A DNA stretch of 64,000 nt, from NCBI GenBank assembly GCA_963717295.1, contig OY970330.1, forward strand, positions 5,227,717 to 5,291,716. The letters run 5' to 3'. Each line of letters begins with the position of its first letter. Positions within the stretch are counted from its first letter, which is position 1. Positions 1-64,000 of this stretch are shown piece by piece. The DNA comes from Thermoanaerobaculaceae bacterium. Lineage in GTDB: Bacteria; Acidobacteriota; Thermoanaerobaculia; Multivoradales; UBA5704. The translations under genes and the position numbers were made by a program. The notes beneath the pieces were generated by a model. The model worked only from the letters and a program-made list of their open reading frames with translations, ran no database searches and had not been told where the DNA came from.

Positions 1-513
1 CGCCGCGATCAGGCAGTGGTCGGTGATCAGCAGCAGCGAGTAGGCGCCCCGCACCTCGCCGAGCGCCAGCATGAACGACTCGACGAGATCCTGACGCGGG
101 TTGCGGGCCATCAGGTGGAGGATGACCTCGGTGTCGCTCGTGGTCTGGAAGATCGAGCCTTCCTGCTCCAGGCGCTCGCGGATCTCCGTGGGATTGACCA
201 GGTTGCCGTTGTGGACGATGCCCACCGGCCCCATGGAGGTCTTGACGACGATCGGCTGCGCATTGGCGACGACGCTCGAGCCGGCCGTCGAGTAGCGGGT
301 GTGGCCCAGGGCCCGGCGGCCGGGCAGCCGGGCGATGACCTTCTCCTTGAAGATGTCCGAGACGTGGCCCATCCCGCGCTCCAGATGGAGCTGGATGCCA
401 TCCCACGAGACGATACCAGCGCTCTCCTGCCCCCGGTGCTGGAGGGCGTAGAGGCCCAGGTACGTCAGATTGGACGCGTCGTCACAGCGGTCGATGCCGA
501 AGATTCCGCACAT
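1..513 (-). CDS. purF: amidophosphoribosyltransferase, first ~171 codons (gene runs off window start)
   Basis: Reverse complement of 511-513 is ATG. Translation MCGIFGIDRCDDASNLTYLGLYALQHRGQESAGIV...GHTRYSTAGSS matches the PurF class-II glutamine amidotransferase N-terminus. It is absent from the ORF track because there is no stop inside the window. Confidence 0.8.
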   Translation of the reverse strand, partial: MCGIFGIDRCDDASNLTYLGLYALQHRGQESAGIVSWDGIQLHLERGMGHVSDIFKEKVIARLPGRRALGHTRYSTAGSSVVANAQPIVVKTSMGPVGIVHNGNLVNPTEIRERLEQEGSIFQTTSDTEVILHLMARNPRQDLVESFMLALGEVRGAYSLLLITDHCLIAA

Positions 514-552
514 GGCTTTTCAAGTAACGAAAGTTAACGCTCCGAAATTCTT

Positions 553-2762
<2,210 letters not shown>

Positions 2763-2766
<4 letters not shown>

Positions 2767-3464
2767 CGCCCGGCCCCCACGCCGGCCTCGACGAGGCTCT
2801 CGAAGAGCGCCAGGCCGTCCGTGTTGCCCAGCACCGCCTCGGAGGCACGCTCCGGATGAGGCATCAGCCCCAGCACGTTGCCGGCCTGGTTGGCGATGCC
2901 CGCGATGTTGCGCGCGGCACCATTGGGGTTGCTCTCAGGAGTCACCCGGCCGTCCGGCTCGCAGTAGCGGAAGACCACCTGGCCGCCCGCCTCCAGCGCA
3001 TCCAGCCGCTCCGGCGAATCCTCGTAGTTCCCCTCGGCGTGGGCGATGGGCAGGCGCAGCACCCGCCCCGGCGCCAGCGTGCCGGTGAACGGCAGGTCCG
3101 TGCGCTCCGTCTTCAGATGGACGTCGAGGCACTGGAAGCGCAGGTTCTCGTTGCGCCGCATGGCGCCCGGCAGCAGGCCGGCCTCCAGCAGCACCTGGAA
3201 GCCGTTGCAGATGCCCAGCACCAGGCCGCCGGCCTCGGCGTGGCGCTTGACGGCGCCCATCACCGGCGACAGGGCGGCGAGGGCTCCGGCGCGCAGGTAG
3301 TCGCCGTAAGCGAAGCCGCCCGGCAGCACGATCAGCTCGCAGCCCTGAAGCGAGTCGTCCTGGTGCCACAGGAACGTGGCCTCCTGGTGCAGCACGTGCT
3401 TCCAGACGTGGTAGACGTCGTGGTCGCAGTTGCTGCCAGGGAAGACGACGACGCCGCATTTCAT
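2763..3464 (-). CDS. purQ: phosphoribosylformylglycinamidine synthase subunit PurQ (glutaminase)
   Basis: [16 protein letters not shown]...GICNGFQ...HPER glutamine amidotransferase motifs. True ATG is at 3462-3464 and the ORF-track N-extension is rejected. 4-bp overlap with purL. Confidence 0.9.
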
Positions 3465-3721
3465 GGCTTCACTCCCGCCTCGCCGAGGAGCTCCACCGAG
3501 TAGTCCTCGACCACGGTGTTGGCCAGCAGCTTCTCGCACATCTCGCGCAGCTGCCCTTCGGCGGCCTGGGCGTCGCCGGTGCCCAGCGAGATCTCGAAGC
3601 TCTTGCCGGCGCGGACGTCGTCGACGCCCGGGAAGCCGACGCGGGTGAGCGCGTCGCGGATCGCTTTGCCCTGGGGATCGAGGATCTCGCGGCGGGGATA
3701 GACCGTCACTCTTGCCTTCAC
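3461..3721 (-). CDS. purS: phosphoribosylformylglycinamidine synthase subunit PurS
   Basis: 86-aa ORF MKARVTVYPRREILDPQGKAIRDAL... typical of PurS. ATGA overlap with purQ. Confidence 0.85.
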   Translation of the reverse strand: MKARVTVYPRREILDPQGKAIRDALTRVGFPGVDDVRAGKSFEISLGTGDAQAAEGQLREMCEKLLANTVVEDYSVELLGEAGVKP

Positions 3722-3747
3722 GGTTCTTTAGACCTCCTGGACGTTAC

Positions 3748-4713
3748 CTAGACTTCGAGCCACGGCGTCGGGTGAAACTGCTCGGTCACCGCCAGCCGCG
3801 CGGAGCAGCCCTCCCGGTCCAGCGCCTCGCCGATCGCGGCGGCGGCCAGGGCGGGCAGGTTGTTGGTGCGGGAGAGGTGATAGAGGGCCACCCAGCTCAG
3901 CCGGCTCCCCATCAGCTCGGGGAGGCCTTCCGCGGCCTCCCGGTTCGACAGATGGCCATGGCGGCCGGCCACCCGCTGCTTCAGGCTCCAAGGATAGGGG
4001 CCGTTGCGCAGCATGTCGAGATCGTGGTTGGTCTCCAGCAGCAGGACGTCCAGGTCGCGCAGCCTTCCCCAGGCGAGGCTGGTGCGGCAGCCGATGTCGG
4101 CCACCAGGCCCAGGCGCCGGCCCGACGGGGTCTCCACCACGAAGCCCACGGGCTCGGCGGCGTCGTGCGGAATGAGGAACGGCTCGATGACGAACCCCGC
4201 CACCTCCCGCGGCTCCCCCGAGCGGATCACGATCGTGGACCGGAACCGGTCCTCCTTCAGGCCAGCGCCCTCGCGGGTGCCGGCGGTCGCCAGCACGGGG
4301 ACCTTGAACCGCTTGGCGAAGGCGTCCACTCCCCGGCAGTGATCCTGGTGCTCGTGGGTGAGGACCACGGCGGAGATGGTCTTGGGATCGATGTCGAGCA
4401 GGGCCATCCGCCGCACGATCTCCTTGCAGGAGAAGCCGGCGTCGATGAGGATGCGCCGGCCGCCGGACTCGACGACCACCGCGTTGCCGCCGCTGCCGGA
4501 GCCGAGGATGCCGACGCGCAGAGGCGATCCCCCTGGATCCGGCGCGGGCTTGGGGACGTACGGAGGTGGAGCGGATTCCGGCGGCGGGGGCGCGTGGGGC
4601 TCGGGCGGAGCGGCCTGGAGCTCATCCGAGGGATTGGGCGCGAAGAAGCTCTGCTGCCCTGCCGCCTCCAACTGCCGCCGGCGGCGGATGATCCTTTCCA
4701 GAGGGGACCCCAC
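3748..4713 (-). CDS. MBL-fold metallo-hydrolase with Pro-rich N-terminal extension
   Basis: VLTHEHQDH motif and later His/Asp ligands of the metallo-beta-lactamase fold (YycJ-like). Pro/Ala-rich first ~60 aa. Confidence 0.7.
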   Translation of the reverse strand: MGSPLERIIRRRRQLEAAGQQSFFAPNPSDELQAAPPEPHAPPPPESAPPPYVPKPAPDPGGSPLRVGILGSGSGGNAVVVESGGRRILIDAGFSCKEIVRRMALLDIDPKTISAVVLTHEHQDHCRGVDAFAKRFKVPVLATAGTREGAGLKEDRFRSTIVIRSGEPREVAGFVIEPFLIPHDAAEPVGFVVETPSGRRLGLVADIGCRTSLAWGRLRDLDVLLLETNHDLDMLRNGPYPWSLKQRVAGRHGHLSNREAAEGLPELMGSRLSWVALYHLSRTNNLPALAAAAIGEALDREGCSARLAVTEQFHPTPWLEV

Positions 4714-4757
4714 CCCCGAGAAAATACCACATTTTGTGGCCGGCCCTGAGCCCTAAG

Positions 4758-5519
4758 CTAGAACTTGTACTCGCGACCCTGCTCGAGAAAGGAGATGTCG
4801 GGGTTGCGCAGCAGCCCGATCTCCTCCTTGATCTTCTCGACGCAGGGGGGCTTCAGATGGTGGATGAGGATGGGGACCCGCTTCTGCAGCTTCCTCAGCT
4901 CGATCTCCAGGGTGCGGGGGGTCAGGTGCAGGGAGACGTCCGCCACCTGCTGCAGGGAGTTGTCGAAGCTGGTGTCGATGCAGAGGGCCTTCAGGTTCGG
5001 GGTGCGGTTGGCGATCTCCCAGAAGCGCTGCGTGGGCCCGGTATCGCTCGACCACAGCACCGCGGCGCCGTTCTGCTCGATGAGAAAGCCATGGGTGGGC
5101 ACCAGGTGGTCCACCGGGATGGGGGTGAACTTGACGCCGTCGATCACCACCGGCACCTCGCTCTCGAGCTCCAGGAAGCGCACCGCCGGCAGCAGGTGGT
5201 TGGGCAGGCGGGTGAAGTCCGGCCAGGTGGCGTTGTTGAACAGGTACTTGCGCAGAGCGTAGACCGTGGGGGACGAAGCGTAGATGTCGATCGCCCCAAC
5301 GCTCCGGCCGAAGACGTTCTCGATGAAGAACGGCAACGAGTTGGTGTGGTCCATGTGCGAGTGGCTGAGAAGGATGGAATGCACCCCCACCTGCCGCTCG
5401 ATGGAGAGGGACTGGGAGAGCGATCCGGCGTCCAGTGCGATCGTGCCGTTGATCAGCAGGCAGGTCATCCTGCACTCCAGGCTCTCGCCGCCGTAGCCCC
5501 CTAGCACCTGGATCAGCAT
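4758..5519 (-). CDS. MBL-fold hydrolase, class-II cyclic-nucleotide phosphodiesterase-like
   Basis: LSHSHMDH motif plus downstream His/Asp residues. 253 aa. Confidence 0.7.
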   Translation of the reverse strand: MLIQVLGGYGGESLECRMTCLLINGTIALDAGSLSQSLSIERQVGVHSILLSHSHMDHTNSLPFFIENVFGRSVGAIDIYASSPTVYALRKYLFNNATWPDFTRLPNHLLPAVRFLELESEVPVVIDGVKFTPIPVDHLVPTHGFLIEQNGAAVLWSSDTGPTQRFWEIANRTPNLKALCIDTSFDNSLQQVADVSLHLTPRTLEIELRKLQKRVPILIHHLKPPCVEKIKEEIGLLRNPDISFLEQGREYKF

Positions 5520-5591
5520 ATATAGAAACAGGATTGTATCTCTCGCCTGCCCGAGGAAACAAGCGCGGCGGCGGGAGACGGCGGGAGACGC

Positions 5592-5615
5592 CCCCTCTCT
5601 TTTGCGAGAGAGGGG
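5592..5615 (-). terminator. stem-loop ccccctctct-tttgcg-agagagggg downstream of the PAP2 gene
   Basis: Perfect 9-bp stem just after the 5635 stop of the minus-strand gene. Preceded by tandem ggcgggagac x2. Confidence 0.45.
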
Positions 5616-5634
5616 ACGAATTCTTGCGAGCGGC

Positions 5635-7248
5635 TTACGGGCAGGAGAACGCCGAGGTGTCCTGCACCGGCGTGTAGGCCTGACCCTTCGGGTTGAAGTA
5701 GGTACGCGTTTCGCCGGTCTGGGTGTCGGTCACCCGGAGCACGACCTCGACGTCGGTGAGGCCGCTGGCGAACACCCAGAAGTGATTGTTGACGGCGCAG
5801 CCATTCAGCACCTTCACCGACAGCTCGATGTTGTCGGGGCTGAAGAACCAGAACTGGCCGAAGTTGTTCGTCTCCGGCAGGGCGTGGCCGGGAGCCGAGC
5901 CGCTCTCGATTCCGATGAACGTACGCCAGACGGACTGCACCTTGAACCGGCTGTTGTCGAGGCACAACGCGGACGGGGTCTGGACGCAGGCGCCGGGGGC
6001 CGTGACCGGCGTCAGGTTGTTGTAGAAGATCTGCTCGCCCAGGGAACGGCCGGTGGCCTGACCCGCCGAGTTGTCGAACTGCCAGTGGATGCCGCCGAAA
6101 ATCCGGCTCTGCCCCGCCTCCAGGGCTGCCTGCGTGAAGCTGGTGTAGGAACGCTGGACGCCCGGCAGCCCGTCCGAGGTGCTGGTGAAGTTGAACAGGT
6201 CGTTGCCGAAGAACAGGCCCAGAACACGCGCCGCCGCCGCGCTGAAAACGCTATGCCCCGAGAAGTAGGAGGGGTGGTTGGGCGTCGAGAGCAGCGGCGT
6301 CCAGGTGGTGTCGGGAGCGGTGTTGGGGTTGCCGTCCAAGTCCGCCTCGCGGATGCCGGTGATGGGCCGCCAGAAGTTGTAATAGTACTTGGCCTGCCAG
6401 GCGGCGGTGGCGGCGTCGGCCTCCGCGATTCCCAGCAAGGCGAAGAGGCGGGCGTTCTGGATCAGGCTCAGATTCTGGGAGAGCGCGACGCCGCGGGCAA
6501 TGAGGAACCAGTGTCCGGGCGGGGTGGCGGTGCCGCCGCCGTCGGCCCAGAAGAGAGCGGTCTGCGTCTGGTCCGCCGTGCGGGCGGCGCTATCCGACTT
6601 ACCCACCAACTTCACCTCGTTGAAGGCGGCCTCGTAGGCCGCCGAGGCCGGCGGCGGGGGCGGCGCGGGCCGAAAGCGCGTGAGGTCGTCGACGCCCCAG
6701 GCCGTGACCGCCGGCCAGCCGGGAAGCAGCGGCTCGGCAAACCCCGGAGGCGTCTTCACCCACCACAGCGCCCCGGTCGGGAAATTGCCCGTGGCCACGT
6801 CGCCCGAGTGGTCGTTGGCGCGCAGGGCCAGAATCTGGGCGGCCACCGTTTCGCCCCAGGTGACGCCCAGGGTCTTGGCCGCGCCGGGAGGAATGGAGCT
6901 CAGCGAGGTCGTGTACTCGCCGTCGAGAAACGTCTGTTGAGCCGGGAAAAGGGTCACCAGGACTTTGTGGGCGGCGGCGGCGGCGGCGGCCTCCGGCGAA
7001 GCGCCGGACGGCGCCGTAGCCGTAACGAAGTAGGGGGTGTATCCGCCGACGATGCCGTTGACGGCGTCGAAGACCGCGACGTGGACGAGAGCCAGGGTCC
7101 GGCCTGCCTTGGGCGGCGCCGTCCTGTCCGTCCGGATGCTTCCTGCCGTGAGGTTGACCCAGTCGGTGATGACGTCAGCGCGGACGGGCCCGGCGACGCC
7201 GAGCAGGGCCGCGGCACAGAGCCCCGAAATGATGATTTTACGTAGCAT
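5635..7248 (-). CDS. secreted PAP2 / vanadium-dependent haloperoxidase-like protein with extra C-terminal beta-domain
   Basis: Signal peptide. PAP2 motifs K-x6-RP (KYYYNFWRP), PSGH (YFSGHS) and SR-x5-H-x3-D (SRIFGGIHWQFD). Extra ~120-aa C-terminal domain (RFKVQSVW...FWFF...VKVLNGC). Confidence 0.75.
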   Translation of the reverse strand: MLRKIIISGLCAAALLGVAGPVRADVITDWVNLTAGSIRTDRTAPPKAGRTLALVHVAVFDAVNGIVGGYTPYFVTATAPSGASPEAAAAAAAHKVLVTLFPAQQTFLDGEYTTSLSSIPPGAAKTLGVTWGETVAAQILALRANDHSGDVATGNFPTGALWWVKTPPGFAEPLLPGWPAVTAWGVDDLTRFRPAPPPPPASAAYEAAFNEVKLVGKSDSAARTADQTQTALFWADGGGTATPPGHWFLIARGVALSQNLSLIQNARLFALLGIAEADAATAAWQAKYYYNFWRPITGIREADLDGNPNTAPDTTWTPLLSTPNHPSYFSGHSVFSAAAARVLGLFFGNDLFNFTSTSDGLPGVQRSYTSFTQAALEAGQSRIFGGIHWQFDNSAGQATGRSLGEQIFYNNLTPVTAPGACVQTPSALCLDNSRFKVQSVWRTFIGIESGSAPGHALPETNNFGQFWFFSPDNIELSVKVLNGCAVNNHFWVFASGLTDVEVVLRVTDTQTGETRTYFNPKGQAYTPVQDTSAFSCP

Positions 7249-7395
7249 TTGATCCCTCTCTTCTAAGACTATGGGAACGAATTCCCCCTCCGAGATGCGG
7301 GGAAGGGCTAACTACTGTTGAAACGCTTCACAAGAATACAAGATGAAGCCCTGTCACACCAGAGGAGAGAGCCGGAAAGCCCGGTGGAGCGGGCT

Positions 7396-8013
7396 TCAGC
7401 CGTGAACCGTGGGGGAGACGCCCAAGCCCCGCGCGAGCTTGGCCTCGAGCTCGCGCCAGCCGAGGAAGCGCGCGGCGAGCGCCTCGGCCTCGACCTCGCG
7501 GCCGGCGAGCTTGTAGAAGAGCTCCCAGTGGCGGCGTTCCGCGGGGCCGAGATCGGCGAGGAGGCTCGCGACCTCCGGATCCTCGACGACCTCCAGGAGC
7601 CGGGTGAACCGCTCGCAGCTCCGCGCCTCGACGAGAGCGCCGAAAAGCAGGCGGTCGACCTTCGTCCAGGCATCCCGCCCGACAATCCGGTCTCTCAGGC
7701 TCTGGACCCAGGGATTCTTCCGCCGTCCCCCGAGCGGCCACCCCCGCTGCTTCAGGATCGCCACCACCCGCCGGAAGTGCTGCACCTCCTCGGCCGCCAG
7801 AGCCGCCACCCGTTCGACAAGCTCGAAATCCTGGGGGTAGTAGCTGGCGAGCGACAGGGCATAGATCGCCACTTGCTGCTCGCACACCGCGTGATCGGCA
7901 AGGAACTCCGGAAGGTTCGCCGCCGCCAGCTCCGCCCACGAGCGAGGCGTCGGATGAAGGAGGGGAAGAGCGGCGTAGACCTCTTCATAGCCGGTTGGCT
8001 CGGGAAAGTTCAT
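7396..8013 (-). CDS. miaE: tRNA-(ms2io6A)-hydroxylase MiaE (ferritin-like di-iron)
   Basis: MNFPEPTGY...FLADHAVCEQQVAIYALSLASYYP...EEVQHFRRV matches the MiaE pattern. True ATG at 8011-8013. The 381-aa ORF-track version is a spurious upstream extension. Confidence 0.7.
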   Translation of the reverse strand: MNFPEPTGYEEVYAALPLLHPTPRSWAELAAANLPEFLADHAVCEQQVAIYALSLASYYPQDFELVERVAALAAEEVQHFRRVVAILKQRGWPLGGRRKNPWVQSLRDRIVGRDAWTKVDRLLFGALVEARSCERFTRLLEVVEDPEVASLLADLGPAERRHWELFYKLAGREVEAEALAARFLGWRELEAKLARGLGVSPTVHG

Positions 8014-8030
8014 AGATCGACCGCCGCCCC

Positions 8031-8890
8031 CTACCGCAACCAATCCTCCAACTGCACCCGCACGTCCGTCGAAGCGTCGCGATACTTGACGATCACCGGG
8101 GTGTAGAGGGAGAGCCCCCAGTCCTTCCCCGCTCCCTTGGTCACCGCCCGGGAGCCGGGCACCACGACCGCCTCCTCGGGAATCACCAGCGGCTGATCGT
8201 CCGTGGCCCTGTGGATGGTCTCGCGGACGAGATCGTAGACGGGGGTCGAGCGGGTGAGGATGGTGCCGGCTCCCAGGACGGCTCGGCGCTTCACGACCGT
8301 CCCTTCGTAAACGCCGCAGTTGCCGCCGATCAGAACGTCGTCCTCGACGATCACCGGCGAGGCGCCCACCGGCTCCAGCACTCCGCCGAGCTGCGCGGCG
8401 GCGGAAAGGTGGACGCGCTGGCCGACCTGGGCGCAGCTCCCCACCAGGGCGTGCGAGTCGACCAGCGTGCCGTCGCCCACCCAGGCGCCGGCGTTGATGT
8501 ACATGGGCGGCATGCAGATCACTCCGCGGCCCAGATAGCACCCGTCACGGATCGACGAGCCGCCTGGCACCACCCGCACGCCATCGCCCACCACCAGCGG
8601 CCGGGGAGGATAGGTCGCCTTGTCGAGGAATGGCAGGCGCACACCCGTCTCGCTGCTCCAACGGACATGTCCACGATCTCGCCCATGCGGAAACCGATGA
8701 GGATCCCCTGCTTCACCCACGGGTTCACCCGCCAGCCCGTGGGAGAGCCCGCATCCGGCTCGGCGGCGCGGATCTCGCCGCGGTTGAGCGCCTGCTTGAA
8801 GTGCTCGAAGAGAGTGCGCTCCTCCAGGCCGTAGGCGGCCGGCGGCTCGGCGTAGAGGCGCTCAATGTCCGCCTGCAGATCAGACGGCAA
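8031..8890 (-). pseudogene. dapD: 2,3,4,5-tetrahydropyridine-2,6-dicarboxylate N-succinyltransferase, frameshifted
   Basis: N-terminal part [17 protein letters not shown]...[11 protein letters not shown] is in one frame (8890 down to ~8665). The hexapeptide-repeat C-terminal part (...[11 protein letters not shown]...[11 protein letters not shown]...) is in another frame. The two meet at ~8655-8670. Confidence 0.7.
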
Positions 8891-9821
8891 GCCGGGCCTC
8901 CGCCTCCAGCGACTCGGACTCAGGGCTCTCGGGGATCAATCCCAGATTCAGGAGGATCTTCTCGATCTTCGCCACACTCTCCGCCTTGGGGAAGACCGCC
9001 GGCAGCCGGAGGACCGGCTCGATCAGCCCCATGAGCCCGAGAGCCGCCTTCACCGGACCGGGATTGGACTCTACGAAGTTGATCTCCATCAGCGGGATGA
9101 AGCCGGCGCTGCATCTCGCGCGCGGCCGGGAAATCCCCTTCCAGGCAGAGCGAGGTCAGCCGCGCCATGGCGTAAGGGCACCTCGTTGGAGACCACCGAG
9201 ATGATGCCGACGCCCCCCAGGGCGATCAACGGCAGCGTGATGGCGTCGTCGCCGGAAAGCACCGCGAAGCTCTCGGGCACCGCCTGGAAGATGGCCGCGA
9301 TCTGGGAGATGTTCCCCGACGCCTCCTTCACGCCGACCACCGTCTCGATCTCGGCCAGCCGCTCCAGCGTCGCCGGATCGACGTTCATGCCGGTGCGGCC
9401 GGGCACGTTGTAGACGATGATCGGCAGCCGCGTGGCCTTGGCCACCTCGCGGTAGTGCTGATAGAGCCCCTCGGGCGTGGGCTTGTTGTAGTACGGAGTG
9501 ACGACCAGCAGGCCGTCCGCCCCCAGCCCTTCGAGGTCGCGGGCGAGCTCGACCACCTCGCGGGTGTTGTTGCCGCCGCAGCCGGCGAGCACGGGAGTCT
9601 TGCCCTTGCGCCTCTTCCAGGGTGATCTCGACCACCCGCAGATGCTCCTCGCGGGTGAGAGTGGGGTTCTCGCCCGTGGTGCCGCAGGGGACGAGGAAGT
9701 GGATGCCGGCCTCGATCTGGCGGCGCACCAGACGGCGCAGGGCCTCTTCGTCGAGCGAGAGGTCGGACCGGAACGGAGTGACCAGCGCGGTGCCGCATCC
9801 TTGAAACATGGTTGTCTCCAT
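8880..9821 (-). pseudogene. dapA: 4-hydroxy-tetrahydrodipicolinate synthase, split over three frames
   Basis: N-term (FQGCGTALVTPF...VPCGTTGE), middle (AGCGGNNTREVVELARDLE...YNVPGRTG) and C-term (ESNPGPVKAALGLMGL...) segments are each recognisable but lie in different frames. At least 2 frameshifts. Confidence 0.7.
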
Positions 9822-9860
9822 GACGCGCCCGGTGGAAGGAGAGTGCGGCGCGCGTCCGAA

Positions 9861-10584
9861 TCATTCTAAGCCGGTTCGCCGGACGATCTGTTCCCAAACC
9901 TCGCTGAACTCGTAGAAACCCTCGCGTCCGATCATCCAGCGGGCGGCGCGCAGGGCGCCGTGGGCGAAGCCGGCCCGGCTGCGGGCGCGGTGCTCCAGGG
10001 TGATCGTGTCCGCCTCGGAGTCGAAGCCGATCTGGTGCGTGCCCGGGATCGATCCCGCCCGGTTGCTGGCGACGTCGATGGGCCGCGACTACCCCGCCTC
10101 CTCCATCACCCTCTTGATCTCCAGCAGCGTGCCCGAAGGGGCGTCCTTCTTCTTGCTGTGATGGATCTCGTAGGCCCAGGCGTCGTAGGCCGTCTCCTGG
10201 GCCAGCAGGCGCGCCGCGGCCGCGGCGAGGCGGTAGAAGACCATGCACGCCGACCGAGAAGTTGGCGCCATGGAGCAGGCGCGCCGTCGCAACGTTCGAC
10301 CGCCTCCCGCACCGCGGCCAGCTGTCCTGCCAGCCGGTCGTGCCCACCACCAGGGGTACGCCCGAGCGCGGCGAGCCGCTCGGCGTTGGCCGGCAACGGC
10401 GCCGGCGACCGAGAAGTCGATCGCGACATCGACCCCCTCGAAGCGCTCCGCCGTGATGCCCGCTCCCCCGGCGTTGTCCGCCCCCGCGAGCCGCACCACC
10501 ACCTTGAAACCGTGCGCCGGAGCGAGCTGCTCGACGAAGCTTTCCCATCTGGCCGTAGCCGATCAGAGCGAGACGTCGCTTCAT
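9861..10584 (-). pseudogene. dapB: 4-hydroxy-tetrahydrodipicolinate reductase, at least 4 frameshifts
   Basis: MKRRLALIGYGQMGK / ITAERFEGVDVAIDFS / VPLVVGTTGW...GANFSVGV / YEIHHSKKKDAPSGT / SIPGTHQIGFDSEADTITLEHRARSRAGFAHGALRAARW are all found, but they alternate between frames. Stop at 9861-9863. Confidence 0.7.
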
Positions 10585-10599
10585 TCCACCACCTCATCA

Positions 10600-11965
10600 A
10601 TGTCCACCACGGAAGAAGCTCCTCGTGGAGGGCCGCGACCAACTCGGGGAGATCCTCCTCGTCGGCCAGCAGGCGGACGGTCGGAGCGGCGACACCTTGC
10701 AACACCAGCCGCGGCTCGAAACCGGCGCCCGCGGCGAGAGCCCGCTCCACCAGCTCCGGCGACGTCGCGAAATCCTCCGAGACCAGCGACACGACGCACC
10801 GGCCGCGATGGTCATCCAGACCTCGGCGGAGCTGCCCACGGCCGCCAGCAGCGCCGCGTGGACGTCGGAGAGCCGGTCCTCCGATCGAGAGCGAGCTCGC
10901 CCTTCGGCGTCGAGCGTCAGGAGTGCCGGCCGGAAACGCTCGCAGACCTCCTCGAGGCTCGGCGAACAGCCCTTCCCCATCCTTGGAATCCGTGGCGAGC
11001 GCGGAGATCGAGATGCGCGTTGGACCGGCAGGCGATCGACTTGACGACCGGCGGCGCCTCCGGATCGCGGCGGCCGATGATCGTGCCCTCCGCCTCCGGA
11101 TGCCGGGAGTCCAGAATGCGGATCGGGACGTTCGCCCGGCTGGCCGGCCCCAGCGTGCCGTAGTGCGGCTTCTTGGACCCCGAGCAGGAGAGCTCCAGCG
11201 CCTCGGCGAACGAGAGCGTGCGCACCCGCCGGGCTCCCGGGTAGAGCCGGCGGATCGGCGGTGCGCATGCCGTCCACGTCGGTCCAGATCTGCACCTCCT
11301 CCGCGCCCAGGGCGGCGCCGACGATGGCGGCGGAGAAGTCCGAACCCTCCTTGCCGAGCGTCGTGGTCACCCCCTGGAGATTGGCGCCGACATAGCCGCC
11401 CACCACCGGCACCGTACCCTGCGCGCAGCAGCGGCAGCAGGGCCGAGCGCATGCGGGCGTTCGTCGGGCCGTAGATCGGCCGGGCGCGGGTGAAATCGTC
11501 GTCCGTCACCATCACCCGCCGGCAGTCCACCCAGGAGGAGTCGATGCCGGCGTGAGAGAGAGCGAACGAGAGAATGGCGCTCGCCAGCAGCTCGCCGTAG
11601 CCCGCGATCGTATCGGCCGCCTTGGGCGAGAGCGAACGGGCCGCCATGATCTCGTCGAGCCGCGTCCGCAGCTCGTTGAACCACGGATCGAGCATCGCAT
11701 CCAGAGCCGGCCGGCCCCCGGGAGGCACCACGGCATAGGCCTCGCGCCGGTGATACAGCTCGATCTGATCGAAGGCGGAATGGACCCTCTCCGCATCCCC
11801 CGCGGCCGCCGCGGCGGCGCCCGCCAGGAGATTGCGCGTCGTCAGCGCCATCGCCGACACCACCACCACTGGCTGGCGCTCCTGCCGGCCGCGGATGATC
11901 CCGCGCACCCGGCCGATCGCCTCGGCATCGTTGACCGAGCTGCCGCCGAACTTCATGACGATCAT
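10600..11965 (-). pseudogene. lysC: aspartate kinase, multiply frameshifted
   Basis: MIVMKFGGSSV N-terminus at 11965. The VVGGYVGA..TTLGKEGSDFSAAIVGAALGAEEVQIWTDVDG, LSFAEALELS...NVPIRIL and ACT-domain pieces lie in different frames. The exact 3' end near 10600 is uncertain. Confidence 0.6.
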
Positions 11966-11972
11966 GGGAGGG

Positions 11973-13022
11973 TCATCCGATCAACCCCTCACTCTTCATC
12001 ATCTCCGCGTTCAGCACCGCCGCCCCGGCCGCGCCGCGCAACACGTTGTGCGAGAGCGCCGCGAACTTCCAGTCGAGGACGTTGCACTCCCGGAAGCGGC
12101 CGACGGCCGTGGCCATCCCCTGCTCGATGCCGGCGTCCTTGCGCACCTGCGGGCGGTCCGGCGCGTCCATGAGGTGGATGGGCCGCTTCGGCGCCGAGGG
12201 GAGATTCCGCTCCTGGGGGAGGCCCGAGAAGGCGGCGAGGGCGGCCAGCAGCTCCTCGCGGCTCGCCTTCCGCTCCAGCTCGACGCTCGCCGTCACCAAG
12301 TGGCCGTCGATCGTGGGCACCCGGTTGCAGTTGGCGCTGACGAGGAAGGGGAGGGGCTGGATGCGGTCCCCGTCGAGATCGCCCAGGATCTTCTGCGTCT
12401 CGCTCTCGAGCTTCTTCTCCTCGTCGCCCCCGATATAGGGAATGACGTTGCCCAGGATGTCGAGCGACGGCACGCCGGGGTAGCCGGCGCCGGAGACGGC
12501 CTGGAACGTGGTGACCAGGACCTTCTTGATGCCGAACGGCTTCAAGGCGGCGAGCGGCATCACCAGCACCACGGCGGCACAGTTGGGATTGGTGACGAGG
12601 CTGCCCGTCCATCCCCGCTCGCGGCGTTGCGTGGCGAGAAGCCCGAGATGGCCGGGATTGATCTCCGGCACCAGCAGCGGCACGTCCGCGGCCATGCGGT
12701 AGTGGCTGGAGTTCGAGACCACGATATGGCCGGCGGCGGCAAAATCGCGCTCGATCTCCCCCGCCAGACTGCCGGACATGGACGAGAACACCAGCCGCGG
12801 CCCCTTCCCCGGAAGGCACTCCTCGACCGTCCGCCCCGCCGCCTCCGCGGGAGGAGGCCCCTCGAGCTGCCATGACGTCGCCTCCCGGTACACCTTCCCC
12901 GCGCTACGGTCGCTCGCCGCCAGCCACGTCGCCTTGAACCAAGGATGGTTCTCCAAGAGCTGAATGAAACGCTGCCCCACCGTCCCGGTGGCGCCCAGAA
13001 TGCCGACCTCGATCTTGTCCAT
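11973..13022 (-). CDS. asd: aspartate-semialdehyde dehydrogenase (intact)
   Basis: MDKIEVGILGATGTVGQRF...SNPNCAAV... 349 aa. ATG at 13020-13022. The 520-aa ORF-track version is an upstream extension. Confidence 0.85.
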   Translation of the reverse strand: MDKIEVGILGATGTVGQRFIQLLENHPWFKATWLAASDRSAGKVYREATSWQLEGPPPAEAAGRTVEECLPGKGPRLVFSSMSGSLAGEIERDFAAAGHIVVSNSSHYRMAADVPLLVPEINPGHLGLLATQRRERGWTGSLVTNPNCAAVVLVMPLAALKPFGIKKVLVTTFQAVSGAGYPGVPSLDILGNVIPYIGGDEEKKLESETQKILGDLDGDRIQPLPFLVSANCNRVPTIDGHLVTASVELERKASREELLAALAAFSGLPQERNLPSAPKRPIHLMDAPDRPQVRKDAGIEQGMATAVGRFRECNVLDWKFAALSHNVLRGAAGAAVLNAEMMKSEGLIG

Positions 13023-13184
13023 GCCCTCTCCACTCCGCAGCGACGTGGGCGCGGAGGCCCGCCACGGAGTGGGACAGTTTACCGGGTGTGGGGGCGGGAG
13101 GCCATGGCCGGGAGCTGCCGGAGTGGTGAGGGTCCCCGGCAACCCGAGAGAGCCCGGATTTTGACCCGTCGGCTGCCCATCGTA

Positions 13185-13217
13185 GAGACGCCCACGGGGT
13201 ACCCCGTGGGGCGTCTC
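13185..13217. promoter_or_regulatory. 32-bp near-perfect palindrome gagacgcccacgggg-ta-ccccgtggggcgtctc about 165 bp upstream of asd
   Basis: 15-bp arms with a single extra G. Intergenic between asd and the DUF433 remnant. Confidence 0.3.
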
Positions 13218-13335
13218 AATCGGAGCGTCGCGCTTCCCGTTGTCCGGGTCATCCTGGGGCGCGTCCTCCTCGGTGTTCATGCCGTTCAGGTGGCGGTGAA
13301 GATCTCGCCTCTTTAGAGTCCATCCCAGCCATGAT

Positions 13336-13599
13336 TCAGGCTGCTTCATTCTCCTGGATCTGCTGCTCGGTCTCCTCCCGATGGCCGCGGTAGAAGGACC
13401 AGGCATTGGCCAGATCCTCGGCCCGAAGAGATGGGTACGACCGCAGGAGCTCGGCCTCACTCGTCCCCTACCTCCTCGCCTGGACCAGCAACCACACTGG
13501 GATCCGGGTCCTGACGATGCAAGGGTCGCCTCCACAGACCTCTGGATTGGACTGGATACCCGGGTAACTGTCTCCGAGGTCGCGCAGAAGCTTGGTCAT
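13336..13599 (-). pseudogene. DUF433-family small protein with in-frame amber codon
   Basis: MTKLLRDLGDSYPGIQSNPEVCGGDPCIVRTRIPVWLLVQARR-TAG-GTSEAELLRSYPSLRAEDLANAWSFYRGHREE matches DUF433 across the TAG at 13468-13470. Same frame on both sides. Confidence 0.55.
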
Positions 13600-14005
13600 C
13601 CAAGATCGTCCTCAGCCGGATGATATCTCTCTGGGAGCCCCGGCGGAATCGCACTCGGTCTCCCCTGCCGGGCCATCGCGTCGAGCACGGGCCTGCTTGA
13701 ACCTTCCAGTTTTGGGAACTACCATTCCCAATATGAGAATTGAGCTGGCCCCGAGGGATCGACGGGCTGGTTCGCTCCGCACGGAGCCGGCTCAGGGACG
13801 CTGACGGTCGGATCTTGCCAAGGAGAGCCGTTTCGACCTCGCCGGGGACCTTCGAGCTGCCAGCCATGGCCTTCGTCCGCCTAAACTCCTCGCCTGCCAG
13901 CCGCAGACACTACAAAACGGGGATTGAGGTATAGAATTCAGAGGCAGGGGCCCAGGTCAAGGCGCTAGAGCGTCGAAGCCGGCTGGCAAGAAAGTAGAGG
14001 ACCAG

Positions 14006-14224
14006 ATGACTCAGTTACTCGAACAGGCATTCACCAAAGCATCGCAGCTTTCTTCCGAAGAGCAGGACACCCTTGCCTCGCTCATCCTAAAAGAGATCGA
14101 AGCCGATCAGCGTTGGGACGACGCCTTCGCAAAGAGCCAGAATTCTCTTTCCCGGTTCGCCGATGAGGCGCTGGCCGAGCATCGGGCGGGCAGGACCAAG
14201 CGGCTCAATGTGGACAATTTGTGA
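14006..14224 (+). CDS. type II antitoxin (addiction-module component paired with a RelE/ParE-family toxin)
   Basis: 72 aa, MTQLLEQAFTKASQLSSEEQDTLASLILKEIEADQRWDDAFAKSQNSLSRFADEALAEHRAGRTKRL is a typical cyanobacterial-type antitoxin. ATGA overlap with the next gene. Confidence 0.6.
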   Translation: MTQLLEQAFTKASQLSSEEQDTLASLILKEIEADQRWDDAFAKSQNSLSRFADEALAEHRAGRTKRLNVDNL

Positions 14225-14490
14225 TTTCCTACACAACGGACGGATTCTGGAAATCTTACAGAAGGCTAACTGAAGCGGTCCGGAAGCAGGCGCGAGAGCG
14301 CTTATCGGCAGTTCGAGAAGAATCCTCATCATCCGAGCCTGCACTTCAAGCGGGTCCACTCAAGCAGACCAATATACTCGGTTCGAGTGAATCTGGATTA
14401 TCGAGCAGTGGGCATAAGAGATGGCGAAGAGATCGTCTGGCACTGGATAGGTCCCCACGACGAATATGAGAAGTTGATCGGACGGATGTA
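14221..14490 (+). pseudogene. RelE/ParE-family toxin with +1 frameshift near 14300-14310
   Basis: Frame 1 gives MISYTTDGFWKSYRRLTEAVRKQARERLSAV. From 14306, frame 2 gives RQFEKNPHHPSLHFKRVHSSRPIYSVRVNLDYRAVGIRDGEEIVWHWIGPHDEYEKLIGRM, the canonical toxin C-terminus. Stop at 14488-14490. Confidence 0.6.
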
Positions 14491-14499
14491 GACGTTGGC

Positions 14500-14830
14500 G
14501 GTTTGCATTGAAGGAGCTCCATACCTTGTCCGGGTCGGAATTGCCAGGATGATACTTGGATGCCTCAGAGAGGGCTTTGCAAGGCCGGCTCGGGGCACAC
14601 CTCCCCCAAGCGAGCACCAGGCTCGGCATGGCCCTCCGGCGGGCGATGAGGCTGTCAAAGAACCTAGCCGCTCCTCTATCCAGCCACGAACGGTAAAGCC
14701 GGCGGGAAGCATCCGGCAGGAAACGGCGCGCGCCGATCTCCTCGCCTCAACCGCTCGGACGCCTCCCGAAAGGCGCCGACGAAGGCGGCATAGATCTCGT
14801 AGAGAATAGGAGCCAGAGTCTTTCGGCCTG
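14500..14830 (-). repeat. copy A (inverted) of a ~260-330 bp module: conserved 3' coding end plus ~100-bp trailer
   Basis: Minus strand encodes ...LYEIYAAFVGAFREASERLRRGDRRAPFPAGCFPPALPFVAG-stop, then trailer ...ggttctttgacag...cgcccgccggagggccatg.... Homologous to 25241-25590 and 25911-26290. The end of one arm of the agtcttctaataagactctggctcc hairpin lies at 14806-14824. Confidence 0.6.
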
Positions 14831-14833
14831 CCG

Positions 14834-15064
14834 ATGACCTCACGCGTGCTGGAATTCGTGCCCAACGAGCGCATTGCCTGGGATGCCAGGGGCCCCGGCG
14901 TTCTCGCCTATCATGCCTGGCTGATCACGCCGACCCCGACCGGCTGTCACGTGCTCACCGAGGAGCGCCAGCACGGTCGCATCGCCTGGCTCCAAAGCGT
15001 CGTACTACCCAACCGGATGCACTACAAACACCAGATCTGGCTCGAAGGGCTGAAGGACAGTTAG
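14834..15064 (+). pseudogene. SRPBCC/polyketide-cyclase-like C-terminal fragment
   Basis: 76-aa ORF ...VPNERIAWDARGPGVLAYHAWLITPTPTGCHVLTEERQHG... resembles the C-terminal half of SRPBCC proteins. No N-terminal half upstream. Confidence 0.4.
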
Positions 15065-15314
15065 GCCGCGGCCTCCCCTTGCCTCGCCCGACGAAAGGTG
15101 CGGCTAAAGGAGAGGCGATCCTTCGGTACCTCGGCCGCGCAGGCGAGCGCCTGCTGGCTCTGGGGATGCTTCCGACACGCGACGGGCGAGAGCCGCCCGT
15201 CGCGCCTCGTCCGATTAGGGGTTGTAGACCCCGCAGACGACCGAGCCGTCGGGGTTGGAAAAAGAGCCAAGCTCTTCTTGGGAGACGATCCAGTCTCTGT
15301 CCTGGCATCCGGCA

Positions 15315-16703
15315 CTATACGGCCGACTCTTTAATAAGTAGCGCATCGCCCCCAACGGTCCGCCATTGAGTCTTGATGAATTGACGAGCGGCGGTTATAA
15401 CTGAGACTGTGATGGCCTTCCGCTGAAGCTTAGCTGCGATACTTGACCACAACTTCCGCATTTGACCGTCTGAGGTTTCATCCAGGCCCATTATTGAAAG
15501 CGCATCAATCGCCTGCTTACAAATATCGACGGCAGCGCTTACGTCGCCTCGTCTCGTGAATGAGCCGACCATATAGATTTGGTCGAGAAAGTAACTCTTA
15601 TTCGATCGTTGCTCAAGATCAGCGGCAATCACTTCGGCAAAGAGCGCGTCCGCTTCCTGAAATCGGCCTAATGCTTCCAATAAGCGTGCTGCTGTAAATC
15701 TCCGCCGAAGCTGCACAAACGGATCGCCGAACTGATCGTATAATCCGGTGAGCGCCTCGAATCTTAACATCGCCTCTCTCTTCAAGCCACGCGTGATTAG
15801 CGCATCAATTCTTATGCTCTCCGCAAACATCAGAAGTCTTTTGTCTGACTCCGGAATCATCTTGTCCGCCTCCGCAAGTATTTCGATTGTGCGATCAGGA
15901 GCTACGTCGAGTAAAACATAAGCCACCTGTATCCTAGCTCTCGCGGCGTACCCGTGCGCACCGACTGCAATGAACTGTCTTGTGGCTTGGCTTAGAAGTT
16001 CCTCGGCTCTTTCGAGTCCACCGCAGTCACCTTCCACGAGTCCTTCAATTGCCATTAACAGCCCCCGGACGAAGCCGTTGCCTGATCCCCGGCGGGCGTT
16101 CTCGTTTCCTTGCTTAAGAGCCTCGCGAGCAGCAATCCACCTCGCCGAACGACGACGAGCACTAGCTAGCTCGGCGAAGCATTCCGCAAGCAAATCCGAT
16201 CTGTGGTCCTCCCTGATAGTGCCGGGTGGGATCTGTTGGCACGCAACCAATGCGAGCCCTACCCATTCTTCCCCCTCGGTCGGAGAGGAGGTAGAGCGAG
16301 CCTCTGAGAGCAGGCCCTTAACAAAGCCAGCATGATGCTTGCCCCTGTCTTTCACAATGGCTTCTCGCCTTGTTCTTCGCTGGGCGCGGCGGACATCGGC
16401 GACGGCAGCGGCAGAGGCTAGAGTCGTCTCCCGATCGGCCTGCTCCAACCGGAACCGCTCCAAAAGGCACCACAATGCTGAGTCCCGTGCCCAGGTCGCA
16501 ATCTTTGAAGACTTAGTTTTGCCGGGACACTTGCCAGCCAAGCGGTCCTCCAGGCCCGACAAAAAATCCTGTGACGCTCTCCAGCAGGCGGCACATGTCA
16601 TTAGGTGGAGCACGAGCTTGGTCTTACCCTCGCTCGGCCCTTCCGACTCCAGGACTTCTAGGTCCATCACCGTTGGATGCCACTCGCTCATTTTAGCGTC
16701 CAC
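15315..16703 (-). CDS. hypothetical protein: N-terminal zf-HC2-like Cys motif plus helical/TPR-like repeat domain
   Basis: 462 aa. HLMTCAACW...CPG motif resembles anti-sigma zinc-finger. The rest is alpha-helical repeats. Lower-GC island. Confidence 0.5.
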   Translation of the reverse strand: MDAKMSEWHPTVMDLEVLESEGPSEGKTKLVLHLMTCAACWRASQDFLSGLEDRLAGKCPGKTKSSKIATWARDSALWCLLERFRLEQADRETTLASAAAVADVRRAQRRTRREAIVKDRGKHHAGFVKGLLSEARSTSSPTEGEEWVGLALVACQQIPPGTIREDHRSDLLAECFAELASARRRSARWIAAREALKQGNENARRGSGNGFVRGLLMAIEGLVEGDCGGLERAEELLSQATRQFIAVGAHGYAARARIQVAYVLLDVAPDRTIEILAEADKMIPESDKRLLMFAESIRIDALITRGLKREAMLRFEALTGLYDQFGDPFVQLRRRFTAARLLEALGRFQEADALFAEVIAADLEQRSNKSYFLDQIYMVGSFTRRGDVSAAVDICKQAIDALSIMGLDETSDGQMRKLWSSIAAKLQRKAITVSVITAARQFIKTQWRTVGGDALLIKESAV

Positions 16704-16814
16704 TTCCTGCCGAGGCTGAGGTCTGCGTAAGTAAGTCTAGCGTGAAATCTACTCCCCATACTATATGAAAAAGCTAGAGCCGCTGGGTCAATTCCGGCGG
16801 CTCTAGTCAGAGGC

Positions 16815-16982
16815 TCAACCCCAGGGGTCCCAACCACTCCCTTGGTCCGAAGTCGGAGCAGGCGGCGCAGGGGGAGCGTTGAGCCCCAAGGGGTCAAGCC
16901 CGCTCCCATGCTTACTGACAACACCGGAGGATAAAGCGTAGGCGAGAAAGACAATAAAGAGAACCGCGAAGCGAACAGACAT
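16815..16982 (-). CDS. small secreted Gly/Pro-rich peptide (55 aa)
   Basis: ATG at 16980-16982 is preceded by GGGAGAAG. MSVRFAVLFIVFLAYALSSG signal peptide then HGSGLDPLGLNAPPAPPAPTSDQGSGWDPWG. Lies between two divergently oriented zf-HC2-like genes. Not in ORF track (too short). Confidence 0.35.
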   Translation of the reverse strand: MSVRFAVLFIVFLAYALSSGVVSKHGSGLDPLGLNAPPAPPAPTSDQGSGWDPWG

Positions 16983-17220
16983 AGCTTCTCCCTTTTTCGG
17001 GGCGCCAGATCAGAGACTCCATTGTCTCGGCAGACACCTCCTACGGAGGAAGTGTGTGCTTCTGAGGGGTAAAAGGACAAGTCAACTCATGGCACCAGAC
17101 TCTTCTACTTTCATCGCGCGCGAACGTTACTCGCCCTCCTGGCCGGCCCAGCCCGCATCTGGGTCGGCCACCATTTTTCCTCTTCCGTGCGTCCGGCTCC
17201 CAGAGCCATAAGGACTACCC

Positions 17221-18288
17221 ATGGAGCATGTCTCTCCTGAAGCCGTCGAAGACTTCCTTGCCTGCCGGCTTTCCCGGGAGGAATCCCGCGCCTTCGTGAG
17301 GCACCTACTTCGGTGCCCGGCCTGCCCTGCTCTTACCTCAGCAAAGACCGCTGCTGCATCCACTTGCCCAGGGAGGGAGTCTCTTCGGCGGCCGGCCTCT
17401 GGGCCGGCCGCCTATTCTTCTGCGTTCCGGCGCGCAATGGAGAGAGTCGCAGAGGTTCTGAGTCTCGATCCCCAGGGAAATGACATCAGGCCCCGGACCC
17501 TCTTGGAATGAGCGCGTCTTCCGAGCATTGCGGGCGAGCAGGGAGGAACTCAAGATCCTGCTCACGGAAGGAGGCATTCCTCCCGGTTCCGCCTACGACT
17601 TCCTTGCAGAGGCAATCGAGTCAGTCTCAAACGACAAATGGTTAATCTGCTCCGATCCGGCTGCGCTCTTGATAGCGACGGTGAAGGCGAGACTTCAGGC
17701 TGGGGAGTCGTCGAATACCCGGACGTCCCAGCCTGGGAAGCGAACGACGCCAGGAAGAAGGAGCAACAACAAGAGGAAGCACGGCGCCAAAGGCTGGCCC
17801 GGAAGGTAGCACGGCTGGCGCTTGCCGTCTTGGGCGAGGGGGAGCGAGAGAGTATTGAGCGGGAGACTGGTCTAGCTTCAGAGGGCGACCTCAGACGCTG
17901 GCTGCGGCGCGCTGCTTACTCTTCATCGTGGCGCGAGTTGATGGGCTCCGTACCGCTTGAAGGACTCCGCTTCGTTTCCTATGAGTCGCTTATCCGTCAC
18001 GCAATAGACAAGCCCGTCCGCTGTTGGTGCGTCGTACTCGACTTCGTGCCGAGTAAGGACGAAGAATACGACTACAACCGAGTTTTGTCTGGCGCTCCGT
18101 GGATCGGGGAAGCCGGAAGCGCCCTGATCGGCGTAATAGATGAACTCCGTAGGCACCGTCGGGCTCTGGTGACATGTCCGTCTGAAAGGGTAGCAAGAGG
18201 GTTGGCATCCACCATCAATCACAAGAAGCGACTCGGAGCCCTGGTCTATGGACCAAGGACGCGGGTCACCGAAGGGGAGAACGGATGA
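17221..18288 (+). pseudogene. disrupted hypothetical gene with zf-HC2-like N-terminus (segments in frames 1,2,1)
   Basis: 17221-17511 (HLLRCPACP...CPG, paralogous to the N-term of 15315-16703), 17480-17809 and 17638-18288 overlap in different frames. 18322-18582 follows after a stop. Confidence 0.3.
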
Positions 18289-18575
18289 GCCATCAAAGGC
18301 TGGCTCCTGAAAAAAAGACGTTTGAGGACAGTTGCTACGATCCTATCGTGCTTACCTGTCTTCGATCACCTCGGAAGCGAGGAAATGATTGGAATGCTGA
18401 CGTTGCTCGCCACCTTGGCTCCGGACGGATCGACGAATGAGCTTCACAAAATCGTGGAGCCTATTGTTATAGCTGCTGCCAAGAGGCCCGACTCGTGGGC
18501 ACTGCTAGAGAGGGTCTGGCCCGAACTGTGCCGCCTGATTGAGGAAGACGATGCCCTCACCAAGGAAGGTAAATC

Positions 18576-18799
18576 ATGGTGAAAGTGGGAAGCTGCATCG
18601 CAGTGCTTCGGATCGTGCGGGGGGGAGCCAGCTCGAATTGGCCCGCAAAGCGGGGATTGCCTCTGGAACCGTCTCGGACTACGAACGGGGCAAGATCTCC
18701 CCTGGGGTCGCGGCGCCGGTGTCGAAAGGAACCAGGCGATTCTTCTGGGGGACGCTGCTCCCAGGAGCCAGCGCGGGACCAGCGCCGCGCCGGTCTTGA
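18576..18799 (+). pseudogene. XRE-family HTH regulator interrupted at a G7 homopolymer (18619-18625)
   Basis: SD AAGGAAGG then ATG. MVKVGSCIAVLRIVRGG in one frame. One extra G would continue as SQLELARKAGIASGTVSDYERGKISP (canonical HTH_XRE) to the stop near 18799. Confidence 0.5.
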
Positions 18800-19020
18800 A
18801 GGATGTCTTCGGCCCCGATCTTTCATCGGCTGGAGCTCCGTTCTCTCCTGATCGTCTCACCCGCGATGCGATGTTGATCGCTCTATTCCCTCTCCCGCGC
18901 GCAGTCGCCAGAAACCCCTGCGACGGACATCTCCGAGCTCATGATCTCTCTCCTCCCAGAGCCGTAACGCCCTCGCGACGCGGGATTCGGTCTTCCGTTT
19001 ACCGCGAAAAGTGAATCCTT

Positions 19021-19200
19021 TGCGGCGATTGACGCACGGTTTGCGGTGATTGACGCTCCCAATGCGAGGGTAACACGACCCATTCTGTTCCGGAGCGGAC
19101 ACATTGCGGCATTGCGTCCGCCCAATGCCGCGTCGAGAGTGTGCATTGGGCGGATAGACATGCTCGGCGTGACGTTGGACGCTCTTATGCGGCGATTGAC
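19021..19200 (+). promoter_or_regulatory. three direct repeats TTGCGG(C/T)GATTGAC(G) upstream of the ADOP permease gene
   Basis: Copies at 19021-19033 and 19042-19054 (21-bp spacing) and 19188-19200. The repeat contains TTGAC. An additional palindrome gcggcattgcg...cccaatgccgc lies at 19106-19135. Confidence 0.35.
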
Positions 19201-19409
19201 AGGAGCTCTCATCACCGCGAAGTGCGCGTTCAATATCTTGATGTGACCCTTCTCACCAGCCAGAAAAGGAGCCAAGCTCTTCTTGCTCGGAAATAACGCT
19301 GGCACCTTTTGCTGGAGCCGGTGTGAACCCGGGGGTTGGGAGAGGCATCCGCACCTCCCCAACCCTGCCAAGGGTGACTCCCTTGGAGGAGAGATAGAAT
19401 TGGCCCACC

Positions 19410-21830
19410 ATGAAAACGGTGGGGCAGGATCTCCGCTTCGGTCTGCGCACTCTCAGCAAGAGCCCGGGCTTCGCCGCCGCCGCGGTCGTCATCCTGGCCT
19501 TGGGAATCGGGACGAACACCGCCATCTTCAGCCTCGTCGACGCCGTGCTGCTGCGGCCGTTGCCTTTCCCTGAGCCCGAACGGCTGATGCGGCTCCAGGT
19601 GGAGTCGCTCGCGCCCGGGAGGAAAGCACTGGGGGTGTCGCCCGCCCGCTACCTCGACTGGCGGGCCGGGAGCCACGCCTTCGCGGCGATGACGGCCTAC
19701 CACGGCACCTCCCTGACCCTGACCGGCAGGCAGGAGCCCGAGGCGCTCACGGCCGCCACCGTCTCGGGCGACCTCTTCTCCGTCCTCGGGGTCCGGCCGC
19801 TCCTCGGCCGGGCCTTCGCGGCCGGGGAAGCGGAGCTGGGCCATGACGACGTCGTGATCCTCTCCCAGTCCCTCTGGCAGAGCCGCTTCGGGGCCGACCC
19901 CAGGGTCCTGGGCCGGGAGCTCGTGCTCGACGGCCGGCGCCACACGGTGGTGGGCGTCCTACCCACCCTCCGGGTGGCATCCTGGTATCCGGCGATGGTC
20001 CAGGTCTGGAAGCCGCTCGCCTGGACCGCCCAGGAGCGCGCGGTGCGCAACGACCCCAACCTGACCGTCGTCGCCCGCCTGAAGCCCGGCGTGGACCGCC
20101 GGCAGGCGCAGGCCGAGATGGAGGCCCTGGCGGCCCGCCTGGCCCGGGAGTATCCCGAGACCGACAAGGGCTGGGGCGTCCTCGTCCGGCCAATCCAGGA
20201 CTACCTGGTGGAGAGGGTGCGCCCGACGCTCCTCCTTCTCCTAGGCGCGGTCGTTTTCGTCCTCCTCATCGCCTGCGCCAACGTGTCCAACCTGGTCCTC
20301 GTGCGGACCCTGGGCCGGAGCAAGGAGATGGCCATCCGCGGCACGCTGGGGGCGAGCCGCGGGCGGCTGGTGCGGCAGCTCGTGGCGGAGGCGCTGCTCC
20401 TCGCCCTGGCCGGCGCCGCCCTGGGCCTCTACCTGGCGCACTTCTTCGTGGCGCTCCTGCGCGGCTTCCTGGGCGATGGGCTCCCCCAAGGGCTGGACGT
20501 CCATCTCGATCTCCGGATTCTCGCTTTCACGCTGGGGATCTCGCTCTTCACCGGGCTCGCGGCCGGCCTGGTGCCGGCCTGGTCCTCCCTGGGCGGCGAT
20601 CCCCAACGGGCGCTCCAGCGCGGCCTCTCGCGGACCGACGCTTCCGCCACCGGCCGCCGCACCCGCGGCGCGCTGGTGGTCGCCGAGGTCGCGCTGTCGC
20701 TCGTCCTCCTCCTGGGCGCGGCGCTGATGATCGAGAGCCTCGGGGCCTTGCGGCACGCCGATCCGGGCTGCGATCCCCATGGCGTGCTGACCCTGGTCCT
20801 CGGCCTCCCCCAGCAGAAGTACCCGGAGCCCCGCCAGCAGAGCGCCTTCTTCGATCGGGTGCGCACGCGCCTCCAGGCCCTGCCGGGGGTCGAGGCCGCC
20901 TCTACGGTCGACTGTCTGCCCCTGACCGAGCCCGGGTTGACCGAACCGGTCGCCATCGCCGGCCGGTCGGCGGGAACCATGGCGGAGCAGCCCGAGGTGG
21001 CGGTGCGTCTGATCTCTCCCGGCTACCTGCGCACCCTGCGCATCGCGCTCCGGCGCGGGCGCGACTTCACCGCCGCGGATGCCCTGGATCGGCCGGCGGT
21101 CGTCCTGATCAGCGAATCCATGGCCCGGCGTTTCTGGCCCGGCCAGGATCCTCTGGGACAGCGGCTGATCCTCGGGCTCGCCCCGAAGGTCCCGCAGGAG
21201 GTCGTGGGCGTGGTCGCCGACGTCAAGGTGGACGGTCTGCGGGTCGCCGAGCCGGTCGCGACCGTCTATCAGCCGTTGGCCCAGAGGCCATGGCCCGCGA
21301 CGACGATCGTAGTGCGCGCCAGGACGCGTCCCGAGAGCCTGGTTCCGGCGGTCAGCCGCGCCATCCATGAGGAAGACCGGGACCTGCCGTTGCTGGAGGT
21401 CGCGACGCTGGATTCCGTCGTCGCCGGGTATCTCTCGCGGGAACGCTTCAACATGCTGCTCCTCTCCGTCTTCGCCGCCCTCGCGCTGCTCCTGGCGGCG
21501 GTGGGGATTTACAGCGTGCTCTCCTATACGGTCGGCCGGCGGGTGCAGGAGATCGGCGTCCGCATGGCGCTCGGGGCGCAGGTCAAAGATGTGCTCCGCC
21601 TGGTGGTGGTCGAGGGGATGCGGCCGACTCTCCTGGGCATCCTCGTCGGCTCCGCCGCCGCCCTGGCCCTCGGCCGCGCGCTCGCCAGCCTCTTCTACGG
21701 AGTGAGCGCGACGGACCCGCTTCTCTGCGGGGCGGTGGCGCTGCTCCTGGCCGGCGTGGCCCTTCTGGCGATCGCCGGCCCGGCCTGGCGGGCGGCGCGG
21801 GTGCCGCCCAGCGAGGCACTCCGGGAGTAG
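19410..21830 (+). CDS. ADOP-family ABC transporter permease (duplicated FtsX/MacB-type, Acidobacterial duplicated orphan permease)
   Basis: 806 aa, [54 protein letters not shown]-terminus, two FtsX permease halves each with a large periplasmic domain. Confidence 0.85.
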
Positions 21831-21860
21831 GAGTGGGGGTGGGGGTGGGAGTGGGGGTGG
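21831..21860 (+). repeat. G-rich hexamer repeat (GTGGGG/GTGGGA)x5 immediately after the permease stop
   Basis: gagtgggggtgggggtgggagtgggggtgg. G-quadruplex-capable. Confidence 0.5.
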
Positions 21861-21967
21861 CGATCCTTGAAAATCCTCAAGTCAACGGTCGCGACCCTGG
21901 ACGGTGGCCGGCACGATCACATCGAGGCCCGGCGGCCGCGAAGAGGCGGCGTTTGGCCCGAGAGGGA

Positions 21968-23374
21968 TTACTGGAAGTAGCCGGTGACGTCGAGGAGCAA
22001 CTGGAGAGGGCGGGAGCTTGTGGTGTTCTTCACCGCGAGGGTGCCGGTGCCGGAGGAGGCGAGCATGAGGACGGCGTTATTGGCGCGGGTCTGGCCGGTG
22101 GCGAAGCTCAGAGTCGAGGTGTTGGGAACCAGGGCGTTGCCAGGGAAAAAGACGACGGCGCCGGTCTGCGGTGCCCCGACCACGGTGACGTTGACCGCCA
22201 CCGCCTTGGCGGTGGCCGGGATGCCGCAACGCCCGGTCACCGTGATCACCCGCTGGCTGCCCGGCGGCAGGGGCGGGCCGCCATAGGGACCGCTCGCGTT
22301 GCGGGTGTCCAGGATCCGGCAGGGGGTCACGGTATAGAGCTTGCCCGGCCCGGCCGAGGTGGCGACCGCCGGCTGCCAGCCGAGCTGGACCACCTCGAAG
22401 TCGCTCGCTTTGAGGCTGCCGAAGGCCGGATTCAGGACGCCGTTGTCCCAGCGCGGGTCGTAGACCCCCTGAATGTACATGTCACTGCCGTTGTCGGCGA
22501 CGATCAGGCCATAGGTCTTCATCGCCTGGAAAATCTTCTGCACGTAGGCGGGGAAGCCCGAGATGTCCTTGCCGGCCTTGAGGCGCAGGCGGGTCCCCAT
22601 GGGCAGCGCCCCGACGGTCGAGCCGGCATCGTGCGAGGCGGGGTAGACGTAGTGGTAGGTCGAGCGCACCGTGAAGCGGAAGGCGTGGCGGATGGGATTG
22701 GGGCCGAAAGCCTCGTCGTAGCGGATGAGGCCGGGGAGGATGGCCAGCCCCGCGGCGTCGGCGCTGGTCCAGGTGTCGGGCCGCCGGGCGTTGCCGTCCA
22801 AGGAGAAGATGGCCCCCGACCCCGCCTCCCAGTGATCGACGTTCCAGTGGGTATGATAAAGCTCGTAGAGAATACGGTTGTCGCGGTCGACGATCAGCAT
22901 GTGGTGATCGCCGGAGGACCCGCCGCCCGGGTCGCCGCTCTCGATCCACTTGCCCTGCGTCCGCGCCGCGACCGGGATGGGGTAGCCCCCCGGCCGCCCA
23001 GGGGCGCCGTGGTCGCTCTGGTCGTCGAACTCGACGAAGGTCACCGTCTCGAGCGCCTGGGTGCCAGGCACGGAGGAGTAGGGGAAGCCGTAGATGTCGG
23101 TCGAGTTGGGGTCCCCTGGACTGACGTCACCCCCGAAGTCGGGATGGAGCCCCCGGGTCGAGCCGATGAAGCTGATGAAGCTGGCGCTGCTCGGGTCGAG
23201 CGGAGCGCCGCTTACGTCGACGTTCCACCAGTTGTCCGGCGGAAAGAGGGGAGAAAGGGCCGAAAGATCCGGTTGCTGCAGGATCTGAGCCGAGGCGGAG
23301 GCCGCGAGCAGCACGAAGACAAAGATGAAGCGGATGCTTCGGATGGCGACGCTCGACCGCAAGCTCGCGGACAT
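21968..23374 (-). CDS. secreted hypothetical protein with C-terminal beta-sandwich-like domain
   Basis: 468 aa with signal peptide. The C-terminal ~110 aa (PCRILDTR...VAVNVTVVGAPQTGAVVFFPGNA...DVTGYF) is a recurring domain seen at the ends of secreted proteins. Confidence 0.55.
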   Translation of the reverse strand: MSASLRSSVAIRSIRFIFVFVLLAASASAQILQQPDLSALSPLFPPDNWWNVDVSGAPLDPSSASFISFIGSTRGLHPDFGGDVSPGDPNSTDIYGFPYSSVPGTQALETVTFVEFDDQSDHGAPGRPGGYPIPVAARTQGKWIESGDPGGGSSGDHHMLIVDRDNRILYELYHTHWNVDHWEAGSGAIFSLDGNARRPDTWTSADAAGLAILPGLIRYDEAFGPNPIRHAFRFTVRSTYHYVYPASHDAGSTVGALPMGTRLRLKAGKDISGFPAYVQKIFQAMKTYGLIVADNGSDMYIQGVYDPRWDNGVLNPAFGSLKASDFEVVQLGWQPAVATSAGPGKLYTVTPCRILDTRNASGPYGGPPLPPGSQRVITVTGRCGIPATAKAVAVNVTVVGAPQTGAVVFFPGNALVPNTSTLSFATGQTRANNAVLMLASSGTGTLAVKNTTSSRPLQLLLDVTGYFQ

Positions 23375-23495
23375 GGAAACCCTCCCCAGGACATTCTCCT
23401 ATTGAAGACAGCGTATGTTAGCACGGGCGTGGGGGTCTTGCGCGTCTCTCGGACCCTAGGTGACCCCAGGCGCGGGCTTTCCCTGGGCGCCATTC

Positions 23496-23849
23496 TCATT
23501 CCTTGCGCCGATAAACCCAGGCCTTCAGCGCCTCCAGATTCAGGGGCTCGGGAGCGTCGAGGCGTATGGGCCTTACGCAGATGTCATGATCCGGAAAGCT
23601 CGCCGCGACCTCGCCCTCGATGTCCATGGATGTTTCAAATTCATCATCTCCGATTTCGCCGTCAAAAAAGAGATTGGCCCAGATGCTTCTATCCTCCCAG
23701 CCCACGGTTACGCCCCGAAGATGGCTGGTGACCATCCCAAGCAGTGAAACCTGAAACGCGAGGAGCACTCCTTGCCGAAAATCTACGTCCTCATCCGTCA
23801 TTCGATGACCTCCAGGTCCCAGGGCCGCGCCCGGTTTCCAAAATGCCAC
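23496..23849 (-). CDS. acidic hypothetical protein (likely start at 23801, MTDEDVD...)
   Basis: ~100-aa acidic ORF (FFDGEIGDDEFETSMDIEGE) in lower-GC island. No recognisable domain. Confidence 0.3.
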   Translation of the reverse strand: MAFWKPGAALGPGGHRMTDEDVDFRQGVLLAFQVSLLGMVTSHLRGVTVGWEDRSIWANLFFDGEIGDDEFETSMDIEGEVAASFPDHDICVRPIRLDAPEPLNLEALKAWVYRRKE

Positions 23850-23956
23850 TCTGCATCCGGAAACTGATCGAGTGCGTCATTGAGAATGCTCTCGACTATG
23901 GCTCATGGGCGCGACCTCAAGCCCGTCAACAGCTCGTACACAGAGCTCCACTCCCC

Positions 23957-24110
23957 TTACCTTAGCGCGGCAAGGCCCAACTGAATCGCGTTTTCGACGG
24001 TTTCATACTCCTCTTCGGCATCGAACTCCGGGTGTCCGCCACCCTGCCGCCCTCCACGGAAACGATGACGTAGTGTAGGACAATCCCGGCCACGCGTGCT
24101 CGCGGTCGAC
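23957..24110 (-). pseudogene. 3' fragment of a JAMM/MPN (Mec+-like) gene, paralogous to 34574-35038
   Basis: ~83 bp (24038-24120) nearly identical to 34661-34743 and encoding ..YVIVSVEGGRVADTR... A divergent, frame-shifted C-terminus (PEFDAEEEYETVENAIQLG versus RERFEEEEIVSG) follows. Confidence 0.5.
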
Positions 24111-24401
24111 GGAATCGAGCTGATGGATCCGGGCAAGCGCCGCGACCGGTTGACCGTCTGGCTGGCAGGTGAGCTTCCGGCACGGTTCGCCGGGCGCATT
24201 CTCGACGTCGACTCTCGCATTGCCGACGCCTGGGGAGTCGTCATGGCTCGTGGACAAAAAGCTGGACTGAATCTGAGATCCATGGACGCCTTCTTCGCAG
24301 CCACCGCGGAGGTCCACCGGTTGACACTGGTTACCCGCAATGTCGAGCACTTCAAAGAGTTGGGCACTCCTCTCGTGAATCCGTGGCAAGGAAGCTCATA
24401 A
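24111..24401 (+). pseudogene. VapC (PIN-domain toxin) C-terminal two-thirds, no N-terminus and no vapB
   Basis: GIELMDPGKRRDRLTVWLAGELPARFAGRILDVDSRIADAWGVVMARGQKAGLNLRSMDAFFAATAEVHRLTLVTRNVEHFKELGTPLVNPW aligns to VapC residues ~45-130. Directly abuts the JAMM fragment. Confidence 0.55.
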
Positions 24402-24408
24402 CAGGGAC

Positions 24409-24924
24409 ATGAGGCTGGCCCAAAAAATTCAGTCGTTCGCCGACCGGAGCGATGCCTTGTTGGACGAGCTGGAGGCGATGGAGCCCGGCAAGCTCCACGC
24501 CAGGCCTCTGCCGGGAAAGTGGACCATCCTGGAGATCGTCGAGCACATCGTCCTGGCGGAACGGGTGGTCCTCCAAGGGCTCCCCGAGCCCTCCCAGCTT
24601 CAGGCCGTCAAGCCCGGCCTGAAGGACCGCGTCCGCTATCTGCTCGTCCTGTTCGTCTTGAGGGCCAACATCCCTGTGGGAGTCGGCTCCCCGGCAGGCA
24701 ACCGGGACCTGGCCGAGCTTCGCGGCCTCTGGAACGAAGACAAGGCCTGGGTGTTGGCCTACGTCACCCGCTTCGGATCCCGGGGTCTCAAAAGAGCCAT
24801 CCTGCACCACCCCGTGACCGGCCCGATCAACGTCAAGCAAGCCATCACTCTGAGCCGAGCCCACCTCGACCGGCACATCCGTCAAATCCGAAGGCTTCAG
24901 CGGCTTACCACACCAGTCTTCTAA
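24409..24924 (+). CDS. DinB/YfiT-like (DinB_2) putative metal-dependent hydrolase
   Basis: 171 aa with the DinB_2 pattern GKWTILEIVEHIVLAER. The ORF ends ...LQRLTTPVF immediately before the hairpin agtcttctaataagact (24914-24935). Confidence 0.55.
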   Translation: MRLAQKIQSFADRSDALLDELEAMEPGKLHARPLPGKWTILEIVEHIVLAERVVLQGLPEPSQLQAVKPGLKDRVRYLLVLFVLRANIPVGVGSPAGNRDLAELRGLWNEDKAWVLAYVTRFGSRGLKRAILHHPVTGPINVKQAITLSRAHLDRHIRQIRRLQRLTTPVF

Positions 24925-24960
24925 TAAGACTCTGGCTCCCTACGCTAAGCTGCCCCTCAG

Positions 24961-25235
24961 ATATCTGGGGATGACGGCTCGTATCCATAGATACGGTCCA
25001 TATCTGGGAACGATGGCTCATATCCACAGATACGGCCCATATCCCCGGATGACAGTCCATCATCTCCAGACACGCGGCATATCTGGGGATGACAGCTCGT
25101 ATCCACAGATACAATCCACATCTCGGGGCGATGGCTCATATCCCCAGATACGGCCCATATCCGCGGATGACAGGCCATCATCTCCAGATACGCGGCATAT
25201 CTGGGGATGATGGCGTATATCCCCAGACAATGGCC
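24961..25235 (+). repeat. tandem array of seven 39-40-bp degenerate repeats (organised as a ~118-bp unit x2.3)
   Basis: Units ATATCTGGGGATGACGGCTCGTATCCATAGATACGGTCC / ...GGGAACGATGGCTCATATCCACAGATACGGCCC / ATATCCCCGGATGACAGTCCATCATCTCCAGACACGCGGC repeat in the same order. Contiguous, with no unique spacers. Confidence 0.75.
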
Positions 25236-25240
25236 AAATC

Positions 25241-26290
25241 GCACGCCGCTACCAAAGCCGCGCGCAGAGCGTTCTACGAAATCTACGCCGCCTTCGTCGG
25301 CGCCTTCCGGGAGGCGTCCGAGCGGTTGAGGCGAGGAGAGCGGGGCGCGCCGTTTCCTGCCGGATGCTTCCCGCCGGCTTTACCGTTTGTGGCTGGCTAG
25401 AGGGAGCGGGACAAGGTTCTTTGACAGTCGCATTGCCCGCTGGAGGGGCCATGTCGCTGAGCTCGGTTGCTCGCTTAGGGAAAAGTGTGCCCTTTTCACC
25501 CATGAAGAATCGTTCTCAGAGGCTTTGGCCGCCAGTTTGTTTGCCCGACGGCCTCCAAGAAAACGCGGCCTACCACGCCTACAGCGGCCTACCACGCCAG
25601 TCTTCTAATAAGACTCTGGCTCCTATTTCGGCGCAACCGACAACTTGGAGTTTGCCGCCCGCCTTCGCGGTAAAGATGTCGGACCGATTCGCTATGCCAC
25701 GGTCGAGACGGTAACTTTTTCTCCCATACCTTGCTGGGCCCATCTGTCGCCTGAAGTCTATCGGGCCCGGAACGTGGAGATGGTCGAATCCATCGAGGCC
25801 GAAGCTGCGCGGGAAAGAGAACGCACCGGCGCCTGCGTGCTCGGAGCCAAAGCCATTCTTGCCAGCGATCCGCTCCATCGCCCATCCTCCTTGGCCCGAT
25901 CGCCAGCACCTTGCGTCCACGCCGCCACAAAGGCTGCAAGGAGAGCGTTCTACGAAATCTACGCCGCTTTCGTCGGGGCCTTTCGGGAGGCGTCAGAGCG
26001 TCTGAGGCGCGGCGACCGCAACGCACCCTTCCCCGCCGGCAGCTTCCCGCCAGCCCTACCTTTCGTCGCTGGATAGAGGCATCGCCGATGCTCTTTGACA
26101 GTTTCACCGCCCACCGGAGGGCCAGATTCCGAGGCGAAGGCCCGCGAAAGGGGGAACGTGTATCCGGTCAGGCTCTCTTGAGAGGTTTCCAGAGCACCAA
26201 ACTGCCCCCGGCCAAGTTTCGAACCAGCCCAATGGGGCTGGCCTTCAGGAAGTCACTGGCACTTGTTTGGCCGGGCCTGCAGCGGACGGC
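25241..26290 (+). repeat. copies B (25241-25590) and C (25911-26290) of the conserved 3'-coding module plus trailer, separated by a second copy of the hairpin repeat (25591-25622)
   Basis: Both encode ...AATKAARRAFYEIYAAFVGAFREASERLRRG(E/D)R.APFPAG.FPPALPFVAG-stop. DNA differences between copies are mostly synonymous. Copy C retains ~90 upstream codons (MEFAARLRGKDVGPIRYATVETVTFSPIPCW...). Confidence 0.6.
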
Positions 26291-26386
26291 TAACGCCTCA
26301 CGCTGAGGCGCTCAAACATAGAGCTATCAACCCAAAGTTGAAGCGGCAGCCCAAAGAATAGGCCCTCGCATGATCGCTATCAAGCC

Positions 26387-27085
26387 TCAATGTGGCGCCT
26401 TTGAGGGCAGTACAGTCGTCGCTTTGCTTGTATTCTGGCGTACCACTCTGAATGTAATAGAATCCAGAGACACCCAGCTTGGGTTGCCTTGCTCAAGGAT
26501 GACCTCGCCACTACTCAAGATGTCGACACGACCGTACGCATTCGGATAAGTCGAAACTACAAACAATTGACGGAAATTCGGTCGATAATCGATTGGCAAC
26601 GTAAAAATCGCACCACCCCTCCCTTCCACAAGACCTCGTAGATGAACCAGCCCGAATGAGTCTTTGAAAAAACTAGGAGGGTTATAGGGGGTCTCGCTAT
26701 TTTTTTCATAAGGCTTCCACCCTTGGGCAAGTTGAGGAGCGATCCAATCATCGTCAAGCTTGAGATCTTTAAGCCTCTTAGCCGCTTGGTCTCTATAAGT
26801 GCTCACGGCGTCGGAGTCCTCCTTCACACGAGTCAAGGCGCGATTGGCTTCCTCGACATATCCCTGGCCAATTGAGGATCTGACAGCCTCGGCTGCAGCC
26901 GTTTTGGCTTGACTCTTTATCATCTGGGAAATACCAAGCGCGCCAGCCAGGGAAAGAACCAACGCCACAAACGCAAGGACCCCAATGGACTGATTACGCG
27001 CTTTCTCGGCCTCGCTCCTAGCTTCATCCTTCGCCTTCGTGACCTCACGTTCAATCGCTAGCTGGATTTCTGGCAATATGTCCAT
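26387..27085 (-). CDS. hypothetical single-pass membrane protein with coiled-coil region
   Basis: 232 aa, TM helix IGVLAFVALVLSLAGALGI. Lower GC. Same strand as, and downstream of, the Shedu-like gene. Confidence 0.45.
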   Translation of the reverse strand: MDILPEIQLAIEREVTKAKDEARSEAEKARNQSIGVLAFVALVLSLAGALGISQMIKSQAKTAAAEAVRSSIGQGYVEEANRALTRVKEDSDAVSTYRDQAAKRLKDLKLDDDWIAPQLAQGWKPYEKNSETPYNPPSFFKDSFGLVHLRGLVEGRGGAIFTLPIDYRPNFRQLFVVSTYPNAYGRVDILSSGEVILEQGNPSWVSLDSITFRVVRQNTSKATTVLPSKAPH

Positions 27086-27247
27086 TCATCCTCCAGTATT
27101 TTCTGCGGCCAACGCTGTGGCGGCTCAGCGCGCGGCGCCAGCTGTCCGCTGGAGCCGCTTGGTTGGCCGAATCAAGGTCGCCTGCTCGCACATATGGCTA
27201 TGGCTCCACTGCGCTGCCTTTCTCCCACTCTATAAGGGGCCCACCGG

Positions 27248-28306
27248 CTAGCCCACAGAGCCGAGCCTTCGCATCCACCCTTCAAGTAAGGCATCGTACG
27301 TCATGATTGTGATTCCATTGAGGCTGTTATTCATCTCGTCGAGCCGGATTCGATCACCAAGTGAAAGGTCCGCTCGTCTGCCGGCTATTATTCTGAAAGA
27401 GCAAGACAACCGCTCATGCATTACGCTGCTCAACATCTCGGAATATAAGCCAGAGAGGCTTCTCGTTGATCTTATTTTTCTCGACGCTGCTAGATCTTCC
27501 GTCATGAAGGACTCCACCGTGTGCCTGAAGTACTCGCCATTGCGCGAATGCCATGCCTTCCAGTCTTGAACCTGTCGGAGAGCATGCGTTAAAACCGCCG
27601 CAGGATCGCCTGCTTTCGTAAAGAGCTTACGCGACGGTTTCTCCAGCTCTATCAAGGTCGCGTGGATTCCCACGTCGTTTGTCCAAGTGCGATAGCCAAG
27701 CACCACAAAGTCCGTGACGAAGCTGTTTCCTAAGGGACACTTACTGAGAGCATATCCTCCTTCGTAGAATAGATCTAGAAGAAATGCGTTTGACCATAGA
27801 AATCTGTGAACTTCTTCTTCTGAGCCTTGCAAGCAACGATCAAGCTCCATGAGTACGGACCTGATGCGACGAGCGCTGGCCGTCTCCTCGTCCTCCATCT
27901 CGTCGAGGTAGGTGACCATATCGCCCGCAGCTTTAGATGTGATGTGTTGCATGTACCGACGCTTACGCGGCCGATTATCGAGCACATCGTCGGACCAAAC
28001 GGCGATTTTTACATCCTCCCTCGAACCGCCACTCGGTAAATAAGAATCAAGCAGACGCCCCCTCGATACTAGGCAATATGAATCGATCACTCTGACGTCG
28101 TAGGCGCGACACAACAGCGGGCTGTCCTCGATGTAAGCGATGAAGAACGACCATCTTATGCGCATCAACTCGGCTAAGCGGCGGTTCGTTGACTCGTGGA
28201 GGGAAGATGTACGTCGCTCGGTGAAGAAGATAAGCGCCGTCTCCACATCTTCCAGTTGGGTTTCAAAGGTCGCGTCGTTCAGCACTTTGAATTCGGTTAG
28301 AGTCAC
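27248..28306 (-). CDS. Shedu-like protein (DUF4263 PD-(D/E)xK nuclease domain)
   Basis: 352 aa, GTG start 28304-28306. C-terminal core ...GNSFVTDFVVLGYRTWTNDVGIHATLIELEKPSRKLFTKAGDPAAVLTHALRQVQDWKAW matches the DUF4263 pattern (D...E-x-K...Q..W). Confidence 0.6.
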   Translation of the reverse strand: MTLTEFKVLNDATFETQLEDVETALIFFTERRTSSLHESTNRRLAELMRIRWSFFIAYIEDSPLLCRAYDVRVIDSYCLVSRGRLLDSYLPSGGSREDVKIAVWSDDVLDNRPRKRRYMQHITSKAAGDMVTYLDEMEDEETASARRIRSVLMELDRCLQGSEEEVHRFLWSNAFLLDLFYEGGYALSKCPLGNSFVTDFVVLGYRTWTNDVGIHATLIELEKPSRKLFTKAGDPAAVLTHALRQVQDWKAWHSRNGEYFRHTVESFMTEDLAASRKIRSTRSLSGLYSEMLSSVMHERLSCSFRIIAGRRADLSLGDRIRLDEMNNSLNGITIMTYDALLEGWMRRLGSVG

Positions 28307-28509
28307 GGTTACGCCTATCCTATCCTAGTGTATGTTCGGCAACGTCACCAGCAGTGATCATAGCCTGACGATCGAGCGGGCCCGGACACTGGCGGCTTTG
28401 CCTTCACCAAGCTCGACTTTTCTTCGTCGGCCAACGCTCGAAGCTAACCGGCGGGATCGTGCGATAGCACGGTATCCGTCCGTTTGAGCGCAGGGGTTGA
28501 ACGACGCTC

Positions 28510-29517
28510 TTACGGAGCAAGCTTTAGGAAAAAGTCATTCATCTGAGTCTCCAAAATTTCTGCAGGTTCCTCCCCTCTGGCCTTCATTCGGATCATCTCC
28601 TTAAGATCTCCGTCTGAAAGAAACAGAATCATGGTTTCGGATATCATCCATGCCCGTCGACGAGCTCTCACCGCAGACGTAGAGGGAGCGTGTCGGCTAC
28701 AAAGAAACCCGAAGGCGCGCCGAGCCTTAGGGTAAAGATATTGCTGAAGTGACTCGACTTCTGTTTGACTAATCGGATCAGTGTAGTTTTTAAACTCAGC
28801 CACGAGCAACCGAGAAGAGTGCTGATACTTAATGCTATCCCAGAAGAGGCTGCCAGGCCCGATAGGAAATATGGCATCTCGTCGGTCAAGGCCGTCCTCC
28901 GACCAGTTCTGAATCTTTGGTGGGCGCAGGTGGGGAGAGAAGGTGAAAGATAGGATATCTATGCAGACACGCTCATACTCCGTGGCCCCACCTCTTCCTG
29001 GGCTGATAGCCTCAAGCCGCTGGATCAAACTCTCCCCCTCACCAACTTCCGACCGACGACTCGAAGCATCCTCAGCGACCTCCTCCAATAGCTTCTGCGC
29101 TTGAAAAATCTTATGGAGGTTCTGTCGAACTGATTCGTGTTTTGCGATCAGGCTCTCTAACTTAGGAGCATCCCATACCTCTAGACCAGAGGGTAGGCGT
29201 GCTTCCTCTTGCACACGAAGCTCAAGAGGCACCGAGAGCATCAAGAGAGCCCGATCGGCACCTTGAAGTGCCATGCCCCGGAGAAGCTCATCAACAATGC
29301 TCTGGAGCATGGCGGGAGAGGATAGTCTGCGCTTGAGTAACTTGACTTGGACGACCCAATGTTGACCTTCGGGAGCGTCAAACTTCCAGTCCACTCCCCG
29401 GTCAGCTCCTCCAGGATTACCAAGCTGCCTGATATTCAGAAATCCCTCAGCCGCAAGTACGCTGCCGCAGAGTATCTCAAACTGCCGCCAATCGAGTTTC
29501 TGGAAGTCGTAGTTCAT
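28510..29517 (-). CDS. two-domain nuclease-like protein: N-terminal Mrr-cat restriction-endonuclease fold plus C-terminal PD-(D/E)xK-like region
   Basis: DWRQFEILCGSVLAAEGF...GGADRGVDWKF...HWVVQVKLLK matches the Mrr_cat pattern. C-terminal D...LLVAEFKNY resembles a second REase-like core. ATG 29515-29517. Confidence 0.55.
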   Translation of the reverse strand: MNYDFQKLDWRQFEILCGSVLAAEGFLNIRQLGNPGGADRGVDWKFDAPEGQHWVVQVKLLKRRLSSPAMLQSIVDELLRGMALQGADRALLMLSVPLELRVQEEARLPSGLEVWDAPKLESLIAKHESVRQNLHKIFQAQKLLEEVAEDASSRRSEVGEGESLIQRLEAISPGRGGATEYERVCIDILSFTFSPHLRPPKIQNWSEDGLDRRDAIFPIGPGSLFWDSIKYQHSSRLLVAEFKNYTDPISQTEVESLQQYLYPKARRAFGFLCSRHAPSTSAVRARRRAWMISETMILFLSDGDLKEMIRMKARGEEPAEILETQMNDFFLKLAP

Positions 29518-30098
29518 GGTGTGTGCTAGCGACGTTCAACCTTTAGCTGATCTTATGCGCACCACTCAAGAATGCTTATCGGCGGCCTATCAGGCCGCCT
29601 GAATCTCAAATATGTAGACTCTAAACTGTTCAATCCATTCGGCTTAGATTTTACGCCGATTTCTTAGGCTCGTCAATGCGGCGGCGATCCGTCGTGTGGG
29701 CATCCGGGGCAGCCTTTACGTAGTACTCCATCAAGGATCGTCCTAACTCGTTGAAAGGATGAGACTCAGGCTGGCTTTAGTCGGATAGGCCGACCCGCAA
29801 AAGGCGCTTAGGCGACGGCGCTATACATTCCAGGGCGAGGCGGGAGCGAAGACGGAAGCCATTTATTTCTAGCAGCTTGGAGCGAAGGATGGCGAATAGG
29901 TCGAGGGTGTCGTATAGGTCCGAAGCGGTCGGCTAAGCAGGGCGCTCAAGGAACGCTAAGTACTCCCCACCGTAAGTCACCTGACATATCCTGCCGGAGG
30001 AGTCGGCCGGTGACCCAGCCTATCAGCGAGCATCCTCGACTTCCTTCTCTCTTCGATACCCACGTCCCGGGGACAGACTGACCGTCACGCCGGGCCAA

Positions 30099-30312
30099 AG
30101 GTCCGTGATCCCTCAGCCCAGGCCAACGGCCTGGGTACGCAGACCCCTTGTCGCATAGGGGCGCCCCAACGGGGCGCGATACTTGGCCCCGCACCACGGA
30201 CCCTTGCCGGCAGCCGAATCGATGTCGATGAGGTATCGCGACCCTTCAGGCCGCCTCTGCGGATCGTCTCCCGAACCCAGGCCGTTGGCCTGGGCTCAGG
30301 AATCACGGCCCC
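30099..30312. repeat. MITE-like element: ~48-bp inverted repeats each containing the hairpin cccaggcc-aacg-ggcctggg, flanking ~115 bp
   Basis: 30099-30147 ggtccgtgatccctcagcccaggccaacggcctgggtacgcagacc versus reverse complement of 30262-30312. An internal hairpin gcgcccc-aacg-gggcgc is also present. Confidence 0.45.
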
Positions 30313-30409
30313 TTGGGCCGGCGTGGCACCAGCGCCGACGCGAGTCATCAACCTTTGCGACGATGGAGGCGAGACCCAGGAGGGGCCGGCTGGGGCGGTC
30401 TTGCGGGTC

Positions 30410-30449
30410 TCCCCTCTTCTCCCGGGGGTGGGAAGCCGGGAGAAGAGGG
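30410..30449 (-). terminator. strong hairpin cccctcttctcccgg-gggtgggaag-ccgggagaagagggg 3' of htpG
   Basis: 15-bp perfect stem 17 nt after the htpG stop. Member of a 3-copy hairpin family (also at 55040-55078 and 57722-57775, all ending in GTGATGAGG). Confidence 0.5.
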
Positions 30450-30465
30450 GTAGGAGTGATGAGGC

Positions 30466-32418
30466 TTACGCCCCCCGAACCATCAAATCAGCCACCGCCT
30501 TGTTGAAGCGCACGGGGTCGGGCAGCTCGCCGCCCTCGGCGATGAGGCCGTAGCCGAAGAGGAGCTGGGCGTAGTCTTCGAGCACCGGATCGTCGGCGTT
30601 CTTCTCGAAGTGCTCGCTCATCTTGGCCAGGATGTCGTGCTTCGGGTTGAGCTCCAGGATGCGGCGCTGCTTCGGGCCGCCTCCCTTGCCCTTCTGGAGG
30701 AGCTTTTCGAGCTGCGGGCTGTAGTCGTGCTCGGCGCCCACCAGGCAGACCGGCGAGCTCGTGAGACGGCTGGTGAGGCGCACCTGCTTGACCCAGGTGT
30801 CGAGCTTCTTCTGCAAGGCCTCGAGCAGCGGCTTCAACTCCTCCTCCTTGGCCTTCAGCTCCTCCTCGGTCTGCTTCTTCTCCTCCTCGTTGCCGAGCGA
30901 GACCGTGCCCTTGCCCGCCGACTTCAGCTTCTTGCCGCCGTACTCGTTGAGCGACTGGGTGAGCAGCTCGTCCACCGTGTCCACCAGGTAGAGCACCTCG
31001 TAGCCCTTTTCCTTGAAGGCTTCGAGGTTGGGCGAATTCTCCACCTGCGAGCGCGTCTCGCCCGTCAGGTAATAGATCTCGTTCTGCCCTTCCTTCATCC
31101 GCTCGACGTACTCCTTGAGCGAGGTGAGCTTCTCGGGATCGTTCGACGACTCGAAGACCAGCAGCTCCAGCAGCTTCTCCTTGTTCTCGTAGTCCGCGCT
31201 GGTGCCCTCCTTGATGGCGCGGCCGAACTCGCCCCAGAACTTGAGGTAGGTCTCCGGCTCCTTCTCCTTCATATCGGTGAGGACGTCGAGGATCTTCTTG
31301 GTCAACCCCTTGCGGATGAGGGTGATGAAGCGGTCCTGCTGCAACATCTCGCGGGAGACGTTGAGCGCCAGGTCGGGGGAGTCGACGACGCCGCGCACGA
31401 AGCGCAGATACTGCGGGAGCAGGTCCTCGCACTTCTCCAGGATCTGGATGCGCTTGACGTAGAGCTGAAGGCCGGGCTTCGAGGCCACGTAATAGAGGTC
31501 GTACGGCGCCTGCGCCGGGATGAACAGCAGGGCCTGATACTCGATGCGTCCCTCGGCCTTGTAGGAGATGACCTTGAGCGGCTCCGTCCAGTCGTGGGCG
31601 ATGTGCTTGTAGAACTCGTTGTAGTCCTCGGGCTTCACCTCGGACTGCGGCCGGGTCCAGATCGGCTTCATCGTGTTGAGAGTCTTCTCTTCCAGCGGCA
31701 TGACGGGTTTCTCGCCCGTCTCCTTCTCCTTGGCGAGATCCTCCATCTCCGGGTCCTTCTCGGCCTTGAGGATGATCGGGTAGCTGACGAAGTCCGAGTA
31801 GCGGCGGACGATGCGGCTGATCACCCAGCGGTCGGAGAAGTCGTCGAGGCCGTTCTCCTTGTCCTCGGCCTTGAGGTAGAGGGTGACGGAGGTGCCGCGG
31901 GCGGCTTTCTCGGTCTCCTCCACGGTATAGGTGCCGTCGCCGGTGGACTCCCAGCGGGTGGCGGCGGTCTCGCCCGCGCGGCGGGTCACCAGCACGACGC
32001 GCTCGGCGGCCATGAAGGAGGAGTAGAAGCCGACGCCGAACTGGCCGATCAGCTCCGCGATCGACTGCTGCGACTCGCCCTTCTTCATGCGGTCCACCAG
32101 CTCGCGGGTGCCGGACTTCGCGATGGTGCCGATGTTGGCGATGACCTCGTCGCGGCTCATGCCGATGCCGTTGTCGTTAATGGTGAGGGTGCGCAGGTTG
32201 CGGTCCGCCTCAATGCGGATCTGAAGCTCATCTCCGCCTTCGAGCAGCTCGGGATGAGTCAGCGCCTCGAACCGCAGCCGGTCGATCGCGTCGGACGCGT
32301 TCGAGATCAGCTCGCGCAGGAAGATTTCCTTGTTCGAGTACAACGAATGGATCATCAGGTCGAGGAGCTGCCGGGTTTCGGCCTGGAACTGCAGGGTCTC
32401 GACGGTAGCGGTAGCCAT
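30466..32418 (-). CDS. htpG: molecular chaperone HtpG (Hsp90)
   Basis: 650 aa, N-terminus MATATVETLQFQAETRQLLDLMIHSLYSNKEIFLRELISNASDA matches the HATPase_c GHKL fold. Confidence 0.9.
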   Translation of the reverse strand: MATATVETLQFQAETRQLLDLMIHSLYSNKEIFLRELISNASDAIDRLRFEALTHPELLEGGDELQIRIEADRNLRTLTINDNGIGMSRDEVIANIGTIAKSGTRELVDRMKKGESQQSIAELIGQFGVGFYSSFMAAERVVLVTRRAGETAATRWESTGDGTYTVEETEKAARGTSVTLYLKAEDKENGLDDFSDRWVISRIVRRYSDFVSYPIILKAEKDPEMEDLAKEKETGEKPVMPLEEKTLNTMKPIWTRPQSEVKPEDYNEFYKHIAHDWTEPLKVISYKAEGRIEYQALLFIPAQAPYDLYYVASKPGLQLYVKRIQILEKCEDLLPQYLRFVRGVVDSPDLALNVSREMLQQDRFITLIRKGLTKKILDVLTDMKEKEPETYLKFWGEFGRAIKEGTSADYENKEKLLELLVFESSNDPEKLTSLKEYVERMKEGQNEIYYLTGETRSQVENSPNLEAFKEKGYEVLYLVDTVDELLTQSLNEYGGKKLKSAGKGTVSLGNEEEKKQTEEELKAKEEELKPLLEALQKKLDTWVKQVRLTSRLTSSPVCLVGAEHDYSPQLEKLLQKGKGGGPKQRRILELNPKHDILAKMSEHFEKNADDPVLEDYAQLLFGYGLIAEGGELPDPVRFNKAVADLMVRGA

Positions 32419-32636
32419 GAATGTCCTCCTGGGTCTTCAAGATCTCGGGCCCAATTGCACAGAAGACGCAGGGCCACGGTTTGACCCTTCGAACGCTACG
32501 CACTGGGCTGGGAATTCCCCCTGGCCGGCCTCCGATGCGGAAGTCTGACGGCAGGGGCATCAAGCAAATATTAGTCAACGACGCGCAGGATTGCAAGCTG
32601 CGTAAGCCTGTAAGATCCTGAGAGAGGGAGGACGCG

Positions 32637-33140
32637 ATGGCCTGGGGACGAAAACGAGAAGGTGGCGGAGGATGCGTGGGCCTGCTGGCCCTGCTGCTGG
32701 CGGTCGTGGCTTTGGTGGTGGCCTGGGCGGCGTACAAGCGCACGGGCGGCGAGCTGGGGACAGTGTTGAAGGACGCGGGAGTCGAGAGCCGCGGCGCGGC
32801 CGGAGCCGACTCGGATCTCGCGGAATGGCGGGAGGATCTGGCCCAGGCCCGCGACCGGCTCCTGGGCCGCCGGGCCGAGGTGGCGGGGGACCGCAACCTG
32901 GATCAGGTACGCCGCGACGTGGAGCAGGTGCGGACCAGCCTGGAGCAGGCGTATCGCAAGGCCGGCGACAAGGCCGGTGCCGCGAAGGAGGAGTGGAAGG
33001 ATCTCGACGCCGATCTTCAGCGACTGGAGGGGCAACTCAAGGACGGCGGCTCCAAGGCCCTGGCCTCCCTCGACAAGGCGATCTCGAAGCTCCGCGACGC
33101 CACGAGCCCCAAGAAGGACGAGGAAGATCGCCGCCGCTGA
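32637..33140 (+). CDS. hypothetical membrane-anchored coiled-coil protein
   Basis: 167 aa, one TM helix (LLALLLAVVALVVAWAA) then charged helical region. Confidence 0.4.
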   Translation: MAWGRKREGGGGCVGLLALLLAVVALVVAWAAYKRTGGELGTVLKDAGVESRGAAGADSDLAEWREDLAQARDRLLGRRAEVAGDRNLDQVRRDVEQVRTSLEQAYRKAGDKAGAAKEEWKDLDADLQRLEGQLKDGGSKALASLDKAISKLRDATSPKKDEEDRRR

Positions 33141-33146
33141 CCTCCC

Positions 33147-34577
33147 TCAGTACATCGGTACCGAGGGATCCACCTGGAGGCTCCAGGCGTGGATTCCGCC
33201 GGCGAGGTTGATGGCGCGGGAGTAGCCCATCTGGCGCAGGAAGTTGACCGCCCGGGCCGACCGCATACCCGAGTGGCAGAGGGTCACGATGGTGGACGCC
33301 GGATCGAGCTCGCCCAGCCGGTCCTGAAGCTCGGGCAGGGGGATCAGCGTCGAGCCTTCGACGCGGCAGATCTCCCACTCCGGGGGATTGCGCACGTCGA
33401 GGACGGTCAACGGCCGCCCCTCGTCCATCCAGGCCTTGAGCTGGGGAGCCGAGATCTCGAAGGCCGCCTCCACTTCCTCGGCGTGCGGCTCGACGCCGCA
33501 GAACTGGTCGTAGTCGATCAGCCCGGTCTGTGTCGGGTGCTCGGAGCAGATGGGGCAGTTCGGGTCCTTGCGCAGCTTGAGCTCGCGGAACTTCATCTTC
33601 AGGGCGTCGAACAGCAGCAGGCGGCCGATCATTGGGTCGCCGGCGCCGACGATCAGCTTGATCACCTCGTTGGCCTGAAGCGAGCCGATGATCCCCGGCA
33701 GCACCCCGAGCACGCCGCCTTCGGCGCAGGAGGGGACGAGCCCCGGCGGCGGCGGCTCCGGGAAGAGGCAGCGGTAGCAGGGGCCGCGCGCCCCCCAGAA
33801 GATCGAGACCTGCCCCTCGAAGCGGAAGATGGAGCCATAGACGTTCGGCTTGCCCAGCAGCACGCAGGCGTCGTTGACCAGGTAGCGGGTCTGGAAGTTG
33901 TCCGTGCCGTCGACGACGATGTCGTAGTCCCGGAACAGCTCCAGGGCGTTCGAGGAGTCGAGGCGCAGCTCGTGGGGGACGATCTTGATGTGGGGGTTGA
34001 GGTCGCGCAGCCGGTCCGTCGCGGCCTGGATCTTCGGCCGGCCCACGGACGAGCGGCCGAAGAGCACCTGGCGGTGGAGATTGCTCTCGTCGACGACGTC
34101 GAAGTCCACCATGCCGAGCGTGCCCACGCCCGCCGCGGCCAGGTAGAGGCCGAGCGGCGAGCCGAGGCCGCCGGCGCCGACCGTCAGCACCTTCGCCGCC
34201 TTGAGCTTGCGCTGCCCGGCGGTGCCCACCTCGGGCATGATGAGGTGCCGGCTGTAGTGGCGGATCTCGGCCGGCGAAAGCTCGGGCAACTCGGCACCTC
34301 CGGCGCCCCCCGCGATCGACGGGATGATCGACAGCGTGTCGCCCGCGGCGATCGGCGTCGCCTCCTTCTGGAGGTGGCGCACGTCCTCGTCGTTGAGGAA
34401 GAGGTTGACGAAGCTGCGTAGCGCGCCTTCGTCGGTGTACAGGTGGCGCTGGAGCGCCGGATGCCGCCGGGTGAGGTCCTGCATCGCCTCGCCGACCGTG
34501 GCGCCCTCGACGACGACGTCGCTCTGCTCGCCGCTGAACCGGCGCAGGGGGGTGGGAATCTGAATCGTGACGCTCAA
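33147..34577 (-). CDS. in-frame fusion of a CysO/ThiS/MoaD-like sulfur-carrier protein (ending ...IIPSIAGG) to MoeZ-type E1 adenylyltransferase with C-terminal rhodanese domain
   Basis: TTG start 34575-34577 with AAGGAGG 7 nt upstream. Carrier domain (residues 1-93) ends in GG. It continues with no stop codon as AGGAELPELSPAEIRHYSRHLIMPEVG...VLTVGAGGLGSP (ThiF/MoeB fold) ...CHSGMRS (rhodanese). The 898-aa ORF-track entry is this gene plus an out-of-frame upstream extension. Confidence 0.75.
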   Translation of the reverse strand: MSVTIQIPTPLRRFSGEQSDVVVEGATVGEAMQDLTRRHPALQRHLYTDEGALRSFVNLFLNDEDVRHLQKEATPIAAGDTLSIIPSIAGGAGGAELPELSPAEIRHYSRHLIMPEVGTAGQRKLKAAKVLTVGAGGLGSPLGLYLAAAGVGTLGMVDFDVVDESNLHRQVLFGRSSVGRPKIQAATDRLRDLNPHIKIVPHELRLDSSNALELFRDYDIVVDGTDNFQTRYLVNDACVLLGKPNVYGSIFRFEGQVSIFWGARGPCYRCLFPEPPPPGLVPSCAEGGVLGVLPGIIGSLQANEVIKLIVGAGDPMIGRLLLFDALKMKFRELKLRKDPNCPICSEHPTQTGLIDYDQFCGVEPHAEEVEAAFEISAPQLKAWMDEGRPLTVLDVRNPPEWEICRVEGSTLIPLPELQDRLGELDPASTIVTLCHSGMRSARAVNFLRQMGYSRAINLAGGIHAWSLQVDPSVPMY

Positions 34578-35038
34578 CGTGCCGCCTCCTTCTGGAAACC
34601 GGCAAGAGCGCCGGAAACGATCTCCTCTTCCTCGAACCGCTCGCGGTCGTCGGAGAGGCGCCAGCTCCGGGTGTCCGCCACCCTGCCGCCCTCCACGGAA
34701 ACGATGACGTAGGACAACCCGGGCCAGGCGTGCTCGCGGTCGAACTCGCTCGGCCGCGCCGGATGGTCCGGATGGGAATGGTAGTAGCCCACGATATCCA
34801 GGCCTTGGGCGCGCGCCTCCTTGCTGGCGGCGAGCACGGTCTCGGGGCTGATCAGGTACCGGTTGTGCCGGCTCTCCTGCCGCTCGTTGCTCACCGGCAG
34901 GCTGCGCTCGACGGCGGTCACCCCTGTCGCGGCAACGAAACGGCCGATCAGGAAGCCGCAGCACTCTTCGGGGTAGCTGGCGGCCGCATGCTCCGTGGCC
35001 GCCTGCAAGTGGCTGGGCGTGATCTCCAGGCGAAACAT
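34574..35038 (-). CDS. mec: JAMM/MPN+ metalloprotease, Mec+-like
   Basis: 154 aa, EECCGFLIG...HSHPDHPARPSEFD (JAMM motif). TGA overlaps the TTG of the downstream carrier-E1 fusion (TTGA). Confidence 0.75.
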   Translation of the reverse strand: MFRLEITPSHLQAATEHAAASYPEECCGFLIGRFVAATGVTAVERSLPVSNERQESRHNRYLISPETVLAASKEARAQGLDIVGYYHSHPDHPARPSEFDREHAWPGLSYVIVSVEGGRVADTRSWRLSDDRERFEEEEIVSGALAGFQKEAAR

Positions 35039-35041
35039 GGT

Positions 35042-35995
35042 CTAGCTCTCCTCCCAGAACCGGTCGGACAGGTACTTGTCCGCTCCGTCGCACAGGACGG
35101 TAACCAGCGTGCCCTGCTGCAAATTCGTGGCGACCTCCAGGGCCGCCGCGACGTTGGCGCCCGACGAGATGCCCACCAGCAGGCCCGTCTCCCGCGCCAG
35201 GCGCTTCACCATGGCGTAGGCCCTCTCCGTCGGCATCTCGAGAGTCTGGTCCGCCAGCGCCGGATCGTAGATCGGCGGCACGATGGCTGTCGCCATGTGC
35301 TTCATCCCTTCGAGGCCGTGGAAGGGCGAGTCGGGCTCCATGGAGATCAGGCGCACCGCCGGGTTCTGCTCCTTCAAGAAGCGGCCCACACCCATGAAGG
35401 TGCCGCTGGTGCCCAGGCCGGTGACGAAGTGGGTGATCTGCCCTGCCGTCTGCTCCCAGATCTCCGGGCCGGTGGTGCGGTAGTGGGCGCGCCAGTTCTC
35501 CGGGTTCGAATACTGGTCGAGGTAGGCCCAGCGCTCGGGCTCCTCGGCCACCAGCCGGCGGGCTTCGAGGATCGCGCCGTCGCTGCCGGAAAGCGGATCG
35601 GTGATCCGCAGCTCGGCGCCGTAGGCCTTGAGGATGCGCTTGCGCTCGGGGCTCGCGCTCTCCGGCAGCGCCAGGGTCACCGGAATGCCCAGCGCCGCGC
35701 CGATCATGGCGTAGGCGATCCCCGTGTTGCCCGAGGTCGCGTCGAGTAGCCGCCGGCCGTTCGTGAACAGCCCGCGGCGCAACGCGTCCATGACCATCGA
35801 GAGCGCCGGCCGGTCCTTCACCGACCCTCCGGGGTTGGCCCACTCCGCCTTGGCGTAGAGCCGCACGCCCGTCCTGCCCGTGAGCTCCGAGAGGTCGATG
35901 AGCGGCGTGTTGCCAATCAGCTCGAGGAGAGGAACGGGCCGCCGCCGGTCCTGGACAGGAGCCAGATGTTCGAGGGAGAGGGCGACCGTCCGCAT
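35042..35995 (-). CDS. cysM: cysteine synthase (CysM/CysK family, PLP-dependent)
   Basis: 317 aa, ...EWANPGGSVKDRPA...TSGNTGIAYA... matches the PLP-dependent cysteine synthase fold. Directly upstream of mec. Confidence 0.85.
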   Translation of the reverse strand: MRTVALSLEHLAPVQDRRRPVPLLELIGNTPLIDLSELTGRTGVRLYAKAEWANPGGSVKDRPALSMVMDALRRGLFTNGRRLLDATSGNTGIAYAMIGAALGIPVTLALPESASPERKRILKAYGAELRITDPLSGSDGAILEARRLVAEEPERWAYLDQYSNPENWRAHYRTTGPEIWEQTAGQITHFVTGLGTSGTFMGVGRFLKEQNPAVRLISMEPDSPFHGLEGMKHMATAIVPPIYDPALADQTLEMPTERAYAMVKRLARETGLLVGISSGANVAAALEVATNLQQGTLVTVLCDGADKYLSDRFWEES

Positions 35996-36105
35996 GGCCG
36001 AATGAACGTAGCAGACGGGGGACGAGGTGTAAAGGATAGTAAGTCAGTCACGAATCCTTGCCGGACCCTGTCCGGGATATCCTTGCAGGAAGGGGGAAGA
36101 TCCAT

Positions 36106-36751
36106 GAACGACACTCCGCACACCGGCGACGACCGGGTTCCGCCGGGCCAGTACGTCACCGACAAGTGGCCGGTCCTCACCTATGGCCGCACACCTCAGG
36201 TGGAACGGGAGAAATGGACCTTCCGCGTCTTCGGCCTGGTGGACGCGGAGACGACCCTCTCCTGGAAGGATCTCCAGGCCCTGCCGCGCGCCCGCGTCAC
36301 GGCCGACTTTCACTGCGTGACCCGCTTCTCGACGCTGGACAACGGCTGGGAAGGCTTCTCCACCCGCGATCTCCTGAGCCGCGTCCGGGTCCACCCCGAG
36401 GCCTCGCACGTGATGGTTCACTGCTACGGCGGCTACACCACCAACCTTCCCCTGGAGGATTTCCTCTCCGAGCACGCGCTCTTCGCCGACACCCACAACG
36501 GCAAGCCGCTCCTTCTGGACCACGGCGGACCCCTGCGGCTGGTAGTGCCTCACCTCTACGCCTGGAAGAGCGCCAAGTGGGCGAACGGCGTCGAGCTTCT
36601 GTCGGAGGACCAGCGGGGCTTCTGGGAGGAGAACGGCTACCACACCTACGGCGATCCCTGGCTGGAAGAGCGCTTCAGCTCCCAGGAGACCACCCAGGCC
36701 TACCAGGTGCGCCGGCGGGCGAAGGAGCTGGGGATCGTGCCGGAGGAGTAG
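36106..36751 (+). CDS. sulfite-oxidase-family molybdopterin oxidoreductase (small YedY/YuiH-like)
   Basis: MNDTPHTGDDRVPPGQYVTDKWPVLTYG...FHCVTRFS...HLYAWKSAKW. True ATG at 36106. The ORF-track start at 35966 is an extension. Confidence 0.7.
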
Positions 36752-36760
36752 GCCTGCGAC

Positions 36761-36955
36761 TCAGGAGTCGAGGTCGATCGCCGCCCTGATCCCATCTTCG
36801 ACGGCCAGCAAGTCCGGCTCGGGTAGCGCCCCAATCGCCTCAATGACTTCGATTCCTGCTTCCTCTAGATCTCGGTCCAAGTCGAATTCCGTCCCCGCAT
36901 ACTCCTGGGCAAAGGCTGCGATCTCGGCGTGACGCTTGTAGGCCTTCGAGTCCAT
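36761..36955 (-). CDS. small acidic hypothetical protein (64 aa)
   Basis: MDSKAYKRHAEIAAFAQEYAGTEFDLDRDLEEAGIEVIEA... No confident family. Confidence 0.3.
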   Translation of the reverse strand: MDSKAYKRHAEIAAFAQEYAGTEFDLDRDLEEAGIEVIEAIGALPEPDLLAVEDGIRAAIDLDS

Positions 36956-37000
36956 GGCTCTGGCCCTCCCGCCAAACTGTATGTCATTCCGGAGTTGCGG

Positions 37001-37190
37001 CTAAGAGGGTTCTCAAAAGTGGTTGACGACGACGCCTATGGCGCCAGGGATTGAAATCACTTGGCTACTCTCTGTAGTCCCTACGGGACATGGGAAGGAA
37101 TTGCAGTCCCGGAGGGGACTTGGAGTCGGTAGCCAGGCGATTTCAATCCCTGGCGACGTAGGCGTGGCTGCCGCTCCTTTTGAGACACCC
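37001..37190. mobile_element. MITE copy 1 (~190 bp) with ~55-bp terminal inverted repeats containing GCCAGGGATTGAAATC
   Basis: Left arm ...ctcaaaag...acgcctatggcgccagggattgaaatcacttggctac and right arm (revcomp) ...acgcctacgtcgccagggattgaaatcgcctggctac. Central gtcccnnnnnnnngggac hairpin. Second copy at 57517-57703. Confidence 0.6.
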
Positions 37191-37282
37191 TCTAAAGACT
37201 CTCCCCCGCCCCTGCGGGCAGTTCAGACCCATCTCTCTTCTGCTATGATTCACCTGCTGTAACCGGTTTCATCCTGGAAGCC

Positions 37283-41599
<4,317 letters not shown>

Positions 41600-41616
41600 G
41601 CGCCTCATAAAAAGAA

Positions 41617-41643
41617 CCGCCGCTCCCTCGCTGGGGGCGGCGG
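41617..41643. terminator. bidirectional hairpin ccgccgc-tccctcgctgggg-gcggcgg between convergent pulA and the aldehyde dehydrogenase gene
   Basis: 7-bp GC stem in the 62-bp gap between the two stops. Confidence 0.45.
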
Positions 41644-41661
41644 TCCCTCACCCCCGGCCCT

Positions 41662-43020
41662 CTATTTCACCCACACCGTCTTGATGTTCACGAACTCCCG
41701 AATCCCCACCTCGGAAAGCTCCCGCCCGTAGCCGGACCGCTTGATGCCCCCGAACGGGAGGCGCGGATCGGACTTCACCATGCCGTTGACGAAGACGCTG
41801 CCGGACTGGATCTCGGCCGCGAGCGCCTCGCCGCGCGCGGAGTCGCTCGTCCAGATGCTGGCGCCGAGGCCCAGAGTGGAGAGATTGGCGAGCTCGACGG
41901 CGTGGTTGGCGTCGCGGGCGCGGGTGACCGCCGCCACCGGGCCGAAGGTCTCCTCGTCGAAGGCCGCCATCCCCGGCTCGACGCCGGTGAGGACCGTCGG
42001 CGCGTAATAAAAGCCCTTGCCGTCCAGGCGGTACCCGCCGGTGCGGAGCGTGGCGCCGGCCGCCACGGTCCGTTGCACTTGGTCATCCAGAGACTCGAGC
42101 AGATCCTCCCGGGCCATGGGACCGAGATCGTTGCCGCGATTCATGGGGTCTCCCACCTTCAGCGCCGCCATGGCCTGGGCGAGCTCCTCTTCGAAACGAT
42201 CGGCGATCGTCTCCTCAACCAGGAAGCGCTTGGCGGCGATGCAGCTCTGGCCGGAGTTGATCGTCCGCGCCTTGGCCGCCTGCCTGGCCGCCTCCACCGG
42301 ATCGACGTCACCCAGCACGATGAAGGGATCGGAGCCGCCCAGCTCCAGCACGGTCTTCTTGAGATTCTTCCCCGCCTCGGTCGCCACCTCGATTCCCGCC
42401 TTCTCGCTGCCCGTGAGGGTCACGGCGCGGATTTGCCGGTGGGAGATGACGCGCTTGACCTTCTCCGAGGAGATGAGGAGGGTGGTCATCGCGCCGTCCG
42501 GGAACCCGGCGTCGCGGAAGACCTCCTCGATGGCGAGGGCGCAGCCGGGAACGTTCGAGGCGTGCTTCAGCAGGCCGACGTTACCCGCCATCAGGGCGGG
42601 AGCGGCGAAGCGGAAGAGCTGCCAGAAGGGAAAGTTCCACGGCATGATGGCGAGCACCGGCCCCAGAGGCTCGTAACGGATGAAGCTGCGGGTGGCGTCC
42701 GTGACGACGGCCTCTTGAGCGAGGAACCGTTCCGCGTGCTCGGCGTAGAAATCGCAGACCCAGGCGCACTTGTCGACCTCGGCCTCGGAGGCGGCAATCG
42801 TCTTGCCCATCTCCTCCGTCATCGTCCGGCCATAGTCGCCGGCCCGGTCGCGCAGCAGGTCCGCCACGCGGGTCATGAGACGCGAGCGCTCGGCGAAGGG
42901 AACCCTTCGCCAGGGGGCGAAGGCGGAATCGGCACGCGCCAGGATCTCGTCGACCTGGGCGTCGTCGTGATCGGGGTAGTCGCGGATCAGCTCGCCGGTG
43001 GCGGGATTGACGGCTTTCAT
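41662..43020 (-). CDS. NAD(P)-dependent aldehyde / succinate-semialdehyde dehydrogenase
   Basis: 452 aa, ALDH-superfamily layout (GSEKAG...ELGG...EETFGPV). Starts MKAVNPATGELI. Confidence 0.85.
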   Translation of the reverse strand: MKAVNPATGELIRDYPDHDDAQVDEILARADSAFAPWRRVPFAERSRLMTRVADLLRDRAGDYGRTMTEEMGKTIAASEAEVDKCAWVCDFYAEHAERFLAQEAVVTDATRSFIRYEPLGPVLAIMPWNFPFWQLFRFAAPALMAGNVGLLKHASNVPGCALAIEEVFRDAGFPDGAMTTLLISSEKVKRVISHRQIRAVTLTGSEKAGIEVATEAGKNLKKTVLELGGSDPFIVLGDVDPVEAARQAAKARTINSGQSCIAAKRFLVEETIADRFEEELAQAMAALKVGDPMNRGNDLGPMAREDLLESLDDQVQRTVAAGATLRTGGYRLDGKGFYYAPTVLTGVEPGMAAFDEETFGPVAAVTRARDANHAVELANLSTLGLGASIWTSDSARGEALAAEIQSGSVFVNGMVKSDPRLPFGGIKRSGYGRELSEVGIREFVNIKTVWVK

Positions 43021-43051
43021 GCTTTTGAGGCCTCGCTGCGGGGCGAGGCGA

Positions 43052-43146
<95 letters not shown>

Positions 43147-43240
43147 GTGCGGTCCGGCAGGGAGAGCACATTGTAGGGAAGGAGAGGCCGGGAGTCAAAA
43201 ATCCCGCGATAGACTGTCCTCGCCCCCAGGGGCTCTTACC

Positions 43241-45262
43241 GTGGAGACCGTGCAAATGGCCGAACCGAACGTGGACCAGCTCGCCATCAACACCATCCGA
43301 TTCCTCGCCGTGGACATGGTCGAAGCGGCCCAGTCCGGACATCCCGGCGCTCCTCTGGGGCAGGCGCCGATGGCCTATCTCCTGTGGACGCGCTTCCTGC
43401 GCCACAACCCCGACAATCCCGACTGGCCGAACCGCGACCGCTTCGTCCTTTCCTGCGGCCACGCCTCGGCGCTGATCTATGCCCTCCTCCACCTCGCCGG
43501 CTACGGCCTGCCCATGGAGGAGCTGAAGCGCTTCCGCCAGTTTGGTTCCAAGACTCCGGGTCACCCCGAGCACGAGCTGACCCGCGGCGTCGAGACCACC
43601 ACCGGCCCCCTCGGCCAGGGGCTCGCCAACTCGGTCGGCATGGCGATCGCCGAGTGCCTGAGCCGCAACCGCTTCAACCGCGAGGGATACCCGCTCTTCG
43701 ACTACCGCACCTGGGTGTTCGCGAGCGACGGCGACATGGAGGAGGGCGTCACCTCCGAGGCCTGCTCGCTGGCCGGCCACCTGAAGCTCGGCCAGCTCAA
43801 GGTCCTCTACGACGACAACCACGTTTCGATCGACGGCCCCACCTCCCTCTCCTTCTCCGAGGACGTGGGCAAGCGGTTCGAGGCCTACGGCTGGTTCGTG
43901 CAGCACGTGGCGGACGTCAACGATCTCCAGGAGGTCGAGAAGGCGATGAAGGCGGCCGAGGCGGAGACGCAGCGCCCGTCGCTGATCGTCGTCCGCACCG
44001 TCATCGGCTTCGGCAGCCCCAACCGGGCGGGCACCTCCAAGGCGCATGGCGAGGCCCTGGGACCGGAGGAGACGGCGGCCACCAAGACGGCCCTCGGCTG
44101 GCCGCTGGAGCCCACCTTCCTCGTGCCGGAAGGCGCCATGAAGCCGTTCGACGAGGCCCGCGAGCGCGGCCACAGGCTGGAGAAGGAGTGGAACGATCTC
44201 TATGCCCGCTACAAGGCCGCGCACCCCGAGGAGGCCGCCGACCTCGACGGCCGGCTCGCCGGCAAGCTGCCGGACGGCTGGCAGGACGCCATCCCCACCT
44301 TCAAGCCCGGCGACAAGCCGGTGGCAACCCGCGCGGCTTCGGGCCAGGTGCTCAACGGCATCGCCGGCAAGCTCCCCATGCTGGCGGGCGGCTCGGCGGA
44401 CCTGACGCCCTCCAACAACACCGCCATCAAGGGCCGCGCCGACTTCGAGGCCGGCACCGAGGGCCTCTACTTCCGCTTCGGCATCCGCGAGCACGCCATG
44501 GGCTCGATCATGAACGGCATCGCCCTCTCGCGGCTGTGGATTCCCTACGGCGGCACCTTCCTCATCTTCTACGACTACATGCGCCCGCCCGTGCGCCTGG
44601 CGGCGCTGATGAAGATCCAGACGATCTACGTCTACACCCACGACTCGGTCTTCCTGGGCGAGGACGGTCCCACCCACCAGCCCATCGAGCAGCTCGCCGG
44701 CCTGCGCTCCGTCCCCGGCCTGACGATGATCCGCCCGGCGGACGCCATCGAGACGGCGGAAGCCTGGAGAGTCGCCGTCGAGCACCGTCACGGCCCGGTG
44801 GCCCTGGCCCTGACGCGGCAGAACCTGCCCATCCTCGAAGAGACGGCCAAGGGAGCCCGCGAAGGATTGCCCAAGGGCGCCTACGTCCTCTCCGACTCAG
44901 GCGAGGGAGACCCGGAGATCATCCTCCTGGCCACGGGCTCGGAAGTCTGGCTGGCCGTGGATGCCGCCAAGCAACTCACGGAGAAGGGCCGGCGCGTCCG
45001 CGTCGTGAGCATGCCCTCCTGGGCCCTCTTCGACGCCCAATCGCAGGAGTACCGCGACTCCGTGCTACCCCCCAAGATCCGCAAGCGCCTCGCCATCGAG
45101 GCTGCATCCCCTCTCGGCTGGCATAAGTACGTCGGCCTGGACGGCGAAGTCCATGGCATCGAGCGCTTCGGCGCGTCAGGTCCGTACAAGGACCTGCAGA
45201 AGGCGTTCGGGTTCCTGCCGGAGGATGTGGTGAAGGTGGCGGAGGAGCTGTTGGGGCGGTAG
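43241..45262 (+). CDS. tkt: transketolase
   Basis: 673 aa, ...AAQSGHPGAPLG...SCGHASALIY...GEDGPTHQPIEQ... matches the transketolase thiamine-diphosphate and pyrimidine-binding regions. Confidence 0.9.
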   Translation: METVQMAEPNVDQLAINTIRFLAVDMVEAAQSGHPGAPLGQAPMAYLLWTRFLRHNPDNPDWPNRDRFVLSCGHASALIYALLHLAGYGLPMEELKRFRQFGSKTPGHPEHELTRGVETTTGPLGQGLANSVGMAIAECLSRNRFNREGYPLFDYRTWVFASDGDMEEGVTSEACSLAGHLKLGQLKVLYDDNHVSIDGPTSLSFSEDVGKRFEAYGWFVQHVADVNDLQEVEKAMKAAEAETQRPSLIVVRTVIGFGSPNRAGTSKAHGEALGPEETAATKTALGWPLEPTFLVPEGAMKPFDEARERGHRLEKEWNDLYARYKAAHPEEAADLDGRLAGKLPDGWQDAIPTFKPGDKPVATRAASGQVLNGIAGKLPMLAGGSADLTPSNNTAIKGRADFEAGTEGLYFRFGIREHAMGSIMNGIALSRLWIPYGGTFLIFYDYMRPPVRLAALMKIQTIYVYTHDSVFLGEDGPTHQPIEQLAGLRSVPGLTMIRPADAIETAEAWRVAVEHRHGPVALALTRQNLPILEETAKGAREGLPKGAYVLSDSGEGDPEIILLATGSEVWLAVDAAKQLTEKGRRVRVVSMPSWALFDAQSQEYRDSVLPPKIRKRLAIEAASPLGWHKYVGLDGEVHGIERFGASGPYKDLQKAFGFLPEDVVKVAEELLGR

Positions 45263-45281
45263 GGGGCGCCTGAGACCGGCC

Positions 45282-46400
45282 CTACTGCCGCCCCTCGATC
45301 CAGCATCCCCCGAGCACGCGGGTACCCCGGTAGAAGACGGCGGCCTGGCCGGGGGTGACTCCCCGCTGGGGATGGGCGAAGTCGATCTCGACCCGCCCGT
45401 CCCCCCGCGGCCGGATTCGCGCCTCGACTCCGGGGTGGCGGGAGCGGATCTTCACCGTCGCCTCGATGTTCCCATCCGGCGCCGGGCCGATCCAGTGCAG
45501 GCGCTCGCCGCGGAGGCCGGGGGCCATCAGGTCGTGCTCCCCTCCCACCACCACCCGATTCTGCCCGGGCTCGATTTGAAGGACGAAGAGGGGGCTCGGC
45601 GCGGCGAGGCCCAGGCCCCGGCGCTGGCCCACGGTATAGCGGTAGTAGGGCTGGCCCTCGCCGAGCGTCTCGCCGGCGGTGTCCACCAGCACGGCCGGCT
45701 CGGCGAGGGCTGGCTCGCCATAACGGCCCGGGTCCATCGCCACTTGCCCCTCCACGAACTCGCGGATGCCGCCGGAGACGAAGCAGACCTCCATGCTCTC
45801 CCCCTTCTCCGCCACCACGAGGCCGGCCTCGCGGGCGAGATGCCGCACCTCGGGCTTGGTCATTTCGCCGAGGGGGAAGAGGGAGGTGGCGAGCTGCTCG
45901 GCCGTCAGCTCGAAGAGGTAGTAGCTCTGGTCCTTGTCGGCGTCGAGCGCGGTATGGAGCTCGGGCCCATCCGGTCCGTCGAGAATGCGGGCATAGTGGC
46001 CGGTCGCCACACGGTTCGCCCCGAGCTGGCGCGCCCGGTCGAGCAGGAGATCGAACTTGATCCAGGTGTTGCACCGCACGCAGGGGCTCGGAGTGCGCCC
46101 GGCGAGGTAGTCGTTGACGAACGGGTCCACCACCTTCTCCCGGAACTCCTCGTCCATGCGCAGGGTGTAGTGGGGGATGCCCGCCTGCTGGGCGACGCGC
46201 TTGGCATCCCCGAGGTCGAGCGCGCCGCAGCAGCGGCCATTCGCCTCCACGCCGGAATGATCCCAGAGCAGCATGGAAAGGCCCACCACCGGCCGGCCCT
46301 CGCGGGCCAGCAGCCAGGCGGTCACCGACGAGTCGAGGCCGCCGCTCATGGCGACGGCGACGAGGGTGTTGGGCGGGCTGGGCGGGTTGAGCGTTTCCAT
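45282..46400 (-). CDS. mnmA: tRNA 2-thiouridine(34) synthase MnmA
   Basis: VAVAMSGGLDSSV PP-loop, CNTWIKF and RGTRVLGG motifs. Likely start METLNPP at 46400. The ORF-track start at 46454 is an extension. Confidence 0.85.
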   Translation of the reverse strand: METLNPPSPPNTLVAVAMSGGLDSSVTAWLLAREGRPVVGLSMLLWDHSGVEANGRCCGALDLGDAKRVAQQAGIPHYTLRMDEEFREKVVDPFVNDYLAGRTPSPCVRCNTWIKFDLLLDRARQLGANRVATGHYARILDGPDGPELHTALDADKDQSYYLFELTAEQLATSLFPLGEMTKPEVRHLAREAGLVVAEKGESMEVCFVSGGIREFVEGQVAMDPGRYGEPALAEPAVLVDTAGETLGEGQPYYRYTVGQRRGLGLAAPSPLFVLQIEPGQNRVVVGGEHDLMAPGLRGERLHWIGPAPDGNIEATVKIRSRHPGVEARIRPRGDGRVEIDFAHPQRGVTPGQAAVFYRGTRVLGGCWIEGRQ

Positions 46401-46502
46401 GGCAGGGCAAAGCGTACCACTAGCAAAAAGGACGAACACGGACAGCAGGGACAAACAAGGACGAACAGAGTCCCGAAGGTCAGTGTTGTCCGTGCTCGTC
46501 CC

Positions 46503-47501
46503 TTACGTCCGTGTCGCCAGTGAGCCCCCGCCCATCCCCAGCACGGCCACCGCCAGCTTCGCCGGATCGTGGCGGATCAGGTCGCCGTCGGCGGCCAGGA
46601 GATCAGCTTCCACGATCTCGGCTCCCAGCTCTTCCAGGGCGGCGCGGTCGACCGCCACGGGCTCGGAGCCGGTCTCGGCGTAATGGTGGATCAGCGGCTC
46701 GGGAATCGGCGTCGAGTTGATCAGCACGGCATCAATGAGCCCGGCTCCCGCGTGCCGCACCAGGGCGCGCAGGTGATCGGCGGCCATCATGCCGTCGGTC
46801 TCGCCGGGCTGGGTCATGAGGTTGACCAGCAGGACGACCGGCGCCTTCGCCTTCGCCACCGCCTGGCGGATGCCGGGGATCAACAGGTTGGGAAGGATCG
46901 AGGTGTAGAGCGAGCCCGGCCCCAGGAGGATGAGGTCCGCCCGCTCCAACGCCGCCACCGCCTGAGGAAAAGCCGGCGGCGCCGGCGGATCGATCTCCAC
47001 CGCCGCCAGCTCCTCGGCCGACAGCCCGACCGCCGATTCCCCTTCGTAGGTTCGGCCCGAGACGCCCCGCGCCCGCAGCCGCACGTCGGTCAGCGTGGCG
47101 GGGAAGATCCTGCCACGCACCGAGAGGATCGACTCGGCGGTGAGAATGGCCTGATGGAAGTCGCCCGTGATGCCGGTCAGCGCCGTCAGGAAGAGGTTGC
47201 CGAAAGAGTGGCCGACCAGACCGCCACCATTGGGGAAGCGATACTGGAAGAGGCGGGTCAGCAGATCCTCGTCGTCGGCGAGGGCGGCGATGCAGTTGCG
47301 GATGTCCCCGGGCGGCAGGACGCCGAACTCCTTGCGCAACCGGCCCGAGGAGCCACCGTCGTCGGTGACGGTGACGACGCCCGCGAGCTGGCACAGACGA
47401 TCGGTGCCTACGTGGTGCTTGAGCCCGCGCAGCAACGCCGACAGGCCGGTGCCGCCGCCGATCGCGACGAGGGCCTTACCCGAGGTCCCGCCCGGCGACA
47501 T
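46503..47501 (-). CDS. YvcK/CofD-family gluconeogenesis-factor-like protein
   Basis: LVAIGGGTGLSALLRGLK signature. Likely start MSPGGTS at 47501. Confidence 0.75.
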   Translation of the reverse strand: MSPGGTSGKALVAIGGGTGLSALLRGLKHHVGTDRLCQLAGVVTVTDDGGSSGRLRKEFGVLPPGDIRNCIAALADDEDLLTRLFQYRFPNGGGLVGHSFGNLFLTALTGITGDFHQAILTAESILSVRGRIFPATLTDVRLRARGVSGRTYEGESAVGLSAEELAAVEIDPPAPPAFPQAVAALERADLILLGPGSLYTSILPNLLIPGIRQAVAKAKAPVVLLVNLMTQPGETDGMMAADHLRALVRHAGAGLIDAVLINSTPIPEPLIHHYAETGSEPVAVDRAALEELGAEIVEADLLAADGDLIRHDPAKLAVAVLGMGGGSLATRT

Positions 47502-47511
47502 CGGCGAAGGC

Positions 47512-48066
47512 TCAGGTGAGGCCGAAGAGGTGGCGCTGATCGCGGTTCTTGCGGAGCTCGGCGAAATCGGTGTCGTGGAAGGCATGGATGCGATTCTTGG
47601 GGTTCAGCTCGACCGCCTTGGCCAGGGCCAGGGCCGCGTCCTCCAGCCGGTTCTCGACCGCGTGGATGCTGGCCGCCAGATAGGCGAAACGCTCGTCGTG
47701 CTGGTCGCGGCCACCCTTCTGCGCGATGTCGAGCGCCGCCTGGAAGTCGCCGCGGTTCCGCTCGTAAACAGCCTGGAGGTAGGGATCGGGCTCCGCGCCC
47801 TTGGCCGCCTTCCCTTGCGCCGGCCCACCCTTCTGACGAGCAACGTTCAGGAATTGCTGCGCCCGGTCGCGAAGGTCGAGCCGGTCGGTGGTCTCGACGG
47901 CCTGCTCCAGATGGCTGACGGCCTTCTTCCAGTCCTTCGCCTGCAAGGCCGAAAGGCCGTCGGAGAAGTGGTCGAGGGCGGGATCCGCCACGGCCGGCGG
48001 GGCCGCAATCTTCTTCTTCGGGGCGGGAGGGGGCGGTGTCGGGGTCTTGGACTTGGCCTTCGCCAT
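47512..48066 (-). CDS. hypothetical TPR-like protein with Pro/Lys-rich N-terminus
   Basis: 184 aa, helical repeats. Sits directly upstream of mglA on the same strand. Confidence 0.5.
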   Translation of the reverse strand: MAKAKSKTPTPPPPAPKKKIAAPPAVADPALDHFSDGLSALQAKDWKKAVSHLEQAVETTDRLDLRDRAQQFLNVARQKGGPAQGKAAKGAEPDPYLQAVYERNRGDFQAALDIAQKGGRDQHDERFAYLAASIHAVENRLEDAALALAKAVELNPKNRIHAFHDTDFAELRKNRDQRHLFGLT

Positions 48067-48096
48067 GGAAATCTTCGGTCTCCGGAATTAGCTGGG

Positions 48097-48681
48097 TCAG
48101 CGCTTCTTCAGCTCGATCAGGATCTGCTTGGCCACGGACTTCAGGGTGTCGAACACGCCTACTCCGGTCGTCGCCACGGCTTCGAACGTCGGCTCGCGCT
48201 TGTAGTTCAGGGTGCGATACATCTCCTCGACGGGGATGACGTTGCGTATGTCCCGCTTGTTGAACTGCAGGGCGTACGGGATCGTCGCCAGATCGAACCC
48301 ATGCTCCTTCAAGTTCTGTTCCAGGTTCCGGATGGACTCGATGTTCGCCTCCATCCGCTCCTGTTGGCTGTCCGCCACGAAGATCACGCCGTCCACCCCC
48401 TTGAGGATCAGCTTGCGGCTGGCGTCGTAGAACACCTGGCCGGGCACCGTGTAGAGGTGGAACCGGGTGGTGAAGCCGCGGATGCTCCCGAGGTCCAGGG
48501 GCAGGAAGTCGAAGAACAGCGTGCGGTCGGCCTCGGTCGCCAGGGAGATCATCTTCCCCTTCGACTCGGGAGCCGTCTTGTTGTAGATGTACTGCAAATT
48601 CGTCGTCTTCCCACACAATCCGGGACCATAATAGACGATTTTGCAGTTGATTTCCTTGCTGGCGTAATTGATGAAAGTCAT
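48097..48681 (-). CDS. mglA: Ras-like GTPase MglA
   Basis: 194 aa, [20 protein letters not shown]...[13 protein letters not shown]. Near-invariant MglA sequence. Confidence 0.85.
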
Positions 48682-48771
48682 GTCGCCTGCCTCGTTCCAA
48701 CTCGAACCGCTCGCCTGGGCAGAATCGCTCCCGGGGTCCCTGACGCCCTTGCGTGGGCTCGACGCCTTCGG

Positions 48772-49263
48772 TTACTCACCGAACAGCGCATCGATGTCGT
48801 CGTCGGTGATCTCGGAAAAGGGACTCGGATGAGTCGCTCCCTGGGAACCCTTCTCGCCTTTCTGCAACATCACCTCGAAGATCTTCTCCAAATCGACGTT
48901 GGCCCGCTTCACCCGCAGGCGGACGAGACCGAGAGACGACCGGTCGTCGAAGATGACCACCAGGATGGCGCGCTTGGCGACGATGGAGATGTGGATGTGA
49001 TCCTGCTGCCCCTCATGGAACAGCACGGAAAACTCCCGCTCGCCGATCAGCTTGGCCAGCCCGTCCGTCGCGGCCACGTTGCCGGCGGTCAGCGAAGCGA
49101 GCGAGGTGGTATCGAACTGCTCGACCTCACCGGCCGAGGCGATCTGCTGCCCGTTCTTGTCGATCAGGAAGACGGCCTTGGCATTCGCCTCCTGGCGCAG
49201 GCGGCGCAGAGCTTCCTCTAGATGCTTAAACTCTTCTTCGTAGAGCACGAAGTCTGCGCACAT
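48772..49263 (-). CDS. mglB: MglB (roadblock/LC7-domain GAP of MglA)
   Basis: 163 aa roadblock-fold protein immediately upstream of mglA. KNGQQIASAG motif. Confidence 0.8.
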   Translation of the reverse strand: MCADFVLYEEEFKHLEEALRRLRQEANAKAVFLIDKNGQQIASAGEVEQFDTTSLASLTAGNVAATDGLAKLIGEREFSVLFHEGQQDHIHISIVAKRAILVVIFDDRSSLGLVRLRVKRANVDLEKIFEVMLQKGEKGSQGATHPSPFSEITDDDIDALFGE

Positions 49264-49366
49264 GGCTACCCTTTCCGGACCGCGCGACGATACAACATCG
49301 CGGGCGGGGCCGTCAAAGCTCTGATTTCACGTCGGTTGTTTCTGCTGGTCCTTGCCGGAAGCCCAC

Positions 49367-49843
49367 TCAATGGAACAACCGCCAGCCCGAGATCACGTCA
49401 TTCTGCGCCAGCAGCAACTCGCTTCCCTGCACTTGATGCCGCAGGGGAACGGGTGTGCAGCCCTCGCCGCCGGAGGCGATCTCCGAGATGCGGAAGGCCT
49501 TGTCGCATTTGTTACAAACCACCCACTCCCCTTCGTGCCGGAAGCCCCGCTTGTACTTCATGCAGGTCTCGTCGGCGTCGAAGGCGACCTGGACGGTGCC
49601 CTTGCCGTCCTTCGCAACGAAGAAGCGAACCTCCTGGTTGCTGGAGTTGAGGAACTGGTAGAAGCGGACGTCGTTGGGCTTCAGGCCCGCCAGGTCCACC
49701 CGCACCTGCCCCTCCCGATCCGGTGACACCTTCTGGAAGCCCGAAGGGTTGAGACGGCCCTCCAGGACGGTCTCCGCCGCCCACACCGCCCCGAGGAAAA
49801 GGACGACGATCAGAATTCCGTGAATCGGCTTGAAGCGGCGCAT
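49367..49843 (-). CDS. hypothetical membrane protein with C-terminal Cys cluster (CNKCDKAF...C)
   Basis: Likely start MRRFKPIHGILIVVLFLG (49843). One TM helix. Confidence 0.45.
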   Translation of the reverse strand: MRRFKPIHGILIVVLFLGAVWAAETVLEGRLNPSGFQKVSPDREGQVRVDLAGLKPNDVRFYQFLNSSNQEVRFFVAKDGKGTVQVAFDADETCMKYKRGFRHEGEWVVCNKCDKAFRISEIASGGEGCTPVPLRHQVQGSELLLAQNDVISGWRLFH

Positions 49844-49913
49844 GGTGGGGCTATTCTGGCCCAACCCCCTCGGAACGGCAAGGCCCCCCGTCAACCTCGC
49901 CTTGTTTGCGCTG

Positions 49914-50078
49914 CTAGAACAGCGTGTAGATGAACGGCGCGACGCCCTGGCTGGTGACGACCAGCAGGATCACGAGCCCCAGAATGAGCACGAGAGGAAC
50001 GATCCAGTACACCTTGTTCTGCCTGGCGAACTGGACGATCTCCCCGAGGATGGAGCCGAAGTAGCGGAGTCTGCGCAT
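49914..50078 (-). CDS. small conserved membrane protein (MRRLRYFGSILGEIVQFARQNKVYWIVPL...)
   Basis: 54 aa, single TM helix. Likely start at 50078. Confidence 0.45.
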   Translation of the reverse strand: MRRLRYFGSILGEIVQFARQNKVYWIVPLVLILGLVILLVVTSQGVAPFIYTLF

Positions 50079-50103
50079 GGTTGCTTCCCTTCCGGGCGGC
50101 ATT

Positions 50104-50793
50104 CTACCTGATCCGGCGCGCCCGGCCCTTGATTCGCTCGACGAGCGTCGCGACCGCGGCGCCGGTGGCGGCCAGGAGGAGGATGGCGCCGCCGTGGGCG
50201 AGGAGGACGTGGGCGGGGGAGGAGACCCAGCAGAAGAGGCGCACGCCGGCGTCGGCGATGATCCCCGCTCCCAGGCCGTAGATGGCGCCGGCCAGGGCCG
50301 GGCGGGTGGGCAGCGCGCGGCCGGCCAGCCACACCGCCGCGGCCAGCATCGGCACGCTGGAGGCCGCGGCCATCCAGAAGCACTCCCAGGCGTAGCGCCC
50401 GAAGACCCCGGGCGGCGCGGCGGCCGGCACCAGGCTCTCGGTGAGGAAGGTCATGCCGGCGAAGAGCGCCAGCGCGGCGCCCACCGTCCAGACAATGGCC
50501 CGGGCCGAAAGCTCCCGCCCGGGGACCGCCTCGCGGAGGGCGGCGCCGACGATCAGCAGGCCCGCCAGCGCCTGCAATCCCGAAAGGCCCCACGCCACCA
50601 TAGGCCCCAGCTCCGAGGCGTTGCGGCGCAACCCCCAGAACGCCGGAATGGCGACGAGCAGCGCCAGGCCCAGCGGCAGCAGGGCCAGCACCCGCCGGGC
50701 CGGCGAGGCGATGGGCCGCACCGGCGCGAGGCCCCGCTCGACGGCGGCGAGAAGCTCGGGCGGCACCCGGGTGTCCATCCTCGCGTCAGCCAT
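50104..50793 (-). CDS. anti-sigma factor, DUF1109/NrsF-like multi-pass membrane protein
   Basis: Start MADARMDTRVPPELLAAVERGL (50793) overlaps the sigma gene stop by 8 bp. Six predicted TM helices. Confidence 0.55.
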   Translation of the reverse strand: MADARMDTRVPPELLAAVERGLAPVRPIASPARRVLALLPLGLALLVAIPAFWGLRRNASELGPMVAWGLSGLQALAGLLIVGAALREAVPGRELSARAIVWTVGAALALFAGMTFLTESLVPAAAPPGVFGRYAWECFWMAAASSVPMLAAAVWLAGRALPTRPALAGAIYGLGAGIIADAGVRLFCWVSSPAHVLLAHGGAILLLAATGAAVATLVERIKGRARRIR

Positions 50794-51370
50794 CCGGTGT
50801 TCCTCCCCTCTCCGCCTCGACACCCAGGGCCGCGCGAAGCGCCCGCATTGCCCGGCTCGACCGCAGCTTCGCCGCTCCCACACCGATGCGGAAGCGCGCG
50901 GCGATCTGCTGAAAGCTGAGGCCATGGACATGATGGAGCACCCAGGCCTCGCGGCGGCTGGCGGGGAGACTCGCCAGGGCCGCCGCCAGATCCCGCGGCT
51001 CGAGGGCGAGCGCCGTCGCGGGTGCCGCCACCTCGGCGACCGGCCGGGCGTCGCGGTCCTCGGTGCGCGAGCGCCGCCAGGCCTCCCGACGGTGGCGCCC
51101 GAGGACGTTGCGGGCGATGCCGAACGCCCAGGGCCGCACCGGCAGAGGGGGTTGATAGGTGCGGCGCGAGCGGTGGATGGCCAGGAAGGTCTCCTGCACG
51201 AGGTCCTGCGCCGCCATGTCCACCCCCGGCGCCCCCGCCGCCTGGAAGTAGCGGCACAGCTCCGCCGCGAGCCGTCCGTAGAGGCCCTCGAAGGCCGCGA
51301 GCTCGCCCGCCTGGTAGGCCACCATCAGCCGGACCAGCTCGTCGTCACCTTGGGGATCGGCCTCTCTCAT
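50786..51370 (-). CDS. ECF-family RNA polymerase sigma factor
   Basis: MREADPQGDDELVRLMVAYQAGELAAFEGLY...LVQETFLAIHRS (region 2) and ...LSFQQIAARFRIGVGAAKLRSSRAMRAL (region 4). ATG 51368-51370. Confidence 0.8.
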   Translation of the reverse strand: MREADPQGDDELVRLMVAYQAGELAAFEGLYGRLAAELCRYFQAAGAPGVDMAAQDLVQETFLAIHRSRRTYQPPLPVRPWAFGIARNVLGRHRREAWRRSRTEDRDARPVAEVAAPATALALEPRDLAAALASLPASRREAWVLHHVHGLSFQQIAARFRIGVGAAKLRSSRAMRALRAALGVEAERGGTPDG

Positions 51371-51454
51371 GCCCGTTCCAGTCGAAATCGATGGTAGCAG
51401 ACACCTTTCCGGCCGCAGCCGACAACTCTCTTCCAGCCAGGAGGAGACGACGCG

Positions 51455-54064
51455 ATGCGGATTGTCCGGTTGCTTGCAGGTCTGTGGCTCTGTGCCTTCA
51501 CCGCCTGGGCGCAGACGCCCCCATGCCCCACGGAGGGGTGCGATCCGGCGCTCCTCGCCCGGCGGAGCCTCAACGCCGCGCGGATCTCCGGCGCGCCGCC
51601 CGTCATCGACGGCCGGCTGGACGAGCCGGCCTGGAGGGAGGCGCCGGTCGCGACCGGCTTCACCCAGAACCGCCCGCGTCCGGGAGCGCCCTCGGTGCTG
51701 CGCTCGGAGGCCCGCGTCCTGGTCGACGGCGAGGCGATCTACGTCGGGCTGACCTACTTCGATCCGGAGCCGGCCAGGATCCAGGCGCCCCTCGCGCGCC
51801 GCGACGATGAGACGATCTCCGACTGGTCGTTCGTGGAGATCGACAGCCGCCACGACCGGCGGTCGGGTTTCTCCTTCGGGGTCAACCCCAGGGGCGTCCA
51901 GGTCGACGGGCTGTGGGCCGACGACATCGTGTACGACCCGTCGTGGAACGCCGTCTGGGAAGGGGCGGCCCAGGTGAACGCGGACGGCTGGACGGTGGAG
52001 GTCCGCATCCCCTTCTCCCAGCTCGCCTTCAGCCTGCCCCCAGGAGACAGTGCCGAGATGATCTGGGGCATCAACTTCTACCGCAACAGCCCCTCGCGCG
52101 GCGAATCGTCGAACTGGTCGCCCCGCTACCCGGGGCTGGGTGGCGTCGTCTCGCACTTCAACGAACTGCGCCTGCCGGCGCCGTCCCGCGTTCACCGCTT
52201 CGAGGCGACCCCCTACGTGGCACCGCGAGCCGGCAATGACGGACCCTCAGGAGACCGCAAGTCCTCGCTGCGCGCCGGCGCCGACCTCAAGGTGGGATTG
52301 GGCTCCAGCTTCAGCCTCACCGCCACGCTGCTGCCCGACTTCGGCCAGGTCGAGGCCGACCCGTCGCAGGTGAACCTCACGGCCTTCGAGCTCTTCCAGG
52401 CCGAGCAGCGCCCCTTCTTCCTCGAAGGGATCGACGTCTTCCGCATGAGCACCAGCCTTGCCTTCTCGACCCGCGACACCTCCTTCGCCGACGAATCCCC
52501 CTTCTACTCGCGGCGCGTCGGGCGGGCGCCCCGGGGCGATCTGCCCCCGGACGCCACCGCCGTCTCGTTCCCTACCGCCACCACTCTCCTGGGCGCCGTG
52601 AAGCTCTCCGGCCAGACCCCCTCGGGCTGGACGCTCGGCGTCTTCACCGCCGAGAGCGACCATGAGCACGCGCTCCTCGATCGGCCGGAGGGCGGGAGCC
52701 GAGAGTGGCCCGTCGAGGCGCGGACCACATCCACGGTGGCGCGGGCGATCCGCAGCTTCGATCACGGCGAGTCGTCCTTCGGGCTGTTCGCCGCCGACCT
52801 CCACCGCTCCGCCCTGGGGCCGGTGCTCACCGCCCAGGAGGTGAGCGACGCCGCGGCCCTGGGGTTGGAGCTCCAGCACCGCTTCGGGGAGGGAGGCTAC
52901 GAGCTGCGGAGCTGGGCGCTGGGGAGCCGCCTCACGGGCGACGCCGAGGCGATCACCCGCGTCGCCGAGGCGCCGAACCACTACTTCCAGCGGCCGGATG
53001 CTCGGGATCTGCCGGCGGCGCCCTATGGCACGAGCCTCGCCGGGCTCGCCGTGGAGACCCGCGTGTCGCGCCTCGCCGGCAATCTCCTCTGGGACGTGAC
53101 GGCGAGGGCGGTGTCTCCCGGCTTCGACGTCGACGAGCTCGGCTTCCAGCGCAACTCGGACTGGCTCCTGCTGGCCGGCGACTGGAAGTACCAACGCTTC
53201 ACCCCGGGCCACTGGCTGCGCGACTGGACCGTGGGCTCGGGCAACCTCGGCCTGGGCTGGACCTGGGCCGGCGAACGCCGGACCCGAGTCGCCGACCTCT
53301 ACCTCGCCGCCGATACCCGCGACTACTGGACGGCGAAGCTCGCCGCCACGCGCGAGGCCTCATCGCTCTCGACCGGCTGGCTGCGGGGAGGGCCGGCGCT
53401 GCTCCTGCCGCCGCGCACCACCGTCTCCCTATCGATTGCCACGGATCAGCGCAAGGCGTCCTACGTCACTCTCGACGCGAGCGCCGCCGAGGAGGGGGCG
53501 AACGGCTCGCGATCGCTGCGCGTCACGCCGCTCGTGAACCTTCGCGTCTCGGACCGGCTCCAGATGTCGGCCGGCGCCACCTATGAGACGGACACCGTCG
53601 GCTGGCAGCCCGTGGGAGCCGTGGACGGAGCGCCCGCGACCGAGATCCTCGTCGCCCGCCTGCGCCAGGAGACCCTCTCACTGACCCTTCGCTCGGACCT
53701 CACCTTCACGCCCCACCTGGCGCTCCAGGCCTACCTGCAGCCCTTCAGCACCGCCGGCCGCTTCGATCGCTACCAGCGCCTGATCGCGCCGCGCGACCCC
53801 AGGCCGGAGCGCCGGTTCGCTCTCCTGGAGGAAGGGAGCACCCCGCCGGCGAGCCCCAATGCCGCGCGCCGCACCTTGAACGGCGACCTCGTGCTGCGCT
53901 GGGAGTACCGGCCGGGCTCGTTCCTCACCGCCGTCTGGAACCACCAGCGCGACCGGCTCGTGCGGGACGCGCGCTCCTCGGCGGAGGACGGGCTGACGAG
54001 ACTGTTCGGCGATCCGCCGACGAACGTGGTGCTGCTCAAGCTGAGCTGGCGATTCGGAGCGTGA
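51455..54064 (+). CDS. DUF5916-like outer-membrane protein with N-terminal CBM9-like domain
   Basis: 869 aa, signal peptide, N-terminal ~200 aa carbohydrate-binding-family-9-like, then a long beta-rich region ending ...LKLSWRFGA (possible beta-barrel C-terminus). Confidence 0.55.
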   Translation: MRIVRLLAGLWLCAFTAWAQTPPCPTEGCDPALLARRSLNAARISGAPPVIDGRLDEPAWREAPVATGFTQNRPRPGAPSVLRSEARVLVDGEAIYVGLTYFDPEPARIQAPLARRDDETISDWSFVEIDSRHDRRSGFSFGVNPRGVQVDGLWADDIVYDPSWNAVWEGAAQVNADGWTVEVRIPFSQLAFSLPPGDSAEMIWGINFYRNSPSRGESSNWSPRYPGLGGVVSHFNELRLPAPSRVHRFEATPYVAPRAGNDGPSGDRKSSLRAGADLKVGLGSSFSLTATLLPDFGQVEADPSQVNLTAFELFQAEQRPFFLEGIDVFRMSTSLAFSTRDTSFADESPFYSRRVGRAPRGDLPPDATAVSFPTATTLLGAVKLSGQTPSGWTLGVFTAESDHEHALLDRPEGGSREWPVEARTTSTVARAIRSFDHGESSFGLFAADLHRSALGPVLTAQEVSDAAALGLELQHRFGEGGYELRSWALGSRLTGDAEAITRVAEAPNHYFQRPDARDLPAAPYGTSLAGLAVETRVSRLAGNLLWDVTARAVSPGFDVDELGFQRNSDWLLLAGDWKYQRFTPGHWLRDWTVGSGNLGLGWTWAGERRTRVADLYLAADTRDYWTAKLAATREASSLSTGWLRGGPALLLPPRTTVSLSIATDQRKASYVTLDASAAEEGANGSRSLRVTPLVNLRVSDRLQMSAGATYETDTVGWQPVGAVDGAPATEILVARLRQETLSLTLRSDLTFTPHLALQAYLQPFSTAGRFDRYQRLIAPRDPRPERRFALLEEGSTPPASPNAARRTLNGDLVLRWEYRPGSFLTAVWNHQRDRLVRDARSSAEDGLTRLFGDPPTNVVLLKLSWRFGA

Positions 54065-54123
54065 GGACCCTCACCCCCGCCACGGGTTGACAACACTACG
54101 GGGAACCCGTAGTTTGACCGAGG

Positions 54124-54411
54124 ATGGATTACGAGTGGGATGCCGCGAAGGCTGCCGAGAATCTCCGCAAGCACGGCATCGACTTCACCGATTCCATCGC
54201 GGCGCTTGAAGATCCGAACCGGCTGGAGGAGATCGACAGTCGATTCGAGTATGGGGAAGAACGAAGACGGGTCCTCGGGATGACCATCCGCAATGTCCTC
54301 TTCGTTGTCGTGACTTTGCGCGATGAGGAGACTTGCCGGATCATCTCTGCCCGGAGGGCGACGCGATATGAGCAAGACCGGTACTACGCGGGTGACCGTG
54401 AAACCTGGTGA
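54124..54411 (+). CDS. brnT: BrnT-family ribonuclease toxin (DUF497)
   Basis: MDYEWDAAKAAENLRKHGIDFTDSIAALEDP...RRVLGMT...RIISARRATRYEQDRY. Confidence 0.75.
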   Translation: MDYEWDAAKAAENLRKHGIDFTDSIAALEDPNRLEEIDSRFEYGEERRRVLGMTIRNVLFVVVTLRDEETCRIISARRATRYEQDRYYAGDRETW

Positions 54412-54739
54412 GGAGCTACCTCGCGGTGAGACCGATTGGACGCGGGTGAGCGCGATGACGGATGAAGAGGTGCTGGCTGCGGCACTCTCGGATCCCGATG
54501 CCCAGCCGCTCGACGGGGAGTCCTTGGCGAAGATGCGCCGGGTCTCTCCTGTGAAGGCCTTGCGGCAGCGGCTCGGCATGACCCAGGTCGAGTTTGCGGA
54601 AGCCTTCGGGCTGCCCGTCAGCACTCTGCGGGATTGGGAGCAGCACCGCAGCACTCCAGACGCACCAGCCCGCGCGTTGCTGCGAGCGATCGGCCGCGAG
54701 CCCGAGACGATGCGGCGTTTGCTGTCTCGGGCGGCTTGA
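54368..54739 (+). CDS. brnA: BrnA antitoxin (HTH)
   Basis: ATG at 54368 overlaps the brnT 3' end. ...LRQRLGMTQVEFAEAFGLPVSTLRDWEQHRSTPDAPARALLRAI HTH. Confidence 0.7.
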   Translation: MSKTGTTRVTVKPGEELPRGETDWTRVSAMTDEEVLAAALSDPDAQPLDGESLAKMRRVSPVKALRQRLGMTQVEFAEAFGLPVSTLRDWEQHRSTPDAPARALLRAIGREPETMRRLLSRAA

Positions 54740-54756
54740 AGGCTCGAGTGGAAAGG

Positions 54757-54985
54757 CCCGAAGGGCCGACAGCATGTAGCCTGGGGCTAGCGCTTTTTGC
54801 CAGCCCCAGGTAGACGGCCCCAAAAACATCCGAAGCCCCGAAGGGGTGGCGGCAGTTTGCTTCAAACGATGGGCTGCCGTCGCCCCTATCGGGGCTATGG
54901 GAAATGTGGGGGGCGTGGGTTCCTGGGGCTGGCAAAAAAGCGCCAGCCCCAGGCTACATGCCGCTGCCCCTTCGGGGCAAACCTG
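54757..54985. repeat. hairpin-dense MITE-like element: ~45-bp inverted repeats each containing CCTGGGGCTrGC-loop-GCCAGCCCCAGG, plus several cgaa/ttcg tetraloop hairpins
   Basis: ...gacagcatgtagcctggggctagcgctttttgccagccccagg... versus ...cctggggctggcaaaaaagcgccagccccaggctacatgccgctg.... Also ggcccgaagggcc, ccccgaagggg and gccccttcggggc. Fills the gap between convergent brnA and the carbamoyltransferase gene. Confidence 0.5.
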
Positions 54986-55079
54986 GGCTCACATGTCATC
55001 CAGTTCTGAGTCTGCGAAATGTGCATAAGAGGTTGGGCTCTCCCGGGGACGAGAGAGGGCCGGGTGATGAGGGGCGTGT

Positions 55080-56921
55080 TCAGTCCAACTGGAACTCCTG
55101 CCGCCAGTCCCCCTTCTCCTCCAGCGCCGGCTGCTGCTTCTTCTCCAGGAGGAATGTGCCCACCACGAGGTAGTCCATCTCGGTGCGCATGAAGCAGCGG
55201 TAGGCGTCCTCCGGGGTGCAGACGATGGGCTCGCCGCGGACGTTGAAGCTGGTGTTGACGATCACCCCGTAGCCGGTGAGCTTCTCGAACTCGGTGAGGA
55301 TGGCGTGGTAGCGCGGGCTCTCCTCGCCCACCGTCTGGATGCGCGCCGAGTAGTCGACGTGGGTGATGGCGGGCACGTCCGAGCGCGGGCGGTTGACCCA
55401 CTCCAGGAGCGGCAGGTCGTTCTCGTCCCCCCGTTTCGGGACGCGCCGGCTGGCCACCACGTCCGCCACCAGCAGCATGTAGGGCGAGGGACGATCGAGC
55501 TCGAAGTAGTCGGACACCCGCTCCTCCAGCACCGAAGGGGCGAACGGCCGGAAGCTCTCCCGGTACTTGATCTTCAGGTTCATCACCGACTGCATCCTGG
55601 GCGACCGGGCGTCGCCGATGATCGATCGGCCCCCCAGAGCCCGCGGCCCGAACTCCATCCGCCCCTGGCACAGGCCGATGACGTTCTCGCCCGCGATCAG
55701 CTCGGCGATGCGCCGCGCCCAGTCCGCCTCCGGTAGCTCCTCATAGGGAAGCTTGTGGAAGTCGAGGTAGTCCTTGATCTGCTCGCGGTGAAAGTCCGGC
55801 CCGAGGAGCGAGCCGCGCATGGCGTCCCGCGGCCGGCCGTTCGAGACGGTCACCGTCCGCGGCTTGTCCATGGCGTTGTGCCACACCGCGAGCGGCGCAC
55901 CCAGGGCGCCGCCGGCATCGCCCGCCGCGGGCTGGATCCAGATGTCGTCGAAGATCCCCTCCCGCAGCAGCACGCCGTTGGCGACGCAGTTGAGCGCCAC
56001 GCCGCCGGCCATGCAGAGGTTGCGCTTGCCGGTGAGCTGGCGGGCGTGGCGGGCGAGCTTCAGGACGACCTCCTCGGTGACCTCCTGGATCGACCGCGCG
56101 AGGTCCATCTCCCGCTTCGAAATGGGCGACTCGGGCTTCCGCGCCGGCCCGCCGAAGAGCTGGGCGAACTTCGCGTTCGTCATCTCCAGGCCGTCCAGAT
56201 AGCCGAAGTAGTCCATGTTCATGCGGAACGAGCCGTCGTCGCGCACGTCGATCAGCTCGCGCTTGATGACGTCGTTGTACTTCCCCTCGCCATAGGGGGC
56301 GAGGCCCATCAGCTTGTACTCGCCCGAGTTCACCCGGAAGCCGGTGAAGTAGGTGAAGGCCGAGTAGAGCAGGCCCAGCGAGTGGGGGAAGGGGATCTCC
56401 TGGATCAGCCGCAGCCGGTTCCCCTCGCCGACGCCGATGGTGGTGGTGGCCCACTCGCCCACGCCGTCGAGGGTCAGCACCGCCGCCTCGTCGAAGGGAG
56501 ACGGGTAGAAGGCGGACGCCGCGTGCGACTCGTGGTGGCGGGTGAAGAAGATGTCCTTCGGCTCGCCGACGCCGCAGCGGTCGAGCGCGTCCATGATGTG
56601 GGGCGGAATCCACAGCTTCTCGCGCAGCCAGAGGGGGAGGGCCATGACGGCCGACCGCAACCCCTTGGGTGCCACCGCGAGGTAGGTCTCCAGAATGCGG
56701 TGGAACTTGAGCAGCGGCTTGTCGTAGAAGACGACGCCATCCAGCTCGCCCTTGCCGACGCCGCCCTCCGCCAGGCAGTAGCGCACGGCGTTGAAGGGGA
56801 AGCCCTCGTCGTGCTTCTTGCGGGTGAACCGCTCTTCCTGGGCGGCGGCCACGATGCGGCCCGCGTCCACCAGGCAGGCGGCCGAGTCGTGGTAGTAGCA
56901 GGAGATGCCGAGGAGCTTCAT
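55080..56921 (-). CDS. NodU/CmcH-family carbamoyltransferase
   Basis: MKLLGISCYYHDSAACLVDAGRIVAAAQEERFTRKKHD... N-terminal Kae1/YgjD-like and C-terminal carbamoyltransferase domains. ATG 56919-56921. Confidence 0.85.
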   Translation of the reverse strand: MKLLGISCYYHDSAACLVDAGRIVAAAQEERFTRKKHDEGFPFNAVRYCLAEGGVGKGELDGVVFYDKPLLKFHRILETYLAVAPKGLRSAVMALPLWLREKLWIPPHIMDALDRCGVGEPKDIFFTRHHESHAASAFYPSPFDEAAVLTLDGVGEWATTTIGVGEGNRLRLIQEIPFPHSLGLLYSAFTYFTGFRVNSGEYKLMGLAPYGEGKYNDVIKRELIDVRDDGSFRMNMDYFGYLDGLEMTNAKFAQLFGGPARKPESPISKREMDLARSIQEVTEEVVLKLARHARQLTGKRNLCMAGGVALNCVANGVLLREGIFDDIWIQPAAGDAGGALGAPLAVWHNAMDKPRTVTVSNGRPRDAMRGSLLGPDFHREQIKDYLDFHKLPYEELPEADWARRIAELIAGENVIGLCQGRMEFGPRALGGRSIIGDARSPRMQSVMNLKIKYRESFRPFAPSVLEERVSDYFELDRPSPYMLLVADVVASRRVPKRGDENDLPLLEWVNRPRSDVPAITHVDYSARIQTVGEESPRYHAILTEFEKLTGYGVIVNTSFNVRGEPIVCTPEDAYRCFMRTEMDYLVVGTFLLEKKQQPALEEKGDWRQEFQLD

Positions 56922-56934
56922 CGTCTGGAGCTCT

Positions 56935-57435
56935 TTAGAACTGCCGCTTGTACGACTCGAGAGGGTTCTCCCGGTCGCCGGTCGAGATCCAGTAGGACGG
57001 CAGCGACCGTTCGGGACCCCGGGTGATCCCCAGCTTGTGGCCTGCCCGCAGCACGAGGCCGGCGGGCCAGAAGACGACATAGTAGAGGAAGGTCATCAGC
57101 ACCCAGGAGACGCCGGTCGCCACACCCCGGGCGAAAATCTCCAGCACGTGGTTGATCTTCTTGAATACCGTGAGGGGAGCCGCCAGGGCGATCAGCGCCA
57201 GGAGGACCGCGATCCCCGCAACCACTTCGGCCGACCGTACCTTGTGGCCGACGAAGTAGAGGAGCGCCGCGAAAGCGAGGCCCACCAGCAGGCCCACGAC
57301 GCCGCGGATGCGCAGCGACCGCGCCTCGGCCGCCAGCGAGTGCGTGACCAAGCCGGCGCGGTCCCGCCAGCTCCAGGCGATGGCGGAGGCTTCCGGGCGG
57401 CTCCCTTGGGTCGAGTCGATCATGGGATCATGCAT
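56935..57435 (-). CDS. hypothetical multi-pass membrane protein
   Basis: Likely start MHDPMIDSTQ. 3-4 TM helices. Gene ends 14 bp before the carbamoyltransferase start. Confidence 0.45.
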   Translation of the reverse strand: MHDPMIDSTQGSRPEASAIAWSWRDRAGLVTHSLAAEARSLRIRGVVGLLVGLAFAALLYFVGHKVRSAEVVAGIAVLLALIALAAPLTVFKKINHVLEIFARGVATGVSWVLMTFLYYVVFWPAGLVLRAGHKLGITRGPERSLPSYWISTGDRENPLESYKRQF

Positions 57436-57516
57436 ATACGTGGGCGCGCCGAGGCGGGGGTCCTCGAAGCGGGTCAGGATAGTCGGGAATGGGGGTGGAG
57501 GGCAAGGGCGGGGGCT

Positions 57517-57703
57517 AGAGAGTGTCTCAAAAGGAGCGACAGCCACGCCTATGTCGCCAGGGATTGAAATCGCCTGGCTACCGACTCTTGTCCCCTCCGG
57601 GACTGCTATTCGTTCTTCCAGTGTCCCGTAGGGACTACAGAGGGTAGCCAGGTGATTTCAATCCCTGGCGACATAGGCGTGGTCCGTCAACCATTTTTGA
57701 GAC
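57517..57703. mobile_element. MITE copy 2 (same family as 37001-37190)
   Basis: gtctcaaaaggagcgacagccacgcctatgtcgccagggattgaaatcgcctggctac ... gtagccaggtgatttcaatccctggcgacataggcgtgg...tttgagac. Followed at 57722-57775 by a member of the ctcttctcccgg hairpin family. Confidence 0.6.
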
Positions 57704-57892
57704 ACCTCTCAGACAGCCACTCCCTCTTCTCCCGGCGGGCGGGGGGGAGGCTGGGAGAAGAGGGCCGGGGTGATGAGGGCCAGCGCTGCGGGAACCATAC
57801 CGCCCCACCGGCTCGCTTGCTCGCCTCCTCTGCACTGTTTTGAATGGAGCCCGGCAGTCCGGCTGCCCCTCCATCTCGCGAAAGGAGACCCC

Positions 57893-58171
57893 ATGAAGAC
57901 CCTGCTCCGCACTTCCGGCCTCGTGGCCGCCCTCACCCTGGCATCCTTCGCCGCGGCCCGCGGCGCGTTTCCCCAGAACGGCACCTGCCGCACGACCTGC
58001 GTCACCCGCACGCCCCCCTCGATCACTACGGTGAGCTGGCAGACCACCGAATCGGTGTGCTGCAGCGGCACGGTCAACCCGTGCCCCGCGGGAACCACTC
58101 CGACCTCCTCCTCCTTCCTTCCCAACGGCGGCTTCGCGAGGTTCTGCGGTCCCAGCCAAGGCGGCGACTAG
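57893..58171 (+). CDS. small secreted Cys-rich protein (92 aa, 8 Cys)
   Basis: SD GAAAGGAG then ATG. Signal peptide MKTLLRTSGLVAALTLASFAAARG. Thr/Cys-rich mature region. Confidence 0.45.
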   Translation: MKTLLRTSGLVAALTLASFAAARGAFPQNGTCRTTCVTRTPPSITTVSWQTTESVCCSGTVNPCPAGTTPTSSSFLPNGGFARFCGPSQGGD

Positions 58172-58218
58172 CCCGTCTCGGTCCAGAAGCAACGCTACAC
58201 AACCCCAAGGGAGACGCT

Positions 58219-58353
58219 ATGAAAAAGAAGCTCGAGAAGAAGCTGACGGTGAACCGGGAGACCCTCAAGAACCTCGGAGAGAGCTTGGCCCTGGTTGTGG
58301 GAGGAAGTCCCAGCGTCAACGAAAATACCTGCTGCACGTGTCCCCTGACGTAA
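58219..58353 (+). CDS. putative RiPP/bacteriocin-like precursor peptide P1 (44 aa) with Lys-rich leader and Gly-Gly motif
   Basis: SD AAGGGAG. MKKKLEKKLTVNRETLKNLGESLALVVGG | SPSVNENTCCTCPLT. The leader motif is shared with P2 at 62228-62395. Confidence 0.5.
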   Translation: MKKKLEKKLTVNRETLKNLGESLALVVGGSPSVNENTCCTCPLT

Positions 58354-58467
58354 GGACGGCGTAGATCGTCGCTCGGGATGCCGGCATGACAGGCGTCCGG
58401 CATCTCGGGTGATCCACGCCTGAGCTTCGAGCGTGGAGGCTGCGGGCTCTATACAATTCCCGCCGCC

Positions 58468-59499
58468 ATGACTCCCCCGCCCCCCGTCCCCTCGCCCTCG
58501 CGCATCCTCGACCTCCCCGGTTTCAAGATCGGCCACGGCTCGGACCGCGAGGCGCTGACCGGCACCACGGTCATCCTCTGCCCTGAGGGGATGTCGGCCA
58601 CCGCCGAGGTGCGCGGCTCGGCGACCGGCACCCGCCAGTTCGACTCGCTGGTCTCGATCCAGCACCTGGGGAGCAGAGCCCACGCGGTGGTCCTCTCGGG
58701 CGGCAGCGGCTTCGGGCTCTCGGCGGCCGACCCGATCGTCGACTGGCTGGCGCGCCAGGGCTTCGGATTCCAGACCGGCGTCGCCCCCGTGCCCCTGGTC
58801 CCCACCGCCATCCTCTTCGACCTTTACCGTAGCGATCCGTTGACCCGCCCCACCCGTGCCCTCTCCGAGGCGGCCTTGGCGAACGCCGCCGCGGGGGAGA
58901 TCGCCGTGGGGAGCGTCGGCGCGGGAGTGGGAGCGACGGTGGGCAAGGCGATGGGACCGACGTGCGGGATGAAAGGGGGATTCGGCTTCGCCAGCCTCAC
59001 GGTTCCAGGTGGCCCCACGGTCGCCGCCGCCGTGGCCGTCAATGCCTTTGGCGACGTCCGCCGTCTGGACGGCACCGTCCTCGCCGGCTGCCGCACCACC
59101 CCGGACTCGCTGGAGCTGGCGGACGCCGAGCGGGTGATCGCCAACCTGCCGCCCGACTCGTCCAGCCCCTGGGAAGGGAACACCACCCTGGCCGTCGTGA
59201 TGACCGACGCCATCCTCTCCAAGCCGATGAGCCTCAAGGTCTGCGCCATGGCCTTCGGCGGCTTCTACCGCACCCTCTCCCCCGCCCTTTCGCTCTTCGA
59301 CGGCGACCTCATCGTCGTCCTCTCCTCCAACCAACGCCGCGCCCACGTCAACCAGATCGGCGTCCTCGCCGAGCGGGCCGTGGCCGAGGCGATCCTCACC
59401 GGCGTCGCCGAGGCGGATGGGTTCGGGATCCTGCCGGCGGCGCGAGACCTCGCGGCCTGGGGCTCGCTTCCTTCAGCAGCCGGCACACTTCAAAGATAG
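58468..59499 (+). CDS. DmpA/S58-family (P1-type) aminopeptidase/amidase, Ntn-hydrolase fold
   Basis: 343 aa. PGFKIGHGSD...TTVILCPEG...GGSGFGL and a Gly-rich autoprocessing region. Confidence 0.65.
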   Translation: MTPPPPVPSPSRILDLPGFKIGHGSDREALTGTTVILCPEGMSATAEVRGSATGTRQFDSLVSIQHLGSRAHAVVLSGGSGFGLSAADPIVDWLARQGFGFQTGVAPVPLVPTAILFDLYRSDPLTRPTRALSEAALANAAAGEIAVGSVGAGVGATVGKAMGPTCGMKGGFGFASLTVPGGPTVAAAVAVNAFGDVRRLDGTVLAGCRTTPDSLELADAERVIANLPPDSSSPWEGNTTLAVVMTDAILSKPMSLKVCAMAFGGFYRTLSPALSLFDGDLIVVLSSNQRRAHVNQIGVLAERAVAEAILTGVAEADGFGILPAARDLAAWGSLPSAAGTLQR

Positions 59500-59524
59500 A
59501 GGATCTCTGAAAGGAGAGTGCGAG

Positions 59525-59716
59525 ATGCGAAAGAAGCTGATCTTCCTGGCCTTCATCACTGTGAGTGCCGCGGCTCAGCTCGGCTTGTTCTCGGCCCGTC
59601 CGGCTCATGCCGATGAGTGCTGGTGGGTCTGTTGCCCCGGTTTTGACTTTGATCCCGCCTATTGCACCGTTTGCTGCGTGGACAGGTTTTGCTGGCAACC
59701 GACCTGCCCGACCTGA
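59525..59716 (+). CDS. small secreted Cys/Trp-rich peptide (63 aa, 9 Cys)
   Basis: SD AAAGGAG. MRKKLIFLAFITVSAAAQLGLFSARPAHA | DECWWVCCPGFDFDPAYCTVCCVDRFCWQPTCPT. Confidence 0.45.
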   Translation: MRKKLIFLAFITVSAAAQLGLFSARPAHADECWWVCCPGFDFDPAYCTVCCVDRFCWQPTCPT

Positions 59717-59755
59717 GCTGCGCCCGGTTAGGAGCCGTGCCTCCCGGGGGGTAAG

Positions 59756-60583
59756 ATGCCCCTGGGAGGACTTGAGACCTTGGTGACCCGCAATCCCTAT
59801 CCCCGTCGAATCGACTTCGGCCTCTCGGGGCCGGTGCCGCGGGACCTGATCGCCATCCTGGTGGTCCTGTTCGTCACGTTCTCGATGTCGTTCTTCCGGT
59901 CGACCGAGGCGGTGCCGCTGGCGCTGATCCTGACTCCGGAGGTCTGGCGTAACGCCCAGGTGTGGCGGCTCGCCACCTACCCCTTCGTGGGCGCCGGAGC
60001 CCCGGGGATCTGGATCCTTCTCCAGCTCCTCATCCTCTACATGTTCGGCAAGGACGTGTACTTCGGCCTCTACCGCCGGCACTTCTGGCGGCTGATCGCG
60101 TTCGCCGCCCTGGGCGCCGGACTGGTCGCCGTGGGAGCTCACGCGCTGGTTACGACGACCGGCCTCCTGGAGGTGCCGGCGCCGTTCGTGCTCATCCGCG
60201 GGCAGCTCCTCCTGACGACGATCTTCATCGCCGCCTTCGCCACCGCCCACGCCGACGCCACCATCCTCCTCTTCTTCATCCTGCCACTGCGCGCCGGGTG
60301 GTTCCTGTGGCTGGAGATCCTCTTCGGCTTCCTCGGCTTCCTGAGCACCAAGGATCTCCCGGGCTTCCTGGGGATCTGCGCCGCCGTGGCCATCTCCAAC
60401 CTCTACGTGAAGTCCAGCGGCTCGATGGCCAAGGGCGGCCGGCGGACGCTCCGCGAGATGCGGCTCCGCCTGGAGCGCTGGTGGATTCAGAAGAAGCTGG
60501 AGCGCAACCGGCGCAAGCGGGGCTTCCGGGTCATCGACGGCGAGCGCGACCGCAACGTGCGCAAGGGGCCCTGGGTGAACTGA
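59756..60583 (+). CDS. rhomboid-family intramembrane serine protease
   Basis: 275 aa, 6-7 TM helices. GxSG-like and His-containing helices typical of GlpG-like rhomboids. Basic C-terminal tail. Confidence 0.7.
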   Translation: MPLGGLETLVTRNPYPRRIDFGLSGPVPRDLIAILVVLFVTFSMSFFRSTEAVPLALILTPEVWRNAQVWRLATYPFVGAGAPGIWILLQLLILYMFGKDVYFGLYRRHFWRLIAFAALGAGLVAVGAHALVTTTGLLEVPAPFVLIRGQLLLTTIFIAAFATAHADATILLFFILPLRAGWFLWLEILFGFLGFLSTKDLPGFLGICAAVAISNLYVKSSGSMAKGGRRTLREMRLRLERWWIQKKLERNRRKRGFRVIDGERDRNVRKGPWVN

Positions 60584-60622
60584 AGGCGTCGCCGGAGCTT
60601 CCGCCGGCGTCTTTTGTCCTCC

Positions 60623-60727
60623 CGCCGGCAGCGGCGAGCCTCTCGCCGGTAGCGGCGGACCTCTCGCCGCCAGCGGCGAAGCTCCCGCCGGTAGCGGCGA
60701 ACCATCCGCCGGCAGCGGCGAGACTCC
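60623..60727 (+). repeat. five tandem 21-bp repeats CGCCGGyAGCGGCGrrsCTCy
   Basis: Immediately 3' of the rhomboid gene. One frame reads as a heptad LPPAAAS/LSPVAAD/LSPPAAK/LPPVAAN, but no start codon precedes it. Confidence 0.6.
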
Positions 60728-60891
60728 GCGAGGTCGGCTGGATCCTCCATGAGCAAGCCGACGGCCTCCGTGAGGCAGGAGCGGACCTTCGCGAGCTGGC
60801 GGGGGACCTCCGAGAGGTCGCTGCGAGCCTTCCGCCGGTCGCCGCGGGCCGATTTTAGGAAGCGGCGGGCCGATTACCGGGGACTTGAGGA

Positions 60892-62091
60892 CTACGGACT
60901 CTGGGTGCGGTCCTTCGGCAGCAACACCCACATCTTCCCCCGGTTCTTCATTCGCCCCGCGATGGCCTCCGCGTCCGGGCCGAAGCCCCAGAAGACGTCC
61001 CCGCGGATCGGGCCGCGGATGGCGCCGCCGGTATCCTGGGCCACGAGGAGCCGGCGGAGCTTGCGGTCGGGCTCGCCGGGCTTCGGGGAGGGCGAACTGG
61101 TGGCCAGCCAGACGGGGGTGCCCAGGGCGTGGTAGGTGAGGTCCACCGCCAGCGAGCGGCCCGGGGTGAGAGGGATGCCCTGGGCGCCGAGGGGGGCCTC
61201 GCCATGGGTCGTCTCGAAGAAGACGTAGGAGGCGTTGCGCTCCATCACCTCCCGCGCCTGGTCCGGATGCGCCTCCAGCCAGGCGCGGATCGTCTGCAGG
61301 GAGACCTCCTTGGCAGGCAGAGCGTGGCGGGCGATCAGCTCGCGGCCGATGGCCGTGTAGGGCTGGCCGTTCTGGGCGGCGTAGCCGACGCGCAGCTCGC
61401 GGCCGTCATCCATGCGGATGCGGCCCGAGCCCTGGACCTCCAGGAAGAAGGCACCCACCGGATCGTTCACCCAGGCGATCTCCAGCTTGCGGCCGGCGAG
61501 CGCCCCGGCGTCGATCGCCTTGCGGTCCGGAAAAGGGAGAAGCTGGCCCTTCACGTTCAGGCCGGCGATGCGCTGCCCCTTGAGCGCGTCGCGGAAGCGG
61601 CCGAGGTCGACCATCACCAGCTCCGGCGGCCGGGCGTAGAGCGGCACGGTGTATTGGCCGTGCCGCGTGCGGCTCCCCTGGAGGAGCGCCTCGTAATACC
61701 CGGTGAAGAGCCCCACCGGAATCCGTGGATTGAGCGTGGACCAGGGCCGGAAGTTGTCCTCGAAGAACCGCCGGGCCGCCGCGCGGTCGCCCGCCGGCAC
61801 CTTGGCCGCCGCGGCGCAGGCCGGCTGCCAATCGCCCGGGCTGGCGGTGAGGACCCGGCAGGATCGCAGGAAAACCGGCACCGCCTCTTCGAGCGCGTCC
61901 GCCTCCCAACCCGGCAGATCCGTGAACGTCGCCGGATTGAGGACCAGCCGCTCCCCCGGCGGATATGCCGTGAACCATCCCGAGAACACCTCTCCAGCCC
62001 CCCGCCACCGGGCCAGCCAAAACCGCAACCCGAGGGCTGCCAGGACCAATGCGATGAGGACGACGAGGACGATGGCGGAACGGCGCGGCAT
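60892..62091 (-). CDS. mltA: membrane-bound lytic murein transglycosylase A
   Basis: 399 aa, N-terminal TM anchor. MltA/3D-domain pattern (...GLFTGYYEALLQG...IAWVNDPVGAFFLEVQGSGRI...). Confidence 0.8.
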   Translation of the reverse strand: MPRRSAIVLVVLIALVLAALGLRFWLARWRGAGEVFSGWFTAYPPGERLVLNPATFTDLPGWEADALEEAVPVFLRSCRVLTASPGDWQPACAAAAKVPAGDRAAARRFFEDNFRPWSTLNPRIPVGLFTGYYEALLQGSRTRHGQYTVPLYARPPELVMVDLGRFRDALKGQRIAGLNVKGQLLPFPDRKAIDAGALAGRKLEIAWVNDPVGAFFLEVQGSGRIRMDDGRELRVGYAAQNGQPYTAIGRELIARHALPAKEVSLQTIRAWLEAHPDQAREVMERNASYVFFETTHGEAPLGAQGIPLTPGRSLAVDLTYHALGTPVWLATSSPSPKPGEPDRKLRRLLVAQDTGGAIRGPIRGDVFWGFGPDAEAIAGRMKNRGKMWVLLPKDRTQSP

Positions 62092-62227
62092 GAGGAGAGC
62101 TTATCGTTGATGGCTGATTTGCCCCAGGCGAAGTCTCGTTACCACCGCTGTCACCCGCCCGGCAAGGACAGGCACTCTCTAAGAGGGCGGACATTCCCGC
62201 GAGCCCATCTTGCCAGCAGGAGACGAC

Positions 62228-62395
62228 CATGAAGAAGGAGCTCATGAAGCAGCGCGCGGCCCAGAAAAGGCTCACCCTCAGCAAGGAGACCCTGCGCCGG
62301 CTCGAAGAGACCGAGCTGCGGGACGTCGCGGGCCAGGACAAGCCGGCGACCAACGGCGGGACCTGCTCGACGGGCCACCTGCTCTGCACCTGCTG
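62228..62395 (+). CDS. putative RiPP/bacteriocin-like precursor peptide P2 (55 aa)
   Basis: SD AGGAGA. MKKELMKQRAAQKRLTLSKETLRRLEETELRDVAGQDKPATNGG | TCSTGHLLCTC. Leader shares K-x-L-T-(V/L)-x-(R/K)-E-T-L-(K/R)-x-L with P1. Confidence 0.5.
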
Positions 62396-62608
62396 ACGAG
62401 CGGCTAGACCCCGGTCCGCGCCCCCGCCACCGCCTCTATTTGTCGGGCGATCTCGTCCCAGTCATACCCCGGCGGTGCGGGCGAGGGCGTTGGCGCGGAG
62501 GCCGGGGGCCTGATTCGTTGGGAGCTTAAGCGGGATTGTCATCTTCCAATCCATCCGAAAGTCGGATAGTATGCAACATTGAGATGGATTGAAAGGATAC
62601 TATCCCGC

Positions 62609-63739
62609 ATGCCCTTGTTCGAAACACCCGTCCCTGACGATCGGGAAACCGCTGTCCTGCTCGAGATTGAGTCCCTGAAGGCGAGCCTGAAGTACGCCAC
62701 CGCCCAGCCTCGGCGCTGGACAGGTCTGCTTCGGCGGAATGCCTTCGCTCGGGCGGTTCGGGGCTCGAACAGCATTGAGGGCTACAACGTCACCATGGAG
62801 GACGCCATCGCCGCCGTGGAAGGGGACGAACCCACCGCCCCCAGGGATGAAGCCTGGCTCGCCGTCGCCGGATACCGGATGGCCCTGACCTTCGTGCTGC
62901 AAAAGGCCGAAGATCCCCACTTCAAGTACTCCGACGAGGGGATCAAGGCCTTGCACTACATGATGGTCGGATGGGATCTGAGCAAACACCCGGGGCGATG
63001 GAGGCCCGGGCCGATTTTTGTCAGGAACGAGTCGACCGGAGACCAGGTCTACGAAGGCCCGCCGGCAGAAGCGGTGCAGCCGTTGATCATCGAGTTGGTG
63101 GACCGAATGAATTCCTCGGATCCGGATAACGCGATCATTCTGGGTGCGATGGCGCATCTGAACCTCGTGATGATCCACCCCTTTTCGGACGGCAATGGAA
63201 GGATGGCTCGCGGCCTGCAGACTCTTGTTCTCGCGAGGAGCGGAACGCTCTCTCCGCACTTTTGCAGTATCGAGGAGTATCTCGGCAGAAATACGCAGAG
63301 TTACTACGACGTGCTGGCCGAAGTCGGCGGCGGCTCCTGGAGCCCAGGCAGAGACGCAAGGCCATGGATCCGGTTCTGCCTTCGCGCGCACTATCATCAG
63401 GCCCAGACCCTGCTGCGGCGCTCACGAGAGATTCAACTGCTTTGGGACGAGCTCGAGACTCTGATCGAGAAAAGATCCTTACCCGAGCGATCCGTCGTGG
63501 CGCTGGCGGATGCGGCGCTGGGCTTAAAAGTCCGCAACACCTCGTACCGGGCAGCGGCGCAGGTCAATGAGCTCGCGGCGAGTCGGGACCTCAAGAGCCT
63601 CGTCGACGCAGGGCTGTTGGTCAAACAGGGAGAAAATCGGGGCCGGTTTTACACCGCGTCTAACGAGATTCTATCGATTCGCCGTAGAACGACCGAGCCC
63701 CGCTCGCCGCGGTCTGACCCCTTCGCAGAGGCCGGTTAA
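62609..63739 (+). CDS. fic: Fic-family protein (AMPylase-type)
   Basis: HPFSDGNGRMARG Fic motif. Probable ATG 62609 with AAAGGA SD. The ORF-track TTG start at 62579 is less likely. Confidence 0.8.
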   Translation: MPLFETPVPDDRETAVLLEIESLKASLKYATAQPRRWTGLLRRNAFARAVRGSNSIEGYNVTMEDAIAAVEGDEPTAPRDEAWLAVAGYRMALTFVLQKAEDPHFKYSDEGIKALHYMMVGWDLSKHPGRWRPGPIFVRNESTGDQVYEGPPAEAVQPLIIELVDRMNSSDPDNAIILGAMAHLNLVMIHPFSDGNGRMARGLQTLVLARSGTLSPHFCSIEEYLGRNTQSYYDVLAEVGGGSWSPGRDARPWIRFCLRAHYHQAQTLLRRSREIQLLWDELETLIEKRSLPERSVVALADAALGLKVRNTSYRAAAQVNELAASRDLKSLVDAGLLVKQGENRGRFYTASNEILSIRRRTTEPRSPRSDPFAEAG

Positions 63740-63754
63740 GACCCGCGGAAAAGG

Positions 63755-63871
63755 ACCAGCTGACCCCCCGCCGGATAGGCCTCGAACCATCCCTGGAACG
63801 CCTTCCCTGCCCCGCGCCACCGGGAAAGCCAGACCCGCAGTCCCAGGGCTGCCACGATACGCGATTCTGGG
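63755..63871 (-). pseudogene. diverged duplicate of the mltA 5' end (TM anchor region)
   Basis: Minus strand encodes ...AALGLRVWLSRWRGAGKAFQGWFEAYPAGGQLVLFRGS-stop versus MltA AALGLRFWLARWRGAGEVFSGWFTAYPPGERLVLNPATF. ~80% DNA identity over ~95 bp with 61950-62045. Confidence 0.3.
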
Positions 63872-64000
63872 AGCGCTGAGAGACCTGCTGACCGGCAACA
63901 GTGCTATTCTTGATGAAGCAATGCAGCCGTGTCTGAAGTGGCTGAGGAGGCCAACATGCGCGCTCTATATCTCTCTTTGGTTGCGCTGTCTGCTATTTAT

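What the first reader, a model, noticed from the sequence alone, without database searches (positions are those of the whole stretch)
8031..11965. Four consecutive lysine/DAP-pathway genes (lysC, dapB, dapA, dapD) carry about ten frameshifts while flanking asd and miaE are intact
Every conserved segment of aspartokinase, DapB, DapA and DapD is present and recognisable, but each gene switches frame 1-4 times within ~3.9 kb. The neighbouring asd (1050 nt) and miaE upstream and downstream are uninterrupted, as are purL and the pullulanase gene elsewhere in the window. Either this is a localized assembly or consensus problem (low coverage, homopolymer errors), or the operon is a genuine multi-hit pseudogene block. 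The latter would imply loss of meso-DAP/lysine synthesis, or a second functional copy elsewhere.
Basis: seen in the sequence. Interest (0 to 1): 0.6.

Follow-up and report, generated by a model that had tools for sequence, protein, structure and literature searches.

The report
Assembly artefact, not broken lysine genes
The frameshifts in the four lysine/diaminopimelate genes are real in this sequence, but they are errors made when reads from a related soil bacterium were mixed into the consensus, so the organism has not lost the pathway.

Summary
On the minus strand, lysC, dapB, dapA and dapD carry about 22 frame-breaking indels (9, 9, 3, 1), all between 8658 and 11422. asd, miaE, purL, the pullulanase gene and htpG are intact.

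The breaks are not biological. After frame correction the four proteins are 88-94% identical to those of relatives, and dN/dS is 0.10-0.19 against 0.09-0.10 in the flanks. The indels are almost all 1-nt insertions outside homopolymers.

An independent k-mer assembly (Logan) of public run ERR11594404 matches the window 100% on both flanks. It also gives a contig with an intact 458-aa lysC and an in-frame dapB start. That contig is identical to the window down to 11513. Beyond that point it lacks every window indel it covers.

It also differs there by 47 substitutions. At 44 of these the window carries the allele of a distant clade (~78% identical). Thirteen of 16 insertion events are that clade's allele placed beside the genome's own allele (control 3.6 ± 1.6).

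The block from 11512 to about 8650 is therefore a chimeric consensus of two populations. Public long-read MAGs of the same clade show the same signature. Interest is low, except as a data-quality warning.

The parts
8658..11512 (-). Chimeric-consensus block. In this stretch the deposited sequence departs from the read-supported haplotype by about 3% substitutions and about 0.8% small indels.
   Evidence: Logan contig L079 is identical to the window from 12421 to 11513. From 11512 on it differs by 47 substitutions and lacks every window indel it covers. The last indel is at 8658. Logan contig L077 is 100% identical from 8097 down to 5220, so the lower edge lies between 8097 and 8658.
10584..11965 (-). 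lysC (aspartate kinase), broken by 9 artefactual indels.
   Evidence: The corrected protein scores 261.8 bits on TIGR00657 against a cut-off of 208.7. The intact 458-aa version is P0095 on L079.
9866..10584 (-). dapB (4-hydroxy-tetrahydrodipicolinate reductase), broken by 9 indels. These include a -1/+1 pair that creates a TAG at 10091-10089.
   Evidence: The corrected protein scores 122.9 bits on TIGR00036 against a cut-off of 122. L079 carries the first 196 residues in one frame.
8880..9821 (-). dapA (4-hydroxy-tetrahydrodipicolinate synthase), broken by 3 one-base insertions at about 9602, 9173 and 9096.
   Evidence: The corrected protein scores 327.7 bits on TIGR00674 against a cut-off of 206.
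8031..8890 (-). dapD (tetrahydrodipicolinate N-succinyltransferase), broken by a single 1-nt deletion at 8658.
   Evidence: The corrected protein scores 286.6 bits on NF008808 against a cut-off of 204.
11973..13022 (-). asd (aspartate-semialdehyde dehydrogenase), intact; the upstream flank of the block.
   Evidence: No private indel, and dN/dS 0.09 against L001. TIGR00978 scores 404 bits. Positions 12421-11973 are identical to L079.
7396..8013 (-). miaE, intact; the downstream flank.
   Evidence: PF06175. It is 100% identical to Logan contig L077.

Best explanation
The window comes from an 8.78-Mb unannotated public contig of a Thermoanaerobaculia (Acidobacteriota) genome, which looks like a long-read metagenome assembly. 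Over about 2.9 kb (window 11512 down to about 8650) the consensus was built from two read populations. One is the genome's own reads. The other is cross-mapped reads of a co-occurring relative that is only about 78% identical in this conserved operon. Where the two populations differ, the consensus step did one of four things. It kept the genome's own base at about 87% of such sites. It took the foreign base at 44 sites. It wrote both bases one after the other, giving a +1 insertion and a frameshift. Or it dropped the base, giving a -1. The real organism has an intact asd-lysC-dapB-dapA-dapD operon, and nothing about lysine or DAP metabolism follows from the breaks. Shown by the data: the indels, their localization, the intact same-run haplotype for lysC and the dapB 5' part, the foreign origin of the substituted alleles, and the tandem-allele nature of the insertions. 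Inferred, not shown: that the step at fault was read mapping or polishing of a long-read assembly, and that the block's edges mark the extent of one or a few foreign reads.
For: (1) Source. Ten window proteins are on record from a single 8,777,251-bp contig (NCBI and ENA, no annotation).
(2) Relatives. Every short-read relative has all four genes intact and 0-4 private indels. The window has 25, all between 8658 and 11422.
(3) Selection. After frame correction the proteins are 88-94% identical to those of L001. dN/dS is 0.10-0.19, against 0.09 for asd and 0.10 for miaE. lysC has 9 frameshifts but only 1 replacement among 328 otherwise invariant residues.
(4) Indel spectrum. There are 19 insertions against 3 one-base deletions, and almost none lie in homopolymers.
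(5) Independent assembly of run ERR11594404. L077 matches window 5220-8097 and L078 matches 13188-14718, both at 100%. L079 matches 12479-9988 and carries an intact 458-aa lysC and an in-frame 196-aa dapB start. It is identical to the window from 12421 to 11513 and then lacks all the window's indels.
(6) Foreign alleles. Of the 47 block substitutions against L079, 44 are the majority allele of a distant clade (44/47 each for L038 and L023), while the L079 allele is usually that of the close clade. The window takes the distant allele at 44 of 333 differing columns inside the block, against 3 of 195 outside it.
(7) Tandem alleles. Thirteen of 16 insertion events are exactly the distant-clade allele of the adjacent variable site (control 3.55 ± 1.63, maximum 10 in 2000 trials). 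The three deletions also sit on such sites.
(8) dapA and dapD. The same pattern holds for the events at 9877, 9602, 9097 and 8658.
(9) Other assemblies. Public Nanopore MAG loci of the same clade show the same signature: L038 has 17 of 17 and L039 has 12 of 18 private +1 insertions equal to another lineage's adjacent allele, against controls of 4-5. Those MAGs were assembled with Flye and given one round of Medaka polishing, from soils with high microdiversity (PMC12313526).
Against: No reads were available, so the two populations were never seen in a pile-up. It is not proven that ERR11594404 is the library from which the deposited contig was built; only that it holds the same strain (100% identity over 4.4 kb of flanks). 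L079 stops at 9988, so for the 3' end of dapB, dapA and dapD the evidence is indirect (allele tracing against relatives). Exact look-ups of the frame-corrected DapA and DapD found nothing. Three insertion events (10813-12, 10576-75, 10281) are not explained by an adjacent foreign allele. asd is as conserved as the other genes yet is unaffected, so the position of the block's edges has no explanation beyond the extent of the foreign reads. The sequencing platform of the source contig is inferred, not known.
Confidence: 0.95

Rival explanations
1. Genuine, recent multi-hit pseudogenization of lysC-dapB-dapA-dapD. The strain would then be a lysine/meso-DAP auxotroph or would rely on copies elsewhere in its genome.
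For: The frameshifts and one in-frame stop are in the deposited sequence. Window-private replacements of otherwise invariant residues are somewhat raised in dapB (4.3%) and dapA (1.9%), against 0.4% in asd. No second copy of these genes lies in the window.
Against: dN/dS equals that of the flanks. The ratio of indels to substitutions and the 19:3 excess of insertions, outside homopolymers, are opposite to what is known of bacterial pseudogene decay, which is deletion-biased and slippage-driven (my own knowledge). An intact lysC and dapB start were assembled independently from a run holding this strain. The raised replacements are alleles of another clade. The insertions are foreign alleles written next to the genome's own.
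Confidence: 0.02
2. Ordinary random long-read error: an unpolished or very low-coverage stretch carrying single-read-quality sequence, or homopolymer or methylation-motif errors, with no second population involved.
For: The indel density (about 0.8%) is of the order of raw-read error. The errors are patchy, as in other long-read MAG loci. The source study reports residual Nanopore errors in low-coverage MAGs.
Against: Random error would not give 44 of 47 substitutions matching one specific foreign clade. It would not give 13 of 16 insertions matching that clade's adjacent allele. Only one or two events extend a homopolymer, and no shared motif is visible.
Confidence: 0.03
3. A natural recombination mosaic. 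DNA from a distant relative recombined into this operon, and patchy mismatch repair left scattered donor alleles and indels.
For: Donor-like alleles are confined to one block with a sharp upper edge at 11512.
Against: Only 13% of the differing sites carry the donor allele, scattered singly over at least 1.4 kb. That would need dozens of separate conversion tracts. Recombination at about 78% identity is very inefficient (my own knowledge). Mismatch repair cannot write both alleles in tandem. The same-run assembly lacks the mosaic.
Confidence: 0.01
4. Programmed recoding: ribosomal frameshifting or transcriptional slippage restores the proteins.
For: None beyond the fact that all the segments are conserved.
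Against: About 22 sites of mixed sign (+1, +2, -1), with no slippery heptamers or homopolymer tracts. Indels also occur in the non-coding dapB-dapA spacer. All relatives lack them.
Confidence: 0.002

Closest known systems
Indel and frameshift errors in long-read (Nanopore, Flye plus Medaka) metagenome-assembled genomes, including consensus errors caused by co-assembled or cross-mapped related populations
   Same: ORFs of conserved genes are broken in an otherwise good, very long contig. The errors are patchy. The same insertion-only signature is seen in public Microflora Danica long-read MAG loci L038, L039 and L007 of the same clade. That pipeline used one Medaka round on soils with high microdiversity (PMC12313526).
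   Different: The errors usually discussed are homopolymer-length errors in low-GC genomes. Here the genome is 68% GC and the errors are outside homopolymers. They can be traced base by base to a second population: a foreign allele is substituted, or written in tandem with the genome's own.
Genuine pseudogene blocks in genomes undergoing reduction (for example Mycobacterium leprae or recent host-restricted symbionts; my own knowledge)
   Same: Several adjacent genes each have multiple frameshifts and a stop, with recognisable remnants.
   Different: Real decay brings relaxed selection, deletions larger and more frequent than insertions, and slippage-prone contexts. Here dN/dS is like the flanks, insertions outnumber deletions 19:3, and an intact copy is assembled from the same run.
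The asd-lysC-dapB-dapA-dapD (succinylase-branch) lysine/DAP operon of Thermoanaerobaculia
   Same: The gene order and, after correction, the full-length proteins match L046, L001 and dozens of other relatives.
   Different: Nothing biological. Only the deposited consensus differs.

Membership tests
Genuine multi-hit pseudogene block | The disruptions are present in the organism's DNA, that is, supported by independent read evidence. | tested here: not met
   Logan contig L079 comes from run ERR11594404, which matches the window 100% on both flanks. It has an intact 458-aa lysC and 196 in-frame residues of DapB, and lacks all the window indels it covers. dapA and dapD are not covered.
Genuine multi-hit pseudogene block | Relaxed selection since inactivation: raised dN/dS, with substitutions far outnumbering indels. 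| tested here: not met
   dN/dS is 0.10-0.19 against 0.09-0.10 in the flanks. lysC has 9 frameshifts but 1 replacement among 328 invariant residues.
Genuine multi-hit pseudogene block | A natural indel spectrum: deletion bias and homopolymer or repeat contexts. | tested here: not met
   There are 19 insertions against 3 deletions, and one or two events in homopolymers.
Mixed-population (chimeric) consensus artefact | The aberrant stretch has sharp limits, and the flanks are identical to an independent assembly. | tested here: met
   The window is identical to Logan contigs at 12421-11513, 8097-5220 and 13188-14718. Divergence starts at 11512.
Mixed-population (chimeric) consensus artefact | The substituted bases are alleles of another population, scattered among the genome's own alleles. 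| tested here: met
   44 of 47 substitutions are the distant-clade majority allele. The window takes that allele at 13.2% of differing columns inside the block and 1.5% outside it.
Mixed-population (chimeric) consensus artefact | The indels sit on sites that vary between the two populations, and the insertions equal the other population's allele. | tested here: met
   13 of 16 insertion events fit this, against a control of 3.55 ± 1.63. All three deletions are on such sites. The same holds for 9877, 9602, 9097 and 8658.
Mixed-population (chimeric) consensus artefact | Two read populations are visible in the pile-up over the block. | not testable with these tools
   No read data or mapping tool was available.
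Lysine/DAP pathway genes (LysC, DapB, DapA, DapD) | The full-length protein reaches the curated NCBIfam cut-off. | tested here: met
   After frame correction the scores and cut-offs are: TIGR00657 261.8 against 208.7; TIGR00036 122.9 against 122; TIGR00674 327.7 against 206.15; NF008808 286.6 against 204.

The most novel reading that the evidence does not exclude
The frameshifts are real in a minor sub-population. A lineage of this soil acidobacterium would have very recently inactivated its only lysC-dapB-dapA-dapD operon through a local, insertion-biased mutational burst, and would live as a lysine/meso-DAP auxotroph beside an intact sister strain.
Probability: 0.01. Interest if true: 0.55.

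Novelty: not a real feature. Interest (0 to 1): 0.05.

Why it matters
Biologically it does not matter: the operon is intact in the organism. It matters for data quality. Taken at face value, the deposited 8.78-Mb contig would lead to the prediction that a free-living acidobacterium cannot make lysine or meso-DAP. The same artefact occurs in other public long-read MAGs of this clade, with up to about 19 spurious frameshifts in 5 kb. It has a recognisable fingerprint: clusters of +1 insertions outside homopolymers that duplicate a variable site, accompanied by scattered alleles of a related species. That fingerprint could be used to flag and repair such patches without reads.

Tried and rejected
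- Looking up asd by exact sequence to find the source contig returned nothing. The cluster look-up later showed the 8.78-Mb contig.
- Exact look-ups of the window's broken ORF fragments showed them only on that contig, never in Logan.
- Twelve exact look-ups of my frame-corrected sequences found nothing: DapA, full-length and 3'-truncated DapD, LysC and DapB, in several variants. For LysC the reason became clear afterwards: the true protein differs from my correction by three real substitutions.
- A homology search with corrected DapA found intact relatives from other runs only, for example L080 from SRR16915453. It found no contig of ERR11594404, so dapA and dapD have no direct same-run evidence.
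- Searching the literature and the supplements of PMC12313526 for ERR11594404 gave nothing. The link between that run and the deposited contig, and the sequencing platform, remain inferred.
- Homopolymer or methylation-motif error: rejected after inspecting the indel contexts.
- A stretch of unpolished single-read draft sequence: considered, then superseded by the allele tracing.
- A tblastn result that seemed to show one uninterrupted lysC HSP was an artefact of a 624-codon open wrong frame in this high-GC DNA.
- A lysine riboswitch upstream of asd: none at Rfam gathering thresholds.
Full report
**What is in the sequence.** On the minus strand the window carries asd (13022-11973), lysC (11965-10584), dapB (10584-9866), dapA (9821-8880), dapD (8890-8031) and miaE (8013-7396). 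Three-frame translation shows every conserved segment of the four middle genes, but spread over changing frames. A frameshift-aware protein-to-DNA alignment against the closest relative's proteins, DNA alignments with 8 and 23 relatives and a comparison with a same-run contig give these counts:

| Gene | Frame-breaking indels | Positions |
|---|---|---|
| lysC | 9 | 11422, 11251, 11008, 10964, 10905, 10883(-1), 10813-12(+2), 10610, 10602 |
| dapB | 9 | 10535, 10394, 10364, 10328(-1), 10281, 10245, 10090(-1), 10086, 9877 |
| dapA | 3 | ~9602, 9173, 9096 |
| dapD | 1 | 8658(-1) |

The in-frame TAG in dapB at 10091-10089 comes from the -1/+1 pair at 10090 and 10086. Three more small insertions lie in the non-coding dapB-dapA spacer. 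PurL, the pullulanase and HtpG match their NCBIfam models end to end. A codon-usage Viterbi frame plot of all 64 kb, followed by inspection of every same-strand frame change, found no other broken gene among the high-GC genes. After frame correction the four proteins pass the curated cut-offs for aspartate kinase, DapB, DapA and the N-succinyltransferase DapD.

**Where the window comes from.** asd finds 44 loci in reference genomes and 32 in JGI metagenomes, almost all Thermoanaerobaculia (Acidobacteriota) from soils. The closest is L046, at 91.7% nucleotide identity with the same gene order and all four genes intact. Ten window proteins are on record from one unannotated NCBI/ENA contig of 8,777,251 bp. 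That size points to a long-read assembly; the platform itself is my inference.

**Why this is not decay.**
- Relative to 8 relatives the window has 25 private indels. Nineteen are insertions, three are 1-nt deletions, and the rest are pieces of an in-frame 12-nt gap at the dapD N-terminus. All lie between 8658 and 11422, and none lies in the 2.9 kb of aligned flanks.
- Each relative has 0-4 private indels over the same stretch.
- With the indels removed, identity to the proteins of L001 is 88-94%. dN/dS is 0.10-0.19, against 0.09 for asd and 0.10 for miaE.
- lysC has nine frameshifts but a single replacement among 328 residues that are invariant in the relatives.
- A gene that had drifted long enough to collect nine frameshifts should carry dozens of such replacements. 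Natural indels are also deletion-biased and concentrated in homopolymers (my own knowledge). Here insertions dominate and only one or two events extend a homopolymer.

**Direct evidence from an independent assembly.** The protein collection also holds genes called on Logan contigs, which are k-mer assemblies of single public sequencing runs. Three contigs of run ERR11594404 belong to this strain.
- L077 equals window 5220-8097 at 100%.
- L078 equals window 13188-14718 at 100%.
- L079 (2477 nt) was found by searching with my frame-corrected LysC (P0095, 99% identical, 458 aa). It covers window 12479-9988.

L079 encodes the end of asd, an intact lysC and the first 196 residues of DapB in a single frame. 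It is identical to the window from 12421 to 11513. From 11512 on it lacks every window indel in lysC and dapB, and it also differs by 47 substitutions.

**The mechanism.** Those 47 substitutions are not noise.
- At 44 of them the window carries the majority allele of a distant clade of Thermoanaerobaculia, about 78% identical (L038 and L023 each match 44 of 47). L079 matches the close-clade majority (L045, L046 and others) at 30 of the 47 sites and the distant-clade majority at only 2.
- Inside the block the window takes the distant allele at 44 of 333 columns where that clade differs from L079 (13.2%). Outside the block the figure is 3 of 195.
- Of 16 insertion events relative to L079, 13 are exactly the base that the distant clade has at the adjacent variable site, so the window holds both alleles in tandem. 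At 11008, for example, L079 has CTC-GTC, the relatives have CTC-ATC, and the window has CTC-G-A-TC.
- A control with random positions gives 3.55 ± 1.63, and never more than 10 in 2000 trials.
- The three 1-nt deletions also sit on such variable sites.
- L079 does not reach dapA or dapD. There the events at 9877, 9602, 9097 and 8658 show the same relation to alleles of the relatives.

I conclude that over about 2.9 kb the consensus was computed from the genome's own reads plus cross-mapped reads of a related species. The block's edges probably mark the extent of one or a few foreign reads. That last point, and the identification of polishing as the step at fault, are inferences.

**The same artefact elsewhere.** In the same five genes, public Nanopore MAG loci of this clade carry 18 (L038), 19 (L039) and 4 (L007) private frame-breaking indels. 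Nearly all are +1 insertions outside homopolymers, and they occur in patches. Most short-read assemblies of relatives have none, and none has more than two. In L038, 17 of 17 private +1 insertions equal another lineage's allele at the adjacent site; in L039, 12 of 18 do, against controls of 4-5. Those MAGs were made with Flye and one round of Medaka from soils with marked microdiversity (PMC12313526).

**Rivals.** Genuine pseudogenes, random low-coverage or homopolymer error, a natural recombination mosaic and programmed recoding are each contradicted by at least two independent results. Together I give them about 5%.

**Caveats.**
- No reads could be inspected.
- It is not proven that ERR11594404 is the library behind the deposited contig.
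- L079 covers only lysC and most of dapB.
- Three insertion events are not explained by an adjacent foreign allele.
- I cannot say why the block starts inside lysC rather than in asd.
- The rest of the 8.78-Mb contig was not available.

**Verdict.** It tells us nothing about lysine or DAP metabolism in this organism. Its only value is as a recognisable fingerprint of mixed-population consensus errors in long-read MAGs.

Noticed in passing
Unlike the DAP block, this base is present in the independent Logan contig L078 (100% identical over 13188-14718), so it looks read-supported and may be a real toxin pseudogene.
   Followed up: partly
L038 (CAWBWZ010000023.1), L039 (CAWAUI010000004.1), L007 (CAVQIV010000012.1), asd-dapD region of each locus: Public long-read MAGs of the same clade carry 18, 19 and 4 private frame-breaking indels in the same five genes. 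Nearly all are +1 insertions outside homopolymers. In L038 (17 of 17) and L039 (12 of 18) the inserted base equals another lineage's allele at the adjacent site. The mixed-population consensus artefact therefore seems widespread in these assemblies.
   Followed up: partly
window 23400-30400: A low-GC stretch (53-62%) holds a Shedu-type gene (SduA_C, 27248-28306, -), an Mrr_cat restriction-endonuclease-domain gene (28510-29517, -) and a DinB_2 gene (24409-24924, +). It looks like a small defence island.
   Followed up: partly
window 14673-14803, 25273-25403, 25949-26079; 24961-25240: Two 131-nt inverted repeats (95% complementary) bracket about 10.5 kb, and a third, more diverged copy follows. 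Next to them is an array of five 44-nt units spaced 39 and 79 nt apart, each containing a GTATCC-N-AGATAC-like palindrome. Copies of the 131-nt element also occur in L001. This may be a mobile element or its protein-binding sites.
   Followed up: no
window 30436-33140 versus 7396-13600: In all relatives (L001, L007, L012, L038 and others) the htpG segment lies 1-3 kb beyond miaE. In the window it lies 17 kb away, on the other side of asd. The miaE-PAP2 junction and the asd-upstream region up to 14718 are backed by Logan contigs L077 and L078. The junction near 30.4 kb was not checked, so this could be a real rearrangement or a misassembly.
   Followed up: no
window 54754-54810 (-) and 43054-43146 (-): An Acido-Lenti-1 sRNA match (43.2 bits, gathering score 37) and a tRNA-Ser(gct). 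No lysine riboswitch was found upstream of asd at gathering thresholds.
   Followed up: no
L079 positions 48-58 (window 12432-12422): Near its end, Logan contig L079 has three bases that differ from the window. At the first and third the window's base is the one nearly all relatives carry (10/12 and 12/12); at the second the relatives are split. One difference extends a G run. This is probably a tip error of the k-mer assembly, and it hints that the run consists of noisy reads.
   Followed up: no

Follow-up and report, generated by a model that had tools for sequence, protein, structure and literature searches.

Two type II toxin-antitoxin modules, probably at different stages of erosion, in a variable island beside asd in Thermoanaerobaculia

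Overview

The broken genes described here, which lie beside asd in Thermoanaerobaculia in an island of lower GC and variable content, very probably represent two separate type II toxin-antitoxin (TA) modules at different stages of erosion. Throughout, the window means the whole 64-kb stretch of DNA that was analyzed. Module 1 would be a former VapBC-like pair, composed of a DUF433 DNA-binding antitoxin and a DUF5615 PIN-like toxin. Its toxin would have been removed earlier, with a palindrome-bearing spacer of 220 nt now in its place and only the ATG and two codons left, and the orphan DUF433 gene, already deprived of 22 N-terminal codons, would have remained constrained by purifying selection up to a recent TTG-to-TAG change in the middle of its domain. 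Module 2 would be a two-gene operon in which a 72-aa antitoxin is translationally coupled to an 89-aa RelE/YoeB-like toxin; a single C inserted at codon 27 would have killed the toxin, and the still intact antitoxin would persist simply because the toxin died very recently. The locus shows module 1 at the second step of decay (toxin deleted, antitoxin now broken) and module 2 at the first (toxin just broken). The positions of all features are listed in Table 1.

Table 1 Features of the two modules and their surroundings, with positions in the window
Feature	Position	Strand	Basis
Lower-GC island holding both modules	13100..19400		GC 51-66% vs about 70-72% core
220-nt spacer in place of the 370-nt DUF5615 segment of L007	13105..13324		Alignment
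DUF5615 (PIN-like toxin) relic, ATG and two codons (ATGGCTGG)	13325..13332	minus	Alignment with L007
DUF433 (COG2442, predicted VapB-type antitoxin) pseudogene, 87 codons	13336..13599	minus	Translation and PF04255
Intergenic region separating DUF433 from the divergent antitoxin gene	13600..14005		88% identical to L001
72-aa predicted antitoxin of the ParE-like module, intact	14006..14224	plus	Uninterrupted 72-codon ORF
ParE_like (PF24732, RelE/ParE-superfamily fold) toxin pseudogene	14221..14490	plus	Translation, profile, alleles and fold

The DUF433 gene and its DUF5615 partner

The minus-strand translation of 13602..13330 reads MTKLLRDLGDSYPGIQSNPEVCGGDPCIVRTRIPVWLLVQARR, a stop, GTSEAELLRSYPSLRAEDLANAWSFYRGHREETEQQIQENEAA and a second stop. 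When the internal stop was masked as X, the product matched PF04255 over profile positions 1-56 of 56 (E=4e-21). The single in-frame TAG that the original prediction placed at 13468-13470 is present in the translation (codon 44, inside the domain; the plus strand reads 'cta') and is private to the window among the compared loci. In the alignment of relatives, the codon at this site is TTG (Leu) in L001, L007 and L008; therefore, the change was from TTG to TAG and not of the CAG-to-TAG type that had been suggested. The gene had also been described as complete except for the TAG, but canonical DUF433 has 109 aa and the window copy additionally lacks 22 N-terminal codons, which correspond to an in-frame loss of 66 nt directly behind codon 4 (junction about 13586/13587). 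This deletion is common to the window gene and the first DUF433 copy of L001, and the second copy of L001 is frameshifted by a 2-nt deletion. No further copies of DUF433, the antitoxin or the toxin were found within the 64-kb window.

Two lines of evidence bear on the role of DUF433, which had been regarded as a toxin. It has been shown experimentally that VapB10 (COG2442/DUF433) of Synechocystis PCC 6803 neutralizes the PIN toxin VapC10 and binds its promoter (PMC3834315); before that, Makarova et al. 2009 (PMC2701414) had already predicted a PIN-COG2442 class. In addition, we scanned the species-representative genomes of GTDB, as retrieved without the window's own genome, and identified 80 loci with a DUF433 64-92% identical to the query (best match 92%), the closest of which were Thermoanaerobaculia MAGs. 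Among the 79 loci that could be evaluated downstream, a full DUF5615 ORF of ∼113 aa directly followed DUF433 in 56, a partial one in 11 and none in 12. In L007, for example, the downstream 113-aa ORF, which starts with ATGGCTCGGCTCTATACC, is a DUF5615 protein (PF18480, E=2.6e-21). On this basis, DUF433 (COG2442) should be regarded as the antitoxin of PIN-like DUF5615 toxins and not as a toxin itself.

When three DUF5615 proteins were used as tblastn queries to look for an intact partner, no candidate emerged across the 64 kb of the window (E>0.05), and a six-frame reading of 13000-13345 revealed no DUF5615 remnant. What is left is the initial ATG with two codons, recognized by alignment, which begins 3 nt after the DUF433 stop. 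Since DUF5615 was already gone, the amber codon of the window sits in an orphan antitoxin.

The ParE-like module

The two other claims of the original prediction, that is, a +1 frameshift in a RelE/ParE-family toxin at '∼14306' and an overlapping antitoxin that is intact, both hold, although the frameshift lies 7 nt away from that position, at 14299. The antitoxin ORF is uninterrupted, has a GAGGA ribosome-binding site before its ATG, and its TGA overlaps the GTG start of the toxin (GTGA). From this GTG (14221), frame 1 encodes 26 native toxin residues and then runs out of frame to a TGA at 14467-14469 (82 aa), whereas frame 2 carries the remaining toxin, with YRQFEKNPHHPSL and a terminal GRM before the TAG at 14488-14490. 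The lesion is one extra C in codon 27, which is absent from all seven related DNA alleles that were aligned here (L001, L002, L004, L005, L006, L091 and L093): the window reads GAGCGCTTAT and each of the seven reads GAG-GCCTAY. Intact 89-aa relatives of the toxin were found at 96-98% identity.

The joined toxin matched ParE_like PF24732 with an E-value of 6.9e-13 (48.8 bits; cut-off 24.4), and this domain was present in all of the 120 homologues listed out of 477. Sequence search gave no solved relative of the toxin, and only the fold search returned matches. For P0001, which is 99% identical to the repaired toxin, an AlphaFold model built with 60 homologues had a pLDDT of 96, and its best PDB matches in Foldseek were RelE, YoeB, YafQ and YoeB/ParE (probability 1.00, TM 0.6-0.74). 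K43, H46, R55, R61, H79 and Y82 are among the nearly invariant residues of the toxin, and we infer from sequence conservation that these residues resemble the RNase sites of the RelE/YoeB type more than gyrase-poisoning ParE. The repaired toxin is probably an mRNA interferase, with a presumed RNase activity and toxicity. The frame is shifted within helix 2 (residues 18-33), so that every beta strand and the conserved C-terminal His/Tyr are lost and the toxin of the window should thus be dead.

The 72-aa antitoxin had no match in Pfam, NCBIfam or PDB sequences, and no recognizable DNA-binding domain was detected in it. Homologues of 72-74 aa (51-60% identity) occur directly upstream of the toxin in L087, L089 and L090, either overlapping or abutting it, and the antitoxin-toxin pair is conserved in distant phyla (Brocadia, Rubrivirga and another genome). 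Because the homologous antitoxin gene precedes the toxin in these genomes, the pair is a genuine conserved module, in which the 72-aa protein would be expected to neutralize the toxin.

The asd site in related organisms

The island is flanked by asd and an ADOP/MacB-type permease gene, and the genes found beyond the modules, on their far side, vary between alleles. Several states of the same site could be identified. DUF433, DUF5615 and asd are all intact in L007. L008 is colinear with window 13586-11973 (89.9% identity) and has DUF5615 replaced by the spacer; in both, the ATG and two codons of DUF5615 are kept, followed by the 220-nt spacer instead of a 370-nt segment. In L001, DUF5615 was lost at a different breakpoint, with four codons kept, and the whole 1.2-kb block is present at 91.9% identity with both genes intact. 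DUF433 is gone from L091 (window 13264-13678 absent), in which the spacer and an intact ParE-like pair are kept, and only a ∼40-nt relic of it is found in L002 and L006. Taken as an allelic series, these sequences indicate an order of events at the asd site, from an intact pair through deletion of DUF5615 and the DUF433 amber to a deleted or relic DUF433.

The ParE-like toxin has been broken independently in two further alleles, by a 10-nt deletion in L006 and by -1 and +1 indels 99 nt apart, together with His79Arg, in L093. Among the eight complete alleles, the antitoxin is intact in all and the toxin is broken in three; it should be noted that this contrast (3/8 vs 0/8) is not statistically significant on its own and is suggestive only. 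The decay order assumed at the outset, in which the toxin goes before the antitoxin, is upheld by the states of the asd locus in relatives. The idea of knocked-out toxins beside an intact antitoxin fits only part of the locus: it is right for the ParE-like module, given the frameshift, the lesions in L006 and L093 and the intact antitoxins, but wrong for DUF433, which is the predicted antitoxin of a DUF5615 gene that has been deleted.

Spacer, intergenic region and other content of the island

The spacer is also present in L008 (85%), in L091 and downstream of the second DUF433 copy of L001 (89%). A near-perfect 16-bp palindrome (GAGACGCCCACGGGGT/ACCCCGTGGGGCGTCTC) lies inside it at 13185-13217, with no T-tract after it. 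The intergenic region between the two divergent genes contains frame-breaking indels relative to L001 and is therefore non-coding; its final ∼120 nt (13886-14005) accompany the ParE-like cassette in every allele. A conserved element of ∼50 nt (13703-13753) consists of a TTGGGAA-N6-TTCCCAA palindrome followed by TATGAGAAT. In the window and in L001 this element is located upstream of DUF433, but in L006 (680-730, 86%) it is found downstream of the toxin. A promoter and terminator scan of 12900-14700 gave nothing above shuffled background.

Several other observations concern the wider surroundings. A repeat family with 77-90% identity occurs in the window (14628-14803, 25242-25460 and 25679-26124), in L001 (5947-6399) and in L008 (1535-1643), and the ORFs across it had no Pfam match. 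L001 (JGI 3300046666; features 90-602, 2346-2606 and 3189-5601) contains a DUF3368 (PIN-like) gene convergent on DUF433, and also the second, frameshifted DUF433, a TIR_2-domain gene and then a 504-aa ORF; thus, the island varies between strains in TA and defence-like content. In the window, the same island includes an 86-aa ORF (18539-18799, plus strand) with an HTH_3 match (E=1.6e-6) and a weak YdaS_toxin match, which might represent a further small gene of the regulatory or TA-like type. Outside the island, an Rfam Acido-Lenti-1 sRNA was detected at 54754-54810 on the minus strand (43.2 bits, gathering score 37), which fits an origin in Acidobacteriota.

Selection and age of the lesions

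The dN/dS of the toxin between the window and its relatives was 0.01-0.04, and downstream of the frameshift there were 12-17 synonymous and 0-2 non-synonymous differences, with no further decay. Thus, the frameshift is very recent, and the word 'degenerate', as used in the original prediction, overstates the condition of a toxin gene with such values and one fresh frameshift. DUF433 showed 13 synonymous and three non-synonymous differences, with a dN/dS of 0.06-0.10 among alleles; the orphan antitoxin was thus still constrained until the nonsense mutation.

The private changes of the window lineage comprise five non-synonymous (R29K, E38D, D46N, A47S and D71N) and no synonymous changes in the antitoxin, as against seven synonymous and no non-synonymous changes in the toxin (Fisher's exact, about 0.001). 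The antitoxin is nearest to that of L004 (one synonymous difference), whereas the toxin differs from that of L004 at 19 synonymous sites, a contrast that suggests recombination between the two genes. We also considered whether the five changes of the antitoxin reflect selection that was relaxed once its toxin had died, and rejected this in view of the purely synonymous changes of the toxin over the same lineage. Moreover, a like pattern of five non-synonymous changes is seen in L005, whose toxin is intact, and the recombination histories of the antitoxin and the toxin appear to be different.

Are the lesions real, and are the genes still expressed?

It is unlikely that either lesion, or both, arose as a consensus error in long-read metagenome assembly and that the real genes are intact. 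The concern arises from the 8.78-Mb contig on which the window lies and from an error-like patch in lysC 2-3 kb away, several insertions of which, like that at 14299, are a C before a G outside a homopolymer. In this patch (10073-11512), the window differs from L094 by 17 inserted and two deleted bases and by 50 substitutions. The relatives side with L094 at 50 of the 69 differing sites, and the window indels scatter lysC (aspartokinase) over shifted frames, with loss of its stop. Once the insertions are removed, the lysC protein is 94-95% identical to its relatives, also across the out-of-frame stretch, which argues for error rather than decay; the indels in this patch probably arose as consensus errors when the long reads of a strain-heterogeneous stretch were assembled. 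L094, which was found with the repaired lysC and is a second contig of run ERR11594404, has an intact 458-aa lysC and none of the 19 window indels, and matches the window exactly over 11513-12421. It follows that the ERR11594404 assembly does not depend on the consensus errors of the window and has not simply copied them. A Logan contig of the same run (L003, 1531 nt) shows 100% identity to window 13188-14718, so that both lesions stand together on a single contig; one of its ends lies inside a palindrome and the other inside a repeat. Because this independent assembly reproduces the amber and the extra C, both lesions can be taken as read-supported, as judged from separately assembled contigs, with a small chance left for a shared artefact. 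In addition, the amber is a substitution and not an indel, and long ORFs in other parts of the window are unbroken. The exact antitoxin sequence was found on the long-read-type contig of the window and on L003, and the exact frameshift allele had no match in JGI metagenomes. An exact look-up of the asd product of the window returned no record, probably due to a different start codon having been called.

If the lesions are real, the genes might still be expressed, either by read-through of the amber (suppressor tRNA or Pyl-type) or by a programmed frameshift that restores the toxin. We regard such recoding as extremely improbable, although each gene carries just one lesion and, apart from it, evolves under strong purifying selection. 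TAG ends 15 of the 42 high-GC3 ORFs of the window, including genes of 1438, 806 and 737 aa as well as the toxin gene, and so is a regular stop codon here; together with the plain Leu TTG at the amber site in relatives, this argues against the read-through that the original prediction had offered as an alternative. The search for a suppressor tRNA yielded, within the window, only a Ser-GCT tRNA, and no other relevant Rfam match was found there. As for the toxin, GCGCGAGAGCGCTTATCGG around 14299 has neither a slippery run nor a nearby stall codon, no homopolymer or slippery heptamer is present at 14290-14305, and the seven relatives are all in frame without the extra base.

One system rather than two?

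PaaR2-PaaA2-ParE2 of Escherichia coli O157:H7 is a three-component module. As in that system, the gene of a separate DNA-binding protein at our locus adjoins that of a short helical antitoxin in which no DNA-binding domain is evident, and the shortened DUF433 might have been recruited as a regulator of the divergent ParE-like operon, in a three-part arrangement like PaaR-PaaA-ParE. Both lesions are recent and private to the window, and DUF433, the 400-nt intergenic region, the antitoxin and the toxin move as a 1.2-kb block (92%; window and L001), which could be expected of such a system, as could a 72-aa antitoxin that has no recognizable DNA-binding domain. Nevertheless, we find this arrangement very unlikely, and a causal link between the two private recent lesions, with the loss of one component selecting for the loss of the other, is just as improbable. 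The DUF433 gene of the window is divergent and lies outside the operon, unlike the arrangement in PaaR2-PaaA2-ParE2, and it is dispensable in L091 and L002, which keep an intact toxin and antitoxin though DUF433 has been deleted. Moreover, the pair is also seen without DUF433, in Brocadia, Rubrivirga and another genome. A nearby ParE-like toxin is missing from all 80 DUF433 loci, of which only one (L017) shows a weak, partial antitoxin-like match. Two separate modules remain the preferred reading.

Comparison with known systems and implications

Module 1 shares with VapBC10 of Synechocystis the antitoxin domain PF04255 and, as seen in L007 and 55 other loci, the antitoxin-first gene order. Unlike VapBC10, the window has no toxin gene, and its antitoxin is truncated by the amber and 22 N-terminal codons shorter; furthermore, the partner in VapBC10 is the PIN toxin VapC10, whereas that in the relatives of the window is DUF5615 (PF18480). 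The toxin of module 2 resembles the RelE/YoeB/YafQ/ParE toxins in the shared Pfam domain, the predicted fold of two alpha helices and a beta sheet, and the small overlapping antitoxin gene upstream. It differs from the solved members in that there is no match at the sequence level, its antitoxin belongs to no described family and the window copy is frameshifted.

Erosion of chromosomal TA loci in two steps, with the toxin inactivated before the antitoxin is lost, has been described by Belot et al., Mol Biol Evol 2026 (PMC13617665). The order of events, the small variable spots and the kinds of lesion (point mutations, small indels and deletions) are the same here. In contrast with their genus-level curated set, our material consists of uncultured Thermoanaerobaculia, which belong to another phylum, and metagenomic alleles of one locus, and of sequence only. 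Toxin-first erosion of TA loci is already known; thus, what is added here is one more example, with a clear allelic series, and not a new kind of system, and current understanding is unchanged by it. For annotation, it implies that DUF433 should be read as an antitoxin and that both broken ORFs should be treated as fresh pseudogenes, not as recoded genes. At a single chromosomal site of uncultured Thermoanaerobaculia, the locus displays a compact natural series of steps along a path already described for cultured bacteria, and an orphan DUF433 that stayed under purifying selection after the loss of its toxin would fit the view that orphan antitoxins remain useful for a time.

Follow-up and report, generated by a model that had tools for sequence, protein, structure and literature searches.

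The window analysed here, a 64-kb stretch of an 8,777,251-bp Thermoanaerobaculia contig, contains three related modules: copy A on the reverse strand (14493-14822), and copies B (25242-25630) and C (25634-26272) on the forward strand. Common to all three are the final 41-55 codons of a single reading frame, which closes with the peptide ...YEIYAAFVGAFREASERLRRG.R.APFPAG.FPPALPFVAG-stop, and a noncoding trailer. Copies A and B form an inverted repeat that is 95% complementary over 131 nt, and both stand at 80-82% against C, a repeat comparison that upholds the positions of the three modules in a first-pass annotation; the trailer, which that annotation put at ~100 bp, is actually ~200 nt long. 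Homology to the gene begins at 14803 in copy A, at 25242 in copy B, directly after a tandem array, and at 25634 in copy C.

Copy A consists of a coding remnant (14679-14803, reverse strand) comprising the last 41 codons, or about residues 268-308, of a Y1 transposase gene, its stop codon (14676-14678, reverse strand), and a trailer (14493-14675, reverse strand) that corresponds to the right end of the parent element and carries hairpins 1 and 2 together with two sequence blocks, CTCTTTGACAG and GGTGTGCCC. This trailer ends in a degenerate terminal motif, immediately next to the stop codon of a ParE/RelE-like gene. Directly 5′ of the truncation point lies another terminal motif, AAGACTCTGGCTCCTATTC (14804-14822, reverse strand), and beyond it an N-terminally truncated gene (14834-15064). 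The coding remnant of copy B (25242-25397, forward strand; about residues 257-308; stop codon 25398-25400) is followed by a complete right end (25401-25630, forward strand) that terminates in the motif AGTCTTCTAATAAGACTCTGGCTCCTATTTCGG (25599-25630). Copy C is the longest (25634-26073, forward strand; about residues 161-308; stop codon 26074-26076), retains all invariant and near-invariant family residues of its range, and likewise has a complete right end (26077-26272, forward strand), ending in the motif variant AAGTCACTGGCACTTGTTTGG (~26250-26272). None of the copies carries a frameshift or an internal stop codon. No left-end sequence of the element occurs anywhere in the 64-kb window, and copies A and C are preceded by the terminal motif only.

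The small hairpin repeat that the first-pass annotation associated with each copy is present, with AGTCTTCTAATAAGACTCTGGCTCC occurring exactly at 24915 and 25599 and its 3′ half AAGACTCTGGCTCC at 14809-14822 (reverse strand), where none is expected by chance. It is not an independent repeat; it is the terminal motif of the right end, and other copies do not preserve the terminal hairpin seen in copy B. A fourth piece, a 45-nt B-type right-end remnant with a terminal motif (24895-24939, forward strand), is 93% identical to 25579-25623 and is fused to the 3′ end of a DinB_2 gene, whose final ~9 codons and stop codon it provides. Solitary terminal motifs number only ~3 in the window, all weak profile hits: an intergenic CCAAGAAGAGCTTGGCTCTTTTTC (15257-15284, reverse strand) and two adjacent motifs in opposite orientation (19259-19312), 80 nt away from the point at which synteny with a related contig breaks. 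High-copy dispersal of the motif is not seen within the 64-kb window.

The array upstream of copy B (24961-25240) comprises ~14 units of ~20 nt with a quasi-palindromic TATC-N4-GATA core, for which TRF reports periods of 39 and 118. That copy B homology starts directly after it agrees with the initial description of a 39-bp array in place of the upstream gene; the array itself is an independent, unrelated ~20-nt repeat family and not part of the transposon.

Differences among the coding remnants fall mainly at third codon positions, in 6 of 7 cases between A and B (omega 0.13), 19 of 24 between A and C (omega 0.024), and 29 of 40 between B and C (omega 0.062), in keeping with the earlier observation of mostly synonymous change under amino-acid constraint. 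Since the A-B dS of 0.17 matches the A-B trailer divergence of 13-18%, the high coding identity reflects amino-acid constraint and not recent copying. The copies derive from long-diverged paralogues on which purifying selection acted for as long as they were intact; A and B (S298C in both) represent one lineage and C another.

Pfam and NCBIfam scans of the window fragments returned zero matches, so the family identity was reached only via full-length homologues. A phmmer search with copy C yielded 227 homologues (E-values down to 1e-81), and copy C can be aligned over its whole length to residues ~158-308 of intact proteins of 305-308 aa, as expected if the modules are the ends of once-functional paralogous genes; tblastn assigns residues 255-308 to A, 245-308 to B, and 158-308 to C. 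Full-length relatives carry PF01797 in their N-terminal half (precomputed for many members) and are named RayT or transposase in their sources. An HUH motif (SSHVHLLL) and a Tyr motif (RYVLxQ) are conserved in 104 full-length homologues, in the part that the window fragments lack, and a PDB profile search matched ISDra2 TnpA, with its HVHLLL and YIESQ aligned to these two motifs. For an AlphaFold2 model of the family protein (pLDDT 85.7), the best Foldseek matches were TnpA_REP (4er8), ISDra2, IS200, and IS608, with E-values of 4e-5 to 2e-4 for the entries 4er8, 2xma, 2xm3, and 2f4f. By sequence and predicted fold, the parent protein is assignable to the Y1 HUH transposases (PF01797, IS200-like superfamily), which gives substance to the early suggestion that the modules might be a transposase C-terminus. 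The C-terminal domain of ~160 aa, with a long helix and an invariant FPxGSFPPALPFV tail, belongs to no Pfam family; searched alone, it is found in 1,845 representative clusters.

The modules are 5′-truncated remnants of a ~1.2-1.35-kb IS-like element that is common in Thermoanaerobaculia. This element comprises a short left end, whose conserved hairpin (AAGACG/CGTCTT) precedes the start codon; a 924-nt gene encoding 306-308 aa, which unites the N-terminal Y1 HUH transposase with the C-terminal domain; the ~200-nt noncoding right end that constitutes the trailer; and a terminal ~20-nt quasi-palindromic motif AAGACnCTGGCnCCTaTTC in one to three copies. The motif follows the stop codon by 188-200 nt, and sequence blocks of the right end are kept across MAGs whose proteins share just 52-65% identity. 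Two small hairpins in the right end show some compensatory changes (pairing in hairpin 1 reaches 96.7%, and 3 of 4 pairs have changed in a compensatory way), a modest covariation that fits single-stranded DNA or RNA structure alike. The terminal motif has 149 matches against ~12 in shuffled sequence, 66 of them at right ends; it flanks full-length genes on both sides, the left copy being inverted in ~17 loci, and tandem duplications of the motif alone are also seen.

Several candidate features of the trailer were set aside. A TnpB/IscB omega-RNA is not supported by an Rfam scan of 13.5-27.5 kb (E up to 1), whose only hits were noise, miRNA models falling within the palindromic array, nor by any tnpB or iscB reading frame next to the window copies, where none lies. 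A long-range pairing of the GGAGGTGTGCCC block with the terminal CTGGCACCT did not survive inspection by eye, because CTGGCTCCT variants disrupt it without compensation. A TTGACA in the trailer was dismissed as a −35 box, the −10 element being absent and the promoter scan empty.

The family has 371 relatives across genome contigs. The window's own contig contains at least four intact paralogues, and the MAG DASUEN at least nine copies at 80-93% nucleotide identity, which share ~45-110 nt upstream and ~160-200 nt downstream of the reading frame. Multiplicity with intact paralogues in the same genome is not the pattern of ordinary single-copy housekeeping genes, the finding that would have counted against the mobile-element origin proposed at first pass. 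Searches of plasmids for the transposase and for the 20-nt array found nothing, and no paired empty and filled site was recovered, since the related contigs L084 and L087 (92-93% identical) are rearranged at these loci; mobility is accordingly deduced solely from copy number and conserved ends.

The manner in which these copies were shortened follows a pattern. The 5′ loss point differs among the window copies, at codon ~267 in A, ~257 in B, and ~161 in C, and the right end of each is complete or nearly so. Among ~18 5′-truncated copies in the family, a census biased by the retrieval of loci through peptide patterns from the C-terminal module, 12-13 begin 4-15 nt after CTGGCnCCT (about 12 such starts when the window is left aside), and several full and most truncated copies sit just 3′ of a terminal motif. 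A partial copy usually follows a full one, units of ~330-380 nt recur, and at L002, L004, L007, L031, L046, L062, L072, and L078 the partial copy is closest (88-97%) to the adjacent full copy.

These junctions suggest that the copies were truncated when the transposase cut at the element end. We consider it probable that what survives in the window is the 3′ part of a multi-copy insertion sequence of the IS200/RayT type, shortened through the action of its transposase. The right end would be conserved because it serves as the cis-acting end recognised by the transposase, and truncated copies would start 4-15 nt past the terminal motif because the enzyme cleaves there, that is, at the element end or the insertion target. 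The cut end would then be linked to a site inside a neighbouring or sister copy, through template switching or through resection and rejoining, leaving either a partial tandem duplicate or a 5′-deleted copy, with the right end always retained. Copies B and C, at only 80% identity, are no local duplication, and the window's tandem pair is therefore unexplained by the duplication model alone.

The strongest rival, which we nonetheless judge unlikely, is random decay, in which dead fragments arose from unrelated spontaneous deletions, motif adjacency reflects neighbouring insertions, and the transposase played no part. Neither microhomology nor a cleavage-site signature was found at the internal breakpoints, whose distances to internal CTGG-like pseudo-motifs are inconsistent; copy B adjoins the unrelated 20-nt array and not a terminal motif; and N-terminal or internal fragments exist as well (L003, L004 with residues 1-66, L006, and L053). 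Random deletion would, however, scatter the left junctions, whereas in 12-13 independent cases these lie no more than ~10 nt from the element end, and it accounts poorly for internal breakpoints that cluster across different genomes (nt 753/766/769/772, 822/823, and 480/484 of the reading frame) or for partial copies that are local duplicates of a neighbouring full copy.

The recurring ~330-380-nt units could also be motif-bounded nonautonomous cassettes of the REPIN/MITE/PATE kind, in which intact transposases would act in trans to move the 3′ module with its trailer, and conceivably foreign DNA like the 20-nt array too. The REPtron-like placement of motifs on both sides of full-length genes, often with the left one inverted, is compatible with such cassettes, as are the solitary motifs near a synteny breakpoint and the 93%-identical relative L084, where two motif-like sequences bracket the array in other genomic surroundings. 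Yet partial copies resemble their neighbours and not each other, so no spreading family of mini-elements is seen; no terminal motif adjoins other arrays of the 20-nt family, the window copies lack the left-end hairpin, and solitary motifs in the 64 kb are few, all of which makes this reading quite improbable. A MITE or PATE possessing both parent ends does not describe the window copies, for which no left end is found. Rolling-circle HUH elements (IS91, ISCR, and Helitrons), which use Y2 or Rep-helicase transposases, yield one-ended or truncated copies, and the remnants resemble their products in having one constant and one variable end and partial copies in tandem. Against rolling-circle concatemers, which were rejected, stands the usual order of full copy first and partial copy second, the reverse of a simple concatemer. 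Retained function, whether as a small expressed protein (for instance a transposition inhibitor or partner-binding peptide) or a structured trailer RNA or both, would account for the lack of decay in the copies but is very unlikely, for although the open frames, the intact invariant residues of copy C, the A-B omega, and the trailer blocks and hairpins conserved in distant relatives would suit it, the remnant frames lack an upstream Shine-Dalgarno or promoter-like site, the trailers have neither promoter nor terminator and match no Rfam family, intact paralogues exist in the same genome, and divergence of intact paralogues before truncation fully explains the constraint.

Among known systems, the family shares with IS200/IS605 elements (IS608, ISDra2, and IS200) a catalytic core with HUH and a Tyr in Y---Q as in class 1 (PMC6006769), multiple copies per genome, a single transposase gene between conserved noncoding ends with small hairpins, and, presumably, insertion next to a specific short sequence. 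It departs from them in a protein twice as long, owing to the C-terminal domain, in a right end of ~200 rather than <100 nt, in ends that carry a ~20-nt quasi-palindromic motif instead of a well-defined subterminal hairpin, and in the absence of tnpB. In REPtrons, REP sequences flank a RayT/TnpA_REP gene (Nunvar 2010, PMC2817692; Messing 2012, PMC3479197; Bertels 2017, PMC5581495), and here too the best structural match is TnpA_REP (4er8), the source annotation is RayT, and short repeated motifs flank the gene, often inverted and in several copies. RayTs, however, usually occur as a single copy and pass on by vertical descent (PMC5581495); this family, by contrast, has four to nine or more diverged copies per genome together with many fragments, scores 20.6-28.9 bits against the NCBIfam RayT model NF047646 (REP_Tyr_transpos; cut-off 80), and has a motif with no conserved hairpin. 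Class 3 TnpA_Y1 proteins, described from Planctomycetes and Acidobacteria as intermediates between IS and REPtrons (Quentin et al., 2018, PMC6006769), offer a parallel in an Acidobacteria-related phylum, with a similar mixture of IS-like and REPtron-like traits, possibly several related genes per genome, and atypical flanking structures. Their signature of Y----Q, NHVH, and a mean length of ~178 aa (PMC6006769) sets them apart by description from the present family, with Y---Q (YVLxQ), SHVH, and 306 aa.

The finding reveals no new kind of system; the element family itself is uncharacterised, its kind known. As remnants, the modules are ordinary, and it is the manner of their truncation that is informative. 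For annotation, "hypothetical proteins" of 98-240 aa, numerous in soil metagenomes, emerge as pseudogene fragments of one transposase family, and for transposon biology, a Y1 HUH core is combined with a large domain outside Pfam and a long structured right end. The scars, with an exact junction at the element end and a variable internal breakpoint, may be read as a natural record of single-strand transposase nicking gone wrong. In a more far-reaching and doubtful version, the family would be an uncharacterised IS/REPtron intermediate in which nicks at the ~20-nt motif drive right-end-anchored partial tandem duplications and deletions, and may also shuffle motif-bounded segments including foreign DNA, such as the 20-nt array in L084. 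On this reading the C-terminal tail, invariant and disordered, might speculatively tether the transposase to the replisome, by analogy with the interaction of IS608 TnpA with the beta clamp (PMC5027513). If this were true, the terminal motif would be a recombination hotspot in the variable, defence-rich regions of Thermoanaerobaculia genomes.

Three repeated modules, copy A (14493-14822, minus strand), copy B (25242-25630, plus strand) and copy C (25634-26272, plus strand), are present as the first-pass annotation described them. In a repeat comparison (alignment A1), identity is 95% between A and B over 131 nt and 80-82% between C and either of them; all three reading frames end in the peptide ...YEIYAAFVGAFREASERLRRG.R.APFPAG.FPPALPFVAG and a stop codon. 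The accompanying claim of constraint at the amino-acid level is upheld by Nei-Gojobori counts: A and B differ by 5 synonymous and 2 non-synonymous changes (omega 0.13), and omega falls to 0.062 for B-C, with a dS of about 1.5, and to 0.024 for A-C. The A-B synonymous divergence (0.17) equals the divergence of the trailers behind their stop codons (13-18%); therefore, the greater similarity of the coding parts can only stem from selective removal of amino-acid changes. On these dN/dS values, the modules were excised from at least two long-diverged lineages of functional paralogues and did not arise by the copying of dead fragments. In copy C, all residues that are invariant or nearly so in the family are preserved, and S298C is the sole departure common to A and B.

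The window fragments themselves match none of the Pfam and NCBIfam models. Copy C has 227 homologues, and a search with a longer homologue retrieved many proteins of 305-308 aa that carry PF01797 (Y1_Tnp), all from Thermoanaerobaculia or Acidobacteriota and named at source 'REP element-mobilizing transposase RayT', 'REP-associated tyrosine transposase' or 'transposase'. Copies C, B and A correspond to residues about 158-308, 254-308 and 268-308 of the full-length protein (alignments A2 and A4), and nucleotide homology to the full-length genes starts at 25634, 25242 and 14803, respectively. Searched against the PDB, the family profile picks out ISDra2 TnpA in an alignment that pairs both the HUH motif (HVHLLL) and the catalytic tyrosine (Y...Q), and an AlphaFold2 model (pLDDT 85.7) has as its best Foldseek matches the TnpA_REP (4er8), ISDra2, IS200 and IS608 transposases, which cover the N-terminal half only. 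Motif, Pfam domain and fold all place the parent protein in the Y1 HUH transposase superfamily. The protein's extra domain (residues ~148-308) matched no Pfam family; the part common to A, B and C comprises a single long helix (253-286) and, behind it, a disordered tail, FPxGSFPPALPFV, that hardly varies. This C-terminal domain is widespread: it is found in 1,845 representative clusters at E<=1e-3, a number that drops to 836 at E<=1e-10, and the proteins are typically 305-320 aa long. Some relatives bear internal duplications or N-terminal fragments beside full copies, as in the metagenome protein P0001, where a GHWF...EAA segment is repeated internally, and at locus L004, where residues 1-66 (3001-3198) lie directly upstream of the full gene.

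The trailer is the right end of the element. It lies directly 3′ of the stop codon in most loci, even where the protein is only 52-65% identical to the query, and consists in order (alignments A3 and A5) of CTCTTTGACAG; a first hairpin, GCCC...GGGC, 96.7% paired and with compensatory changes at three of four pairs (GC to AU, CG to UA); a second hairpin, CGAGC...GCTCG, with variants such as GAGTT/AACTC and GGAGCT/AGCTCC; GGAGGTGTGYCC; a variable stretch of ~100 nt; and a terminal motif, TTCCAAAAAGACnCTGGC(A/T)CCT(A/G)TTC. Covariation support for the hairpins is modest: 16 double-change cells were counted against 8.9 in shuffles, and 3 of 500 shuffles reach the observed value. No Rfam family matches the trailers, and no promoter-like or terminator-like site was detected in them. 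Close relatives have the quasi-palindromic terminal motif (AAGAGCCTGGCTCTT) 188-200 nt past the stop codon, distant ones 230-265 nt past it; the loci, 569 kb in all, contain 149 occurrences, as against ~12 in shuffled sequence, and 66 of the 149 are at right ends. The motif is also found 50-165 nt upstream of the start codon, inverted in about 17 loci and direct in about 15. The small hairpin repeat earlier associated with each module is this terminal motif: exact 25-nt copies do exist at 24915 and 25599, with the 3′ half at 14809-14822 (minus strand), and they are not a separate repeat. Since the B-type folds into a hairpin (z = -3.9) and the C-type does not (z = 0.37), it is the sequence that is conserved, not the hairpin.

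That the modules are mobile remnants, as first proposed, is supported by copy number and conserved ends; they are the tails of a multi-copy Y1 HUH transposase element. At least four paralogues (P0125, P0130, P0133 and P0248) are intact on the window's own contig (8,777,251 bp), which also encodes a further fragment (P0013), and a scan of genome contigs yielded 371 relatives. In one metagenome-assembled genome, DASUEN, at least nine copies at 80-93% nucleotide identity share sequence from about 45-110 nt upstream to 160-200 nt downstream of the ORF. The upstream flank contains a conserved GTTGTAAGACGCGAGCCCGTTTTTCCGTCTTTATAGGGCATG with the hairpin AAGACG/CGTCTT; no such left-end sequence was found anywhere in the window.

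At the B/C locus, a DinB_2 gene whose domain ends at residue 160 of 171 is fused to a 45-nt right-end remnant (24895-24939) that provides its last codons. A 21-nt spacer and an array of ~20-nt units (24961-25240) follow, then copy B, from codon ~257 through a complete right end to 25630, and copy C, from codon ~161 through a complete right end to about 26272. At the A locus, the stop codon of a ParE/RelE-like gene is followed by the right end of copy A with a degenerate terminal motif, the transposase gene's final 41 codons, a terminal motif at 14804-14822 and an N-terminally truncated gene (14834-15064, plus strand). This 76-aa ORF, which has no Pfam match, resembles the C-terminal half of a larger protein, and it lacks the 5′ half from precisely the point at which copy A and the motif begin.

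Of the copies in the loci and the window, about 18 are 5′-truncated but retain residue ~308. In 12-13 of them, homology starts 4-15 nt past the CTGGCnCCT of a terminal motif; independent full copies cease to resemble each other at the same position, which is thus the element end. The internal breakpoints span codon 97 to codon ~301, and a search for microhomology at them found none. At eight loci (L002, L004, L007, L031, L046, L062, L072 and L078), the partial copy is closest (88-97%) to the adjoining full copy and far less like other copies of its own genome; judged by these identities, such partial copies probably arose locally, as incomplete tandem duplications for which the right end is the anchor. 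Shorter duplicates comprise the last 8 codons and the trailer (L009), the trailer alone (L006), or the motif alone in two or three repeats (L013, L018, L024, L034 and L057). We infer that the truncations are best explained by nicking of the element end by the transposase, at a site that would also be preferred for insertion; the nicked end would then join an adjacent or sister copy through template switching or through resection and rejoining, and the right end would always be retained in the product. Copies A and C fit this nick model. With only 80% identity between B and C, the window's tandem pair must have come from insertion of a second element beside the right end of the first, followed by 5′ loss. 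Internal breakpoints appear clustered, at ORF nt 753, 766, 769 and 772 in four different loci, copy B among them, and in coinciding pairs at 822/823 and 480/484, with weak statistics and in a sample biased by the retrieval of loci with C-terminal peptide patterns.

What was first described as a 39-bp array consists of about 14 units of ~20 nt with a quasi-palindromic TATC-N4-GATA-like core, and its folding is better than that of shuffled sequence (z = -3.6). Arrays of the same sort, 8-16 units long, are present at L018 (5810-6110), 1.9 kb from a transposase copy, and in all seven metagenome contigs that match the unit pattern; like that of the window, they are intergenic and lie on Thermoanaerobaculia-like soil contigs (L018, L080-L086). 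The array family has the consensus CATATCCnnnGAyAACGGCC, no plasmid matches and no Rfam family. In L084, a metagenome contig that shares 93% identity with the window genome, an array 94% identical to window 24927-25238 stands in another genomic context without module B and is followed by a motif-like sequence, AAAATCGCCTGGCTCCC. A transposon motif adjoins the array only in the window and L084, in whose lineage the array is located between motif copies. Since similar arrays occur elsewhere, mostly without that motif beside them, the array is an independent repeat family, and its members could be arrays of protein-binding sites.

L084 1-11799 also holds the segments 24927-25238, 29537-33558 and 41661-43173 of the window in another order and orientation, with ~6 kb of its own. 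With the segments reordered and the array in another context, this part of the chromosome is probably a rearrangement hotspot. A MacB/FtsX-type ABC permease gene (19390-21884) is 92% identical to L087 9982-12459, both flanks being entirely different, and on the left of the window gene synteny is lost ~80 nt from a motif pair (19259-19312). Upstream of this gene (19016-19200), three copies of T(C/G)yTTTGCGGyGATTGAC (19016, 19037 and 19183) could be operator-like repeats. Around the remnants are genes for a Shedu SduA_C-domain protein (27251-28306, minus strand), a PIN-domain toxin (24096-24401, plus strand) and an antitoxin-like ORF followed by an apparently frameshifted ParE/RelE-like toxin (14006-14492, plus strand), which suggest a variable defence island. 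Tandem Repeats Finder further reports a 21/42-nt repeat at 60618-60727 (CCTCCCGCCGGCAGCGGCGAA, 5 copies).

With its many diverged copies and fragments, the element resembles insertion sequences, yet it differs from IS200/IS605 in its 160-aa extra protein domain, long right end and motif-type termini. Motif copies upstream of the start codon, inverted or direct, recall REPtrons; however, the family departs from RayT/REPtrons in copy number (PMC5581495) and scores below the NCBIfam RayT cut-off. Host phylum and mixed properties are those of the 'intermediate' class 3 of Quentin et al. (PMC6006769), from which the family is set apart by its motif signatures. The modules are what remains of an uncharacterised mobile element of a known kind. 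Its most interesting aspect is the inferred way in which copies are truncated and duplicated with the right end as anchor.

Follow-up and report, generated by a model that had tools for sequence, protein, structure and literature searches.

Genomic setting of the tandem array

The window, by which we mean the whole stretch of 64,000 nucleotides analysed, contains a tandem array at positions 24961..25235 (+). The array is surrounded by pseudogene fragments in a low-GC variable island, its own flanks having 58-62% GC. A variable defence island has its left edge at the array, where there is also a rearrangement breakpoint. The window was compared with two other loci, namely L012, a metagenome contig with ~93% nucleotide identity, and L002, from another Thermoanaerobaculia MAG, with a diverged version of the array. 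At all three loci the array is located downstream of the 3' end of a gene, and RayT-like remnants in the same orientation are found 0-400 bp to its left. No candidate binding-protein, rep or par gene was found near the array at these loci: Pfam and PADLOC scans returned no Rep among the neighbours, and no ParA/ParM-type partition operon was present among them. Likewise, neither integrase nor conjugation genes were present among the ORFs scanned in the island.

To the left of the array lies a DinB_2 gene (24409..24924, +; Pfam DinB_2, E=1e-14), in which the native C-terminus, ...LQRLLA in homologues, is swapped for ...LQRLTTPVF. When the gene was compared with nine homologues and with the DNA of the relative L019, the divergence was confined to the last five codons, which have been overwritten. 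The exchanged end is part of a 45-bp direct repeat. Copy 1 (24895..24939, +) consists of the last 12 native DinB_2 bases and a foreign segment with a hairpin and the core AAGACTCTGGCTCC, and copy 2 (25579..25623, +) contains the hairpin at 25599-25615 and the core at 25610-25623. The two copies are 93% identical over 45 nt (repeat D10), and the 27-mer CCAGTCTTCTAATAAGACTCTGGCTCC, which holds the hairpin, has exactly two occurrences (24913-24939 and 25597-25623) where 0 were expected. The copy-1 hairpin, AGTCTT-CTAAT-AAGACT, is located at 24915-24931 (DNA fold -4.0 kcal/mol, z=-2.7); the first-pass annotation had placed it approximately, at 24914-24935, and the second hairpin exactly. The same annotation had the second hairpin follow an ORF ending ...LQRPTTPVF. 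This ORF (25387-25608) crosses the non-coding tail of a transposon remnant and is spurious, not a gene, and its likeness to DinB_2, limited to the last ~10 codons, comes from the 45-bp repeat.

RayT-like transposon remnants around the array

The right end of the array is adjoined by a segment that had been described as a module copy and is actually a pseudogene fragment from the 3' end of a RayT-like Y1 transposase gene. This fragment B (25243..25400, +) comprises the last ~52 codons, as determined from repeats D4 and I1, alignment and tblastn with the homologue P0047, and its non-coding tail (25401..25578, +) can be aligned to the tails that follow RayT-like genes in the window, L014 and L015. 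Further right, fragment C (25630..26076, +) retains only the C-terminal 143 aa, with no HUH or Tyr catalytic domain, and its tail (26077..26275, +) has a degenerate core CTGGCACTTGTTTGG at 26256. A third 3' fragment, A (14673..14822, -), is 95% identical to fragment B (I1), and both are preceded by the 18-bp junction AAGACTCTGGCTCCTATT. On the left side of the array, a RayT-tail core (AGACTCTGGCTCC) with a 21-bp linker (24927..24960, +) is conserved in L012 along with the array (94% by blastn, with alignment).

Fragment C has 227 homologues, one of which is named 'REP-associated tyrosine transposase', and its longer homologues match NCBIfam NF047646 (E=1e-10). The RayT-like homologues are ~307 aa long and have a HUH motif (HFH), a W-Q motif, a Y-motif and a long C-terminal tail. 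While the homologues P0047 and L017 carry the HUH and catalytic Tyr domain, the fragments in the window begin after the Y-motif and lack it; the window copies are therefore pseudogenes of the RayT family. In motifs and tail, the homologues are similar to the long forms of RayT/TnpA_REP with a C-terminal tail (subclass 2.3-like, PMC6006769), whereas the window copies differ in lacking the catalytic half and the tail repeat is not a classical REP. This tail repeat is dispersed on the same strand and ~150 bp long, with 8 copies in 12.7 kb of L014. The hairpin is not shared across this repeat family: when we considered it as a conserved structural end, RNAalifold on 10 RayT-like tails predicted no consensus pair. 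The hairpin repeats are terminal pieces of decayed RayT-like elements, and their bracketing of the array is incidental and not functional.

Since the array adjoins a RayT tail on the left and a RayT gene fragment on the right, it could be suspected to belong to the mobile element, either as an end structure or as a binding site of the C-terminal domain. However, no array is present in the full-length element L017 or in the truncated copies L014, L015 and L018. The family-specific C-terminal domain was predicted as two long helices (pLDDT 75, pTM 0.35) that contain no HTH and match no fold in the PDB, and for the same reason we rejected it as a DnaA-like HTH that reads the boxes of the array. 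This origin of the array is largely refuted, and we regard it as very improbable.

Architecture of the array

The array consists of seven 39/40-bp units in the order a b c a' b' c' a'', with a higher-order unit of 118 bp repeated 2.3 times, as the first-pass annotation had described. TRF detected a period of 39 with 6.8 copies at 24961-25227 and a period of 118 with 2.2 copies (89% matches) at 24961-25214, and a repeat search found 118-nt copies starting at 24961 and 25079 with a mutual identity of 90% (D6). At an offset of 118 bp the self-identity of the array reached 0.85, but only 0.53 and 0.55 at offsets of 39 and 79 bp, respectively, and this peak fits the layout of the units. Over 24044-25337, which spans the entire array, the window matches a contig from an independent Logan assembly (ERR11594404) with 100% identity, so the array is not an assembly artefact.

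The 39-bp period is present, but it is not the smallest one, as each unit is a pair of ~19.5-bp half-units, each with an ATC-N4-GAT dyad. The resulting 14 half-unit sites are spaced 19, 20 or 21 bp apart and follow the consensus (C)AT-ATC-YNNR-GAT-R-AC-GGCYC, in which the N4 centre alternates between TGGG and C(A/C)CA. On average they repeat every 19.6 bp, which is out of phase with the helix.

Because 118 bp is not a multiple of 3, the array is non-coding, and a coding tandem repeat was rejected since the frame is lost from one 118-bp copy to the next. When the 95-aa ORF that spans the array, itself spurious, was searched against a database of 5.8 billion proteins, no other array called as a gene came up. 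The units are contiguous without unique spacers, which makes the array not CRISPR-like, as already noted in the first pass, and no cas genes were found among the ORFs scanned nearby. A template or variable repeat of a DGR was also rejected, since the positions at which the two 118-bp copies differ show no adenine specificity and the neighbouring ORFs scanned include no reverse transcriptase. An Rfam scan of 24000-27000 at permissive E-values gave just sub-threshold miRNA-like hairpin matches, and a promoter and terminator scan detected nothing within the array.

Single units fold weakly, at -2.3 to -8.4 kcal/mol, most of them no better than shuffles, whereas the entire region shows strong self-complementarity (z=-4.1 and -6.0). 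Considering that the unit hairpins are weak and that changes in the centre are uncompensated between X and X' arms, the conserved feature is probably a short dyad and not a stable stem.

These properties bear on a REP/BIME-like cluster, in which the units would be small palindromic hairpins of ssDNA or RNA that are made, mobilised or targeted by a Y1 (RayT-type) transposase, like E. coli BIME-2. The self-complementarity of the region, the alternating orientation of the half-unit centres (TGGG/CCCA), the position 3' of a gene at three loci, which is the usual REP location, and the nearby RayT-like remnants would all suit such a cluster. Several minus-strand half-units start with CGTC or TGTC followed by AT..., recalling the CGTC-tagged REPs (PMC3733652); these tags precede ATC in only some half-units, and there is no GTAG. 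On the other hand, the stems, at 3-5 bp, are shorter than the 8-9 bp or more of known REPs, most unit hairpins fold no better than shuffles, and the arms lack compensatory changes. The consensus of the unit or half-unit occurs nowhere else in the window, nor in the remainder of L012 and L002, in contrast with dispersed REPs, and the units are absent on both sides of the full-length RayT-like gene in L017 and from the RayT-like copies of L014 and L015. In addition, the neighbouring RayT-like elements have another terminal repeat (…AAGACNCTGGCTCCTNTTCTG), and the copy number of the array, unlike that of BIMEs, is stable between genomes. We thus consider a REP/BIME-like cluster doubtful.

Related arrays and their conservation

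Pattern scans of ~600 Gb of genomes and a metagenome collection gave 12 matches, among which only L002 and L012 were homologous arrays and L005 was a possible analogue at the level of the motif; the remaining nine were coding or chance matches, with L010 and L011 near-identical to each other. Three instances of the array were found in total, and because the window and L012 are orthologous, they are effectively two independent observations. In viral contigs, the array unit gave one chance AT-rich match and the RayT-tail core none, and blastn against 72,556 plasmid and 50,697 phage records gave no match to the array. We found nothing on the ATC-N4-GAT motif in the literature.

In L012, the order and boundaries of the seven units are as in the window, and L002, where the gene context differs, also has 14 half-units. 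The first pass had likened the array to minisatellites, in which copy number varies; with the same seven units in a ~7%-diverged relative, the copy number is instead stable. Positions 1583-1893 of L012 align to 24927-25238 of the window with 94% identity (blastn), and the array itself is 93.8% identical. Between the same loci, the genes on either side, ALDH and htpG, were 79.1% and 88.8% identical at four-fold degenerate sites, so that the array diverges more slowly (pooled Fisher p=8e-5). This comparison is to be read with care, as concerted evolution inside the array complicates rate arguments (the 118-bp copies differ at 5 positions within L012, at 12 within the window and at 8-10 between the genomes) and the excess conservation could stem from recent exchange between lineages.

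Among the 42 half-units of the three loci, all spaced 19-21 bp apart, ATC is invariant (42/42) and the G, A and T of GAT are kept in 41, 38 and 30, respectively, whereas other positions vary widely. Between the window and L012, substitutions numbered 3/84 in the arms, 6/135 in the spacers and 8/56 in the N4 centre (centre versus rest, Fisher p=0.0098); against the more distant L002, the numbers were 3/42, 15/67 and 4/28, respectively. Between close relatives, conservation is highest in the dyad arms and lowest in the N4 centre.

This pattern can be set against a functionless minisatellite, that is, a palindromic motif amplified by slippage or unequal crossing-over in a hot spot that accumulates junk, and common to close relatives by descent. 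The surrounding pseudogene fragments in a low-GC variable island, the higher-order repeats and concerted evolution typical of satellites, and the mere three instances in the scanned collection would be expected of such a sequence. However, the substitutions are not uniform across the unit, ATC is kept in every half-unit, conservation of the array exceeds that of four-fold degenerate sites, and the copy number is equal in two genomes, with 14 half-units in a third that is distant and differs in context. A functionless satellite is consequently doubtful in our view.

In L005, from Pyrinomonadaceae, another Acidobacteriota lineage, 12 (T/C)ATC-N4-GAT-GAA boxes occur with strict 21-bp phasing. They are a possible motif-level analogue of the array, although, coming from a pattern search, the motif could be unrelated. 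In L005 the boxes read TGTGGATGA, the X' half-units of the array read (A/G)TATCCACA and the reversed X half-units TCATCCCCA; the half-units resemble TTATCCACA, two of them with at most one mismatch, and 14 boxes is a size seen in high-GC origins. This would fit a cluster of DnaA boxes that forms a chromosomal origin or a datA-like titration site. Yet none of the boxes is perfect, only 2/14 are within one mismatch, the count over the whole window does not exceed that of shuffles, and the key DnaA positions (CCACA) fall in the fast-drifting N4 centre. Moreover, tblastn found no dnaA in the window or L002, no origin-marker genes are nearby, the cumulative GC skew has no minimum at 25 kb, no AT-rich unwinding element is present, and the site is inside a variable island. 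A DnaA-box cluster is accordingly very improbable.

A putative protein-binding platform

We favour, with a probability of roughly 0.35, a reading in which the array is an iteron- or centromere-like platform of sites for a predicted sequence-specific binder of double-stranded DNA. The 14 regularly spaced sites would form a cis-acting platform, each site probably being bound by a protein dimer that recognises the ATC-N4-GAT dyad and its partly conserved 3' flank. The centre-to-centre distance of the arms, 7 bp, is short for a classical HTH dimer. The binder would be encoded elsewhere in the genome, and multivalent, cooperative binding may coat the ~275-bp segment, by likeness to SopB on sopC or ParR on parC. 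Candidate roles of the complex are segregation, replication control, titration and insulation. RayT-like elements would have inserted at or beside the array, leaving the decayed ends that were first described as hairpin repeats.

The sopC site of F has 12 repeats of 43 bp, each with an inverted repeat, and parC of pSK41 consists of tandem 20-bp repeats; R1 parC was also compared. Like these plasmid partition centromeres, the array has contiguous head-to-tail non-coding repeats, each with a short dyad, within the range of 10-14 sites and a period of ~20 or ~40 bp. It differs in having no similarity to any plasmid record and in its chromosomal context, with no adjacent parA/parB or parM/parR operon. 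Among iterons, P1 oriR/incA has 5+9 repeats of 19 bp, R6K has 7 of 22 bp and lambda ori has four 19-bp dyad sites, and iterons are usually ~22 bp apart, against the mean of 19.6 bp here. The array is similar to replication-control iterons in its 19-21 bp sites and comparable copy number, and to lambda ori in its dyad character, but it has no initiator gene, AT-rich unwinding region or flanking consensus DnaA box. The initial likening to plasmid or ICE iterons thus holds for the architecture, with 14 sites at 19-21 bp and an invariant dyad core, and fails for the plasmid or ICE link, as no rep, par or integrase gene is nearby and no plasmid or phage matches. No plasmid or phage match, Rfam family, rep/par gene or oriC signature backs a specific family.

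A more specific and distinctly speculative version is that the array is the cis-site of a new chromosomal system of Acidobacteriota, in which a predicted protein would read phased ATC-N4-GAT boxes (14 sites in the window and L002, 12 in L005) and build a nucleoprotein structure for segregation, replication control or demarcation of a hot spot of island integration. A candidate partner in L002 would be a 595-aa protein of ~11 tandem HTH repeats, encoded ~630 bp from the array there.

If the array is only a satellite, the surrounding hairpin brackets and short ORFs are still the debris of a highly decayed RayT-like transposon family, which litters these genomes, overwrites gene ends such as that of DinB_2 and coincides with rearrangement breakpoints. 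If the platform is real, Thermoanaerobaculia, a class that has hardly been studied, would have in the array a chromosomal counterpart to the centromeres or iterons of plasmids, retained by vertical descent. The array would then delimit a defence-island hot spot and could serve as bait for a new DNA-binding factor.

Organization of the tandem array

The seven-unit tandem array at 24961-25235, described in the first-pass annotation as a-b-c-a'-b'-c'-a'', proved to be real, with units of 39, 39 and 40 bp. TRF reported a period of 39 with 6.8 copies at 24961-25227 and a period of 118 with 2.2 copies (89% matches) at 24961-25214, a repeat search of the window returned two 118-nt copies with 90% identity, and the self-identity of the array reached 0.85 when offset by 118 bp, compared with only 0.55 at 79 bp and 0.53 at 39 bp. 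Because an independent Logan assembly of run ERR11594404 is 100% identical to window 24044-25337, neither the array nor its copy number is an assembly artefact. Anchored on ATC, each 39/40-bp unit divides into two half-units, giving 14 sites spaced at 20-19-20-19-21-19... bp with the consensus (C)AT-ATC-YNNR-GAT-R-AC-GGCYC. The 4-nt centre between the ATC and GAT arms reads TGGG and C(A/C)CA in turn, so that neighbouring half-units look inverted at the centre and direct in the flanks. Folded as DNA, the whole region shows strong self-complementarity (z=-4.1 for the plus strand and -6.0 for the minus strand), while single units are weak hairpins of -2.3 to -8.4 kcal/mol, most of them not better than shuffles. 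Since 118 bp is not divisible by 3, successive copies would fall in different reading frames, which excludes that the array codes for a repeat protein. No Rfam family matched the array region.

RayT-like debris around the array

The GC content of the window is ~70%, with two low-GC islands at ~13-19.5 kb and ~23-30 kb, the second of which contains the array. To its left lie a truncated PIN/VapC gene (24096-24401) and a DinB_2 gene (24409-24924). An 84-bp direct repeat (24026-24109 and 34665-34743; 48 identical nt followed by 35 nt at 91%) has its copies 10.6 kb apart, one preceding the truncated PIN gene and the other a ThiS-ThiF-rhodanese gene. The right side holds two 3' fragments from a single RayT-like (REP-associated tyrosine transposase-like, Y1) gene family (25243-25400 and 25630-26076) and, beyond them, a protein of 232 aa with no identity assigned. 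A third fragment, in the other low-GC island (14673-14803, minus strand), is 95% identical to that at 25243-25400. The RayT-like stretch there (14673-14822) is joined via the same 18-bp junction, AAGACTCTGGCTCCTATT, to an opposite-strand ORF (14805-15060, plus) read by eye as 5'-truncated SRPBCC-like.

Database searches gave 227 homologues of the fragment family, one of them carrying the name REP-associated tyrosine transposase; the longer ones contain the HFH (HUH), W-Q and Y-motifs and match NCBIfam NF047646 (E=1e-10). The related contig L017 has a full-length 307-aa gene (346-1266) that agrees with the long, C-terminally tailed TnpA_REP forms described in PMC6006769. The window copies are pseudogenes missing the catalytic half. 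In the related contig L014, the RayT-like gene is truncated at its 5' end by an IS110-family insertion. We rejected the reading of the array as part of a RayT element, which appears nearly untenable; in addition, the C-terminal domain of the family is predicted to be two long helices, with neither a DNA-binding fold nor a PDB match.

The array was also thought to be bracketed by a hairpin repeat. The hairpin-containing motif CCAGTCTTCTAATAAGACTCTGGCTCC occurs exactly twice in the window, at 24913 and 25597 (0 expected), within a 45-nt direct repeat of 93% identity, and its core AAGACTCTGGCTCC occurs three times, at 24926, 25610 and 14809 (minus strand; 0.04 expected). In related contigs the same core (…CCAAAAAGACNCTGGCTCCTGTTCTG) terminates a ~150-bp tail 3' of the RayT-like gene, so the bracket represents the ends of decayed RayT-like elements, that is, ordinary transposon debris. 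The tail is also dispersed on its own, with further copies in contigs L015 and L017 and eight same-strand copies in 12.7 kb of L014 (6861-12460), several of them tandem pairs. RNAalifold predicted no consensus pair in ten RayT tails, and the hairpin, which arose by local accident in the window copies, does not characterize the tail family. DinB_2 homologues and the DNA of the relative L019 end in …LQRLLA, whereas the window DinB_2 ends in …LQRLTTPVF; judging from these ends, its last five codons were overwritten by a RayT tail. Repeat copy 2 includes not only the foreign segment but also the 12 native DinB_2 bases that precede it, so it most likely arose secondarily by copying of junction 1. 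As such, the ORF ending …LQRPTTPVF before the second hairpin (25387-25608) is no gene but a by-product of the copied junction.

Homologous arrays and rearrangement

An IUPAC pattern derived from a single unit was used to search 185,579 species genomes and the JGI metagenomes, yielding two homologous arrays, L012 and L002, and ten other hits. Nine of these ten were coding or chance matches (L010 and L011 being near-identical). The tenth, Pyrinomonadaceae contig DATJGV010000143, contains 12 direct (T/C)ATC-N4-GAT-GAA boxes in strict 21-bp phasing (~1760-2030, minus strand, core TGTGGATGA-like) within the 590 bp that separate valS from an unknown 235-aa gene; this stretch, which has AT-rich flanks, resembles an origin or iteron region.

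Contig L012 (Ga0134121_10004213) is closely related to the window. By blastn, its positions 1-1512 match window 43173-41661 in inverted orientation (tRNA-Ser and ALDH, 93%), 1583-1893 match the array segment 24927-25238 (94%), 8196-8353 match 29537-29695, and 8586-11799 match 30375-33558 on the htpG side (93.6%). The tail core and linker are the same (34 bp in the window), as is the right end, …ATGGCCAAA. The DNA from the array to the htpG side is unrelated between the two genomes (4.3 kb in the window, 6.3 kb in L012), and the left flank differs too. In this 93%-identical relative, tRNA-Ser and ALDH lie on the other side of 24927-41660 and in opposite orientation; an inversion of this ~16.7-kb stretch relative to L012 is consistent with the alignments and would be the simplest reading. 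One breakpoint of it would lie at the RayT-tail core adjoining the array. Given the unrelated flanking DNA and the putative inversion, the array sits at a rearrangement breakpoint and delimits a variable (defence) island on one side.

The defence genes of this island in the window are Shedu SduA (27248-28306, minus; Pfam SduA_C 5.6e-14, PADLOC SduA 4e-19) and an Mrr-like nuclease (Mrr_cat; 28510-29517, minus) matching PADLOC candidate PDC-M36A; the orthologous island of L012 holds different genes. The spacer between the island and htpG (30466-32418, minus), which is followed by housekeeping genes, contains a 54-nt inverted-repeat pair in the window (30086-30139/30272-30325; 89% complementary, 132 nt apart) that is missing from L012. 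Farther right, a palindromic MITE/REPIN-like element of ~170 bp occurs in two mutually inverted copies 20.5 kb apart (37025-37194 and 57516-57684), with arms of ~70 nt containing …GCCAGGGATTGAAATC…, and the ~300-bp repeats at 37474-38626 correspond to four X25 domains within a 1438-aa pullulanase gene, an ordinary domain duplication.

In L002, a different Thermoanaerobaculia MAG, an amidohydrolase fragment and an M50 peptidase gene flank a diverged array that likewise comprises 14 half-units; a 35-aa RayT-like fragment is located ~370 bp left of this array. When all ORFs were compared by blastp, L002 shared nothing besides the array with the window or L012. About 630 bp from the array, L002 encodes a 595-aa protein (5721-7508, plus) composed of ~11 HTH repeats in tandem, each ~48 aa long (W..E....LG...D.EVA..LGIS...V..KR..LGIP.F), with no homologue in the window or L012. 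Speculatively, it is a candidate binder of tandem DNA repeats.

Constraint and possible function

Between the window and L012 the array is 93.8% identical, compared with 79.1% and 88.8% at four-fold degenerate sites of ALDH and htpG (pooled Fisher p=8e-5). Substitutions number 3/84 in the arms, 6/135 in the spacers and 8/56 in the centre (centre vs rest, p=0.0098); between the window and L002 the arms are again lowest (3/42, against 4/28 in the centre and 15/67 in the spacers), and ATC is invariant in 42/42 half-units of the three genomes. The two 118-bp copies differ from each other at 12 positions in the window and 5 in L012, compared with 8-10 between the genomes whichever copies are taken, which points to concerted evolution; no difference separates the two genomes in the terminal unit a''. 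Concerted evolution and the junk-rich location would suit a functionless minisatellite, but the invariance pattern does not, and we regard this reading as unlikely. Nor is the array a minisatellite of variable copy number, as L012 retains all seven units in unchanged order.

A REP/BIME-like cluster linked to Y1 transposases seems doubtful. The palindromic half-units alternate, partial CGTC/TGTC tags are present, RayT remnants lie nearby and the array is located downstream of genes. However, the array departs from REP/BIME in dispersal and stem length: no dispersed unit copies were found in the 64-kb window, the rest of L012 or L002, and the stems are only 3-5 bp. Moreover, the arms show no compensatory change, and the full-length element of L017 has no array beside it. 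A DnaA-box cluster or oriC is highly improbable, failing on every count: only 2/14 boxes are within one mismatch of TTATCCACA, the variable bases are the DnaA-critical ones, tblastn found no dnaA in the window or L002, and there is neither a skew switch nor an origin gene nearby.

The plasmid/ICE side of the iteron resemblance suggested initially was not supported, as plasmid and phage collections contained no similar sequence and no nearby gene is a partner for the array. In the way it would act, the array comes closest to F sopC, pSK41 and R1 parC, and the P1, R6K and lambda iterons, from which it differs in lacking their defining partner genes and plasmid context. Taken all together, this is a tandem binding-site-like array, conserved and constrained but orphan. 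Considering that the short dyad arms are invariant, the centre drifts, spacing is fixed at 19-21 bp, copy number is stable and the unit hairpins are weak, both a binding to the array and its purpose are inferred. The array may thus be an iteron- or centromere-like platform for sequence-specific recognition of double-stranded DNA at the 14 sites, a tentative reading to which we assign a probability of about 0.35.

Follow-up and report, generated by a model that had tools for sequence, protein, structure and literature searches.

Organization of the locus

The 64-kb stretch of DNA analysed here (the window) carries on its minus strand a tight array of three genes, delineated by ORF calling and translation: cysM, a JAMM gene and an open reading frame that joins a sulfur-carrier domain to an E1-rhodanese (Table 1). 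Translation and Pfam searches bore out the initial annotation, which had recognized a cysM / JAMM / carrier–MoeZ operon. Three nucleotides separate the cysM stop codon from the JAMM ATG, and the JAMM TGA shares bases with the TTG of the fusion as TTGA at 34577-34574, as had been noted earlier. An 898-aa ORF was discarded as an open-frame artefact of high G+C; homologues begin at the position of TTG 34577, with TTG, GTG or ATG as start codon, and the AGGAGG-N7-TTG arrangement of the window is shared by the relative L001. Scanning of 32900-36400 revealed neither a sigma-70-like promoter nor an intrinsic terminator, no Rfam element lies within or adjoining the operon, and Pfam detected no protease-like domain besides JAB among the operon proteins. 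A family-specific HMM, which a divergent ThiS or MoaD would escape, returned no second CysO-like ORF in the window.

Table 1. Features of the cysM–JAMM–cysO::moeZ array, in window coordinates.
Feature	Position	Strand	Details and evidence
cysM, PLP-dependent cysteine synthase B-type, 317 aa	35042..35995	-	ATG 35995, stop 35042-35044; Pfam PALP E=2.7e-74
JAMM/MPN+ metalloprotease gene, Mec+-like, 154 aa	34574..35038	-	ATG 35038, TGA 34576-34574; Pfam Prok-JAB E=1.3e-27
cysO::moeZ fusion ORF, 476 codons plus stop	33147..34577	-	TTG start 34577-34575, stop 33149-33147; three Pfam domains
Shine-Dalgarno AGGAGG of the fusion ORF	34585..34590	-	read from sequence; 7 nt upstream of TTG
CysO-like beta-grasp sulfur-carrier domain, aa 1-91, ending PSIAGG	34305..34577	-	Pfam ThiS; CysO 3dwg_C alignment
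Gly90-Gly91 codons GGG GGC, predicted cleavage site after G91	34305..34310	-	invariance in homologues
Variable linker AGGAE, aa 92-96	34290..34304	-	homologue alignment
GGAGGT-N6-TTG, candidate internal start	34287..34301	-	GGAGGT 34296-34301, TTG 34287-34289
ThiF/MoeB-type adenylation (E1) domain, aa 108-342	33552..34256	-	Pfam ThiF E=3e-83
C-terminal rhodanese domain, aa 377-466	33180..33449	-	Pfam Rhodanese E=7.3e-18; active-site loop CHSGMRS

The CysM protein scores 372 bits against the NCBIfam cysM model TIGR01138, just under its cut-off of 394, and passes the cysKM subfamily model (346 bits, cut-off 344). Its nearest solved structures are the E. coli and Salmonella CysM enzymes (238 bits), with M. 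tuberculosis CysM at 191 bits; this greater similarity to the E. coli protein than to M. tuberculosis CysM, which is specific for O-phosphoserine, makes the acceptor chemistry uncertain. The catalytic motifs of the JAMM protein are intact in translation, E(24)-ECCG and HSHPDHPARPSEFD (HxHx7Sx2D), and its nearest solved structure is 2kcq, annotated as Mov34/MPN/PAD-1 family (E=2.5e-31).

Among NCBIfam models, MoeZ (NF005902) matches the E1 part best, but its 519 bits do not reach the equivalog cut-off of 647, and MoeB models give similar scores. GAGGLGS, CYRC and CPIC motifs are readable in its translation, and the alignment shows no variation at rhodanese residues C434, G437 and R439. The predicted structure resembles MoeB (1jw9_B, TM 0.92), and Uba4 (6yub) was also matched; this Foldseek search of the PDB returned MoeB, ThiF, Uba4 and other E1 chains only, and no solved structure that holds carrier and E1 in a single chain. 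Several features by which a CysO pathway is recognized are present in the window: a ThiS-family carrier with Gly-Gly, a clustered CysM-type PLP enzyme and an adjacent JAMM with intact motifs. The locus is best explained, and probably so, as a CysO-type, protein-thiocarboxylate-dependent cysteine biosynthesis operon of a Thermoanaerobaculia (Acidobacteriota) bacterium.

The carrier–E1 junction and its conservation

As initially annotated, the carrier reads in frame into the E1: the translation runs from TLSIIPSIAGG directly into AGGAELPELSPAEIRHYSRHL, without a stop codon or frame change. Pfam ThiS covers aa 5-91, corresponding to profile positions 1-76 of 76 and hence extending through its last position, and residues 1-91 align over their full length with M. 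tuberculosis CysO (3dwg_C, chain 1-93; E=4.8e-15). A product of the M. tuberculosis CysO type ends at Gly-Gly, whereas here no stop follows G91 and the ORF continues into MoeZ for 385 residues.

Residues P86, S87, I88, A89, G90 and G91 are invariant across 73 aligned sequences. Among 191 unique fused homologues, P-S/A-I/V-A-G-G is kept and leads into an in-frame linker and then the conserved MoeZ N-terminus, with LPxL...YSRH conserved after the linker; the Gly-Gly itself is invariant in all 191 and in 8/8 split variants. The linkers of these fusions span 2-36 residues with 28 distinct lengths, every one in frame. In the alignment they take up 42 columns, where gaps make up 64% and the majority-residue fraction averages 0.14, compared with 0.79 (carrier) and 0.90 for the flanking domains. 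At this level of conservation the carrier domain is not decaying. A small residue (A, S, V, T, C or G) directly follows Gly-Gly in 181/191 fusions (95%), while the rest of the linker is 50% small; such counts do not represent independent events, since the sequences share a phylogeny. An AF2 model of the fusion reached a pTM of only 0.63, so the domain arrangement is uncertain, and the junction is predicted to be flexible (pLDDT <50 at residues 89-94).

The database search for carrier–MoeZ fusions with a JAMM neighbour that had been suggested at the outset yielded many, with the CysM-JAMM-fusion order present in about 72/80 genomic loci. Full-length homologues with the same three domains (ThiS, ThiF, Rhodanese) were recovered in both protein and genomic searches; 119 of the best 120 protein matches are fused, as are about 70/78 genomic loci having both parts, and the architecture spans Acidobacteriota and also occurs in some Gemmatimonadota. 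In 75 loci the JAMM gene sits immediately upstream (median gap 3 nt), and the two genes often overlap. At three Vicinamibacterales loci (L016, L018, L021) the fusion has neither a JAMM nor a CysM gene within 6 kb; these loci would rely on a protease encoded elsewhere or on a different protease. A second ThiS-like match lies ~4 kb away at L059, L077 and L080. The fusion is present in the closest relatives (P0001-P0003 and L002, 94-97% identical), whose linkers differ in sequence and length.

Carrier and MoeZ are split at eight loci, which stem from at least four independent events and are nested among fused relatives; because the splits arose independently in this setting, separate CysO and MoeZ polypeptides are presumably functionally equivalent to the fusion. 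All eight split carriers retain 1-8 residues past Gly-Gly (AGSAL, MY, TA, NI, V, ARK, ARDRV and KEAGVVKA). One of these loci, L001, has a stop five codons past Gly-Gly and a MoeZ 97-98% identical to that of the window, from which it differs by a 17-nt indel and not by a homopolymer slip. The initial annotation had taken a stop after IAGG in a close relative as a sign of separate cysO and moeZ genes. L001 alone formally has such a stop, but it leaves the fusion unrefuted because its carrier would still have to be trimmed and the remaining closest relatives carry the fusion. Judging from these comparisons, the fusion is real and under selection.

The same trio occurs in separate polyproteins, JAB::ThiS::Rhod::ThiF and JAB::ThiS-like::ThiF::Rhod (the latter followed by a CysM gene), and in a further architecture in which ThiS::Rhod::ThiF is flanked by JAB and CysM genes. 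These independent polyproteins support the same functional trio as the window operon.

Proposed processing after Gly-Gly and alternative explanations

Separation of the carrier from the E1 very probably requires a cut by the neighbouring protease. We favor JAMM cleavage after Gly-Gly, freeing the carrier from its own E1, as the best and a likely explanation because all split carriers bear tails and a small residue follows Gly-Gly in 95% of fusions. Processing is further supported by the invariant AGG, the hypervariable in-frame linker, the JAMM gene directly upstream and the independent splits that keep tails. A small residue after Gly-Gly also fits a protease whose other substrate carries Cys at that position.

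In the mechanism that we propose, cysM, the JAMM gene and cysO::moeZ are translated as a coupled unit, as the 3-nt gap and the TTGA overlap show. The JAMM would then hydrolyse the bond after Gly91, yielding CysO(1-91), its Gly-Gly carboxylate now free, and a MoeZ that keeps a short dispensable N-terminal remnant. By analogy with the M. tuberculosis pathway, MoeZ would adenylate the CysO C-terminus and the rhodanese persulfide would convert it to the thiocarboxylate, which CysM would join to the aminoacrylate formed from O-phosphoserine or O-acetylserine; an S-to-N shift would give CysO-Gly-Gly-Cys. A second cut after Gly-Gly by the same JAMM would free cysteine and recycle CysO. The fusion would then be the most extreme case of a tendency, seen throughout the family, to encode carriers with C-terminal extensions, and it would guarantee 1:1 synthesis of carrier and E1. 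More speculatively, until cleavage the E1 might be inactive or pre-loaded in cis with its own carrier, which might provide zymogen-like control of cysteine synthesis.

The cut after Gly-Gly could instead be made by another protease (a housekeeping peptidase or autocatalysis), with the JAMM acting in a Mec+-like manner only to free cysteine from CysO-Cys. We consider this unlikely: it would accommodate the three Vicinamibacterales fusions without a JAMM gene within 6 kb, and the available text on MoaX names no protease (PMC4326299), but the JAMM gene is adjacent and often overlapping at most loci, JAB is the sole protease-like domain found in the operon, polyproteins that include a JAB domain exist, and JAMMs have been shown or proposed to cut after a carrier Gly-Gly elsewhere. 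It is very improbable that the fusion stays intact, with the beta-grasp domain serving as a structural or regulatory E1 module and a separate carrier encoded elsewhere, since the domain aligns with CysO end to end with an invariant terminal AGG, the linker is as hypervariable as expected of a discarded spacer, and repeated fission yields separately encoded carriers that keep this Gly-Gly. The second ThiS-like match near three of the fused loci could be read in favor of an intact fusion, as could the N-terminal Ubl-ThiF fusions that occur together with standalone ThiS and were assigned a different role in the accessible text of Iyer et al. 2006 (PMC1779556); that text, however, describes the Campylobacter-type Ubl as distinct from ThiS, and the family-specific HMM found no other carrier in the operon or the 64-kb window.

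Two further possibilities concern the linker region itself. The initial annotation had pointed to a GGAGGT-N6-TTG motif as a possible internal start, and MoeZ might be produced mainly from there, the full-length product being minor or only a source of carrier. The motif does exist and the MoeZ of split relatives begins in the equivalent region, but conserved internal initiation found no support: an in-frame start with a Shine-Dalgarno-like motif occurs in 6/72 fused-locus linkers, fewer than in control segments (51/288), 26/72 linkers contain no ATG, GTG or TTG, the motif is accounted for by Gly codons followed by a Leu codon, and the carrier would need cleavage anyway. We therefore regard predominant internal initiation as quite improbable and the motif at 34287-34301 as probably incidental. 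That an indel or a lost stop merged two genes during sequencing or assembly has a virtually negligible likelihood, even though a G6 run coincides with the Gly-Gly codons and L001, with its nearly identical MoeZ, has separate genes. Independent assemblies supplied the 191 unique fused homologues, which differ in codons and linker lengths and are all in frame, and L001 and the window are distinguished by the 17-nt indel. An error at the G6 run was rejected on the same grounds, the closest relatives being fused in frame with linkers of variable length.

Relation to known carrier systems and implications

Burns et al. reportedly described in 2005 the M. tuberculosis cysteine pathway formed by CysO, CysM, Mec+ and MoeZ(R). 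The moeZ gene of that organism is located elsewhere in its genome. The window operon shares with this pathway, in which Mec+ hydrolyses CysO-Cys (summarized in PMC3227635), a Gly-Gly beta-grasp carrier, a PLP cysteine synthase, a JAMM and an E1-rhodanese, with the JAMM beside the carrier. It differs in that M. tuberculosis CysO is free-standing and, at 93 aa (3dwg_C chain length), ends exactly at Gly-Gly, whereas in the window MoeZ bears the carrier as its N-terminal domain, and maturation of the carrier is predicted to occur by proteolysis.

HcyS/HcyD of the Wolinella methionine pathway is a carrier system matured by a JAMM. In thioquinolobactin biosynthesis, QbsE carries CF past Gly-Gly and QbsD is proposed to trim it, and the chuangxinmycin carrier CxnE bears a decapeptide past Gly-Gly that CxnF is proposed to remove (PMC5925218). 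Except at L016, L018 and L021, the fused loci resemble these pairs in encoding residues past Gly-Gly together with a JAMM in the same cluster, and the split relatives with 1-8 aa tails are exactly of the QbsE/CxnE type. The window differs from them in that its extension is a whole 385-residue E1-rhodanese and its predicted product is cysteine and not a siderophore or antibiotic; because the extension is an entire enzyme, the leaving group would be a functional protein.

A ThiS/MoaD-type carrier joined via Gly-Gly to a pathway partner is also found in MoaD-MoaE and ThiS-ThiG fusions. The JAMM DR0402 cleaves the D. radiodurans MoaD-MoaE linear fusion DR2607, and HvJAMM1 cleaves linear fusions (PMC8832034); cleavage of the M. 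tuberculosis MoaD-MoaE fusion MoaX is reported, in the available text, to be necessary for activity (PMC4326299). In MoaD-MoaE, unlike the window, the partner is a downstream synthase subunit and not the activating E1, and the pathway leads to molybdenum cofactor and not to cysteine.

We know of no eukaryotic equivalent of a modifier fused to its own E1. Ubiquitin precursors (polyubiquitin, ubiquitin-ribosomal protein and CsUb) nevertheless share with the window an N-terminal beta-grasp modifier and a peptidase cut after Gly-Gly, the archaeal peptidase being a JAMM, as in the Caldiarchaeum CsUb precursor processed by CsRpn11 according to the accessible part of PMC6043591. They differ in that the window modifier is a sulfur carrier and not a protein tag, and that its partner is its own E1. 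The Campylobacter-type Ubl-ThiF proteins likewise place a beta-grasp domain N-terminal to a ThiF-family adenylating enzyme; that Ubl is found together with a standalone ThiS and is not believed to be the carrier, as stated in the available text of Iyer et al. 2006 (PMC1779556), whereas the window domain is CysO-like with an invariant Gly-Gly.

In its accessible portion, the same study predicted JAB cleavage of fused ThiS/MoaD and defined an operon class, 4c, comprising ThiS/MoaD, E1-rhodanese, JAB and cysteine synthase and including the acidobacterium Solibacter usitatus (Iyer, Burroughs and Aravind 2006, PMC1779556). The table comment on this class names an E1-rhodanese fusion only and no carrier–E1 fusion, and phylum-wide conservation, obligatory tails and repeated fission are absent from the part of the text available. 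The limited literature searched contained no description of a CysO-MoeZ fusion, and a carrier fused to its own E1 appears to be previously undescribed. The initial annotation implied more novelty than the idea has, the principle having already been predicted in the available text of Iyer et al. 2006 (PMC1779556). The layout is real and phylum-wide, but it extends a principle known from QbsD/QbsE, CxnF/CxnE and DR0402 with MoaD-MoaE.

That one JAMM both matures the carrier::E1 and frees cysteine from CysO-Gly-Gly-Cys, and that carrier-E1 and protease-carrier-E1 polyproteins are recurrent and independently evolved, we advance jointly as a tentative proposal with somewhat less than an even chance of holding as a whole. 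If the polyprotein is indeed cut by the JAMM, Mec+-type proteases would be shown to act on two substrates, precursor as well as CysO-Cys adduct, and the presence of JAB genes beside these sulfur-carrier operons would be explained; those in related siderophore-type operons were called mysterious in the accessible text of Iyer et al. 2006 (PMC1779556). Hundreds of genes in Acidobacteriota and Gemmatimonadota, which at present bear just the names 'MoeB' or 'ubiquitin-like small modifier protein 1', could then also be annotated by a simple rule. Should the JAMM cut the polyprotein, the operon would be a clean bacterial counterpart of ubiquitin precursor processing, and the logic of fused translation followed by a cut after Gly-Gly would, if the joint proposal is true, be a widespread ancestral trait of sulfur-carrier systems.

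Organization of the cysM–JAMM–carrier::MoeZ operon

The minus strand of the window carries three consecutive, co-oriented genes: cysM, a JAMM/MPN+ protease gene and an ORF of 476 codons joining a CysO-like carrier to MoeZ. Three nucleotides separate the cysM stop codon from the JAMM ATG, and the TTG start of the fusion ORF, preceded by AGGAGG at a spacing of 7 nt, shares bases with the JAMM TGA as TTGA. The translation runs ...TLSIIPSIAGG-AGGAE-LPELSPAEIRHYSRHL... without a stop codon or frame change. Residues 1-91 match M. tuberculosis CysO over its full length (query 1-91, 3dwg_C chain 1-93), and the Gly-Gly therefore falls exactly at the CysO end. The top NCBIfam names are MoeZ for the fusion, desampylase-like JAMM for the protease and CysM/cysKM for the synthase, which resembles the CysM of E. 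coli more than the O-phosphoserine-specific one of M. tuberculosis. Catalytic motifs are legible in the translations of the JAMM (E...HSHx7Sx2D), the E1 (GAGGLGS, CYRC, CPIC) and the rhodanese loop (CHSGMRS). Translation, Pfam matches and the CysO alignment confirm in every particular the in-frame carrier::MoeZ ORF behind cysM and JAMM that the initial annotation had described. The fusion frame also stays open upstream through JAMM and cysM, yielding an 898-aa ORF that we rejected as a high-G+C artefact; the actual start is the TTG at 34577.

Coordinates of the operon, its surroundings and comparison loci (window positions unless a locus is named)
Feature	Location	Strand	Basis or remark
cysM	ATG 35995 to stop 35042-35044	-	ORF reading, Pfam PALP
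JAMM/MPN+ protease gene	ATG 35038 to TGA 34576-34574	-	Pfam Prok-JAB
Fusion ORF	TTG 34577-34575 to 33147	-	ThiS aa 5-91 (to last profile position), ThiF 108-342, Rhodanese 377-466
Carrier-E1 junction	34287-34316		AGG/IAGG units
Rejected 898-aa ORF	33147-35843	-	
Molybdopterin-binding oxidoreductase	35966-36751	+	Pfam Oxidored_molyb, E=3.5e-41; divergent from cysM
1438-aa ORF	37283-41599	+	Upstream of operon; translation appears to contain internal sequence repeats
167-aa ORF	32637-33140	+	No Pfam match; convergent with fusion gene, 6 nt between stop codons
HtpG (Hsp90 family)	30466-32418	-	Downstream of operon
tRNA, 90 nt	43057-43146	-	
Acido-Lenti-1 small RNA	54754-54810	-	43.2 bits (gathering score 37)
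JAMM-MoeZ pair	L013:5525-7161		JAMM stop overlaps ATG of MoeZ ~82% identical to window's
JAMM-MoeZ pair	L014:3514-5144		As for L013
Fusion in L016	about 6001-7449		Neighbours IlvA-, PheA-, IlvD-like
P0129	L084:3501-4961		ThiS::Rhodanese::ThiF; overlapping JAB gene upstream, PALP/CysM gene downstream
P0146	L083:3501-5360		JAB::ThiS-like::ThiF::Rhodanese, 619 aa; PALP/CysM gene directly after
P0142	L082:4001-5905		JAB::ThiS::Rhodanese::ThiF, 634 aa; MacB/ABC genes adjoin

The oxidoreductase ORF as listed overlaps the 5' end of cysM, so that its true start probably lies further downstream. L001, a closely related locus, has this neighbour too. Finding a Moco enzyme beside MoeZ deserves mention, given that Moco and cysteine synthesis both draw on MoeZR in M. 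tuberculosis (PMC3227635). The Acido-Lenti-1 RNA favours an acidobacterial origin for the window, consistent with the nearest locus, which belongs to a Thermoanaerobaculia MAG (94%).

Conservation of the fusion and variability of its linker

A search of 5.8 billion proteins recovered full-length homologues, with the ThiS+ThiF+Rhodanese architecture in 119 of the best 120 matches (67-97% identity). In a survey of one genome per GTDB species, giving 80 loci, the fused form was seen in Thermoanaerobaculia, Vicinamibacterales, Pyrinomonadaceae/Blastocatellia, Bryobacterales and two Gemmatimonadota MAGs. At the homologous junctions, ...PSIAGG is invariant and is followed by a segment of free sequence and length and then by the conserved LP(E/D/Q)L-x3-EIR-x-YSRHLI; the fraction of majority residues in a 73-sequence alignment is 0.79 in the carrier, 0.14 in the linker and 0.90 in the E1. 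Among 191 unique fused sequences, the linker spans 2-36 residues in 28 distinct lengths and is in frame every time. It is an indel hot-spot that selection holds in frame.

Linkers differ even among relatives that are 94-97% identical (GG-AGGAE in the window, GG-AGGTEATAE in the homologue P0001, GG-AGGAGGTE in the locus L002). A fusion created artefactually at the G6 run can thus be set aside, since such relatives carry in-frame linkers of other lengths. Whole AGG or IAGG units vary at the junction (IAGG-AGG-A in the window, IAGG-AGG-AGG-T in L002, IAGG-IAGG in L032 and P0026). These differences among close relatives look like replication slippage on GC-rich Gly codons, and the repeats form tandem candidate cleavage motifs.

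The initial annotation had also raised the possibility that MoeZ is initiated independently from an internal GGAGGT-N6-TTG. The motif is present in the window, where it consists of the Gly-Gly codons followed by a conserved Leu codon, but it is not conserved: an in-frame ATG, GTG or TTG with a Shine-Dalgarno-like motif occurs in the linker of 6/72 fused loci, fewer than in length-matched control segments of the E1 domain (51/288), and 26 of the 72 linkers wholly lack a start codon. This rarity rules out internal initiation as a conserved feature.

Gene context, split loci and other domain orders

Using the four protein parts of the window as tblastn queries, we found many carrier-E1 fusions with a JAMM neighbour, as the initial annotation had proposed to look for, and the order CysM - JAMM - CysO::MoeZ held in ~72/80 loci. 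The median distance from the JAMM stop to the fusion start is 3 nt, and 48 of 75 gaps are overlapping or at most 20 nt. Two Thermoanaerobaculia loci (L013, L014) carry JAMM-MoeZ pairs without the carrier domain and without CysM, resembling operon type 4b of Iyer et al. In three Vicinamibacterales loci (L016, L018, L021), the fusion sits among amino-acid biosynthesis genes, and neither JAMM nor CysM was found within 6 kb; these loci are a potential counter-example to cutting by an adjacent JAMM, unless the protease is encoded elsewhere.

The most telling evidence comes from eight surveyed loci in which carrier and MoeZ are separate genes. In L001, whose MoeZ is 97-98% identical to that of the window, a 17-nt indel in the linker yields a 96-aa carrier ending ...IAGGAGSAL*, and MoeZ begins at a GTG overlapping that stop. 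The remaining split carriers end in GG-MY, GG-TA, GG-NI, GG-V, GG-ARK, GG-ARDRV and GG-KEAGVVKA. By nearest-neighbour analysis, the split forms are scattered among fused relatives in no fewer than four distinct positions, and on this pattern separate CysO and MoeZ polypeptides are interchangeable with the fusion. Such interchangeability would follow naturally from a fusion that is cut, but is difficult to reconcile with one that functions intact. Within the family examined, no carrier, fused or split, is encoded to end at Gly-Gly; C-terminal processing would therefore be obligatory throughout, and the fusion can be viewed as the extreme case in a graded series of carrier extensions. A stop after IAGG in a close relative had been named as evidence against the fusion. 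L001 formally provides one, and the claim nevertheless stands, because split carriers still extend past Gly-Gly and both forms are interchangeable.

In an exhaustive search over 50%-identity cluster representatives, ~16 of the top 150 were fused, with identities down to 41%. Three of them combine the same parts differently (P0129, P0142, P0146), each retaining xGG at the carrier end, with a small residue or Met next; CysM was not found near P0142. The differing domain orders imply independent fusion events, and where the protease is part of the polypeptide, the case for a functional link becomes stronger.

Putative processing and relation to known systems

Directly after Gly-Gly, 181/191 fusions have A, S, V, T, C or G, whereas small residues make up 50% of the other linker positions; the fusions are related by descent, and the counts are not phylogenetically independent. 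M. tuberculosis Mec+ hydrolyses CysO-Gly-Gly-Cys (PMC3227635), and a small residue at this position fits a single JAMM active site that could accept both the precursor and CysO-Cys. AlphaFold2, run with the 73-sequence alignment as input, models all three domains with confidence (mean pLDDT 87.8), and it is precisely over residues 89-94 that pLDDT falls under 50, which points to an exposed, flexible junction; the modelled E1 part superposes on MoeB (TM 0.92) and Uba4.

Our direct observations are the anatomy, conservation and coupling of the genes. The best-supported scheme, which we consider probable, is that the three genes are translated in coupled fashion and that the JAMM would cut after G91 to give CysO-Gly-Gly and MoeZ. 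MoeZ would then adenylate CysO, with rhodanese-mediated thiocarboxylation next, CysM would condense the carrier with activated serine, and the JAMM would release cysteine. We infer cleavage and the steps after it from the M. tuberculosis pathway and JAMM precedents. Apart from the internal start, the interpretation in the initial annotation is supported.

The type of pathway is already known: Iyer, Burroughs and Aravind (2006) describe operons of ThiS/MoaD, E1-rhodanese, JAB and cysteine synthase, including in Solibacter usitatus, and suggest that JAB could cut a fused ThiS or MoaD, freeing its C-terminus (PMC1779556). JAMM-type trimming of carrier precursors has been described or proposed for QbsE/QbsD and CxnE/CxnF (PMC5925218), cleavage of linear fusions has been reported for HvJAMM1 and, with a MoaD-MoaE fusion, for Deinococcus DR0402 (PMC8832034), and cleavage of M. 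tuberculosis MoaX is, according to the title of the report, necessary for activity (PMC4326299). Within the literature searchable here, three aspects appear to be new: the carrier is fused to its own E1, the fused form predominates throughout a whole phylum, and every relative has an extension beyond Gly-Gly. The principle itself is not new; the system would be a neat bacterial counterpart to the processing of ubiquitin precursors, and one open to direct testing.
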